From Utricularia gibba (Eukaryota; Plantae; Magnoliophyta): a DNA stretch of 64,000 nucleotides. The notes beneath the pieces were generated by a model, which saw nothing but the letters and a program-made list of their open reading frames with translations, did no database searches and was not told where the DNA came from. The stretch is from contig NEEC01000016.1 of NCBI GenBank assembly GCA_002189035.1, positions 2,480,001-2,544,000 of the forward strand, given 5' to 3'. Position numbers and translations under genes: made by a program. Of the stretch, positions 1 through 64,000 are shown one piece after another (the stretch's first letter is position 1; every line of letters starts with the position of its first letter).

Positions 1-512
1 AACACATACTTCATTCTAAACCATTATTTATGGGATACAATAAATTAAAATAATCTAAACCCTTTTAATTTAAACCCACCTAACAAACATGGCCTTAATT
101 TTGTGATACAAGCAGAGAAACATGATGTTACACATACATCAACACCCACCTTAATTAACCCTAATCTTGTAGGTGTAGAAGAAGCAATGAAGCACAAATG
201 CAATACCACAAACATCCATGAGGTAATGCTGAATAGGATGGAAGAAGGAAACCATAAAAAGCAAGGTGGGCCACATACTCAAGTACAAGATAGGATCGAA
301 CAACTTTTGAAAAATATCTATTTTCATTAAGAACAACTTTTTACGATGTTACCATTGCAAACTATTATAAAAACAATGTTGTAATCAGAAACTCAGCTTT
401 TGTGAAATAAAGAATTCTATCTTCTTCGCTCAATTCTCCTTCTCTGCTCTTCTGCCAAAATTCCCCCCTTCTACATCTTTAAGTCTTGCACTCTTCTTAA
501 GTTCTAACAAAG

Positions 513-3500
513 TTGTATCAGAGCGATATCCTAGTGCCACATGTGAAAAACAAGATTATTACCCATGCCATGACATTCTAGCAAGAGGATGAACTTACCG
601 CTTATCACCTGAATGTTGACTGTGAGGAGCCAACTGATAATGACACCTCTCAACAGCAGCTCCAAAGTATTACCGTAGTATGAGAAGACCTTTGTTTGGC
701 TCAAGGATTATTTGAAGAAAAGATAGAAAGATGATGGAGTGAAAACCAAGCAGTCACATGACGATTCAAAGATTGAATGACTGGATTGAATGAAACCATG
801 CTAACCCAACTCCATAATTTCACTCAAAAATCCACTCCCTATCTCAAGAATTCTCCATATTAGCACCGAGATCTTCATTTGTATTCTTACCCATACCACC
901 CACAACGACAACCAGGTTAGCAATGGGCTCTAGTTTACAACCCCATGTGAACACAATGGCCTTACCTTCATTCAATAGAACAAATCCCCATGAAGACGAT
1001 TGATCATGCAATTTTTTTAATCCCAAGTGCTACCCACCTTATCGCATTCCTCGCCACCTCAAAAAAGAGTTAGAGAAACTCATTGATGAACTCTTAGCTA
1101 CCAGTTTTATACGCCAAGTAAAAGTTCATTCTCTTCACTCATTTTGTTGGTTTCAAAAAAAGATGGGGGTTGGCGAATGTGTATCAATTTTCAATACCTC
1201 AATATCATTTTGGTAAAGCATAAATTTCCCATCCTTCTCTCCAACCAAGGGGTGGCCTGACAATAGTAAAATTGATGCCATGATATCTTGGCAATAGAAA
1301 ACATAGTTAAAGAACTCCATGGTTTTCTCGGCTTGTCTGAGCAATGTCGATGCTTTATTAAAGATTATGGAATTTTAAGCTGACCCCTTACTCACCTACG
1401 CAAGAAGAATGCTTTTCACTAGACTGCTGCAGCCTTAGAATCCTTCTGATTATTAAAGTTGACACTCAGCACTACTACAGTTCTTGCCCTTCTTGATTCC
1501 TCTACAAATTCATGGTTGAAACATATGCCTACGACTACGGCAACTATAGTATCGTTATTGTCCTGATAAACGAAAAATTGTGCAAGTCGTTAATTTCAAA
1601 TTTTCCTATCAAATAAATTTATAACCTAACCCACATTCAAGCATAAAACAATTATGAGCATAGTGATTAGGGTCGAACACGAAGAGCAGGTGCTTGCTAT
1701 GTGAAAGTTGGCGCACGAAACTAGTGTCACGTTGGTAAAATTGGTCTTAGCTAGGACTAAGACAGAACTAAAACGAAATACAGTAAATAAAAATAACAAG
1801 TTCTAGAGTTCGGTTGTTTCTGGAATGGAATGGGTGATGCCTTGGGACTCCTAGGTGATGTATTCTTATCACTAAACAAACTCACACAAACCACAAATCA
1901 TACAACTAACTCACAAGATCTAGGTCTACCCGGATTCTTGTTTTTCCCCCTAATCTTTGGTCTACCTCTAATTAGGGTTGTTAAGTTGGGTTTCACTACA
2001 TCCCCCTCCTGGATCTATCCTGGTTTGTTAAGGAAGTGGCGTGACTCATGGCTGTTTAGATCTAAAGGTTGATTAACATGTTTCTCCCCTTTTTACCCCA
2101 AGGCACCCCCCTAAGTACTTAGCCACTCATGCTTAAGGTAAATGAAAGTGGAAAAGAAAAAATCACCCAGAGTGTGCTCATTTCACAGTCAAATACCAGA
2201 AAGCAAACAAGCAAGTAATGTAAAGTGTCAACAAAAACTGAAAAACGTCACTAGCTACTCTTAGCTAGGAGTAATATTCTTTGAAGACAGAAAATAATCT
2301 TGAACTTCAGCTTCGTTCCTGTTTGTCTTCCTTCTTCTTCCTCCCCAGAAAACCTTCTCCCCCGAAAATGTGTTCGTGAGTCTCCAAGGGGAGATCTGCT
2401 TCTCTCTCCACCTTTCCTCCTTTTTTGTCCAAAATCTCCCTTTCTCACCTCCTTGGACTTTGTGTGTACTCTTCTTCAGACTTTTGTCACATTTTCTGCC
2501 ACCACACTGTTCATATTCGGCTCCTTGGGATTTGTGTTGCGACCCATGCTGCATTGCTCAAAAGGAACTGTTAGAAGGGATTTAGTCCCAACTAAGACTA
2601 AAAGTGCACTCCTATAGTACTTATGTGCAAAAATATAGAAACAGGCAATTAAGCTTAATTTTTTTAGCATAAAATGTGTAAATTCCATGCATTGAGCCAC
2701 TCAAAAATATGTGTTATCATGTCCTCTCTCAAAAGGTTCATCCTATTGTGTTCTATTCTTGTGCCTTGGAGAAAAAGACAAAAGCCTCTCTATCTATTCT
2801 CAAAAGGTTCATCCTATTAGTCCTAGAACCTGATTGGTTGAGTAAACTACAATTAAGTTACAAGCAAGATCCTTTTCTAAACTATCTACATTGATAAACT
2901 TCAGGATCCTTCCTCCCACCCCACCTTATTTCTCCATCATGGCCTTCTCAAATTTAAGGATTGATATTGTGTGGGCACTGGTTTGGATCTGGATGGCCGA
3001 CTCTTCCTTTCCCTCCATTCGTCCGCCATAGATGGCCACTCTACCATTCAAACTACTTACCAACGTCTTAAGAAATATCTCTATTTGAAAAACATGCTGA
3101 AAGATGTTGACCAATGGGTGCACGAATGTGCCACTTGTAGTCGTATCCACTTTGATCGAGCTTCTAGTCTAGGCATTCTCCAACCCTTAGCCATTCCTGC
3201 ACACCAACTGACTTCTATTAGCATGGGTTTTATTGAGGGACTTCCCCCCTTCAGGTGGCAAAACTATTATTCTAGTTGTTAGGAATCGTTTAATCAAATA
3301 TGCTCATTCCCTCACTCTCATGCACTCTTACACAGTACAAATTTGGAAGCATTGTTTCTAACCATGACGAGGTTTTCACTAGCTCCGTGTGGACTACCCT
3401 ATTTCACCGCTTAAATATTCAGCTCAACCTCTCTACGACTTACTACCCTCACTTGGATGGTCAAACCGAGCATGTTGATCAATGTTTGGAAACATATATT

Positions 3501-3518
3501 TGTTAGTGTATGTGTTCT
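513..3518 (+). mobile_element. Degenerate, internally deleted Ty3/gypsy (chromovirus-like) retrotransposon, interrupted by a solo LTR at 1564-2719
   Basis: PBS-Met-like TTGTATCAGAGC at 513-524 after an LTR-like end (...CTAACA). RT N-terminus remnant PYRIPRHLKKELEKLIDELL...KKDGGWRMCINF (~1035-1205). RNase H remnants TVLALLDS..FMVET (~1475-1550) and LSQKVHPIVF (2724-). Integrase HHCC region HSSAIDGHS...CATC...LQPLAIP (2971-3282) and core STTYYPHLDGQTEHVDQCLETY (3300-3506). Many stops and frameshifts. Confidence 0.85.
1564..2719 (-). mobile_element. Solo LTR, Athila-type family A
   Basis: Termini TGATAA...TTATCA; perfect 5-bp TSD TGTCC (1559-1563, 2720-2724). Reverse-complement similarity to 38836-39669 and to 50464-52930, the latter followed by a tRNA-Asp PBS. 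Confidence 0.9.
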
Positions 3519-5079
3519 GTAGCATTGGGTGCATACCCCACTCATGCATTTTCTAGAGTTACAAAGTGTCTACACCCAAGCGACACCGTACGAAAGCAAA
3601 TGTGCAGTATGTTCATCACCCAACACCGCATGTGCGCAAATGTGGTGCTGGCCAAATATGCAACCTTGTTTTCAGAGTGTAGGCCAGCCATGCCTAACAC
3701 AACACTCGTATATATACAGTGCTTCTAATAAACACACATCAGCTCTGCGCTATTGGAATGCATTGTTCTTGTTTGTAGATGGGGAGGGGAGGGGGGTGCA
3801 TATGAACAACACAGTCTTCAGAAAATATGTAGGATGATGAAGCATGCATCACCCGCCCAAAAGTTAGGAACTGTTTAAACAACCCAAAAGTACACACAAA
3901 CCTTGTTGTCCACAAACAACAAAGTACACAAACCTAATCCTTCAAGGATTGGTACTAGAGGCGAGATTATATACAATTAGCTCCTTCTCATAGTCAATTG
4001 ATGCAAGAAAGTAATCTAGCCTCACTAGGTTTGAGCTGATCGTTTCTGCAATGTTGAAGCATTGGAAGAGGGTTGGGGCAAGGGCATACCCCTCACAAAC
4101 TCTACAACCATCTTCTACTTCTCAGCCACGTTATGAGCTTGTTGCAATATTATTGACCCCAATCAGCACAACATCGCATAGGTTTGCACATTCAGCGCCT
4201 CCATTTGACATAGAAACAACATGTGTCCATCGAGAGGCCGTGTGCTTCTCGCAGGCTACCCACCCTCGTCAATACTATTGTGGGACTCAGAGTCCTACCT
4301 ATCTAGTGTAACACGAACACCCTCTACACCACCAAATGGGTCATTAGATGTGTCCTTATAAACGAAAAATTCCTAATGTCGTTGCAAAAATATAATTTTT
4401 ATATCAAATACATTCATAATCCCTAATCCTCACAAAATAAAAATTAAACACAAAATGTAAAGTGGAATTTAGGGTTGATCACGAGGATCAAGTGCTTGTT
4501 GTGTGTTTCAACAGATGCATGTTTACAGAATAAGCGTGGTACTTTTAGTCCAAGGTTAGACTAATAGTGATAGATAAGTTCAGTAACTAAAATCAAATCT
4601 AAACGTAGACAGTAAGTAACAAATACAAGTTCTAAATACAAAATAATACTAAGATGCCTCAAGGTGATGTAGGTGATGTAGGTGATGTGGTACTAAAGTC
4701 TTTAATTTAATTTGCAATGTTTCTATACTAACAATTACAAATAACCTAACTCTACCCAGGTCATTTTTCATGTTTTTGGTTAACATGCCTCTAATTTCAT
4801 CACCCATCCCACACTTAGGTCAACCCATGTGCAAATTATGTAAAACTAAGTCTACCCGACTCTATTGGTTCTATTCAAAACTAACACCTACTATTCCCAC
4901 CTTGATTTGTTGGTCTACCTCTAAATCAAACATCTGGGTTGCAAAACTATTCGTTCTCCCCTCTTAGTCCTACTCAAGGAATGATAGAAACGAAAGCTAA
5001 GACACATTGATCAATTCTCTTATGAACCCTAGCTCCCACATCACCATTTTACATTTTAAGGGATTCCTAAGATCTAGCC

Positions 5080-5420
5080 TGTCACGACCCATACTTGCCT
5101 TGCACGATATTGTCCACTTCGGGGACTCAACCCTCACGGTTTTACGTTCTCCTCTTCCGGGGAAAAGGCCTCATGCAAGATTAGCAGGATTCCTCTATTT
5201 AAGCACGTCCCCACCCCCGTCCGTAACCAATGTGGGATGCGTAACCATAACTAGGCCTGTGGCGCTACATACCTTCACCCCCTCTTAGACACTCAGAGTC
5301 CTCGCTAAGTGCCACCTCACCCCACCCTTGGCACGAGCCCGAGTTTGGCCCTAATACCAAATGTCACAACCCATACTTGCCTTGCACGATATTGTCCACT
5401 TCGGGCACTCAACCCTCACA
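5080..5420 (-). mobile_element. TRIM: complete 190-bp 3' LTR (5080-5269), PPT, ~90-bp internal region, PBS-Met, truncated 5' LTR (5362-5420)
   Basis: On the minus strand: PBS TGGTATTAGGGC (5348-5359) and PPT AAGAGGGGGTGAAGGTA next to LTR start TGTAGCG. The LTR contains the TRIM-type motifs CCCACATTGGTT and GGACAATATC and ends GGGTCGTGACA. Confidence 0.85.
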
Positions 5421-6817
5421 TTTTACTTTACTCTTTAGTTTTAACTTGTTCTACTTTATACTAAACTAGCCAATCAAATGTATCCAAGTGACAACCACTA
5501 AGTGCGTGACATGTGTCATCTCGCATGTGCACCACATGTCCTGTTGCAGGTGCACCACGTGTCTCTTGCATGTGTGCCACTTGTATGTCATGCATGTGGC
5601 ACGCAAAATAAGGAGGAAATGTAGATGAGAATATATATATATGATGGAATGTAAGGTTTCTTCATTTATTTTTGAAGGAAAGGTTATAGTGCCTTTAGTG
5701 AACGAAGCTTTAGAGTTGGTTTGGAATCTAAGGTGTTAAGGTAAGTGGCATGATTGCTTTTGAAGCTTTACTTATCTTTGAAATTGAATTGTGAAAAGTT
5801 ATGTGTCTATGTGATATTGGTGTTTAATTTCCATTACTCTCTTACCAAAATGTCAAGGCCCAAAATTTACACCTTATAATTTAGACCTTGATGCCATGTT
5901 CCCGAAAAGAAACATAAGGCCGTATTATCCTATCATCTTAAATTGATAGGGATATTGGATTAATTTAGGTTATATCATATAGTAAGAGGTGAACGCAAAA
6001 GAAGGTAATTCACATAACCATTATACAAAATGGTGGACATGACATGACTCCCAATACAAACTTAACGCTTCAAGAATTCACAAGGCAACCTAGAAACATA
6101 AGAACTAGTTTGGATGTGAGCTCTATTCTGAACAACCTAGTTAGGCCCGCAACCAAGAGACTCCAAAATGATTGGCAATGAGATCCTTTTTCCTACAACC
6201 TACAGCACCTGGTCCTGCCCTTTCCATTCATTACCTGGAATAATTAGCGGTCAAGGCACTGAATGCAATTCATTTAATCAATAAGACCATGTAGAACAAG
6301 TATGTATCCATTTAAAATAAAGGTTCATCAGAAAACAAGAATAATCAATAGCATTTGACATATTATGAGTCCATTAACTATGTGACCATTTACGTGCATG
6401 GTTGCACACCCTTGATCTTAGTAACTTTAGTCTGGCAACCTTAGAAGCCAAGATCAAGAATTTCCTTTTGGCTTTGGCCTTATGAAATCAATAAAGGGGT
6501 GCCACCCCCTTTACCAAGTCCATACGGTTGCAGCCCCTTTGCCATTTTTCCATTTCTCAACCTCATACCGTTTGGTGGCTAAAACTCCATAAAGAGTTGC
6601 CTTAAGCATGCTTGACATATAAGAGTGTGCATCCACAGCTCCCCATAAGTTTTCTACTTCAAAACATTGCATTTTAATCTCATAACACATAACGATACAC
6701 ATGAAAACCATGTCATATTTCATGAATATTTCCTTACTTTAAATTACTAAATAAAAATCATTTGGAAGCTAGGGAGCAGGGCTTTATTCAGTAATAGAAA
6801 TAGCAAAAATTCAAGCA
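5421..6817 (-). repeat. Filler made of two gypsy-type LTR fragments (family E)
   Basis: 5421-5830 is reverse-complement similar to 19320-19745 joined to 21199-21250. 5851-6780 is reverse-complement similar to ~17380-18202 and includes the LTR end GGGCCTTGACA. Confidence 0.75.
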
Positions 6818-6974
6818 CCCAGATTGGTTACGGACGGGGGTGGGGACGTGCTTAAATAGAGGAATCCTACTAATCTTGCATGAGGCCTTTTCCCCGGAAG
6901 AGGAGAACGTAAAACCGTGAGGGTTGAGTGCCCGAAGCGGACAATATCGTGCAAGGCAAGTATGGGTCGTGACA
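6818..6974 (+). mobile_element. Partial TRIM LTR (U5 side), inverted relative to 5080-5236
   Basis: 157 bp reverse-complementary to 5080-5236 with 4 mismatches counted by eye; ends GGGTCGTGACA followed by TAGCC. Confidence 0.9.
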
Positions 6975-8541
6975 TAGCCAGTCATGTTCAAGAGATAAAG
7001 CATGCATAAATTTAAGAGAATATCTCAAACATTGCTAAACAAACAGTCATGGTCAAATATTTAGCAAGAAAAAGAAAACAAAGCACAATAGTTGTTTTGT
7101 TCACATTTGAGATTTTTGTTCTAAAAAATCATCTTCTTTTTCCTTCCTTCGTGTTCCTCCTCCCCTCCTTGGGTCTGGAGCGGTTCTCCTTCTTCCTCTC
7201 TCTCAAAAAATATCTTTACTTGTTTCTTTCCCATTTTTCAAAGTTAATACACTATTCCTGATATCTATATTGTTCTTGGCCTAAACCTACAACTGTTGGC
7301 GGCTGAATATCAATCATGCTTCCTCCTAGCGTCTTGTGTCCAGAGAATTATGCTTATAAACTAGCTAAATATGTGCATAATGTTGTTGTTAATACTTAGA
7401 AGAGCATTAGAAATCATAATATAGAATAAATCATCAATTTAGTCCATGTTATGCATAGAAATACAAATAACACTACAGTGAAAAAAAATATTAAAAATCA
7501 TAATCAAAATACCTAATTTTATCATGAAACATGTCAATTTTATAACCTAAAAACATTAATAAAATGTGTGTCATCATGTCCGCATAAGACAAGTCAGTAT
7601 TCTGTCCCATAAGTTCTGATTGCACCGAAGATGTGTCCACATGTCGGCCACGTCTTCTGTGAATTTTCTCTTTCTAGATGCACCTACGAAGCTGATGGAA
7701 TTATCCCCATTAGCCCGATCCTTCTCGAAGATCTCCCTCCAATGTGTGTAATGCGGCCAAGACTTATGTGTAAGCATGTACAACCTCGGAATATGCTGCA
7801 ACAATCACATGATTAATACATGGAAATGAATTCTTCAAATATGAGAACGATGCACACCTATTCAATCTTCTTCTAGACATCGTCAATGGCATCCACCGTG
7901 TTGGTTGCCTCATTGAAACTGGTGCCCGACTTGGCTAAGAAATCAATAAGCACATAATACTCTCGTTTCCAAGTATGTACCTTTTGGAACTGCACCGATG
8001 TCAATTTTGGGACAAAGGTTCACGAACACTGAATGGACCGCTTGGTGATGCCTGCCTCTGAAACCATTTTAAATTATCCACCCATCTTTACTTCACACCA
8101 TAGATGAGATCCTTCTCCTCCTCGTGCTTCTGAGTTTGCTTGGTTTTCTTACTAGAATCTACAAATGGGCTTGCTATATCCATGAATGGAGAAAACAAGG
8201 AAGAAACAAGGGAAAATGTGTAGAGTAGATTGTTTATTTTTGGAGACAAAAGTATTGGTCGGTGGGAGTATGAGGAGAAAAGGGAAACCAAATTATTTCA
8301 CAAATTACATTTTTAATGAAGCAGGGTATATCAGTCATTTTATACATAAATTCATACAATACCTGATTTTTATCCCACATACCAAACACATTGTGACCCA
8401 TAACTCAAATAACTTATATCTACTAACCAAACAAGAATGACCTTCTAATCGAACAAAAAAGGTTTATATAAACCCAAATAAACTAAACCCATATTAAATC
8501 TCTACCCACATATCAAATGTGTCCTAATGGTTCTCAAACAA

Positions 8542-8742
8542 GTTGACAATGCAATATTTCCATATCCCCACAAATACATGGTTCATAAAAAAGATTCAAC
8601 CTTAATGAAAGAAGGTGAGATGAAGACTTTTCTTGAAGTACTTGTACAAGCACCTAGTGTAACATCATTTATGCATGATTTTCACATTGTTGAAGCACCA
8701 TTGAATGAAGACCATATGATTGAGAGTATTACAAAGCTCTAA
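8542..8742 (+). pseudogene. Orphan last exon of a NIF/FCP1-like (HAD) phosphatase gene
   Basis: VDNAIFPYPHKY...EGEMKTFLEVLVQAPSVTSFMHDFHIVEAPLNED aligns with the last exon at 30216-30425 and with the plant consensus AIFPxSY...GDLRVYLEGLAxAxxVQxYV. The acceptor appears mutated (CAA instead of CAG); no upstream exons found. Confidence 0.6.
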
Positions 8743-9749
8743 TTGAGTAATTCTTATTTTCTATTTCATTATGCTTGTTCGGAAGACTTCATTACTATTT
8801 GAGAGTTTGCATTAGACTATGTTTTAATTTATAAGCATGTTCTCTAGTAACTATAACTGATGATTACAATGATTGATATAAAGTAGGTAATTATCATTTT
8901 TCTTATATTACTTTTATTCTGGTAATTGTTATAGATAATTAATGTACACTTTATAGGCATTTATACTTTTTATAATAGTGATAGTTAGTTATTTATTTAC
9001 GATAGCATTTTTTTTTCTTAAAAAATTTTAATTTTTTTATTCTTATGCATGTGTTTATACAAAAATGTAAAACAAAAAAATTTTGAATTTTAATATAATA
9101 TTTACAAAAAAAATATAATTTATTTCGTATAATTGTTCAATTTTTAAATATTATTAATAAATTGTATTGTTTTTAAACAAGAAATATCAAAATAAAAAAG
9201 TTAAATAAAAACCATCTTTATGTTATTTTATTTATTATTTATAAAAGAATGTATACCGTATTTTGATATTTCATTTTCTTTTAATTATTTTTTTTCTTTT
9301 ATTATTTAATTGTATATATTTTATGAACAAATAATATCCAAACAAAAATGTAAATTATAAAATATTTGAGTGATTTTTTATATTATATTTAAAAAATAAT
9401 ATAATTATTTTTATTTTTTAATTCGATATAATTATTGAATTGCAAAGAAAAGTATTTTAATGATATTTATTATAATGTTTGTAAATGGAATATAATGTAT
9501 TTTTTATTTTTTTGTAAATAATATAATTATTAAATGGTTAAAATAGTAGACCAAAAAGAAATTGAAAAATGGAAAATAAAATAGTAGAATAGGTGGTTGT
9601 GATACACAATGAAGATAAGATGCACATTGTGAATGGTTTTGAAATGAGGTATTTTATAGTGGATGGTTTTAGTAAAAACTCCTTACTCCCCTCCTCTCTG
9701 ACCATTTTGAGATTAGAATGGTTTCACTGTTCACTCTTCAACACAGACT

Positions 9750-10540
9750 CAAACCCGACAAAATACAATAATAATAGCCCACTGGACTGGACGAGCATCC
9801 GAACACACACGGAGGGGAATTGACTTTTTTTCATCTCCTAAGTCCAAACAAAAATAGCTGGCCGGCAGCGTTGGGTTTGACCACTGGATCCACACAAAAA
9901 GATGGGTGGCTACGTCGGTGACAGGTACTGCACATCCAATGGACGCAGCCATAGCTCTCTCGCCCATCATTTTCCCAAGCCCCTCATGGAACCCGCTCAC
10001 ACCCAATACCATCACAGCAAACAATGGTACTGGCATTCTCAAACTCCATGACCAAGTTCCTGATTCACTGTTCAATAGGTAACCATAAGAAATGCACATT
10101 GCAATTGGTGGTAACCCACCCGCCACTGAAACACCACCTGCCCAACACCACCTTGTCAAAAAGGCTATCAGAAGTCTCCATTGGAAGCTCGGCTTATCAT
10201 AAAGGGAGATGCCTACTTTACTTATAAATCACACCATGTGGTTTTACATCAAAAATTTGTTGAGCTCCTAGATATCAAGATGTTCAAGAGTTGATCTCTT
10301 CATTGAAAGAAAATATTGCCACTTGGTAAGTAACGAGTGAGAAACAACCGACAAAAAAAACTTGTTGGGTTCACCCATCTCAAAGTATGAACCAGACTTT
10401 CAAGAGTTGTTCTCTTCATTGATTTTGGTTCTAGAGATTCACATCGTCAACTCCTACCTGTGCAGCACAATAACAGACATCTGGCTTCATAATACACGAC
10501 ATACATGAGTGATAAGCTGTTGGATATGCAGCTTGCCTTG
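9750..10540 (-). pseudogene. Possible F-box associated (FBA-type) domain remnant
   Basis: Motif-like segments KASCIS..LLLCC, WVNPT, YLLNSESGTWS and YFCLDLGDEKKSIPL resemble F-box protein C-terminal beta-propeller motifs; frames are broken. Confidence 0.35.
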
Positions 10541-11134
10541 ATGGGTTGCTTATGTTCCAGTCAAAAAAAGGTACTACTACAACTAGTACATACAAGCATT
10601 CCCACCAGCTAAACTACGAACAAACATGTGAAATTGGTAAAGCCAAGCCTACGCTACCAGACCACTTGAATCATAAAAATATAAAAACAAACAGCATCAA
10701 GTTTAGGACTAGTCACAGTGTGTTCATTCATCCATTGATTCATCAGATATATCCCACGGTTCAACACACTTACCCTTATCTTAATTTTGTAATCCCAAGT
10801 GCAAGAATTTCGTTTTAAATCAGTCGACGATCATTCATCACGTATGCATCCAGCCATATGCACAAAAGCGTTGACACGATGATTTTATTTGCCTGTCGAT
10901 GCGGTTTAGCAAAAAAGGCATTGGCCTGGCCGATGGTGTGCTAAAACAATATATAATAATTCTTTTAAAGGAAACCAAGGTGAGTTCAAACAATTGAACG
11001 ACACTTCGCCAGGGCAGGGCAGGAAGCATATTCAAGAAGATGATTCTGTGTCATACCTGTGGCTTCCTGTGCATTGAGTAAATATGGGTGTCTCGTTTCC
11101 ATCATCTATGGCCCTTCTCAGATGATCAATTTCA

Positions 11135-12358
11135 TCAACATAGCGAAAAGATTATTGCTATACACAAGAACCCCAAAGATAATCGAACTCCTCCAGTTCC
11201 ATGAATGACAAGCCGGGGAACTTCAGACGTGTGCCTAGGTAACCAAATAGAGTTATCCGGCGCCAAGGCTGAATCCGGCGGGGCTGCTCCTGGGATGAGA
11301 TCGTCCACCTCAATAGGATTGTTTCCGAACAGCTCTCTTGGAAGCAAAACTTTCGATACCCCGAAGATTGCCACAGGATTTTGATCGAAAGCAGTTTGCG
11401 TCACTGACGCCAGAACTATGCCGGTGTTGATTCCTACCGACCCATTGACTCGGGAAATGTTCAGGGTGAAACTGCCCGCTCCCCTTTGCTCTGTTGCAAG
11501 CGTGGGCTGTACGGGATTTACAATCGACTGTAGAGAGCCCAACGGGTAGTATGAATGAAGGACGTGAAATCTTAGTACCACCGCCTTTACGTCTGCCGGC
11601 AGCGACTGGAATTTAACAGACGACGGCAGATCCGCGAACGCCTCATCGGTGGGAATGAACATTGTGATTCCGGCGCCGCCCTCGTCGGCCTCAAATTCGG
11701 AAACCACTCCCGAGGCAAGTAGCATAGCTGCAGCCACATTGAAATCGTGACCATCGATTAGCGCTTTAGTGATGTTAAGCCCTAGTGGGGGGCGAGTTTC
11801 GGATGTCATCAGATCGAGTACGTAAGGGATTAGCAGGGAATCTAGAGACATGATGGACACGTTGTACGGAAGGGTTTCAATTTGGGAGAGAAGAGTGGCG
11901 TTGGAAGCCGGGGAATGGAATGTGACGGCCCCAGAGGAGGAATCGAAGGTAATGTTAACGGTGCCGGAGTTAGCGGCTGCGCGCCCGGTAGTTTGAAAGA
12001 GGGTAGTGACGAGTTTCCCCGTCGGAGGGAAGCGACGAAGATCGGAAAAGGAGAGATACTCAAGCAGGACATGGTAGCGGAGGACGTCAGCGAGATCAAC
12101 GGAGGGGTGCAGGGACGCGGTGGTTGCGCGGAGGTAGGCATCGGGGACAGCGAGAATGGTGAGGGAAGATCGAGAGGCAAGATCTGCGGCGACAGCGGTG
12201 GAGGAGAGGAGGGCGGAGAAGTCGGAGAGGGCGGAATGGCCGGACAAGAGACGGGTGACGTCGATTGAGGAAACCAAGGAAAAGAGAAAAGGTAAATAGA
12301 GTAAAAATGTAGGTGCAAAACGGGGAACCCGGACTGGGTAAGCCATGGCTGGCATCAA
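11135..12358 (-). CDS. FLA4: Fasciclin-like arabinogalactan protein, FLA4/SOS5 type (intronless, 407 aa)
   Basis: Signal peptide; two fasciclin domains (LTILAVPD...LRYHVLLEYLS; GITMFIPTDEAF...LRFHVLHSYYPLGSLQSIVNPVQPTLATE..GAGSFTLNISRVNGS; TQTAFDQNPVAIFGVSKVLLP) closely matching Arabidopsis FLA4 as recalled; hydrophobic GPI-signal-like C-terminus. Confidence 0.93.
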   Translation of the reverse strand: MMPAMAYPVRVPRFAPTFLLYLPFLFSLVSSIDVTRLLSGHSALSDFSALLSSTAVAADLASRSSLTILAVPDAYLRATTASLHPSVDLADVLRYHVLLEYLSFSDLRRFPPTGKLVTTLFQTTGRAAANSGTVNITFDSSSGAVTFHSPASNATLLSQIETLPYNVSIMSLDSLLIPYVLDLMTSETRPPLGLNITKALIDGHDFNVAAAMLLASGVVSEFEADEGGAGITMFIPTDEAFADLPSSVKFQSLPADVKAVVLRFHVLHSYYPLGSLQSIVNPVQPTLATEQRGAGSFTLNISRVNGSVGINTGIVLASVTQTAFDQNPVAIFGVSKVLLPRELFGNNPIEVDDLIPGAAPPDSALAPDNSIWLPRHTSEVPRLVIHGTGGVRLSLGFLCIAIIFSLC

Positions 12359-13127
12359 GGGCCTGCTTGCTTGTTTTCTACCTCACCTCTGCTCTGTTGC
12401 GAACTCCGCACTGAAGCCAGTGGTGTGACGAAGAAGGGGGTGAGGAGTCATGAGGCGAGGCGAGGTGAGAGTGGGAACGCCGTACTCGTGCCATTTCTAT
12501 TTCTTAGCCATTTCCATCAATATAATATTCAAATTAATTTTTTAAAAAAGGATTGAGCCTAGTGATGAGTATGGAAGCACAATGGAGATGAAGACATAAA
12601 ACCAGCGATACTCTTACAATGTTGTTGTTGCGTGTCATGTCTTCAAAAAATTTTAATTATATAAACATAAAACACAATTAAGCATAATATAAGTATCTAT
12701 CATAAAGAGTTGAGTTTTGTGAAATATGTTTTGTTCTCAAAACATGTTCTAACCTATTTTTCAAAAAATAACTTCTACTTCTTAAGAATTAGAAGTTAAA
12801 AAAAGAAGTAGAAAGTAAAATTTATTTTGTAAAAAGTTATAAATGATGTTTCAATTCTTGTATTGATTTTTTATTGTCATTTTTATGTCAAGTTTCAAAT
12901 TTATCCTTCTATTAAAAATAAATTATCATTTTTATCCATTTATAAAATAAGATCAATATTGATGATATAAAAATTAAATGAGAATAACAATATCATTAAT
13001 TTAAATAAATCATACAATATGAAATACATAAATATATTGAACTGGACAATAAACGAATACAAATAAATTTTTTATTTAAATAGAAATCACAATCGAAACA
13101 CATTAGTTACAATGAACATTTTTTATT

Positions 13128-14312
13128 TTATGAGCTAGTTTGACCATGGTAGATCCTCCATAGATCATTACAGATTGAGTTTCTCAACTCATCCATAGAA
13201 GACTCATTTAGACCTTTACTTGCAACTTCGTCATCACTAGGAAGATGAGGTTTTTTGTTATATTGATCTAAAGTTGCACCATCAACATCAGCATCAACTC
13301 CACACAATCTGTTATGAGGAAAATCATTCACCATATGAAATCTGTTTTTCCATACTCCGAAGGTTTGCTCAATACAGTTGCGTAGTGACAAGTGTTTATA
13401 ATTGAAAAGTTCTTGTGCAGTTCTAAAACTACGGGCACATTGAAAATCAGGTAAATAATACTATTGGTTGCAGAATGGGTACATGTAACCTTTTGGTATT
13501 AGAGAATCCTGAATCTACTAAGTAGCACTTACCAAGTGGTGGTTTTGGAAAATTGCAACAATCATCCCCTAAGCCATAGCATAACAGCCTACTGTCATGA
13601 CACATGTCTTCATTTCCAATCAGTACACAAAAAAAAAAAACACATGTTAAAATTGCAAACAACAGAATATTTTGGGTTCATTCTCCCTTATGTCCAATAA
13701 AACGGATGCAATCAATAGCAAGAACTGAGGCTCTAACATATGTACCATCAATTGCACCAATACAGTCTTTAGAAAAAGGATAATAATTATCATTTGATTG
13801 ATTATATGGATTAATTGTAGGATATGCATTTGGAGGCTGAACCCATACACGGGACAGGACATTCAGATTAAGGCTTGTACTACGTTATTGAAAGCTTTGT
13901 GGATGGTATCAGCCCCACGCTGGAAAAACTCTTGCAAAGAACGATTTGTTTCTCGATGTCCGACTACATTAAGGAACATGGCTACTTCTTCTTCAACAGC
14001 AACTTGTGATCTTCTCTTTAGACCATAATCATTCACAAGTAGATGACAAAGTTGAAGAAAAGTGGGAGTGTTCATCCATAAAGAGTTGTATGCCCTACAG
14101 TCATGGCCATTAAGCATATCGAAAAGCCATGAACAACCACTAATTGGTCGATTATTGAAAGGTTGTTTCACCATATAGCACTCGTGGTAGGCGCCTACTA
14201 CTCCTACAGCTTGACATGTTTGATGCAATGCATGTTTGTCATCATCGGAATCAGTACTCACTTCTGAAGAATGAGGAGAATTATCCGATGAAGACATGAT
14301 TGAAGAATGCAA
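13128..14312 (-). pseudogene. Harbinger DDE transposase (DDE_Tnp_4-like), frameshifted
   Basis: LNGHDCRAYNSLWMNTPTFLQLCHLL...YGL...EEEVAMFLNVVGH...FQRGADTI; CIGAIDGT (~13750-13775); FPKPPLGKCYLVDSGF; SLRNCIEQTFGVWKNRF. Confidence 0.88.
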
Positions 14313-14347
14313 CCACTAAATATGAATATTTATAGTGACACGAAAGT

Positions 14348-14600
14348 GAAAATAAAGGCCACAAAGAAGTGGAAAATAAAGTCACGAGACAGTGGAAAAA
14401 AAGTCACGAGCTAGTGGAAAATAAAGTCATGAGATAGTGGAAAATAAGGTCACGAGATAGTGGAAAATAAAGTCACAAGATAATGAAAAATAAAGCAATA
14501 AGATAGTGGAATAAAGTCACAAGAAAGTGGAAATAAGTTCACTAGAAAGTGGGGATAATATCACAAAAAAGTAAAGACAATTTCACAAAACAAAAAAAAT
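14348..14600. repeat. 23-bp minisatellite, about 11 decaying copies
   Basis: Unit AGTGGAAAATAAAGTCACGAGAT (e.g. starts at 14413 and 14436). Confidence 0.9.
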
Positions 14601-14749
14601 AAAGTCCTAAGATAGAGGAATTATCTTCATAAAAAAGAAGAAATAAAAGTAACAATGTAGAAAACTCATAACAAAGTAGACATGTCACATTAGTCCTAAG
14701 TTACAATAACATCAAATCTTATGTGGCGAACTAGCAGCTCAAGGATTAG

Positions 14750-15770
14750 GAAGTGCTCATGTGACTCTTCAAATATGTTATGCATTTATCATCAATGTCA
14801 ATGGTTAAGAAAATATGACGTTCAATTGTCTTGGCGAAGAGGTGCTATCCCTTGCACCATAAAGTATTACCACCAATGATCCCCTTGGTATTATCCAATA
14901 TCTTAACACACTCTTCTACAAGCCATAGATCATTCTTCATTAACTAACGTCCATTATCTTCAGTAATCTGCTTGATCGAATTCACAATAATGTTTGAGTT
15001 ACTTCCTTTTCCACTCTTTCGTTTCCTTGGTTGTTCTTCTCATAGACTATTACCAAATATACGACTAGCACTTTCACCTAAAGTTGGTGTTCCAAAATCA
15101 TTAACCACAGGTTCATATGTCCAATCAAAGGTGTTATCCTCCATCTTAGGGACACATTCAACTTCATCATCCATCCCCCCTGTTAGAAATCCAGAGCTTG
15201 GTGTGTAGCTATATTGACCAATCGTAATGATACCACGAAGAGTTCTTCCATGAGTTCTTTGTGTGGTGGCGATCCATCACAAAATTTTTCAGCTTGCTTA
15301 TTCTTCTACAAGTAAGAAACCCAAAAAGCAAAAGCCAAATAATCACCATAGAAGATATCAAATACTATTAAAACCAATAATGTATATCATTAAAATAGAA
15401 TAAATAAACTTAAAGAATAAATTACCACAATCCTTTTTGCCCATCATTCATCATTAGCAAGCATCGTGTTTTTTGTCATATCCCAACCTACATCAGTCCA
15501 ATTCACAAGTCAAATCCACAATGTCCATAATGCTCGAAGATCATACCACTTATTCTTGATTGTTTCATTGAATACTCATCTCTAGTTTGACTAATTAGTT
15601 TATTAAGAATATTCAACCTATCGATCTTGTTGAATGAGGTAGTAGGTCGATTCCCACCATGAACCTCAGTCATGCAAATCTCGAGAAATAAAAAAACCCA
15701 TCCAAGAATCTGCTCTCATTTTGCACCACCTTTTTGGTTAGTTTCATTACCTCCAACACTATTTTTCCCT
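14750..15770 (-). pseudogene. Harbinger Myb/SANT-like second ORF, heavily decayed
   Basis: Minus-strand remnants resembling GNR...GW...QLKNKW...TGxGWD...TI..xDEWW (15430-15700) followed by acidic/Ser-rich segments. Confidence 0.6.
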
Positions 15771-16699
15771 TGTCCATTACTATGTCACAAAGTCAAAAAA
15801 AAGTAAAAAAAATAAAGAAATATACTAGAATAAGTTGAAGACATATCTATATTAATGGAGTAAAGAAAAATAGACCATTAAGCATGAAAAATTACAGCAA
15901 CGTTAACCGTAGAGCAAGTCATAAATTAATATCTCACAATGTAAAATCTCAACCCAAATTTTTTTTTTTTGAGCAAAATAGTGCAACATATATAATACAA
16001 CAAGTTTCCAATCCAAACTTAGCTATTAAATGCAACAAAAGTAACAGCAACTCAGGCACAACATTAAATACAATTTTTTTTAAAAAAGCTGAGCCACAAT
16101 TCACAGCTTTCTCTCTAGCTTGGTTAAAAAGCAAGGATCCAATGCAAACCCAGATTACGATCAAAAAAATGAAACAAAACTAGAGTAATAAAAAAAACCT
16201 GTTACCTTTGGAATTTCGAAGAACCTCCAACAAATGTCACTCCTAAAAAGCCCGTTGTTCAATCCTGGAGATTGAAATCACAGTTGGCTATGAAATTCCT
16301 AAACCTTAAAGTATTGTCGAAGGGAAGAGAATTATTGGAAATAGGATGAAATATTGAATATATTTTTGTAATGAAGGATAAATTTATAAATTTACAATGA
16401 GAAGTAAAAATAAAAAGTAAGAAATAACTCAAAGTTACTTCTCATATCTAATATATTTTGTAGAAATAGTTAAAAAGTAATAAGCAGTAAGTAAAATCCT
16501 GTATTTTTCTGATTTATTTGTACTTCTACTTTTTTGAGAAGTAGAAGTAAAAAAAAAGTAGTTTAGAACATGGCCTAAGTTATTACAAATTGTTACATGT
16601 TTGCAAAGAAATTTAAAATATTGAAACACGAAATGAATTGTATTTAATGAACATTGCTAAAGGGAAGCAGTTCCTAGGAATGACATTTCCTAGGAACTG

Positions 16700-18202
16700 C
16701 CAATCAGAAAGTGCCACATGTTTTAATATAGTATTGACATGTGTTTCGTATAGAATAAGAAAGTGCCTTGTGTTTTTATCGTGGTGACATGTTTCATTTA
16801 AAGGAGTTACAGATAAGCATGACTAATGCTATAAAAGAAAGATAGATGAAAGGAAAAATATTGGGAAAGGAGGAAAACATGGGGGATCGAAGGGGGATCT
16901 ATTGATAAGAGATAGTTTGTATTGTTGAGGAATCCAATCTTTTATGAGCTATGTGATGGTGCCAATATCATGGAAATTCGTAGGCTTATATTAGAGTGAA
17001 ATATGAAGGGTTTCATTTTGGAAGGAGCTATTTTAGACAAGGGTAAGCGGGATGATGGGCTCTGAATTTATGTGTTGTGTCCTATGTACAAATCTATGCT
17101 TATGTGATTATCTATATGGTTCATGATTTTTATGTGCTGCTTGGCTATGTTTCATGAGGCATGCTGAACGTGACCTCTCTTTATGTTTTGATTATGTTTC
17201 AAAAAGAATTTATCAGTTTGGAGATGGGAGTAGGAAGTTATGGGTTTGTCTTTTAAAACCTTTGAAATCTGCCTAGCCTTAGAAATTGGTCTTTAGTCCA
17301 ATCTCTTGATTTTGTAACTTTCTAATGGGTACTCAAATTTATATCATTTATGTTACTAGATAAAGCCGTGCTCTTTAACTTTCAAATGCTTTTTATTTAG
17401 TAATTTTAAACAAAGGTACAGTTTGTTAAAGTAGAAAACCTATGGGGGCTGTGGATGCACACTCCTACATGCCAAGCATACTTGAGGCAACTGCTTATGT
17501 AGTTTTAGTCACCACACAATATGTGGTTGAGGAATTGAAAGGAAAAGGGAAAAGGGGCTATAACCATGTATAGTTGGTAAAGGGGGTGGCACTTCTCTAC
17601 TGATTTCATAAGCTCAAAGCTAAAAGGAACCTTGTAACCTTTGTTTCTAAGGTTGCGAGAATGAGGTTACCCATGAAAATGGTCACATAATAAATGGATT
17701 CATGATATGTTAAATGTTACTGCTTATTCTTCATGTTTTCTAATGAGCCATTATTCTGAATGGTTATATACTTGCTCTACATGACCTTCTTTTATTCTAT
17801 GTATTGCATTCAGTGCCTTGATTGCTAATTATTCTAGAAAATAAGTGGAAAAAGTAGGATTAGGTATTTTGATCCAGGTCATAACGGAAGGGAACTCACT
17901 ACCAGCCATTTTGGTGCCCAATCTAGTCCTTGTATTTCTAAGTTGTCTTTTATATGAGTCCTTTAAATATTGAGTCTATATAGGGAGTCGAATTAGTTAA
18001 ACTAAATATGTTGTCCACACCATGCTTACTATGGTTATGTGAACGGCTTTTTTTTTGTTTCACCTCTTCCTATATCATGTTCAAAAAACTATATCCAATT
18101 CCCCTATGATTTTAAGTTGATAGGATAATAGGGTCTTATGTTCTTCTTTGGGAACATGGCATCAAGGCCTAAGTTTATAATATGTGAATTTGGGCCTTGA
18201 TA
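16700..18202 (+). mobile_element. Gypsy-type long LTR fragment (family E)
   Basis: 3' end GGGCCTTGATA (GGGCCTTGACA in the copy at 5851); ~800 bp shared with 5851-6780; a similar end near 45650. Left boundary approximate. Confidence 0.55.
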
Positions 18203-18390
18203 GTAAAAGCAATGAATAACCTACTTTTAGTTGCACACTTTTACAAAGAGGCATGGGAATAGCCTCATGTGGTTTCCCCTTGAATGATTGAGAGTACAAG
18301 TAGATTGCCATTGATTACCCTTAAAATTGAATTCTATACATGTGTCTGGTCATTGTCAATGACTAATAGTCTGGGTACGAGATCACTACC

Positions 18391-21300
18391 TGTCATGACC
18401 CACTTTTAGGGCCTGGGAAAGATAAGTCGTGACCACCCAGTCCTAGCTAAAACACTAGAACTCAGGGTGTCTTTCATTACATGATCTAATAATAGTAAAT
18501 GGGTAATTACTTATGTAAACTAGATATAAGACTTTGTCCAAGTACTTTTGTATAACATAGTTCATAAGTTCATAATGAAATAGATTCAAAACAAAAAGTA
18601 TATTATACATACATATATCATACTCATACAAACCTAGTAAACAAGCTACACTAATATATACTCATATTCATAGAACTCTGGAAAGCATGGTTGATCACTG
18701 GACCTCTACTGGCTCCCTTCATCCCCTAAAATAAATAAAAGAGTGGTCATGCTTTTAAGTTTTAAAACAAGTGAAGATCAAGAAAGAATATAGAGAATTT
18801 ATAAAAGAAACTTGAAACACATTGTGACTCCCATAACTATATTTTCTCACTTCTCATGTCCATCTAGCCTTGGCCTTGCTATCAGTCCATGATAGGTGAG
18901 ACATAAAGTGCCCTTATTCATGATTCCACACCCAGGAGAGCCACCTCCAATCATAAAACCACAAGCGCAGGCCATACATAACTTATCATATCATATCTTG
19001 CATAGGTTTCATACTTTTTGACCTTCCATTTATACATGGTGCCTCAGACATGTTTGACATATTAGCCATAGTGCCCGTGGTATAACCACGTTGCTGAAGA
19101 TATGCGTCCATATCCCCTCCATTCTTTCCTATCTTGTTTATCTTAAAGATACATATTGCAAATATCATCTTAAAGATAACAAAGGTGGCTATCAGTGAAA
19201 AGAATCATACTTTTGGGACTCAAAAATAGTTTTTCTTAAATAAAATGAAATAACCCACTCCCTTGTTAGAACTTTCATATAACATAAAAGGGTTTTGAGC
19301 ATAGACACAATCACGTCCAGAGTAATGGAAATTAAACACCAATATCACATAGGCACATAACTTTTCAGAATTCAATTTCAAAGATAAGTAAAGCTTCAAA
19401 AGCAATCATGCCACTTACCTTAACACCTTAGACTCCAAACCAACTCTAAAGCTTCGTTCACTGAAGGCACTATAACCTTTCATTCAAACCTCTCCTCCTT
19501 GCCTTTTGTAAAACTCAAAAATAAAATGAAAGAACCTTACATTCCATCATATATATATATTCCCATCTATATCTCCTCCTTATTTTGCATGCCACATGTG
19601 ACACACATGCATGACGTACAAGTGGCGCACATGCAAGAGGACACATGGTGCACCTGCAACATGACATGTGGCGCACATGAGAGATGACACATGTCACGCA
19701 CTTAGTGGTTGTCACTTAGATACATTTGATTGGCTAGGTTAGTATTGTTGGGTTTCTCGTAGACATTGTATGTCTCAAAAGCAGCGGAATTTTAAAATTT
19801 TTGAGAAACCCCCAATGCAAATCTTGGAATACGGTATACATTAGACAAAGGGATTCTGAAATACCTTTCAAATGACTCCGTTGATTACCAACCGCCAATA
19901 GCAGACGGCCTCTATGGTATCCACACGTGGAGCACTCCGTTGATAACTTTCTCAAGGCTTTTGAATGCTGGTCGAATTTCTCAGGTGCTAGTAGAGAAAA
20001 ACGCCTCCTTGTAGATTAGTCTTAGAGAGCACGAAGACCTTTTTTAAGCAGATCTCAAGATCTAAATCTTTTTTATAGATATTTTTGACATATCAAATCA
20101 TATCTATATGAGATCTTTTATTTTGAGTTTAATCAATATTAATCTCAAAATAATTCTCTATTTAATTTATCTACTTTACCAATTACATCTCATGTAATTG
20201 TGTCATTCTATTTTATATCGATGAGTGACTCCATTATTGTGTGTGACCCTATAGGCTTCCTCCATCAAGGCCGTAATAATGGATTTATTAATTAACTCTT
20301 AATTAATCAAATCCATCATTATCGATCATGAGTGATGTCTAGCAACATATCATGATTCCCAAGATTAAAGAATAATCAGGTGAACTCATTGAGCCTTTCC
20401 ATGACCAGCCACCATGCAATGAACAGCTTTCATCATACTTATATCTCATTCGGTACCAGAACATGGGTGTGTGTCTTTCTGATGTATCGAACTTATAATT
20501 GCATTCAAGCACTAACACTCAATGACCTACTCAAACAATTCGAGTGTCATTACCCTGGGCCCAGAACTTACTGTTAGGCTTTGATGTAATTACTTGAGAT
20601 ATGATCTCATTGCTAACATGAGTGATGAATCATTTATTGATCAATCAACTATCTCCAACCTTAAGGAATCACATCCCTACTCATCCATACTAGGCAAGCC
20701 ATGGTTAGACTCCCATTAGTAATGAGCGAAAATGTGAACTTAAGATCAAGATAACTTTGTTGACCTCAAGTTTAAGCTTACTTGCACGGCTGTCATATTC
20801 GAGATCATGCTACTGACACTTGGTTAGCTTGCCATAGTAGCATCTCGAAGATGAGTCATCTAGTGAATCGATTCTCTAATCGATACCCACACATAGGTTC
20901 TAGTAATCACATTACATCAATTGTTAGAACCATTGCCTAAACTGTTTAGGGAACTCAATGTGTGCCAGCTTATCCGTATTTGTGATATACTCATTTCACA
21001 AATACTTCTAGCCAGGGAGATTTAACTTGATCATGAGTGCTTGAAGAATCTCACATTATGATCTCATCATAATTTCTATAGCACATAGATCAAGTAGAGG
21101 ATTTTATGAATGATATAAATTTGATGACAATTCAAAGTAAATATCAAAAGATAAGATTTTCCAATGAGTTGATTGTCTCTAGAACACATACACTAACAAG
21201 TATAAAGTAGAACAAGTTAAAAGTAAAGAGTAAAGTCCTTAAAGCTTGAATCCTAATACTACCCATCCATTAACAAAGTATCCTAATCATAGATAATTCA

Positions 21301-21620
21301 CCGTTTACCTCAAAATAATAGGATTGAGGTTGGTTCTCTTCACCTTGCTCTACATCAAAATCTACAAAAGGTAGCCAGTTGCACATTGACCATGAGTAAA
21401 AGGTATAACAGAAAGACTATAATATTACACACGGAAATATATAAAATTCGGAAGAAATTTAATAAATAACCAAGATATTTTGAAGGAAACTTCATCAATT
21501 CTTAAAAATTAACAATGTTTAATCATGAATGATCATGATAAATAGAACCGAAAATGAGAAAAGAAAAGTCTTCTTTTTTCCTATGGTGGAGAGGAAGAAT
21601 AAAAGTTATGCAAAGTTCAA
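18391..21620. mobile_element. Gypsy-type long LTR fragment interrupted by an Angela solo LTR
   Basis: Terminus TGTCATGACCC at 18391; internal parts repeated at 5421-5830 and 47330-47560 (reverse complement). Confidence 0.55.
19746..21198 (-). mobile_element. Solo LTR of Angela-type Ty1/copia (family C, 1453 bp)
   Basis: TGTTGGG...CTAACA; perfect TSD AGTAT (19741-19745, 21199-21203); reverse complement of the LTR at 33795-35241; the empty site is visible near 5460. Confidence 0.95.
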
Positions 21621-23079
21621 GTGTGAAAAGCTCAGACAGAAAGGTACATCTAATGAGTTCAAAACTTGATTTTGTTCACATCCCCAAAGTGCATTTATGT
21701 CTCCTACGCATTTTCAGCTTTTCCATTCATGCAAGTAATTTTCTAATCATCAGAGTAAATTCTGAGAAAAAAGAGGGAGATGATTAAGAAAGAGATTTTA
21801 GTCTTGAGCTCATCCAGTACTGAACTCAACTTTGTGTTACTATTTCGAGTTGGAAATAGAAGCTAGCAGAGGTTGTAGAAATGAACTTTTTTTCTTCATA
21901 CATTATGAATTTTTATGTTTATTTTTTAATTTTCAAAGTTGTAACTATGAACATGCATTTACTTTCAGTTTATGAAGTTGAGCTGATTAATTTATTTATG
22001 AGTACCTAAGGTCGTTGTGGTGCCTTGGAGAACAAAGGGGGAATGTGTATAGTTTTGTCCTAGGCTATGGAACTTGAGAGTGTTAGTGTGTCTTTTCTCA
22101 AAATCCCAAAATAGATCCAAGAGGGGGAAAAGAGAAAGAACATCTTACTCAGATAGTCCAACTTAAAGGTTGATCAAAGGGTTGGTATGTTGGTACATCG
22201 TTAGATTTTTCTAGGAAGATACCTATAGGACCAGATAGATCTAGTCATATTTACCTTACTGAATGATAGACCTAAGTGTAAGGGTGGTCTAGGAAACTTA
22301 GGAAAACTAGAACCAAAAAATCATGGAGGTTGTCGGGGTAGACCTAAACGATCTTGAGTTAATTGAATTTTTTTAGTTTAAAAGAGTCAATCACTAAACT
22401 AAGAAGCTATTAATTAATAATGTATTTAAATAAATGTATATCATGTTATTAGGATTAAAAATTTATTTAATATAGAATTTTAGTATATATGTTTTTAAAA
22501 TAATATCGTATTTGATATTTGTGTTTAAAATAGATAATTGATACTAATGAATAGTAAAAGATAATTTTATCTGTCATTTTTATTGAATTTGTCTTTTTAA
22601 TAAAATTTACCTAACCTTAATAGTCAAGAGTTCCTTCAAAGATTGTGTTCACTCTTTCAAAAATGTCTACATATCAGGGTAGAGGTATAAGATATATGTG
22701 ATTTATGCATAATAATGCATAGATGTGATATGTGAATTATGGGAAATTATGCGAAAACGTTTAAATCCACTTCTCATGGACTGTACACTTCTATTTCTAC
22801 ACTTAATTATATTGAACTCAGTCTTGAACATTGTAGATGTGATAATGGATTTTTTTATGACGTATATTATGATTTTTAATAATTTTTTAAGGTTATTTTA
22901 TATATTTTTACCTACCTTTCGTTATATTTTTAAATGACTTTAATATGTTTCATATCAATTTGATCTTTTTGAAGGAAAAGTATATTTTATAATTTTTTGA
23001 CATGATTTCATTCTAAATTGGAAGAAAATAGAGATAATTTGGGTGGAGGTTAACATTGAGCTATGTGGATGAAGACTTG

Positions 23080-24189
23080 TGATAAGTGATTGTGTGTCAA
23101 TTATATTTATGTTTTTTAGAACTTACTTAGATAAGTTTCGCATCCTTTTTATCTCACATTTCCTATGTTTTTAGAAGAATTTTATATCTTTCAGGAGGGA
23201 AAGTATGTTTTGTGATTTTTCAAAATAATTTTGACCTAATTTGGAAGATTTTCGAGTTGACTTTGATGGAGGCAAAGATTTGGTCTATCTAAATGAAGAC
23301 TCAGTCAAAGATTCTCATATAAGATAAGATTCGTATCTTATCTTTGAAAATTTACATCTTACCCTAGAAGATTCAGATGAAAGACTTGATATCGGCCCAT
23401 CAAGAAAGCTTGACAAGTCTTCATCATTATATAAAGACCAGAACTCGAAGATCGAGGGGGGGGGTGAGAGAGAGTCAGTTTAGGGTTTAGAGTCGTGTCC
23501 AACATGTTTTGGATTCTTTTCCTTTCGTTTTTCATCAACTTTTATTGTTTCGAGTCGAGCATGTGCGTGTGAGCTATTGCGGCTAAGGATATGCGGTGAA
23601 GCCTTGCTTGCACAAGTTCTTCGCATGTGACTATCTTACTATATTTTTCAGCATTTAATTTAAAATTTGATTCTATTTTTCATAACGTTTTCTTTTCCAA
23701 TGTGATCTTTAGTACCATATAACCATAAGAGAGTGTGGGATAATCAAAAGATGGCCTCAAGCACTTAAGGGGAAGGGCTCAATCGAACATCATTGGTAAG
23801 ACATATTCTGTCTAATCAGTCTGTAAGGTAAGAGATGTAGGGGTTAGATTTGGATGTGGCTTTAGTGGCGTGGTTGATTCCATAATCGCACAAAACAAAG
23901 GACGGTGCTATAATGGTCATCGAGTAGCACTACATTAGAATAATACTCCCAAAGCTTGCGCATGCAGGCCAGCCTTCAAGGTTTACATATACACACAAGG
24001 ATGAGTTTTAAGCAAGGTGAATCCTAGATCCAAAGCCTCTTTTCTTATTGTTCTTAAAACCAAATCTTTCTTTTGTTTTCAGTCTTTTTGAGTCTTTGTT
24101 TGAAAAGAAAATTCCAATAACAATTCTATGTGGATACGATCTTATTTTATTACTTCGACGGTTTCTGTGCACTTGCAGAAAGTGTGTCA
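23080..24189 (+). mobile_element. Athila-type LTR, family B (preceded by a partial related LTR from ~22860)
   Basis: TGATAAG...GTGTCA; similar to 58925-60072 and 54540-55225; no TSD found. Confidence 0.7.
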
Positions 24190-25309
24190 AGTACACATGC
24201 ACCTAGCACCACAACGTGTATAGCTTGTCCTGTATTGTGCTTTTGCTAAACTGTCATAAAAAAAAAGTATTGTGTAAAACCCTTTCCCTTGTTCCCTTTC
24301 CATTACTTGCGATTACAATTAATTGCAGTAGTTATTAACTAAAACGTGTATTAAACTCCCTACATGCATGCAATCATGACACGTAATGTGTTACTTTTCT
24401 CCAAAAGATTCATTATCGGTGTTCGTTCAGCTACCCTATTTTCGATAAATGCTTTGACAACACCGCTTACTAAAACACCCTACACCCCTCACGGTGTGCT
24501 ATCAGTGTCCGTCACCTAGAAGTGTACGCCATCATCGATTTTAGCAGTTGCTATCCATTGAATGTCAGCTTTTGAAGTGCTTACTTTGTTATTTTTTGTA
24601 GATGTTGACATCAGAAAAAATACGTGTGAGATTCATAGTCCTAGAGCCATTTCGTATGTGGGACAAATTGCCTGACGAAACATAAGACTCCGAACCTCTA
24701 GAAAGGATTGTACCCACACACTTCGTGGAGAGCACTAAGCATTTTTTATATGGGTTGTGCCTACTTCCACCTCCATTCATGATAGAGATAGTTGTGGCAC
24801 AACATATCTAATTCTCGTACTAAACTCCACAATCCCTTGCACACATATTGTCATTTATTGAGATATGCAAGGAGGAGAGCATATCGTTGGAACTACATGT
24901 CTTTTGTGTGGTATTTGTGTGCGTGCACTTATAACAAACCTTAGAAGTGCGTACGATGATTGGTAGACTAGTTTTGTATGGGTGTGTCCACTTAGCCCAC
25001 CCACATAGCAAATAGTTCTGAAGGACTTCGAGCACATTGGACAGTCTTCTGATAAGTCTAGTGCACAATCTTTCTTGGGTACACTGGATATGATACATAG
25101 AGATCTACTATTTGTGTATATTGGCATTGATAGCACACAAATTTTCCTATTTTTATGATATGAAAATCACAAATTTTTAATTATGTTTAGTTTTTAATTT
25201 CATAGTTTTAAGTGTTTTTATATGATTAGGGAAAATGTGATTTTTTGTGTATTAGTGGGCTAAATCCTTTGATTTAGCCCACTTGGCTAAATCCTAATCG
25301 AAGGAATTC

Positions 25310-25670
25310 CTCTTGGCAACAGCTGGGCACACTCTTGTCAATCAGAGTGTAAGGGAGAGTAGGCTATTCCTTGCTCCTATAACCAGCTATTTGGAAGAAA
25401 TCAGTGAAAACCGAGGCATGGACGGACAAAGGAAGGAGATGGAATCTGATTCCCAGGAACTGCGTACCGTAGTCAAGGCCCATCACTTAGGTTGTAACTT
25501 TTATTTCTGCATTCCAAAAACCCCCTTTTGCAAAACCGTGACATTTTGTGAAAGTTCTTTACAAAACACTCTTCACGAAAAACAACTCCCTGTGATCGAT
25601 ACTCGTACTATGCTTTCTAGTGTTTTACGTTTTAAATATTTAAAATTTGTTGAGGAAACGACACGCAACA
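25310..25670. repeat. LTR fragment (family F) abutting Athila gag
   Basis: Similar to 47700-48162; both copies end GAGGAAACGACA(C/T)GCAACA. Confidence 0.6.
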
Positions 25671-25679
25671 GAAGGCAAT

Positions 25680-26630
25680 GGGATATCTGGAGCCACAAAG
25701 GAAGAAATATGATCCCTATTCGAACACTTACAATCTTGGTTGGAGGGATCATCCAAATTTCAGATGGAATAACAATGATAATTCTTACAAGGGTGAGAGT
25801 TCATCAGATGGACAACAAGGATTTCAGCAAAATTTCCAAGAGTAGCAGCAACGTTCTTATCAAGCTCCACCATTTCGCAAGCCAAACAAGCAAATGCAAC
25901 AGCAATTTCAGCCTCCAAACCAGAATAATTCTAGAGGAAATTCAAGAAGTTCATTGGAGGATATTTTGAAGACTTTTATGACCCAATCTATCAAGAACCA
26001 AGTTGAGAACCAACAAGCTATAAAACAAATGGAAATTCAAGTTACTCAGCTAGCAATAGAGGTTGGGGAACTGAAGCAAAAAGGAAGCTTACCGTCGCAA
26101 GCCAAACAGAATCCCAACTCTGGGGGAGAACAAAATATCAGCGCAATGATACTAAGAAGTGGGAAAGCAAAACTTTGAAGAGAATTAGTCCAAACTGAGA
26201 GTAATTTAGCGGCGGGAGAAGTGTATGAAGTTGAGGTTGAAGGAGAAGCTGAAGAATAGGAAGCGGAGATTGCTACAAAACCTCTTGTGGTAAAAGTAAA
26301 CCCACCACCATTTCCAGGAAGGCTGAAAGTGAGAGAGGAGCAAAATGAGAAAGAAAAAATGTTGAGAGCTTTAGGTAATACTCAGTTAAATTTGAAATTG
26401 TTGGAGTATATTGACTTGGTGCCCAAAAGCGTGAAATACTTGAAGCAGCTCTATATGTCAAAGCCAAAATTGAAGGAAAAAGGTAAGGTGAAGCTGAGTG
26501 AGAGTTGTTCAGCCCTTTTGATTAGGAAATTATGGGAAAAATGCATCTTGGGTTCAGTAATGTTGTTACTTTTCTTGCTCAAAGGTTATGCTATGATAAA
26601 ATTTCCGAGTTGGAATTCCTGCATGTAGAA
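25680..26630 (+). pseudogene. Athila-type gag C-terminus/protease linker remnant
   Basis: YDPYSNTYNLGWRDHPNFRW; IKQMEIQVTQLA...GSLPSQ...NISAMILRSGK; PPFPGRL...VPKSVKYLKQL...KVKLSESCSALL. Confidence 0.85.
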
Positions 26631-26851
26631 ACAAAATTAGCCCTCTTAATGCTCATTTTCTTAAAACTACTGGACTAATTCGGGCATGAGGAAGTGGATA
26701 TGTCTTTAGGTCTCTTGCGGGAAAGAACTCCCATTGAAGGAAAAGGGAGAAACCTCTGCTCAAACACTCACAACCCGAAAGAATGAAAAAGGCTGCTGAT
26801 ACAAGGAGCAAATTGGTATGGTTTATCACAGGCTTGGGCATTTGCTAAGAG

Positions 26852-26975
26852 TAGAGGTGGGTTTGGTTCGAACCGAAACCTTCGGTTTCGGTTCCAGGAG
26901 GTGGATGTCAATACGGTTCCGGTTCCGGAACCGTGGAACCGACAGTTACGACCCGTGTATGAACCGTACTGTTCA
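26852..26975 (+). mobile_element. hAT left terminus with subterminal repeats
   Basis: TAGAGGTGGG start followed by dense GGTTC/GAACCG repeats typical of hAT ends; right TIR and TSD not found. Confidence 0.6.
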
Positions 26976-27684
26976 TGGTCCCGACACTCACAAGCTTAGG
27001 TGGGTGTCTAAAAAAATGTAATTTTATTGTATATGTTTTCAATTACTAATAATTTAATCACTTTAATAATTTATTTCATTTATTGTATATACTATAAATT
27101 ATAAAATTAGAGTGAAATTAATAAATATAAATGTATAACCTCAATAGAAAAATACTAAATTACTCAAATTTATTGAATAATTTCGATAGTTCAACCAAAT
27201 AAATATTTTAACATTTCATTATCTATATATTTTTCTCAATAACCAGTTATGCATTGCCAAGATCTCTAATTTATCTATATTGATAGCACAATGTATATTT
27301 AAACATAAGTATATATTGAAAATACTCATGTGAAGACTGCCATGACAGCATCATATTTAAAATATATTTTTTATGTATATATTAATCTCAACGGCTAGTA
27401 CATGCATTTGTGATTGTGCACACTATGGAGTTGCACATGGTTTTGAAAGTATCCGTTGCTATTAGTTTAATAAAAAAATTTGTCTATATATATGATATGG
27501 TTGTCTTATAGTTTTTCCATTACTTTCTCTAATTGTCTCATCACTCATTATCAGAAATAACTCTATTTCAACTTCTACATACAACTCGTGATTGGAGATA
27601 CTCTTAAGTCTCAAGTTTCAAATTTCCACTTGGACGACATTGGTGAGGCCTGCAGGGTAACAGGTTTTTTTTATTTTTTACTAA

Positions 27685-29791
27685 ATGGAGGGGTCTGGTT
27701 TACTAAATTCGTCTCAAGCTTCTCAAGCTGATTCTACTATACCTTGTGTTTTTGAAAATGATAGAGAATTTTCTTTTGGGGAAGATCTTCAATTTTTACA
27801 AGAGCTTGAATGTAGTCCTTTACCCGAACATAATGATTTTTCTAATCCTCAAGAAGTGGGTTCTTCTACCTCATCGAGTCTCCTTTGTCGTAAAATATCA
27901 AAAAATACTAGTGATGATTCTTTGGATGTTGGAGAGCATTTTGTTGTTTCTAATCCCAAAAAAATTTCTTGTAATAATTGTGGTAAAGAGTATACTTTCA
28001 AAAAAGGTTGGGGAACCGATATATATAAGAGGCATGTTAGAGAGAAGCATAATGATAAATTACCACAATTTCGTCAGACTAGATTATGTTTAGAGGGTGA
28101 TAATAGTGTGGGATTATCGAATTTTGTTTTTAATTATAAACTTTTTCAAGTAAGTGTGGTGCGTTATTTGATACTTAATGAACTTACTTTTTCATTAGTT
28201 GAAAAATCTTCTTTTAATGATATGTTGAAACAAGGTCAACCGTGATACAAAAATTTTTCTAGGAAAACCGCGCATCATATGGCACTTGAGGATTCTAAAA
28301 ACATGCGTGACTCTTTAATTTCTACTTTTAAATCGCTACAATGTACTTTTTGTTTGACTTGTGATGGTTGGAAAGGTTGTAACAATGAGAGTTATATTGT
28401 TATTACATGTTCTTGGGTAGATAATTTTTGGTGTATGCAAAAACGAATTTTAGCTTTTCAAGAATGGCCATCACCACATAATGGTTTTTCTATTGCTAAA
28501 ATCATTGAAAAGGTCACAGCATTTTATGGAATATTTGATAGGATTTTTTCTATTTCTTTGGATAATGCCTCTACAAATAAAAATGCTATTGACATTTTGA
28601 AAAGTAGCATGAATCCTATGTTGAATAACATTTTTTTCCACACTAGGTGCACATGTCATATCTTAAATTTGTGTGTTCAAAATGGTTTAAAAGAATGTGA
28701 AATTTTTTTAACTCCTATTTGTGATTTAGTGAGTATGATTAAAACTACACCTAATAAAAGAGATAATTTTAAGAGGATTTGTCAAGAAAGAAATATCTTT
28801 TATCGAAGTGATTGTCCAACTAGATGGAATTCTACATATGATATGGTACAATTTTTGATTCCTTATGAAAATGTTCTTATTGAATTTTGTGAATCTTTCA
28901 TGGGTTTCAGTTTCTTGACTCATTCTATTTTTGAAAAAATAAGAGATTTAGTAAATTTACTAGAAACATTTTATTCTTGTACTAAGATTTTGAGTGGTAT
29001 TTTATTATCCAAATTCTCAACTTGTGCTTTCATGTATTTGTAAAATTTCGTTTGCTTTTTATGATCATCAAACTGATTGTGATTTTTTGGGAGATGTAGT
29101 GCGAAATATGAAAAATAAGTTTTTGAAATATTTTGATGAAATCCCACAATTGTTTCTTATTGCACCTATTTTGGATCCTCGGGTTAAATCTAGAGGTGTG
29201 AAAACATTACTTGAACCCATTTCGGAGTCATTTAGTGTAGAGAATGTTGCTTTTTCCATTAAAAATTGTGAAGAAATAGATGTTGATGCTAACAATATTT
29301 TACATGCCATGTATTCCCTTTATGCTTTTAAATATAGTGATCTTAGTGTTCCTATTCCTAAAACATGTAATAATTCGATGTTTGGCAGTCGCAATCCGAT
29401 GGACATTATTCGTAGAAAACATAGCTCATTTGTGTCATCCTCTTCATCATCTTCATTAAATTTTGTTGATCAAATTACACTTTACAATAATACTCGTATT
29501 GTTGAGGGTGTTGATGATGACAACTTTGATATATTGGGTTGGTGGAAGACAAATTCTACTACTTACACTATCTTGGTTAGAATGGCCAAAGATATTCTAA
29601 CACCTTCAGCATCTACAGTGGCATCCGAAAGTGCGTTAAGTGCAGGGGGGCGAGTTCTTAATCACAAGCGGTCCAAGTTGAACATAGAGACCCTGGAGGC
29701 ATGCATTTGTCTAAAGGATTGGCAAGAGGCATTGAAAAGAAATCAAAGATTATACTCAAGTTCAAGTGAAGATGAAGTTGAAGACTCCTAG
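27685..29791 (+). pseudogene. hAT (Ac-like) transposase with BED finger and dimerization domain; premature stop at 28243-28245 and frameshift at ~28994-29043
   Basis: CNNC...H...KH BED finger; LTCDGW; SLDNASTN; HTRCTCHILNLCVQ; CPTRWNSTYDM; ILDPRVK; FDILGWWK...MAKDIL..SASTVASESALSAGGRVL...LEACICLKDW. Confidence 0.95.
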
Positions 29792-30215
29792 GTTGATAAC
29801 ATTGTGTGCTTCATGAAGTACTATTACTTTGTAATAGTATGTTGTATTCATGCCTTTCATTAAAATTATATGATCCAGGCACTTACCAAAACCTTTGGAT
29901 ACATCCTTACCAGGCACCCACATTTACGCATGTGGATGCTTGGAATAGGGTTACACTCATACGGATCGAACATAAGGATAGAGTGCAATATTTTCAAGTC
30001 AAATAAATAATACACTCGATCCTTATCGTTCTGAAATATAGAGTGTATTTATTTTATTATACACTGATATTCGATACTTAGAAAACATAAATACTCCCCT
30101 TATATTTTTGGTGATGCCTACACTTCATTTTGGAGGCTCCCTCTAAAAAAGTCATCAACAAAAATACTACAACTACAATATAAATGTTTAAAAGAACTAA
30201 TATTAGAGGCTCCCT

Positions 30216-31444
30216 CTAACAATCTTGTAGGCATGCATAATACTCCCATAAAGCATGTCCCTCACGTATCGGAGGCTGTCCTATTCGGTTCTCATGAACA
30301 TAACTTGGAACATCATGAGCATACCGTAACCCTTCAAGGAAAGTCCGCATCTCACCATCAACATTTTTTGATGCATCATCCCTATTAGTATGTGAATAGG
30401 GACTTGGAAAAACATCATTATTTTCCTGAAAAATTAATGGTTAGTTTTTATGTGTAACCAAGTGTATGCTAGAGTAGAAAAGCAAAAATGACTTACCGGA
30501 TTTTTCTTTGACTTGTGAGGCGAATCATCAATCAATAAGGTGTTTTGACGGTCATATCTTGTGTTTAATCCATTGTTGACAGCCCATGCACGATTCAACT
30601 CCTTCATGTAGACCGTGTTGCTAGGATTGCTGTGAACACGTACACCCATGTCCGTAGTCATCGTTTAATCCCACACAAAAATGAGTTTATCAAATTACGA
30701 AGGTAGAAAGACCCATTTAGTGATTGCTTGTAGCTGCTCCCTACAAAATAAATCAATTGCAAGAATGGGCACCATTCTAAATACCAATCTCAAAAAAAAG
30801 TAACACACATACCTGCCACGGGATGACCCTAAGGCTACATCAAAATTATCCATACACCACCTAATAAAGTCATGGGCATATGGACATAGAAAGACTGCAT
30901 AAATTACACCAAAAATCACCTATGATATCTCACAAATCTTGAATGCATATAACACCCAAAAATAAGTGTTGTTTTAGTACTTGATCGGCCATATATAATT
31001 TTATCTGGAGGGATTCGTGATCTTGACGGTCCAGCCCATACATGATGTCTGCGAGCACACCATTGACATCCAAGATTATCAGCTTTCGTTGAGGTTCAGA
31101 GGTACTCAAAGAGTGTTCGGTATATGCCCAACGGCTCTCATACCAATACAACTTGTAGCGAAGCTCTTAATTCTCCTTTGTTATAAATTCAAGTCTCTCA
31201 TCCACATCATTGAGACCATGTGTGAGCTTGTCCCCTTCAACATCATTACACTCTTGTGTCCTCTCATTACTAGACAAGTCTTCATTCTTTTGGGATACTC
31301 TAGGATTCTTCAACACACCACACCAATAACATTTTGTCCCCGGTGCATCCACAAATGGTGGTAAAATGTCAATAAAACTCCTTTGCATACTAGAGAAAAG
31401 GAGTATAAGATCTTGCACATCTCTCTTGTGCAAGGTATCAAATC
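30216..31444 (-). pseudogene. Five-exon NIF/FCP1-like HAD phosphatase pseudogene with N-terminal coiled-coil segment (exons 31444-30981, 30894-30813, 30776-30713, 30670-30497, 30425-30216)
   Basis: RKLIILDVNGVLADI; PPDKIIYGRS|IFLCPYAHDFIRWCMDNFDVALGSSR; VYMKELNRAW; NTLLIDDSPHKSKKNP|ENNDVFP...GEMRTFLEGL...IGQPPIRE...WEYY. Splice phases between these five exons are mutually consistent. Lesions: TAA at 31167-31169, 1-nt frameshift near 31012, mutated acceptor (TGG) and TAA at 30665-30667. Confidence 0.85.
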
Positions 31445-31489
31445 CTACAATAAAAAAAGATTTATTAACAATAGATTCAACAAAAATAT

Positions 31490-31990
31490 TCAATAAAAAT
31501 ATTAAATATGAGTAATTTCGACAAGTCTAAACTCGACATTAATAAATTGAATACACACATTGGAAAAGAGTATTGAAAAAAAATATTCAATAACACTAAA
31601 CTATATAAATATATACTCAATAAGAATAGATTAAAAAATATTCAATAATGATAGATTGAATAAAAATATATAGAAAAGTATTCAATAAGAATAGATTGAA
31701 TAAAAATACATTGAAAAAAACATCTTTCAAAAATATTGAATAAGAATAGAATCAAAAACAAATTAACAAACAAATTTAATTAGATTAGATCGAATAAAAA
31801 ACAAATTACTGAAAAATATTCAATAAAAACTAGATTTAATAAGATTAACTTCACTAAAAATATTTAATAAAACTATTCAATAACAATAGATTTAATAAGA
31901 GTAGATTAAAAAAACGTTCAATCATAATACATTCAATAAAAACATTGAATACAAATATTCAATAAAAATATTTCATATTTTGATTCATAT
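31490..31990. repeat. AT-rich tandem-like repeats (TTCAATAAGAATAGATT-like), putative intron
   Basis: Recurrent AATAAGAATAGATT / TATTCAATAA motifs ending at a polypyrimidine-AG acceptor (31445-31446, minus strand). Confidence 0.6.
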
Positions 31991-32029
31991 TTCTTTTAGC
32001 AATACAATGAAAGATTTATCTTTTGCCTT

Positions 32030-32553
32030 GTCTACTACTTCACTCGAATTAGGATCCATTTGAGGAAATTTTGTTTCCATTTGAGGAAATTTTGAGGAAA
32101 TTTTGTTTTCATTGGAGGATGTATCCAAACAAAGCTTGTCCACCATTTCTCAAATCCTCATCTCACATCTTTCACTAGCACCAACCCTTTTTTCCCCTTT
32201 AGGGTGTAGTGGTTCTTGTTTGGAGTCCTAGAGCATACACTCACAGCAAAAAAATAACGAAGTTCCACCTCAAGAGATAACTCCTCACAAATACTCACAA
32301 AAGCCAACACATATGAGATAGATCTTAGAGTCAAATGACATAATGGAATCTCTAAACATTCTAATATTTCTTCTAAAATGGGCAACAATGGTAAGCGCAA
32401 ACCACAACGAAAATGCTCTGTGATTAAGGAAAATCCCATTGGACCCACACGGTTTGGAATTTCACTCTCAATCAACTCATCCGATTCTTTGTCCCAAATC
32501 TCATATTCATCCGGTATCAAGAATCTAGTTCTCAATTTTTCAGAAGTGTACAT
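32030..32553 (-). pseudogene. Transposase_28 (PF04195)-like transposon ORF remnant
   Basis: LRTRFLIPDEYEI...GFSLITEHFRCGLRLPLLPILEEIL..LEIPLCHLT.RSISYVLAFVSIC fits the family pattern as recalled; the frame continues past TGA (32158-32160) as GFEKWWTSFVWIHPP. Confidence 0.6.
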
Positions 32554-33282
32554 CTACAAAACACCCATAGGTATTGTATAAAAAATCAAACTACAATAAT
32601 TGGACAAGGTATTTCAATTTGGAAGACAGATCAGCAATCCATGGTGGAAAATAAATCACATACCTTGTTTAATTTCCCCGACTAGGGAGGACGGGGAAAG
32701 AGGTAAGAAAATTTTCTTACTGGATGGGTGGGGATTAGGTTGTCTTAATTGACAATGTGGGGAGTGGGTAAAGTAGGGACTGGGGTGGTGATGTGTAGTG
32801 CTATGTATGAGTGTGTGAAGAGTTAGTTTAATTACCCAAATCATTAGGAAATGATTACACGCAATATGTCTCTACGTTCATAGTTGTTGGTAATTACTTT
32901 TTTTCTTTTCAGGTGAGAAGTGTCGCTCGCTTGAATCGATCCGAACCCACTGTGTAATTCTTTTGGAAATGCTGTTTAATTACTCTAATTTTGAGGCATC
33001 GAGAGTTGCTAATGTGGGCGACTAGCACCGTCACCCGTAAAATTGTATTATCTAGGCACCCATACTCTAATATTTGGGAATTGCGCAATTTTGAAAGAAG
33101 ACTTAATTTTAAAAATACCAATGTTTTCGCGCATTAATTGGAATATAAAAAATTGAAAATGAAATTCTTTAATATATCCTAAATATTACAAAAAATATTA
33201 AATCACATGTTAATTAAACATTGAAATAAAATTTCAGTAAATAAAGAATATACATTGAAAAATTAAATTTCAGTTAATATAC

Positions 33283-33540
33283 AATAAAATTACATTTTTT
33301 TAGACACCCACATTGGCTTGTGAGTGTCCGGGAAGAACATCTGAAAGACTAAGACCATTCTCTAGCCACCCGCATTTGCTCATGACTCATGTAAGAGTGT
33401 CATGAGGGCACTTGAGATCATTTTCCAAGCACTCACATCTATCGTCAGTGTGTCTGGCAAGGGGTGTTTGAAAAGATTTTCCAGGCACCCACTTCCATCA
33501 TATGGGTGTATGAAAAAAGTGTCTGAAATAATATACAGTT
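33283..33540. repeat. Array of short hairpins (GACACCCAC...GTGRGTGTC), CACTA-like subterminal repeats
   Basis: At least three hairpins here; related hairpins at 26983-27010 and 29875-30050. Confidence 0.55.
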
Positions 33541-33544
33541 ATTT

Positions 33545-33740
33545 ATTTTTTAATGATTTTTTAATTTTTTAATTTTTTTTAATTTTTTTAATTTTTTTTT
33601 TTAAATTTTTTAAATTTTTTAATTTTTTAATTTTTTTAATTTTTTAATTTTTAAAATTTTTTAATTTTTAAAATTTTAATTTTTTTAAATTTTTAAATTT
33701 TTAAATTTTTTAAATTTTTTAAATTTTTTTTTAATTTTTA
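33545..33740. repeat. Low-complexity (TTTTTTAA)n tract
   Basis: Direct reading. Confidence 0.95.
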
Positions 33741-33794
33741 AATCTACGATTTAATTTTGAGAAACCCCCAACGCAGATTTTGGAATACGGTATA

Positions 33795-36700
33795 TGTTAG
33801 TGTATGTGTTCTAGAGACAATCAACTCATTGGCAAATCTTATCTTTTGATAGAATTGTGATCAAATTTATATCATTGATAAAATCCTCTACTTGATCTAT
33901 GTGCTATAGAAATTATGATGAGATCATAATGTGAGATTCTTCAAGTACTCATGATCAAGTTAAATCTCCCTGGCTAGGAGTATTTGTGAAATGAGTATAT
34001 CACAAATATGGATAAGCTGACACACATTGAGTTCCCTAAACAGTTTAGGCAATGGTTCTAACAATTGATGTAATGCTATTACTAGAACCTATGTGTGGGT
34101 ATCGATTAGAGAATCGATTCACTGGATGACTCATCTTCGAGATGCTACTATGGGAAGCTAACCAAGTGTCAGTAGCAACATCTCGAATATGACAGTCGTG
34201 CAAGTAAGCTTAGACTTGAGGTCAACAAAGTTATCTTGATCTTAAACTCACATTTTCGCTCATTACTAATGGGAGCCTAACCATGGCTTGCCTAGTGTGG
34301 ATGAGTAGGGATGTGACTCCTTAAGGTTGGAGATAGATGATTGATCAATAAAGGATTCATCACTCATGTTAGCAATGAGATCATATCTCAAGTAATTGCA
34401 TCAAAGCCTAACAGTAAGTCTTGGACCCAGGATAATGACACTCGAATTGTTTGAATAGGTCATTGAGTGTTGGTGCTTGAATGTTATTATAAGTTCAATA
34501 TATCAGAAAGACACACACCCATGTTCTGGTATCGAATGAGATATAACTATGATGAAAGCTATTCATTGCATGGTGGCTAGTGATGGAAAGGCTCAATGAG
34601 TTCACCTGATTATTCTTCAATCTTGGGGATCATGACATGTTGCTAGACATCACTCATGATCGATAATGATGGATTTGATTAATTAAGAGTTAATTAATAA
34701 ATCCATTATTACGGCCTTGATTGAGGAAGCCTATAGGGTCAAACACAATAGTGGAGTTACTCATCGATATAAAATAAAATGACACAATTACATGAGATGT
34801 AATTGGTAAAGTGGATAAATTAAATAGAGAATTATTTTGAGATTAATATTGATTAAACTCAAAATAAAAGATCTCATATAGATATGATTTGATATGTCAC
34901 AATATATCTATCATCAAAAAGATTTAGATCTTGATATTTGCTCCAAGGTCTTCGTGTTCTCTGAAACTGATCCACAAGGAGGCGTTTTTCTCTACTAGCA
35001 CCTGAGAAATTCGACCAGCATTCAAGAGCCTTGAGAAAGTTATCGACGGAGTGCTCCGCGTGTGGATACCATAGAGGCCGTCTGCTATTGACAGTTGGTG
35101 AACAATGGAGTCATCTTAAAGGTACTTTGAACATCCTTATGTCTGATGTATACCGTATTCCAAGATCTGCGTTGGGGGTTTCTCAAAATTTTTAAAATTC
35201 CGCTGCTTTTGAGACATACGATGTCTACGAGAAACCCAACAGTGGCATCGGAGTAAGGTTACAAAATACATGTATATGTTAGAATCTTTGCTGATTTTAC
35301 GAGATGTTCTCGTATGTTGCCTTGCTGGTGACACATTAGAATCTTTGCTGATTTTACGAGATGTTCTCGTATGTTGCCATGTCGGTGACACGTTATAATC
35401 TTTTCTGATTTTTCAAGATGTTCTAGTATGTTGCCTTGCCGGCGATCATCATAATAGCATGTGATTTTGCGAGATGTTTTCGTATGTTTCCTTGCCGGCG
35501 ATCATGAGAATAGCATGTGATGCACGAAATCTGATTATGTTGGATTGTTTTGCTGCCCTAGGATGCACGAAATTTGATTGATGATTGATGCTTTCGAGAA
35601 GCATATCTTACGTGTATATGCGCAGCATGATGATGGTTTATGTGTGAAAGTCGTGGGGCATGTTGGCCTTTGCACGAATTTTGATTATGATGATCATATT
35701 GGTGAATTATCGATGCATATGATGTTTGATAATTTATTTTTGATCAAGGCATCTAGGGTCAATTAGGATTTTCGAGCTTTATGTATGAAAATCCAAGGAA
35801 ATGATGCGTTATGAACGAAATGGCAAGGGTTGTCAAGATTCCTATCTGATAGGATATCAATATCTATAGTGCAAGTGTTGCCTATGGAAAAATCCCCTAT
35901 CAAATAATTAAGCTTATTCCTTCCACTGACATAAGGAGAACGAGAGTCATTTTTAGTGCATAGAGTTGTTGGCTACCGTCAAGCTCTCCACTACACATGA
36001 TGTGTTTGTGTTTTGTTAGTAAGGGCTGCCATCTCGAAAAAAATAGTGGGAGTATATCACATTTATTAAAGACCAGTTAGATGTGATTTAAGGAACACTA
36101 CATGATGTGTTTGCTTTCTCTTCTTCAGGTTGAAGATATGTCCTCCAGCGTGAATTTGAGATCTATTCTAGAGTCCAACAAGTTGGTTGGCTCGAATTTT
36201 ACTGATTGGCACCGCAATTTGAGAATTGTTCTCAAGGCAAAGAAGATTGCTTACATCCTTGAGCAAGATGTTCCTGCACAACCCAGGGCTAATGCAGCTG
36301 AAGATGTTCGGTGTGCATATCAGAAGTATCTAGATGATGCTGAGCTTGTCTCCTGTATCATGCTTGCTTCGATGGCCCCTGATCTCCAAAAACAGCATGA
36401 GGCGATGACTTGCCAACAGATGATAACACACCTCAAGGATCTGTTTGGTGAGCACTCACGACTTGAAAGGTTCAAGACATCAAAGTTGTTGTTCAATTGT
36501 CGCTTGGCAGAAGGACGTTCTGCTGCTGATCATGCGACATTGATGTTGAGTTACATTGAGAAGTTGTCCACTCTTGGTTTTATGTTGGATAAAGACTTGA
36601 GTATTGACTTAATCCTTACCTCACTACCTATAGCTACTCATAGTTTGTGATGAACTATCAGATGAACAAGATGGATCAAACTATTCCTGAATTGATTAAG

Positions 36701-38665
36701 TTTCTCAAGTCTATTGAGACAACTATCACAAAGGAACAAAAGAATGTCATGCTTGTTTCTTCAAGGAAAAAGGTTTCCAAGAAGAAGAGTCAAGACAAGA
36801 AACTCAAAGCTAAAAGTGAGATCAAAAAGAAGAAGCCTATTGAAAAACGGGCTAAGGGTGAATGCTTTCATTGCGGGAAATCTGGTCATTGAAAGAGAAA
36901 CTGCAAAGCCTATTTAGAGTCAATCAAGGGCAAGAAGCAGAATGAGAATTCAGCTTCAGGTATACACATGATTGAGATTAACACTACTATCAAGAATGGT
37001 TCTTGGGTGTTAGATTCTGGTTGTGGTGCTCACATTTGCACTAACATGCAGGACCTAATGAGTAGTAGAATCTTGAAGAAAGGCGATATTCACCTAAGAG
37101 TTGGGAATGGTGCACGAGTTGCTGCCATGGTAGTTGGGACTTGCCACATCGCCCTACCTTCTAGATTATCTCTTAAATTAGATTCTGTTTATTGTGTTCC
37201 CTCATTGTCTAAGAACATCGTCTCTATTTCTTGTTTGGACAAGATTGGTTTCGAGTTTTCTATAAAGAACAATTAATGTTCCATACGACGAGGGAATGTG
37301 CAGTATGGTACTGCTACGATAGTAAACGGAATATATGTTTTGGATCAGCATGATTCGGAATAGATTAACATGTGCATAAAAAGGCCAAGGATTGACAATG
37401 TCTTGAATTCTTACCTCTGGCATTGTCGTTTAGGCCATATAAACAAGAAGCATGTTGAGTACTTATATCGATTGGGATATTTGGACTCAGAAGATTTTGA
37501 ATCTTATGAAACATGCGAATCTTGTTTATTGGGCAAAATGACAAAGCAACCTTTTCTAGGAAAAGGAGCAAGAGCTGAAAACTTATTGGATGTAATACAT
37601 TCTGATGTATGTGGTCCAATGAGCATCACTGCTAGAGGGGGTTTCTCGTATTTCATCACTTTTATAGATGACCATTCAAGATATGGATGCATCTACTTGA
37701 TGAAACGAAAATCTGAAGCCTTTGAAGAGTTCAAAGAATTTCGGATGGAGGTCGAGAACCAGCTTGAGCGTTCCATCAAGAAACTTCGATGAGATCGTGG
37801 TGGGGAATACTTGAGTAATGAATTCAAGAATCATCTGAAGGACAATGGTATTGTCTCAGAAAGAACTCCTCCTGATACACCTGAGCACAATAGTGTTTCT
37901 AGGAGGATAAATCGAACTTTGCTTGACATGGTTCGATCAATGATGAGTTTTGCAGAACTACCAAGGTGCATGTGGGGATATGCTTTAGAGGCAGCGGCTC
38001 ATGTTTTGAACAAAGCCCCATCGAAATCGGTTGAAACCACTCTTTATGAGATTTGGACTGGCAGAAAACCGAGTTTTTCCTATCTCAAAGCTTGGGGATG
38101 CCCTGCTTAGGTAAGAAGGTTGAAGTCAGATAAGTTGGAGAACAAATTTGACAAGTGTTTCATTCTTGGATATCCACAAGAAACCAAGGGATACTACTCC
38201 TATAATCCTCAAGAGGGAAAGGTTTTCATCTCGAGGAATGCTGTCTTTTTAGAGAAAGAGTTTCTCCTCAAAGAAGCAAGTGGGAGTCGTTTTGAACTTG
38301 AGGAGATGTTTGAGAACGAGCCAGTGACACCTATAGAGATGCCAGTGGGTGACTCAAAAGGTAATCTAGGCTCACCATCTCGAAATTGTGTCCCAGAAGC
38401 TGGTAATGTACCAGTGAGCAATCAACCTGAGCAATCTAACTTGCCAAATGTACCAAGCACGTTTTCTGTCAGAAGATCAGTTCGACAACATAACCCTATT
38501 GTGAGATATGGTTTCATTGTTGATGCCGAAGGCATGGGAGACCTCATATTAGATGAGGAACCTCGGACTTATGACGAAGCAATCAATAGTGCTAAGTCAA
38601 GTAAATGGCTTGTTGCCATGGGGGCAGAAATGGATTCCATGTATGAGAACAATGTATGGAAGAGT
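33795..38665 (+). mobile_element. Angela-type Ty1/copia, 3'-truncated: 5' LTR 33795-35241, PBS-Met 35242-35253, gag-pol 36120-38665
   Basis: LTR TGTTAG...CCCAACA; PBS GTGGCATCGGAG; gag NLRSILESNKLVGSNFTDWHRNLRIVL; CFHCGKSGH*KRNC knuckle; protease WVLDSG; LWHCRLGHI; integrase HSDVCG/DDHSR/DRGGEY; RT start KWLVAM..EMDSMYENNVW, then a break. Several stops and a frameshift. Confidence 0.95.
35279..35520. repeat. ~58-bp tandem repeat in the copia leader (about 4 copies)
   Basis: TTAGAATCTTTGCTGATTTTACGAGATGTTCTCGTATGTTGCC... at 35279 and 35337, then decaying copies. Confidence 0.85.
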
Positions 38666-38833
38666 AATGGTTAGGCTCCCATTAGTAATGAGCGAAAATG
38701 TGAGCTTAAGATCAAGATAACTTTGTTGACCTCAAGTCTAAGCTTACTTGCACGGCTGTCATATTCGAGATCTTGCTACTAAAACTTGGTTAGCTTCCCA
38801 TAGTAGCATCTCGAAGATGAGTCATCCAATGAA
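38666..38833 (-). repeat. Inverted Angela LTR fragment
   Basis: Reverse complement of ~34120-34290; collinear with 20702-20870. Confidence 0.9.
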
Positions 38834-38835
38834 GG

Positions 38836-39669
38836 CAGATCATCTCCATTGGAGACTCACAATAACTTTCTGTAGAAGGTTTTCTAGGGGGGGGGGGGGG
38901 AGAAGGAGGAAGACGAACAGGAACGAAGCTGATGCTTGAAAACTATTTTTTATTTCCAAAAATTATTACTCTTAGCTAAGAATAGCTAACGACATTCCCG
39001 CTTTCTATTGAACTTTTAAGTTTCCTTCTTGTTCATTTTCTAGTTGTCGACTGAGGGATGAGTACATTGTCGATGATGTTTTCTTTTCTATTTTCATTTA
39101 TCTTAAGCATGAGTGGCTAAGTACTTAGGGGGTGACTTGGGGTGAAAGGGGGAGAAACGTGCTAATCAATCTTTAGACCTAATTAGCCATAAGTTTCGCC
39201 ACTTCCTTAACAAACCAGGATAGATCCAGGAGGGGGAAGTAGTGAAACCCAGCTTAACAACCCTAATTATAGGTAGACCAAAGATTATGGGGAAAACAAG
39301 AGTCTGGGTAGACCTAGACCTTGTAAGTTAATTGTATGATTTATGGTTTGTGTGAGCTTGTTTAGTGATAAGTAAATATCCCCTAAGAATCCCAAGGCAT
39401 CACCAATTTCATATTAGAAACCACTGAGTCCAAAGCTTGTTACTTTTCTTTACTGCATTCCATCCTTAGTCCTAGTTAAGACCAATTCGACGAACGTGAC
39501 ACTGATTTCGTGCATTGACCTTCACATGGCAAGCACCTAGCTCCTTATGTTCGACTGTAGTCCACTATGCTCATATTTTTCATATGATTTGATGTGAATT
39601 AGGTTTACAAATTTTATTTGATAGCAGAAATTACAAATTAATGACTTTGCACAAATAATTTTTTTATCA
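38836..39669 (+). mobile_element. 5'-truncated Athila-type LTR (family A)
   Basis: Reverse complement of 1564-2400; ends TTTATCA. Confidence 0.85.
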
Positions 39670-41329
39670 AGAATATAATGAAAAAAGAAGAAAACTCGAA
39701 AAATAATTGACTTCTCACCTGAAGGAAGCCTCTAGATTGGTGCTACTATTCTGAGATGAATAGTAGATGATGGAAAGAAACTTGACTTTTTTTTAGCTCT
39801 GTGTTTATCAGATACTTGTTTAGGGTTATGACTATGACATTGTTCTTAGTTTTCATTATAAAGTGCACATTATGCTTATTTTTATGATTGGCTAAGTTTA
39901 GAAGATGTCTTAGGGTATGCGAAGGTGGATTGGGTCAAGGTTTACACTTTAATCTCAATTTCTACACATTTCCTACTTGTATTATCATGTCTTAGGTAGA
40001 CCTAAAGGGAAGACTATGCAATAGCACAACTTAGAAACTCAATTCAAAGGTAGATCAAAGAGTTGAAGCAAGCATACTAGACACTATTCTCGGGTATAAT
40101 CAAGTAGACTTAGTTCTAGTTATTTCATAGGTGAGTTGACCTATGAGTAAAATGAATTGGGAAACTAGAAGGTATGGTAGGCAAACTAAGGCAAATGACC
40201 CAAATAAATTTAGATTATTTGAACTTGTGTAAGTGTGAAGATGAGATGTAAAATTTGGAGCTTGTTTACCACTACTTGAATACTCTAAGACATCACATTT
40301 CTCTTTGTACAAAAATCCAAGGTTATTTACTTTCTACATTATTATTTGATCTGAATTACCAGTTTTCTATGTCAATATAGGTTTCACCTAAGACTAAAAG
40401 TAAAGTTATTCTGCGATCTTTTATTTAATAAAGTATATAGCAAGCATTTACTTCTTGTGATCGACCTTGAAACCTACTGTACGATTTTATGCTAAACTTG
40501 TATTTTATGAAGATTTGGAACTATAAATTATTTGATACGAAAGTTGATTTTTTTGGAAGCGATAGTAAAATTTTCATTTATCAATAATGGATACACAATA
40601 TTTAGAAATCAAGCATTTGATCTCTATTGTTTTACTGTTTGATAAAATTGATCTCCATGTACTAAACCATCGGGGGTCATTGATCACGGGATAAACTGGG
40701 AGGACCAAGGAGGATGTGCCTCACTTGATTCTTGTGCATCACCAACAAGGCACGACATTAGGTGGGACATGATAGGCATTTGGTGGCGACAAATGATAAA
40801 TGATCGGAAGAGGAGAAACTTGAGATAAAAAGATTAGGATTTAGTAATGAGAAACAGCTTTCCTATAATAGAAAAGAGTGAAATTGATTTTACCTAATTT
40901 CAAAATATTGAAAGTCAATTGTATATGATTTTCAGGTAGTTGGGATGAATAACTATACTTTCCATTTGACAACAATGAGGACTATGTAGACAATTTTCCC
41001 ATCCTTGAATTGATAGCTTGATAGGCTTTGTGTTAGCTTTATCATCCATATTTGTGAAGGGAAAAGACTTTTTATTAATGGTGGTAAATAAATTCTCAGA
41101 AATAACACAATTCATTCTTTCTTACAAAGTAATATTGCCTTCCATGCAGTTGATTTGTTATTTAGGGAGATTATGAGGCTTACGAATGCCACTTACCATT
41201 GCAAGTGAACGAAAAGTCAAGTTTTTGACAACACATATTTTTGTTGATGTTTTCGTTCATGTAATCAAGCTGATTTGTTATAAAATTAGAATTTTGTGGT
41301 ATAAGTTTCAATGTTTTGTAATTCTATTA

Positions 41330-41498
41330 GAGTGTGTTTGGTACATGTATAAATAATACTAGGGATAAGAGGAGGTATATAAAAAGTGGATATATGACAG
41401 TATAATTTTATCCCAACCTCTCCCCTTGCATTATTTTATCCCATAGTCATAGGACAAATTATACTTAGTATAATTTATCCCACCTACCAAACATCTTG
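41330..41498. mobile_element. Tourist-like MITE
   Basis: GTGTTTGGTA...TACCAAACAT inverted termini; TTA on the left flank. Confidence 0.5.
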
Positions 41499-43439
41499 TT
41501 TTTCCCTTTTAATCAACTTTTCCCTGTTAATTATATTCAATATAATTAAACTTAGTATAATTTAATCAAACCTTCCCTTTTAATGATAGTTGTCTTTTAA
41601 GTTTGGCTGCACATTTCATTCCCACCAGCCTTCACCAACATTACTACGAATCCAAGTGGAGGAAATGATCCAAGGACAAAATAAACATAGGGAACAAGCG
41701 TAGAACTTTTCATATGCAGGTTTCAAAATGGTAGCTTTACAAGCACACACATGTCATGGGAGACACCTCAAGAAAAGTAAACTATGATTGCACTCCAGCT
41801 TGTACAAGAAAAAAAGGAAGGGAAGAAGATAGCAAAAATCATTAATCTCAAGGAGAGGAGAAAAGGGAATCAAAAAAAATCAAAGAGCACATTCCTGATC
41901 AAAAGAAAAGAAGCATGACAAAAAGAGTTAAAAGAAGTTGATGGAAACATATCAACCCAATTGAAAAACTCAATCCCATTCAAGAAACATTACTTCTAAC
42001 AAGGAGCAGTATTGTGAGATCCAAATACACAATGTGATATTTTTTTCTTAGGATTTACTTACTTTCTGTTTGATTTTTGTTTTTTGAACTGCAACCATGA
42101 AAATACTCTCATTCTCATTCCGCCCAATCTTTTGTTTTCATATCAAGCATGAGATGCTAAATAAGGATGATGCCTCAAAGGGAAAAGAGGGGTGTGATCA
42201 TTTATTTCGAGTCCCAACTGACTAAGTTGGTGTATTCTTTTTTTAGAAAACTTGAAAAGATCTAAGAGGGGAAAAATTTAATACATCTAACTAAAGAAAC
42301 CTAACTTGGAGATAGGTCAAGGAGTCAGGTGATATTTAATATATTAGGTTTTTTTTTGGGTAAGGATCAATACAACTATAGAGAATTAGTCCTATATACT
42401 TTGCAAATTAGTAGATCTAAATATAGGAATATCTAGGACACTTAGGTACACTTGAGCCTTCTTTTGTTAGTTTCTCAGGAAAGTTAAGACAAGAATTTGA
42501 GTGAGCATATGACCCCTAATACTTTGAGATATCACATTTGAGTTGTTTGAATTAGTTTTTAAGCTATTTTATCTCTTTACTATAACCTTTACCAGTGTGG
42601 TTTACCTTGTTGGTGTTAGCTATGACTTAAAATTGATCATGAAATCAGAATGTATGAACTATTACCCACAAGAACTAGGTTTCATGATATCAACCCCGAA
42701 GCAGTTTATATTATTTTTGAATTTGTAGACTCATGTGCATTATGCATTATAAATTTTATTTGATTAAAAAATTCCATTATTTCGCAATGACTCATTTTTT
42801 ATTTTCATGGAGTGGTTTTTAATTGTTGTGTGATTTTTGTTGATGCAGCCAAAAGAAATGATGATTGAGAAAGAGGTTAAATTGAAGAGGTAACCATACA
42901 CGAAACAAAAAAGGATAGCACCAATGGAGAAAATACTGAAAAAATCAAAGGAGGTAGAAGTAGAAATGGTGAAGGAATTGGAGAATCCCTAAAATTTTTA
43001 GGAGGAAAATAAATACAAAGACTTGGACATTTGAGGGGATGTGGATGAGGAAGAGGGTGACAACACCTCTAAGTGTTTGGAGAGAGTAATAACGTATTAT
43101 ATGAAGAGGACATATTACGACAAATCGAAAATGCAGAAAATTGAAGTTGAAGAAGTCGAGAACTCATAAGATGAGATAGATATTGAGAAGGATGTAATGA
43201 AGAACAAAGAGAAATTTCAAAATATTTTTGAGTTCTAGAAGATGCATATGACCATGAAAAGAGAAGTTTCATCAGAGAGTGATTAACAAGGGCATTCCTT
43301 ATTTCAAGCATCACACTCGCATGCTAAACCTCACGTATTTGAGCTTCAAAGATGAAGCGCATGATTTTGATTATCCTTGGTCTGAGACAAATGCAGCAAC
43401 TTTGCTAGACAGTATATGCAAACCCCGTGATAAGAATAA

Positions 43440-44732
43440 TCTAGTCAATCATATTCCTGCATCGTTCTCTCTGATGAGCTACTAGGTCATCCAGCAAGGG
43501 AGGAGGTGGAGGTATCCATTGAGTTATTACCATACACCCAACCAATATCTAAGGTTCTATACCTATAATGATCTGCAATCTCTGAATCCATTTACTCATC
43601 TAAAGGGTCAGGAAGATGTCATCTACAACTAAGCTAGTCGTTTCTCTAAATGTTCATACTTTATGTATAGTATCCACAAAGGCTAGGGATAACACCAGTA
43701 TGGGGCTTATTAAAAGCAATCAATAGTAGTGTTGCAAGTGCTAACCAGGAGAGAAGGCTTCATGGTTACCTTAGTATAGGAGGAGTGCTGACTTATGCAA
43801 TTTCTTAAGTACTGGTGGTAGAGTAGTTTGGGAAACCTTGAGAATGAAAGTTGTTTAGGAAGGAGAGTAGAGGATACAAGAAGAGAGTAAAGGGAGGTTC
43901 TTGATTTTAGCTGTAAGAAAGGGGTTACTTATGTAAAGAATAACGTAATTGAAAATGTATGCTATAATTTGCTTTAAGAAGCATCTTTTCATGCTTCTGA
44001 AACATATGTGAATACTTGCCTATATGTTTTTCTATTATTTTGGAAGAGGTTTTTCTCTGTTTGATAAACCTATCTTTCTTCTTTGTTCTTCATTGTTCTA
44101 AAAAGTCCAACACGGCAGGTTACATTGAAATCATCCGTTATTTTTGTTGTTTTGTTCGAAAATCCATTTAGAGTCTCTAAAATCCTTTTGAATTAGCATT
44201 AATAGTTTTACTTAAGGATTAGTGCCCTTTTTGGTTGTTTTCCAAACAAGTTTTACTCTTTATACATGATTCTTTCAGAAGAAGTGTAGGAAATGTTCAA
44301 GTTCCTTGTTTGTGTGCTATGTAATTATATCTTAGAAAATGGTGAGGGGTGTGGATCCACACTCCTTACTTCACTAATGTTTATTTTTTTACCAAATTAC
44401 GGTAGTATGACCATTTCATGTTTTACACTTGTTCCAAGTGTAGAGGGGAATAGCTGAAGGTTTGGTGATCAACCAAACTAAGAGTATGGCAATCCAAGCT
44501 TTGAGAGGCCTCTTAATAGGTGCAGGGTCTTTAGTTTCTCAAGATATGTATCATATGTAGGCTGGTTGTAATATGTATGCATGTTAAGGTAGCATATGGC
44601 AGTGTGTATGTAAGCTTACCTTATGTGGTTTCTCCAAGTTAAATAAGAGTTAGGTTACCTTTAGTGCTAATGTTATTAGGGACTTGCTAGTCATGTCTCA
44701 TGCCTCTTGGGACATTAGCAATGGTCATGACA
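43440..44732 (+). mobile_element. Highly decayed Tekay-like gypsy remnant (RT start) and LTR fragment
   Basis: FSDELLGHPAREEVEVSIELLPYTQPISKVLY resembles FPDELPGLPPxREVEFxIDLxPGTxPISKAPY; LTR-like end GGTCATGACA at 44732. Confidence 0.45.
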
Positions 44733-46265
44733 AAAATTATATTGATGTTGCAAGTTTAAATATTTTCTCCATTAAAAATAATTTATAAAATGAACAAACA
44801 AAACACATTTCATTTGGAAAGAAATTAATGTAGCACAAGTCCAGGTCAATCCATTGGGAACAAAAAAATTTTAGTTGTTGGATCTATGTGTAAGTAGGAT
44901 TAAATATGGGGCTTTGTTTGGAAGTGGGTTTTGACTCTTAAGTGAAATTGATTAAATACTTCTAATGATTTATAAATCGAAAGTAAAAAAAAAAAAAAAC
45001 AAATAAATCGGCATTTTGAGCAATAAACAATGGTAATTGCACTTAATCCAAAATTAAACTGCACCTCAACATATAGAAGTTCATCTTCAGGTTGCTCAAA
45101 TGATGAAAGCATTCAAACACATTGAACAATAAAAACATGAAACAAAAATAGTGTGCAAGTTCGGGAAGTATAATGCAGAAAATATATTCACGAGAAAAGT
45201 ATAATATTTGTTCGATTCTCCAGTTTTGATGTTTTCAAAGGCCTCCCTTTTTTTTGTTCTGGTCTCAGCTTTACTTCTACATTTTAGTCCTAATTCACAT
45301 TGGAGCACCTCTTCCTTCATTTTTTCTTCCACTGCAATTGCAAAGAATGCTTTCTAAAGAGAAAATCTCTCTCAAACAGAAGATTCCTCCCTAAAACAGA
45401 AGATATCATCGGTGAAAAAAGTCTCTCAAGGTAGGAGATCTTTTCCTCGATTTATTCACATGAGTCTCATGTGCCTCCTACACTTAGTTACGTCTGTGGC
45501 AAGCTTCTTGCCTTCTTTTCTACTGGCTTTCTGTATCCTTCCTCCACACTCAGACTTATAATTTCCATTTTGCCACTGTACTCATTATAACTTTTCAGAT
45601 TAGTTAGATTATAACTAAGGCCTAAGTTCATGAAGGTGTGAATTTGGGTCTTGATAGTTTGCGTTAACCTTTTTGTATGAAATGCCCAAGTCCATGATTA
45701 ACCTTGTCTTATTTGCATTATGAAATAGCAGATTCAAGTGTGACGTGATCTAGGGAACTTAAGAAAATCAAAAAACCAAAAAATCATAAAGATTGATCCG
45801 GACACACCTAGGTTGTCTCAAGTTACTTATCATTTTTTGAGTTTTAAAATCAAAGGTCAAGTGAACATACTCTCTTGAAATTCCTGAAACATATATGCTT
45901 TCATTTTGTCAAAATTAGTGTTTATTGCATTATTTTCTCTAATTTTATATTTTTCTGTTGACCACTTGTTAGTTTGAGCTAATACTTAAAATCGATTGCG
46001 GCAACCGAAAATGCATGAATAATGACACATAAGCACCAACTTCTTGAGCTTGACCTCTAAATCACTATGCATGTTGTATTTGATTTGTATGTCCTAGGGA
46101 ATTAAGTTTTATAAAATTATTTATTCGTAAAGTCCATTATTTTACCATGACTTGAACTTTGTGTCTATCTGCCTACTGCTTCTTTATTTGATTACATTGA
46201 TGAATTTTATGTTGAAGATGTAAATGGTGTGTTGACAAAAAAAAATATGTGATAGAATTCAATGT

Positions 46266-46500
46266 TAGGGTGTCACAACTAGGGATATCATAACGAATGA
46301 ACAGCTCGTTTTTGAATTGTGTTCAACTCGATTAAGATCATTTATTTTTGTTTGAATTGTATAAACAAACGAACACAAACAAAATCTATGTTCGATTACT
46401 TTATTGAATGAACACAAACAAAATCTATGTTCGATGATGTTCAATTTGTTCGAACACAAACAAGATCAATATTCGATGATGTTCAATTTGTTCGATTATA
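46266..46500. mobile_element. Degenerate hAT-like terminus with GAACACAAAC/GTTCGA subterminal tandem repeats
   Basis: TAGGGTGTCA and TAGGGATATCA starts; repeated GAACACAAACAAAATCTATGTTCGA; no partner end found. Confidence 0.4.
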
Positions 46501-47169
46501 ATACCATTTTTTCATTCTTAATCTCTTTATTTTTTTGTTGCATGAATGGTCACTTTTGTTCATCTAAAATATCATTCATCTTCTAATGAGTGTTTTCCGA
46601 TAGAGGTCATCGTGGTTAACTATAACTACTATTTGAGATCAATTTTCGTCTCCTTTTCTTAATGGGATTTTACCCTCTTTTTTCACTTGTTTTTGCATCC
46701 ATAAGAAATTGAAAATAGTACAGGGATGATGAAGTCTGGAAAATTTCATACAATATATCCATACATTTAAAATCTATCCAAAATAACATACAAATGATTA
46801 ACTCCGGTTGGTAAACTTAAAAATTTAACAAACATCAAGTGAGCACATTGCAAGCTACCCATAGCATCACTTGGAGGGGGTTGAATTGATCATCTAATGT
46901 GATATGTTCATTTTGATGATTTTGATTGAACTTTTTGAAAGATCTTTGGGGCTTAATTCTATATGCAAACATCTTGTGATGCAATATGTACATTTTTTGT
47001 TTCTATACATCTTTGTGGTTTGTTAAGTGTCATTTTCTAAGTATTTATTATATATTATTACGTATTAATTAGGCTTGGAGTGTTGCAGTCACATTTCGTA
47101 CTTTTCATGCAACTTTGGTAAATTGTGGGCGGAAGACTGACACTAGTCAGGACCCCTGACTTACGGCAT

Positions 47170-48162
47170 GTCAGAGTCTACAACAATGATTGGGCACTTA
47201 TTTGCACGCATAGGAAAGCTGGTGGCATGCAAGACAGAAAAAATGATGGAAGGGGAGCAGAAGAAGTTAATGCATCCGGGGAGTAAATTAAAACGAACTT
47301 GAAACACTTTCTTTCAAACTTTTCACACTTAGAACTTTTGGTTCTTCCTCTCCACCAAGGGAGAAAGAACACTTTAGCTTTCCATTTCCTTTTCTATTTT
47401 CATGGCCATTCGTGACTTAACATTTTCAGTTTCTAGGAATAGATGAAGTTTACTTCCAAATCTTGAGCATCAATCTCAATTCTTTACTGAAATTCTTCCG
47501 AATTTCGCATATTTCACATCTTGTTGTAGTCTTTCTATAATGTCTTTCAGACACAATCCATGAGTAGAAGGTTACGCCTCAAGGCTTTTGATAAAAAGAA
47601 AAGTGAAGAGCACCATCTACAACCCTACCAGTTCGAGGGAAGTAGTGAATTGTTTGTGACCGATGTGCCACGACAATGGATAGGTAGTGACCTCGTACCT
47701 GCCATTGGTCATTGGCAATAGTTGGGCACACGTGCGAAATTTGGTTTTTTTAAGGCAATCGACGGCAATACTCTTGTCTTCTCAATTGTCCAAGAGGGAA
47801 CAACATGAGGCTATTTCCATGCTTCCTTATCAATCAGAGTGTAAGGAAGAGTAGACTATTCATTGCTCCTATAACCAGCTATTCGGAAGGAATCAATGAA
47901 AGTCGAGGCAAGGATAGACAAACGGAGGAAACGGAGTCCATTTCCCAGGAACTGTGTCCCTTAGTCAAGGTCCATTATTTTTGTTGTATCTTTCATTTCT
48001 ATATTTCAAAAATCCCCTTTTACAAACCCGTGACAATTTGTAAAAATTTCTATAAAACACTTTTCGCAAAATTCAACTTCCTAAGATCGACACTCGTACT
48101 ATGCTTTATTGTATTTTACATATTTTCTAAATTAAAATTTGTTGAGGAAACGACATGCAACA
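47170..48162. repeat. Gypsy-type LTR fragments (families E/F)
   Basis: Similar to 21380-21620, 18240-18390 and 25310-25670. Confidence 0.6.
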
Positions 48163-48783
48163 TGGTTTAATTCTAAGAAACATGAGTTATTTGTGATATC
48201 ATGCCTAGAAGGTGAGCGCTCAAAATTGTATTGCATCCCCCACATGAGCCATAAAATGATCATTTTCAGTTTAGTCTACAATCCATCATTACTACTCTTA
48301 AAATGCCACCACCACATGGCTAGCCATGTTATATTTGATACTTATAGACAACTTGATCTAAACTCACCTATGCACAATTCCTCAATATTCTATATTTGCT
48401 ACTACATCTAGTAGCAATGACATTCCAAATTTCTTCTTCTATAGAAGATTGTTCCAACCTATTGATTGATTAAAATGGGGACTCGGTGGGATCAGACCCC
48501 CCATTTTGTGATAATTGCATAATAAGCTCCCATAGTTATGTTTTGCATACACACTGTTAAAAAAACCCATACAAGAATAGTGCCCTCTATTTGAAACCCA
48601 AAGACAATTATTCCTCATAATTTGCAAATGTGGCATTTTCGTCCCCCAAAAATTAGTCCCATTATTTATTCAAATAGTTACACATAAACAAGCCTTATAA
48701 TTTCACTAATTTGTCACAAACATTCCCTATTGGTACTATTGCAGCAAAATCAGTGCCCAAAAGAAACTATATACAGATCATGC

Positions 48784-50345
48784 TATTAGGTTTCCCATAG
48801 ACATCGTATGAATTCTATGTAGCGGAATTTAAAATTTTTCGAGAAACCCAAATCACAGATCTTGGAATATAGTATACAGCAGATAAAGCGATTCTAAAAA
48901 TACCTATCAATACACTCCATTGTTTACCAACCGCCAATAGTAGATGGCTTCTATACTATCCACATACGAAGCACTTCGTCGATAACCTTCTCAAGGTGCT
49001 TGTAGAGAAAGTTGCCCCTTGCAGATAAATCTCATAAAGAATGAAGAGATGGAAATCTCTATGGATAAAATCTTTTTGATTATCTAATATAGATATTTTG
49101 TAACATATCTAATCAAATCTCCATAAAGATCTTATCTTATGTAGATACATATATGTTCCAAATCTTATCTATATCAGATATTTTATTTTGAGTTTAATCA
49201 ATATTAATCTCAAAATAACTCTCTATTTAATTTATCCACTTTATCAATTACATCTCATGTAATTGTATCATTCTATTTTACATCAATGATTGACTTTACT
49301 ATTGTGTGTGACTCTATAAGCTTCTTTATTCAAGACAGTAATAATGGATTTATTAATTAATTCTTAATTAAGTTACATGGAAGGTGATACAAGTATGATG
49401 AAAGTCATTCATTGCATAGTGGCTTTTCATGGAAGGGCTCAATCAGTTCACCTTATTATTCTTTAATCTTAGGGATCATGATATGTTGCTATACATCACT
49501 CAAGATCGATAATGATGAATTTGATTAATTAAGAGTTAATTAATAAATCCATTATTACGACCTTGATTGAAGAAGCCTGTAGGGTCACACACAATAGTGG
49601 AGTCGCTCGTTGATATAAAATAGAATGACACAATTACATGAGATGTAATTGGTAAGGTGGATAAATTAAATAGAGAGTTATTTTGAGATTAATATTGATT
49701 AAACTCAAAATAAAAGATCTCATATAGATATGATTTGATATGTCACAAAATATCTATCAAAAGATTTAGATCCTGAGATATGCTTCAAGGTCTTCGTGCT
49801 CTCTGAGATTGATCCATGAGGGGACGTTTTTCTCTACTAGCACCTGAGGAATTCGACCAGCATTCAAAAACCTTGAGAAGGTTATCGACGGAGTGCTCCA
49901 CGTGTGGATACCATAGAGGCCGTCTACTATTGGCGGTTGGTGAACAACGGAGTCCTCTAAAAGGTAATTTCAGCATCCCTTTGTCTGATGTATACCGTAT
50001 TCCAAGATCTGTGTTAGGGGTTTCTCAAAATTTTTAAAATTTCGATGCTTTTATGACATACAATGTCTACGAGAAACCCAACAGATGTGTGACTCCACTA
50101 TTGTGTGTGACCCTATAGGCTTCTTCAATCAAAACCGTAATAATGGATTTATTAATTAACTCTTAATTAATTAAATCTATCATTATCGATCTTGAGTAAT
50201 GTCTAGCAACATATCATGATCCTCAAGATGGAAGAATAATCAGATGAACCGATTGAGCTTTTCCAGGACCAGCCACCATGCAATGAACAACTTTCATCAT
50301 ACTTATATCTCATTTGATACCAGAACATTGGTGTGTCTCTTTCTT
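48784..50345. repeat. Cluster of three Angela LTR fragments in alternating orientation
   Basis: 48784-49372 (minus type), ~49380-50083 (plus type, ends CCCAACA), ~50088-50345 (minus type). Confidence 0.85.
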
Positions 50346-50463
50346 AATTATTTCAACTGCTATTATTTTATGTCTTACGCGCATAGAAGATCCATTAACT
50401 ATTTGCCTCATGCTAATCTTAGTTAGAACTTGAATACAAGTCTATTGTCATTGTAGCATAATG

Positions 50464-53400
50464 TGATAACACATATTTTTGAGTGATTGAGTATGGGAAA
50501 TGACTCATATTGTGCTACAAAAAAAATTAAGTTTTACTGCCTAATTCAATATTTTTGCGCATAGTACCGTAGTTGTGTTATTTTAGTATTAGCTAGGACT
50601 AAATCTAATTTAGTCCTAACCTTACTTCTAAATAGTTTTCTTTGAGCAATGCAGCAAATGTCACAACACAAATCCCAAGGAGTCGGATATGAATAGTGTA
50701 GTGGCAGAGGATGAGACAGAAGTCTGAAAAAGAGTGCACACAAAATCCAAGGAAGAGAAAAAGTGGGATTTTAGACAAAAGGGGGACAAGATGGAGAGAG
50801 AAAAATATCTCCCCCATTGGAGACACATGATATTCTTTTTGAAGATTTATGGGGGGGGGGGGGGGGAGGGGGGAGGGAAGAAAGAAGAAGACGAATCAGG
50901 AACAAGGCTGATGTGATAAACGGAAATTTTAGCATATCGTTGCAATAAAAGAAAACTTCCGTATCAAATAAATTTATAAGCCCTAATCTACACAAAATAC
51001 AAATTTATAAGCCCATATCATTGCATTTTTATAAATGCATAATTCGGAGTAACAATAAGTCTTAGTGTAAGCTCGGACCAACAGTGGTAAACAAGTCCGG
51101 TAAACAAGATCAGTAAACAATATCAGGTCATAACGCTAATGGTAACAAGTGTTCTAATGCAGAGTAATACTAAGATGCCTTAAGGATCCGTAGGTGGTGT
51201 GGTGCTAAAATATCTAACTTAAATTTCCATGTTCCTACACTCACAACTTCAAATAACCTAAGTCTACCCAGGTCATTTGTCATATTTTTGGCTAAGCTAG
51301 TCCTGAATATCATCACCAACATTGTAATTAGGTCTACCCGCATGCAAAGTGTATAGAACTAGATCTATCCGGTTCTACTGGTTCTACCTCGGATTAACAC
51401 CTATTGTGCCCGCCTTGATTTGTTGATCTACCTCTAAACCAAGCTTCTTAGTTGCGAAGTTACTTGTTCCCCTCCTTAGGTCTACCCATGAAATGTTAGA
51501 AACAAGAACTAAGAAACAATGATAAATTTTATTAAGAATCCTAGACCCACACCACCATGTTTCACCTTAAGGCATCCCTAAGGTTCTAGCAACTCATACT
51601 TGGAAAATAAACCATGATTTCATTCAGATAGTGTGGTGAAAATAACAGAAACATTGTAAGCAAGTCAAATACAGAAACTCAAAATGTTCAGAAAACTAAA
51701 AGGAAATGAAGATTGTTTTTTCTGCTCGGTGGCTAGTGTTCACGACCCAGAACAGTAGCACTAGACTGAGCTCTGATGCTCTTCTCCTCTTCTGGTCGGT
51801 GGACTTCGCCTTGGGAAAGAAGCCCCCTTGCATCTGTATGCTCCCTTCGCTCCCCTTTTCGAAAAATATCTTTCTTCCTTTACTCCAACTCACTGTTCTT
51901 GACAACAGCACTTTTCCCACCCTGAACTTGTAGACTGTAGGCGGTAGAACAGTGTTCATTATCCCTCTTCGGCTATTGTGCCCCTTTCTACTTGTTCCAC
52001 ACATTTGCGAGTTTGATTTTTTTTCTTTTTTTCGCCAATCTCCTACTGAACTCGGTCAAACATTATTAATAACGGTGGTGGACTAAATCAGAGGATTTAG
52101 TCCACTTTTTAACATAAACACACAAAATTAACATAAACACACATAAAACTTGAAAAACCACATATACCTAACTTAAACCACAATACAACCTAACTATTTT
52201 GTATTATAAAATTCGGAGAAAATGTTTGAAGACTATTTTCTGTTTTCGAAGAATATTACTCTTATTTAAGAGTAACATTTTCTAGCTTTCTGTAGAACTT
52301 TTAAATTCCCTACTTGTTTACTTTCTAGTAGTCAACTGTGAGATGAGTACAATGTAGATGATGTTTTCTTTTCTATTTTCATTTACCTTAAACATGAGTG
52401 GCTAAGCATTTAGGGGTGCCTTGGGGTGAAAAGGGGAGAATTGTGCTAATCGATCTTTAGACCTAATCAACCATAAGTTATGCTACTTCCTTAACAAACC
52501 AGGATAGATCCAAAAGAGGGAAGTAGTGAAACCCAACTTAACAACCCTAATTAGAGGTAGACCAAAGATTAGTGGGAAACAAGAGTCCGGGTAGATCTAA
52601 ACTTTGTGTGTTAGTTTTTTCATTTATGGTTTGTATGAACGTGTTAATGATAAGTATACATTCCTAGGAGTTCCAAGGCATCACCCATTTCATTCCAGAA
52701 ACAACCAAGTTCCAAAGCTTCTTCTATTTCTTTACTCAAATCCATCGTAGTTTTGCCTTGGTCTTAGTTAAGACCCAAATCTATCAATGTGACACTGATT
52801 GCATGCATTGATAATCACATGACAAGCACTTGCCATAATTGTATTATGTTTTAATGTGTATTAGGTTATAAATTCATTTGATCAAAAAGTTTGCAATTCT
52901 AACGACGTTGCATAAATTTTTCATATATCAAATTGGCGTCGTTGCCAGGGAGTGGTGTTTAATTGTTTTGTGATTCGGTTGATGCATTTGTGTTCTTCTG
53001 GTGCAAGTGATCTTGTTATCTATCCAGAAATCAAGAGAGCTACCAGCAAGAACCGCACAAGAGTGAGAGAAGCAGCAAGGTTGAGCATAGGGCTGTAAAC
53101 GGGTCAAGCCGGCTCGCAAGCTGTTTCAAGTCGGCTCGAGCTCGACTCGACTATAGCTCGGCTCAATTGAGCTCGAGCCGAGACAATATCGAGTTCGAGC
53201 TAGTTGTCAAGCCGAGCTCGAGCTTAATATTCCAAGGCTCGAGGCTCACGAGTTGGCTCGCAAGCTTTTTTATAACATTGTCAAATAAATATATTCAATA
53301 TGAAAAATGAATTATACAATAAAGATACATAATATTTTATTGTTTAAGAAATTAAATCAATTAATATATTTAAAAATGATCTAATAATATAAAATTGAAT

Positions 53401-54130
53401 GTCAACCATATTTTATTGTTTAAGAAATATATTCAAAATGAATATATGATATAATTAAATATTTTTTGTGGTTTGTTTTTATTTTGATTGTATTGTATTT
53501 TTCAATAATTATAATTAACAATAATATTTTAGATATTAATTTTATAAAATAATTTTAAATTAAAAACTATATAAATAAAAAAAATTATAAAAAAATTCGA
53601 ATTGACCCCAGTTGGGCTTGAGCTTGAATCGAGTTCGAGCTCAAGCCAAGTTTTCCCAAGCTTTGGCTTGAGCTCGAGCTTGAGCTTAAAAATGTGTGAT
53701 CGAGCTCGAGCTGGAGCTCCAAATTTTCCAGAAAGCTCGGCTTGGCTCGACTCGTTTGCAGCCCTAGTTGAGCAGACTCCCTACTGTAACTTAAGCTAAT
53801 TTTATCATGGCAAAACAGTAGAAGCCCCTGAGTGAACTTGATGTAGCTGACCATATGTACAGGGGGCTGTGTATCAATTTTTCTAATAACACAGCCAACG
53901 AATTAAAGCTAGCTATGATTAATTTTTTGTCTAAGTACTATGGAAAGGTGGGATAAAACCCACACAAACATCTTAACAATGTCACTACTGTTTGCACCTC
54001 TTTTAAGAGTGTTGGGATGACTGAGGATGTCATCTGTTTGAGAACATTCCAATTTACACTAGAAGGAAATGCAAAAATGTGGTTCAACTCTTTGAAGCCT
54101 AGGAGCATCACAGATTGGTCAGGGATGAAT
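50464..54130 (+). mobile_element. Athila-type element: 5' LTR 50464-52930 (with nested family D LTR ~50934-52208), PBS-Asp 52934-52951, gag remnant ~53805-54130
   Basis: LTR TGATAAC...ATATCA; PBS TGGCGTCGTTGCCAGGGA (tRNA-Asp type); gag NPHKHLNNVTTVC...LRTFQFTLEGNAKMWFNSLKPRSITDW. Confidence 0.88.
53088..53766. mobile_element. Non-autonomous hAT element (679 bp)
   Basis: TIR TAGGGCTGTAAACG / CGTTTGCAGCCCTA; perfect 8-bp TSD GTTGAGCA (53080-53087, 53767-53774); GAGCTCGAGC subterminal repeats; AT-rich core. Confidence 0.95.
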
Positions 54131-55225
54131 ATTACTCTCAGCTAAGAGTAGATAATGATAGTTCTAGTTTTCTATTAAACTTTTGAAATTGCTTGCTTGT
54201 TTATTTTCTAGTAATCGACTATGAGATGAGTACAATGTGGATGATGTTTTACTTTCCATTTTTGTATGTGCATGTCAATAGTATATAAGGAAATGACACA
54301 TACTTAGGGGTGCCTTGAGGTAAAAAGGGGAGAAATATACTAATCCATCGTTAGACTTTATTAACCATAAATCACGTCACTTCCTTAACAAATCAGGATA
54401 GATACAAGAAGGGGAAGTAGTGAAACTCATCTTAAAAACCCTAATCAAAAGTAGACCAAAAATTAGGAGAAAACAAAAGTTCGGGTAGACCTAGACTTTG
54501 TTTGTTAGATATAAGATCTTATTCAAACCCATCAAATAAGATTAATACGAAGATTTAGATCTTTTATATTCAAGTCAAGCTTGTGCGTCTCGGTGTTTGT
54601 AACTAAGGATCTACGATGAAGTCTTGCTAGTGTAAGTCCTACAAGTGTGGTTGTTTTATTATGTTCTTTGACATTTAATTTGACATTTGATTCTGTTTTT
54701 TGCAATGTTTTCTTTACCAACATGCTCTTTAGTACCAATGAGTACCACATAAGCCTAAGGGAGTATGAGAGAATTTAAGATTGGACTCAAGCATCTAAGA
54801 AGAAGGGTTCAATCGGACATCGTTGGTAAGACACATTTTATTTAACTATCTGCATGGTGTAGGGGTTAGATTTAGGCGTAAGGAAAACATGAGTTATCAC
54901 AAAATATGAAATAGTTTTGGTAATGTGGTTGATTATATAATCACACTAAACGAGGGAGGTGCTATAACGGTTATAAGTAGTACTACTTTAGAATAGCACC
55001 CCCAAAATATGCCTAAATAGATCAATTTTTAAGGTTTACATATACAAATATGGACGAGTTTTGAGTAAATGTATCCTAAATCCAAAGTCATTTTTTGTAT
55101 TATTTTTAAAAATGAATTTTTGTTTTGTTTTAGGTGTTTTGAGTCATTGTTTTACAAGAAAAATTTAATAATAATTTCATGAGAATACGATCTTATTTTA
55201 TTATTTCGATTGTTTCTGTGCACTT
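54131..55225 (+). repeat. Fused LTR fragments (family A 54131-54520; family B 54540-55225)
   Basis: Similarity to 52260-52620 and 23500-24180. Confidence 0.7.
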
Positions 55226-55929
55226 TGATGGGATATAAATCGGTCGAAGATAGTCTATCTCTGAAAAGGCTGCCGAAAGGAGCTCTGAAGGGACACCAAC
55301 TCCTGGCAGACCGGTACGTGTCAGAGGGCTGAAAGTGAGGAATCCTAAGCCCCCTAACCTGTACCTTTCTTCATCACATCCCTTGAGTAATAACTTTCTC
55401 CGGTAAGCTCCAACAGCTCCGTGGTTTTTTCTATCTTACTGCGGTTTCCACATAAAAATCTCCGCCTACCCCCGTTCCGATTAACCAAACTGAACAAAGT
55501 CGTGAAAAACATAAGAAGGTACGGAATTTCCCGATTGCACCTTTCACCCGAAAATCGGTCCCTTCACAAACGTCGATTTTCACTCATAACACACGTATAA
55601 TTATTATCAGTGGTAATCCGATCAACATATGTTTTGGAAATTACTTTTATAAGATTACTAAAACACAATATAAGTATTAAATTTTTTAAAATAATTCATG
55701 CACATTCAATTTAAAGAATATATCTAAATACAATTCATATTTTAAAATAATTATTATCAAATTTCTTATATAATTAGAATTAAATATATTTAAAAAGTAA
55801 TAAATACATCCATGACCGCAATTTTTTAGGCAATAAATATAATAAATGCAATAAGTTTAAAGAAAAAATTGAAAAGTTAACAAATATAATTATTACCAAA
55901 ATCCAATGGTTCAAAAATCCATTTGGGCC

Positions 55930-56510
55930 TACGTGACAAGCAACCGGCTCACTGTTCCACGACGTACGGCAGCTCTTCGGGTTGGGCCGTGAATCGGGCA
56001 AACTTCTTTTCCTAGGCTCAGCCTTCAACGCGCTAACTGGGGCGCGTAATGGCCCAGTTTCCCAGCGCCAATTGGGCAGCGTTCGTCGTCGGTGGGAGCA
56101 CCACGGAGGCACCACCACGCGCCATCGTCGCGTGGCCACGTGACATGACATGAGGGGGGCAGCAACCGGCCGATGTGCGACGAGGATGGGCGCGGCATCC
56201 GGCGACCGGGACCAATTTTGCCAACAATTGAAATAATAGAAACTATTGGTGGGAATAACATTTGGGATTTAATTTTTCAAAATATTCAAACATTGGGGAT
56301 TAATTGTGTCTGAGTTTTGAACAGTGGGGGCCAATAATGCCTGGTATACATATTATAGGGATTGGCAATGCCGGTTTTAATTATGTAAGTAATCCAAAAT
56401 ATTAGGGATCATGAATACGTAATAGGACTAATTGTGTTTTTCACATGAAGTTTTGGGGATCATTTTGGACATTATGTAAAACAATTGGGAAGTTTTAAAC
56501 AATTTTCCCA
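55930..56510. mobile_element. Mutator-like half element: GC-rich core plus long TIR-like arm
   Basis: Arm with periodic GGG(A/C)T..AATT modules ending AATTTTCCC; CpG-rich core at 55930-56220; no partner arm found. Confidence 0.4.
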
Positions 56511-57023
56511 ATTATAATAGTCGAATGCTGTCTGCTTTAATACAACTGGATCTTCAATTCAAAGGCCATATCTGAGCTCCAAATAGTGATTGTTGAATGC
56601 TATTACACCAGGAAATTGTGAAAATAGCTTGTGTTTTCATCACCAAATGTGAGCCATTTTTTCCTAGTTCATACGCGACAAAAGTCCTTATACTTCAAGA
56701 TGAAAATAAAAACACGATTGCGGTTAGATATCGATCACCAATTTACCGATAAATGTAATCTTCTCCACATACTGGTTTATTTTTCTTCAATGTAAACAAT
56801 AAATACTAATAATAATAATAATAAATACTAAAGCTGACCCAAGGGAAGAAACTTTCCTCTGTGTGTTTTTCTACCTTTACATGAAATAACAACGGTTACC
56901 AAGATTATGAGAGGAAGTAGCTGTAGTAACGACTGCTGCCAGTGTCGCCTAGTTACATTGAAGCAAAGCAATTCATTCACATTCAAGAGAGGAGAGAGAG
57001 CTCGCTTACTCTACCGACTTTAG

Positions 57024-58389
57024 TCATCCCCAAACTGGGATTATTCCTTGAGCAGCCAAACGCTTCTCCACCCAGAAAACTACGAGCTTTGCTGTTGGTC
57101 TCTTCTCATCCACCAGAAATGGCTCCACACTGCTGACTCCAGAGCCATATGAGGCTATAGAGAAACACTTGGGCCCTATAAGTATGAATTGGTAATGATA
57201 CTCTTCTCTGTCTAGTTCAAAGAATGTTGATATCCAACCAGCGTTCCTCATAAAAGACAAGCAGTGGGTAATGCAACTCAATTTCAATGACAAAATAACA
57301 TTGCGGCGCATACATTTCGAGTGTCCGCATGCTTACCGTTGATAACTCCAGCGGGAAAGAACGCCCAGAACGTATAGGGAATTCCCTTCTTCAGAAAAGA
57401 GACTTCCAACTGCCGCCATGCCATTTGATATGAAAAAAATCACAAAAACTTCAAACCACATCTATCTTCTGATTATCCAAATATGAATGTTGGCGCACAG
57501 AGATTTAATGGGCAATGCCATGCAAGTAAGGGTGTTTTGGCAAGTATATGTTGATTTTCAACTTCAAGCTAAAAAACGAGCACGAGGAACTGCTTTTTTG
57601 ATAATCACCGTTTGCTACTGTAACTAGCCAACACTATCCATATAGAATACAAGCCTCGTCAGAACCTATAGAGTTTGATCCCACTAGGCAGGAAATATCC
57701 AAGGACATTACCTGACCTTGTTATCAGAAAAAGATAGCTGAATCTCAGCGACATCTTCTTGCGCTTCTAATGTTGATCTAAGGGATGGTATTACATCTTC
57801 TTCCACCAAGAGACGCAGAGGTTTCGCTGGCGCTTTTTCTGCGGACTTGAGCTTAATAGAGGCAGAGATGGGCCTCCCCTCTGTTTCCTCCACAGCATTA
57901 ACACCCTTGTCCTGGGTTTCAGTAGAAGCTAATCCGATGCACATCATACATGATAAATCATCCGAATAAGAAGAACACAAGATTGAATGGGCTGTAGAAT
58001 CCATTTCAACAAACATCACCTGTAGACGTAGAAGAGTCTAGAACTGCAAAAAACTGCATCTTTCTCGGTTGGCTCAGTGCATTTGCAAACTGTTGACAAA
58101 CAACGAAAGCTTAAATTATCCTGCAGAAGATGCGAGGTTGATAAAGAACATCTAACAAAGATACAAACAGGTAATAGAGACCAGAGCTTCAGCTCAATTT
58201 ATCAACAAAAACCACAATTCTTCATGCAACTAGAACAGTCAATTTAACAAAGAAACCCGATCTCAACACGCTGAGCCAGGGGTGCAGAATCAGTACCACC
58301 GACATCCTGGAAGCCGTAAGACTGCTTTTAGCGAACAAACGAGAAGAGGGGTAACTGAAAAAAGCCAAGGATCCTGCGTTAGACATCAT
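57024..58389 (-). CDS. NdhV: NDH complex subunit V (DUF2996), 4 exons: 58389-58297, 58019-57717, 57409-57337, 57175-57024 (206 aa)
   Basis: KAPAKPLRLLVEEDVIPSL...LSFSDNK|LEVSFLKKGIPYTFWAFFP...G|PKCFSIASYGSG.S.VEPFLVDEK.PTA..VVFWVEKRLAAQGIIPVW. GT-AG junctions are in compatible phases; transit-peptide-like N-terminus. The exon 1/2 junction is less certain. Confidence 0.88.
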
Positions 58390-58924
58390 TGCTTCGCTTG
58401 ATTGCGACTGTAGTAATTCCGCTCTATCAGCGATTTTGTCGTGGTTCCTTCAGCCTCAGGTATGCCAGGAACTGCAAAAAAAAGGAGAACGATGGTGGTT
58501 TAGTTGGACGAGGGACAACTCACAACTAATCTTATTCCTCGATGTATCTTCCACACATTATATTATTTTCGGAGATGGGGCGGTGCTGAGGGCCACAAGG
58601 TTTTCAAAGCGCGCAAATCTTGGCCTTCAATTTTTTGTGGAGAGAAAAAAGTTGGAATTGAGCTAAAAAGAACCGCCGCTGCGATGAGACCAGGAATCAC
58701 ATTTAGTCCATGTTTAATCCATAATTTGGTTAATTTCAATTCGTCATAAGTATATTACAAAAAATAAATATAGATATTTAAATAATATTTTTTATTATAT
58801 CAAACCTAAAAAATCATGACTTCTAATTTAATTGAGCTGAATCCAAGGTTTTAGTACACTATATTCTGTCGTAATATAGTAATTACCTAGATACTCTAAA
58901 AACAAGATTGTATTATAACACTAG

Positions 58925-60560
58925 TAATAAGTGATTTTATATTCCTTATATTTTTTATTTTTATGATTATGTCAGGTCAAATTTACATTTCTTTATTTCA
59001 ATTTAATCTATATTATTAAATAAATTTTATATCTTTTTTATAAATTTTGGAGCTAAAGTATATTTTGTGATTTTTCAAAATAATTTTAATCTAAATCAAA
59101 GGAAATTAGAGTAGACTTGTGAAGTCAAAGATTTGGGCTATCGGATGAATACCCAGTAAGACATAATTGGAAAAGATAAGATGCAAGAAGATTTGGATCT
59201 TATTGTAAGACATTTATATTTTATCTTAGAAAATTTGATACAAGCCCATCAATAAAATTTAGCAAATCATCTCCTCTATGTAAAGGCCTCATCACCAAGT
59301 TGTTGTGGGGACTAGAGTTTTTTGAGTCACTTTAGGAGTCCAAAGTCAAATTTAGCATCTTTTGATTCATTTACTTTTTTTTTCATCAATTTTTGAATGT
59401 TAGAGTCAAGCATGCGTATATAGATACTTGGGTTAAGGATCTGTAGTGAAGTCTTATTTGTGCAAGCCATGTTCATGCTCATCAATATGAATGTTTTCTA
59501 TTTTTCAACATTTAATTTGAGATTTGATTTTGTTTTTCGTAACGTTTTTTTTACCAACATGCTTTTTAGTACAACATAACTCTAAGAGAGTGAGGAAAAA
59601 TATTGGATTGGCCTCAAATATCTAAGGAGAAGTGCTAAATTGAATATTGTTGGTAAAATACATTCGATCTAATCTATCTATGAGGTGTGAGGCATAGGTG
59701 TTTGAATTAAGTGTGCGGATAATATGCATTATCACAAGAGGTGAAATGACTTTAGTGACGTGATTGATTCTGTAATTCTACTAAATGAAGAACACTACTA
59801 TTGGTTATCAAGTAGCATTACATTATAATAACACCCTCATAACTTGCGTAAGAAAGTCATTTCTCAATATTTACACACACAAATAGGTGAAATTTAGTAA
59901 GATGTAATCTAGATCCAAATCCACTTTTCATATTGTTTTCAAACTAATTCTTTGTTTTGCTTTCAGTCCCTTTTGGGTTATCATTTTAAAGAAAATTTCA
60001 ATAATAATTTTATGTAGAGACAACCATTAATTATTACTTTATGTTTTCTATACACTTATAGAATTACTATCAAGTTTTTGACATTGTTACTAGGGATTTG
60101 TATTTCTTTGGATTTAGTTTCTTGTTTTTTTTTATTTTTCCATTATTTTTTTTTAGTTTTTATCTGTTTGTGCATTTGTGCAAACAATTTCTCTTTATTT
60201 ATGTTGCATGCACACACACAAGGCTTCAACCGAGATGTGCTTGTTGGTCTTGGAAATTGACAGGATTTTCTAGAGAATTAGGTTGGAAAATCGTCAAGTG
60301 TTCGAGCATCAAAGGGAAAAAGTGCATGAAGCAGATGCTAGGACAACAGCCAAGGAGGGCAACTATTTAAACCTTACTTGCATATGAAGGGGTAATAAGC
60401 ATAGGTAGATCTTCTGCCTTTCATGAATGTGCAGAGTCCTATCGAAGGAGAAGCGATGGATTTGATCAAGAACATGCACGGGAACGAACATCAGTAGGAG
60501 TGGAATCAACTCGATGAAAACACAAGATGTTGGAACTCGATTCTAAAACTTCTAAACTGA
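58925..60560 (+). mobile_element. Athila-type 5' LTR (family B, 58925-60072) with degenerate PBS-Asp and gag remnants
   Basis: LTR end ACTATCA followed by AGTTTTTGACATTGTTACTAGGGA; similar to 23080-24189. Confidence 0.7.
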
Positions 60561-60895
60561 CATAAAGGCTTTTGATTCTCCAAATGTTTAGTGCTTAGGT
60601 CATGTGAAGATCTGATGGACTTTGTTGTTGAGTTTGTATCAAATATTCTAACACAATATCTAATTTTTCTAAGATAAAATTTAAATCTTATCTAATTTGA
60701 GATTATTTTGACTTGAGTATTCATTCAAGTAGTTGAATTTATACCTTCACCAAGATCATCTCTATTTTTCTCTAATTTAGATTGAAATAATCCAAAAAGA
60801 TTACAAAATATATTTTTTCCTCTTCAAAGATCAAATTGATACAAAAGATGTAAAATTCATTCAACAGCATAGATAAAGTTAAATAAAAGAGATAT

Positions 60896-61389
60896 TGTTG
60901 AGGGCAAAAATCGGTATCCGAGAGAAGGTCGATTTTCTGGTTATGGGTGCAGCCGGATGTGCTGCACCTAGTTACGCTTTTGGTGTTTCGCTTGGCTCAT
61001 TTAGCAGAAATGAAGATAGGCGGAGATTTTTACGTGGAAACTGTCGGAGAACGGAAAAACCACGGAGTGTTGATGCAAGAAAAAGAGAGTCTTGGGAAGT
61101 AACAAAAAGGTAATGCTTCTGAGATCACCTTGGATGAAAAACGACTCATGAACAATAAGAATGACCAAAACCCTCATTCACGCATTCCTAGTAGGGTTTA
61201 TATATACCCAATACCTAGGTTAACCAACAGTGGGCCACAATTATTGAAAACACACAAAAAGCCCAACAACTCGAATCCAACACTTCCATGCTCGAACTCA
61301 ACACCTTTTTAATCTGAAATATAACATTATGACACAAGATTAGTGCTTCCAATCACCTTCAGACTTTGGATTGAGGCTGATCTCCAACA
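60896..61389 (-). mobile_element. 3' LTR (494 bp) of a Ty1/copia element
   Basis: TGTTG...CAACA termini; PPT GGGGGGAG (61390-61397, minus) immediately adjacent. Confidence 0.9.
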
Positions 61390-64000
61390 CTCCCCCCAGA
61401 CCGAGATCTCCCAACTTGAGAAAGTCTTCTATAGTCATGAGATTCATGTTCTTCCTTGCTAGCTCAAACTGAACTCTGTTCAAACCTTTGGTGAGCCCAT
61501 CAGCAAGCTGATTCCCACTCTCAACATACTGCACTTTAATCTTCTTCTCCTTGATGTAATTCCTTATGACATGATACCTGATTCTTATGTGCTTGGCTTT
61601 GCTGAAGTTCGTTGGATCTTTGGCAATGGAGATTGCAGCTCGATTATCCATAAGCAGATGTGTAGCTTCCTTTTGTATGAATCCAAGTTCGTTTAGCATC
61701 TGCCTCAACCAAACACAATAGTTCGAAGCATGTGCTGCTGAGATGTATTCTGCTTCAGCTGTTGATTGTGCTACCACTTTTTGTTTCTTCGAAAACCAGA
61801 CTACAGGACTCTTATTTAAGAAGAAGAGTGCACCAGATGTGCTCTTGCTATCTTCAGCCATACCATAATCACTATCTGAGTAGGCTCCAAGTTTCAAGAC
61901 TGGTTTTTCACCTTCATAGGGATAGAACAATCCGAAATCAGTAGTAGATTTTATGTACCTGAAAGATCTTTTCACAGCTGCCATGTGAGTTGTTGTTGGT
62001 TTGTTGAGGAAGCGAGATAAGACATTTACACAAAAACACAAGTCAGGCCTTGTATGCTGGAGATAAATGAGGCTTCCAATCATACTTCTATAAGTAGTGG
62101 CATCCACATTCTTTCCCTGATTGTTCTCTCCAATCACTTGTTTGTAATCCAAAGGCGTTTTTGAAGGATTGACATCTTTGAACCCAAACCTTTCAAGAAG
62201 TTCATTACAGTACTTTTTCTGAGATATGAATGTTCCAACACCTTCAAGTTGATGAATTTCCATGCCTAGATAATAGGACATCATTCCAAGGTCAGTCATC
62301 TTGAATTCATTTTTGAGTAGAGCTTTGAATTCCTCAATCTTCCTTTCATTACCTGAGGTAATCATAAGATCATCCACATATAAGCTAATAAATAAACGAT
62401 CATCTTCTTTTCCTTTAACATATAATGAGTAATCACTATATGTTTTTCTGAAACCAATACCCTGGAGAAAGTTATCCATGCGTTCATTCCATGCTCTAGG
62501 AGCTTGCTTCAACCTATAGAGAGATTTCTTTAGCTTCAATACCTTGTCTTCATGACCTGACACTTCGAAACCCTTTGGTTGTTCAACAAAAACAACCTCC
62601 TCCAACACACCATTCAAGAACGCAGTCTTGACATCCATGTGATGCACTTTCCATCCATGAGCAGCTGAAATGGCAAGAAGTACTTTAATCGTGTCAAATC
62701 TTGCTACTGGTGCAAAAATCTCATGAAAATTTATTCCTTTGATCTGACTATATCCCTTGGCTACTAATCTAGCCTTATATTTGTTGATAGAGCCATCTGC
62801 ATTCATCTTGGTTTTGAATAACCACTTGAGGCCAATAGGTTTGAAACCCCTATCCTTGGGTTTCTCAACTAATTCCCATGTTTCATTTTCAAGTATAGAA
62901 TTCATTTCTTCCTTCATGGCCTCTCTCCATTTAGGATTTTGTACAGCCACTTCAAATGATGTTGGATCTCCTGTCAATAATACAGCCAAAATATCAGCCA
63001 CAGCATCTTGGACATCATCATTCAACTTGGAGAAACTTATTGTAGGAGCCTTGTTTCTTTTGCTTCTTCTAATGTCAGTAACATGACTATCTTCATTATC
63101 TATTGAATCTCTGATGTTTTTGCGTTTCCTCCTTTGCCCATCACGATCAGATGGGTAATAATCTTCATCATCAGTATCAGGTTCCTCTCCATTAGATTCA
63201 TCTGTTGATGAGTCTTCTACATTCGTGCCTTGCTCCTCTTCTGGGATTTCGAAATTCCCATCTGAAGGTTGATCATTGGCCTGATGAGATCGTCCATACA
63301 GGGGTTCAGAGTTTGATTCTGAATTCTTATTGGGCGAGCCATCTTGATTTGTGACCTTCTCCTCCTCTTGAGCTGGAAAATTCTCATCTGAATGCTGATC
63401 ATTTACTTGATTTGAATCTTCATGAACGAGTTCTGAAGTTTCTTGGTTTGTTGAATTGCTGGAAGAGAAGTTTTGAGGCATGTGTGTCCAGAGGTCTCCT
63501 TTCACATGGGTGCTATGCCTTTCAAGACTTTTATGAGCTTCTGAATCATTCAGAGCAATGCAATTATCAATTAAAGTATACCTTGCACCTTCATCAAAAG
63601 TGACATCATGGCTGAGGATAAATTTCTTCTGTTGAGGTAGATAAACTTTATATCCCTTGGTAGTGTTGCTATAACCAACAAATACACCAGATACATATTT
63701 CTTTTCAAGTTTTCCTCGTTTTTGGTCTGGTATATGAGTAAAACACAGACTACCAAAGATATTGAGATGATCAACCTTTTTAATATAACCATGCCATTTT
63801 TCATGGGCGGTTTTTCCACTAATCGCCCTTGAAGGAAGCAAGTTCAACAGATATACATATGTAGATACCGCTTCAGCCCAGAAACTTACAGGAAGACCTT
63901 TCTCAAACAATAGGCATCTTGACATATCAAGGATTGTTCTGTTTCTCCTTTCACATATACCATTCTGTTGTGGACGGTGAATTGATGCATGATTCCCTCA
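61340..64000 (-). CDS. Ty1/copia pol (integrase C-terminal half, linker, RT, RNase H); open for 861 aa, with a frameshift near 63972; continues off-window
   Basis: PQQNGICERRNRTILDM; FVGYS...KGYKVY; KARLVAKGYSQ; HHMDVKTAFLNG; LYVDD; YSDSDY; TAEAEY; DNRAAI; QLADGLTK. Confidence 0.95.

Follow-up and report, generated by a model that had tools for sequence, protein, structure and literature searches.

A decayed TRP28-NIF gene model beside a hAT transposase: a candidate transposon passenger with a host-derived domain

Gene model and lesions at the locus

The window, that is the whole stretch of 64,000 nucleotides of Utricularia gibba DNA analysed here, carries on its minus strand (32553-30216) a region that can be read as one five-exon gene model, hereafter the fusion gene. 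An exon with a TRP28 domain comes first, a linker is next, and a NIF/FCP1-homology domain follows. All four introns are of the GT-AG type, with phases 1, 1, 2, and 0, which corresponds to splicing at canonical sites. The parts of the model are as follows.

32044-32553, minus strand: exon 1, TRP28 (PF04195-like) domain, based on Pfam, language-model similarity, paralogue alignment, and frame bookkeeping
31445-32043, minus strand: putative intron 1, 599 nt, GT...AG, 18% GC, degenerate AT-rich short repeats
30981-31444, minus strand: exon 2, linker and start of the NIF domain, motif I read as D-V-N-G
30813-30894, minus strand: exon 3, NIF domain, about positions 44-73 of the NIF profile (HMM) described below
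30497-30740, minus strand: exon 4, NIF domain, HMM about 73-160 with the DDSP motif inside, without the host intron at HMM 96
30216-30425, minus strand: exon 5, C-terminal NIF part, HMM 158-221, TAG stop, without the host intron at HMM 178

Six lesions interrupt the reading frame, namely four in-frame stops and two frameshifts, and this copy is dead, unable to make the protein.

32160-32158, minus strand: TGA, in-frame stop in exon 1
32101-32091 / 32090-32080, minus strand: 11-nt tandem duplication in exon 1, shifting the frame by 2
31169-31167, minus strand: TAA, in-frame stop in exon 2
within 31037-31015, minus strand: frameshift in exon 2
30697-30695 and 30664-30662, minus strand: two TAA in-frame stops in exon 4

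An earlier note, made from the letters of this DNA, had described a TRP28-type ORF followed by an AT-rich intron-like tract and a NIF domain with consistent splice phases, and this outline has held up well. The tract (32043-31445) has 18% GC and is closed in all frames, with 13-17 stops in each, whereas the exons have 37-41% GC and hold 1-2 stops in frame versus 5-23 out of frame. Similarly, the next exon was said to continue in frame through one TAA into RKLIILDVNGVLADI, and the linker ORF (31167-31493, minus strand) does continue in frame past the TAA at 31169-31167 into that motif. A whole NIF/FCP1-like domain can be rebuilt as claimed (HMM 7-221 of 233), with three instead of four exons after the one that carries motif I. 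Of the stop-gain and splice lesions that were described, the stops are present and the splice lesions are not, as every intron is GT-AG; two frameshifts are found in their place. The spliced NIF part reaches its stop codon with only two internal stops.

The connection between the TRP28 exon and the NIF exons is a matter of reading frame. Past the TGA, the TRP28 frame is open to about 32080, and this frame differs by 2 nt from that of the phase-1 donor at 32044, exactly the shift that the 11-nt duplication adds. With the offset explained in this way, exon 1 and the NIF exons would form a single gene, which is the main argument from within the window, and phase logic makes splicing from TRP28 to NIF likely. 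The sequencing runs of the same organism that are listed as containing the locus are DNA contigs, none of them on record as RNA.

Identity of the TRP28 and NIF parts

The ORF in exon 1 (32158-32553, minus strand, 131 aa) was matched by Pfam to PF04195 (Transposase_28, TRP28) over profile positions 4-62 of 69 (E=1.8e-5), and its 25.3 bits lie slightly below the gathering cutoff of 26.2 bits. The assignment is strengthened by a protein-language-model comparison (Atlas), in which the ORF shows a similarity of 0.96 to PF04195 clusters, has 197-203 of 256 features in common with them, and finds 74 of its 100 matches within the PF04195 set. It is further strengthened by a paralogue in the window, which tblastn and tblastx recovered as a decayed copy.

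24602-24990, plus strand: second TRP28 copy, with several stops and cut off downstream

The two copies are 39-40% identical in amino acids (E=4e-16 by tblastn, 9e-26 by tblastx). Their similarity starts at an identical TTTTGTAG|ATG context and stops at a W-x-x-P stretch, near 32116 in one and 24990 in the other. Pfam gave no match to pieces of the second copy, a word search with the TRP28 ORF in the length range of 72-229 aa gave none either, and the AlphaFold model of the ORF, built without an alignment, is unusable (mean pLDDT 39). No gypsy pol adjoins either TRP28 copy within the window; the neighbours are the hAT transposase and unclassified repeats, and neither copy has the Retand-type setting, in which the ORF is antisense and placed after pol and before the 3' LTR.

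For the NIF part, a query with the last exon (30216-30428) against 1.84 billion representatives returned 211 proteins. The best of them reach 44-56% identity, several top hits being Asteraceae fragments, and none of the 1.84 billion exceeded 56%. The four NIF exon pieces find the same proteins in the same order, matching 82, 87, 118, and 148 of 150 public relatives. An HMM of 233 positions was built from 56 PF03031-type plant relatives, and it matches the exons in order from position 7 to 221 with E values of 1e-6 to 1e-18.

30999-31106, minus strand: HMM 7-42
30779-30898, minus strand: HMM 45-84
30461-30655, minus strand: HMM 101-168
30234-30425, minus strand: HMM 158-221

Of the profiles for the two domains proposed in the earlier note, the NIF HMM matches four exons, PF04195 stays slightly below its cutoff, and Pfam's own PF03031 on one exon alone is also below (14.1 versus 21.8 bits). 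On seven long relatives, two of which are among the 56 of the HMM, PF03031 scores 54-134 bits.

Canonical FCP1, SCP, and UBLCP1 enzymes carry the motif D-x-D-x-T. In HAD chemistry the role of general acid/base falls to the second aspartate, and an asparagine at this site should slow or block turnover. Motif I of the fusion gene reads D-V-N-G and thus departs from the canonical D-x-D-x-T/V, whereas the acidic pair of motif IV (DD or DN before SP) is present as DDSP in exon 4. Among solved structures, UBLCP1 (3shq) comes nearest to the subfamily, then SCP1, and the aligned site in UBLCP1 is D-I-D-Y-T. On the other hand, D-x-N-G is found in every one of the 56 plant relatives in the alignment. 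The doubt about catalytic activity raised earlier thus extends to the plant subfamily as a whole and is not specific to this copy: judging from the alignment, D-x-N is no lesion but the condition ancestral to all of the plant NIF subfamily. Given its presence in 56 of 56 relatives, the NIF domain is probably not a conventional phosphatase, whether in the host or in a transposon. From HAD chemistry, it may bind phospho-proteins or catalyse only very slowly.

Origin of the NIF part and its hAT neighbour

The introns of the fusion gene were compared with those of eleven NIF gene copies, ten of them multi-exon within the locus, at six public monocot and dicot loci (Tanacetum, Helianthus, Cichorium, Artemisia, Tarenaya, and Urochloa, a grass). 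The six host loci have five intron positions in common, HMM 43/44, 73, 96, 159, and 178. The fusion gene retains three of the five (43/44, 73, and 159) and reads straight across 96 and 178, which argues that the NIF part was copied as DNA together with its introns and that two of them were lost later. Descent of the NIF part from a host gene is supported by this pattern. A further fragment lies elsewhere in the window.

8539-8721, plus strand: another copy of the last NIF exon, 36% identical to exon 5, upstream exons missing

Pfam gave no match to this fragment or to nearby ORFs. Its part 8539-8715 also lacks the host intron at 178, and the shared loss places both copies in the same derived lineage, repeated within 64 kb. 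TRP28 and NIF occur together at one place only in the window, and the other two copies are partial. The proposal that a transposable element captured and amplified the module is partly supported, with three of five host introns kept, second NIF and TRP28 copies in the 64-kb window, and a hAT transposase adjacent.

The NIF part is 33-40% identical to each relative. Among columns at least 90% conserved in the relatives, 46 of 66 (70%) are kept, while the figure for variable columns is 14 of 79 (18%). When neutral decay down to 40% identity was simulated in a simple way, 187 codons acquired 7.8 stops on average, and the probability of two or fewer was 0.013. The stops are too few for the divergence, which indicates that most of the divergence occurred with the frame open and that the death of the copy is comparatively recent; evolution mostly under coding constraint is supported. 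In the tree, the terminal branch of the NIF unit measures 2.12 versus a median of 0.24 (about nine times), part of which may be decay, and the unit falls among short NIF-only proteins (SH-aLRT 92) on a branch so long that its placement is unsure.

Among public sequences, the nearest relatives (in Tanacetum, Helianthus, Cichorium, Artemisia, and two Logan contigs) are host-type genes in tandem, accompanied by neither TRP28 nor a transposase, and when 87 long N-terminal extensions of NIF relatives were scanned, none had PF04195. The window also has an intact host gene of the fasciclin-like (FLA4) type at 11135-12358. It is at best 72-75% identical to Lamiales proteins, from which it appears that the proteome of this organism is absent from the protein collections, and the public absences of TRP28-NIF thus weigh little; they tell us only that sequenced relatives have no annotation of the lineage.

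Downstream of the fusion gene lies a hAT transposase, as the earlier note had also recognised. The two genes are arranged tail-to-tail (convergent), with their stop codons 425 nt apart, and they are accompanied by the following features.

27685-29791, plus strand: decayed hAT transposase in three ORF pieces, with zf-BED, RNase-H-like, and hAT dimerisation domains
29860-30060: hairpin-rich spacer that separates the 3' end of the hAT transposase from that of the fusion gene, with a GTGGGTGCCTGG motif
33270-33540: motif/hairpin array, also with the GTGGGTGCCTGG motif
26980-27034: left arm of an inverted repeat, 55 nt, 93%
33277-33331: right arm of the inverted repeat, inside the array 33270-33540

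In Pfam the transposase scores 73.9 bits for PF05699 and 37.7 bits for PF14372; zf-BED, at 18.3 bits, is below its cutoff. No public sequence is closely related to the hAT piece; the best match is 32% identical over the full length. Hairpin arrays had been reported on both sides of the unit, and folding compared with shuffled sequences bears this out for the spacer (z -5.5, strong), while 33270-33540 is marginal (z -2.5). The two arrays have a short motif in common and cannot be aligned with each other.

The 55-nt subterminal inverted repeat surrounds both the transposase and the fusion gene, which is consistent with a hAT element of two genes and about 6.5 kb, and the outer flanks differ between its arms. 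No credible terminal repeats with a target duplication of 8, 9, or 3 bp were found for the whole block, for the hAT alone, or for the NIF unit alone. At 26852 there is a hAT-like start, in which TAGAGGTGGG precedes GGTTCCGG-type palindromes, and no inverted partner of it occurs in the window. We consider it likely that the fusion gene was carried by the adjoining hAT as part of such a two-gene element.

Competing explanations and possible role

It could be argued that the two parts were never one gene, the TRP28 ORF being debris of a Retand-type gypsy element and the NIF exons a separate pseudogene that happens to lie beside it. TRP28 has been documented as an antisense ORF, of unknown role, of Retand gypsy retrotransposons (PMC11963269; PMC6317226). 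The other TRP28 copy in the window stands without NIF and the other NIF fragment without TRP28, the relatives checked include no public TRP28-NIF protein, and the listed runs that contain the stretch include none on record as RNA. This explanation nevertheless has to account for two parts that lie on the same strand and in order, for a GT...AG tract that joins them with phases in agreement after the 11-nt duplication is counted, and for a linker exon open from its acceptor to NIF motif I; moreover, no LTR-retrotransposon pol stands in the antisense arrangement beside either TRP28 copy. We thus regard chance neighbourhood as unlikely.

Slightly less likely again is a Pack-type transduplication, in which a DNA transposon took up part of a host NIF gene and this part never functioned inside the element. 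Such an event would explain why intron positions are in common with host genes and why the copy is decayed and adjoins a transposase. However, the entire domain is present, from motif I through the natural stop, and the stops are too few for the divergence. The preference for conserved over variable columns (70% versus 18%) is not what a sequence free of coding constraint would display. Two introns have been lost, and one of the losses is common to the second copy 22 kb away. So long a history with an open frame is a poor fit to cargo that was dead on arrival. An improbable explanation, in our view, is that a fast-evolving host NIF gene was duplicated and the duplicate decayed in a region that simply happens to be rich in transposons. 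The nearest public relatives are indeed short NIF-only host genes in tandem arrays, but there is no tandem NIF array here, transposon parts flank both sides, a TRP28 exon is directly upstream, and the second fragment, with the same derived intron state, sits in another transposon-rich spot.

The reading that we prefer, with a probability of about 0.62, is a dead five-exon TRP28-linker-NIF gene that is host-derived in its NIF part, repeated, likely the second gene of a hAT element, and that could have tuned transcription or silencing. The NIF part would derive from a host gene that was copied at the DNA level together with its introns, and would later have lost two introns while evolving fast under coding constraint and being repeated in the genome. 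In the hAT element, of about 6.5 kb, the plus strand would encode the transposase and the minus strand, convergently, the fusion gene. In the fusion protein, the TRP28 part might tie it to the element's own proteins or to chromatin, while the NIF-like part, without the general acid/base aspartate, might bind or slowly turn over a phospho-protein instead of working like an ordinary phosphatase. Together they could tune the transcription or silencing of the element, by comparison with PMD-PP7 (MAIN/MAIL1-PP7L and MAIL3). A bolder version remains tentative and, in our estimate, is rather doubtful: that an accessory protein of TRP28 and a catalytically altered NIF domain has been kept by selection, passed among several cut-and-paste superfamilies of one asterid (Lamiales-like) genome, and acts on a phospho-protein of transcription or silencing to the benefit of the element. 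In that event it would be a second independent module of a retrotransposon extra-ORF domain plus a phosphatase-type domain, beside PMD-PP7.

Several known systems resemble the fusion gene in part. The plant D-x-N-G FCP1-homology (NIF, PF03031) proteins, which databases call 'FCP1 homology domain-containing protein C1271.03c-like' or 'TIM50', are collinear with it over HMM 7-221 and have D-x-N-G, DDSP, and three introns in common with it. Unlike them, the fusion gene has an upstream TRP28 exon and a linker, has lost two introns, is repeated, adjoins a transposase, and is present as a dead copy. With Retand TRP28 ORFs it has the same domain type, by profile and language-model features; here, in contrast, the domain is the first exon of a spliced gene model by a hAT transposase, with a NIF domain after it.

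The nearest analogy in architecture may be the PMD-PP7 module. PMD is an extra-ORF domain of gypsy elements, also captured by MULEs; in transposon silencing its partner is the PP7L phosphatase, and a PP7-type domain is fused to it in MAIL3 (PMC5418596, PMC7156037). The module as a whole acts in transposon silencing and gene expression (PMC5418596, PMC7156037). In both cases (MAIN/MAIL1 with PP7L, and MAIL3, on the one side) a gypsy extra-ORF domain is joined to a phosphatase-type domain, and the fused phosphatase part is fast-evolving after fusion. The differences are TRP28 instead of PMD, a HAD/NIF fold instead of the PPP fold, and a transposon-associated gene instead of host genes, so that the likeness is one of architecture and not of homology.

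Plant cut-and-paste transposons carry a few accessory genes (such as MURB, VANC, ULP1-type proteases, and PMD), and some of them counter silencing. According to the text of a survey, the accessory genes of plant DNA transposons include MURB, VANC of VANDAL, and ULP1/Peptidase_C48 in MULEs, and this text mentions no NIF/FCP1 or TRP28 accessory domain (PMC12973397). Like these genes, some of which were captured from the host (PMC12973397), the fusion gene would be a non-transposase second gene in a cut-and-paste element, in its case one whose ends are undefined here. The earlier note knew of no described element with such cargo, and our search of the literature on transposons with PF04195, PF03031, or FCP1 likewise found no description of a TRP28-NIF cargo.

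If the preferred reading is true, the TRP28-NIF gene would be a new kind of transposon passenger, parallel to the PMD-PP7 module, which controls transposon silencing in Arabidopsis, and it would give TRP28 a first functional partner. The locus at 32553-30216 is of value as a further dated and annotated member, itself dead, whose exon model is clear and whose intron losses are diagnostic. For the host genes, the invariant D-x-N-G marks the whole plant NIF subfamily, whose members are probably not ordinary phosphatases.

Start context and surroundings of the TRP28 copies

Both copies of the TRP28 (PF04195-like) domain begin at the same TTTTGTAG/ATG junction (TTTTGTAG|ATG), located at 32553-32561 for exon 1 of the TRP28-NIF fusion gene and at 24594-24602 for copy B. 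The TTTTGTAG directly before the ATG looks like a splice acceptor, and therefore an additional non-coding exon may lie upstream of the TRP28 start codon. Open frames occur immediately 3' of copy B:

25650-26750 (+), open frames, Q/N-rich and K/E-rich

These resemble the gag/pre-protease region of a retrotransposon, but a Pfam scan of the frames gave no match backing this reading. At 26852-26945, TAGAGGTGGG is followed by a unique cluster of palindromes (GGTTCGAACC / GGTTCCGG / CGGTTTCG), and this stretch has the look of a hAT-type end in which subterminal motifs follow the terminus; no inverted partner was found within the window.

Repeats and retrotransposon parts

33753-35190, repeated element of 1.4 kb bounded by 42-nt inverted repeats (98%)
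35279-35505, 57-nt unit present four times in tandem, copies 70-93% identical
36102-38674 (+), Copia-type retrotransposon parts with domains of the gag, pre-integrase/integrase and SH3-like types
61343-63925 (-), Copia-type retrotransposon parts: open frame of 861 aa that encodes RVT_2 (287 bits) and an SH3-like domain

The 1.4-kb element is separate from the TRP28-NIF fusion gene and lies immediately to its right. Its terminal sequence is found again at 19799-19844 and 49991-50032, and its internal part 33795-34500 is 94% identical to 21198-20485.

Host gene and public NIF relatives

11135-12358 (-), intact fasciclin-like arabinogalactan (FLA4-type) gene, 407 aa

Since the closest public proteins of this gene, all from Lamiales and other asterids, are at most 72-75% identical, the protein collections seem to lack the source plant's own proteome. 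Several of the public NIF (PF03031) relatives retrieved with the last exon of the fusion gene (P0001-P0010) contain between two and eleven NIF domains of the D-x-N-G subfamily in tandem, including a dinoflagellate protein of 1770 aa and Sphagnum proteins.
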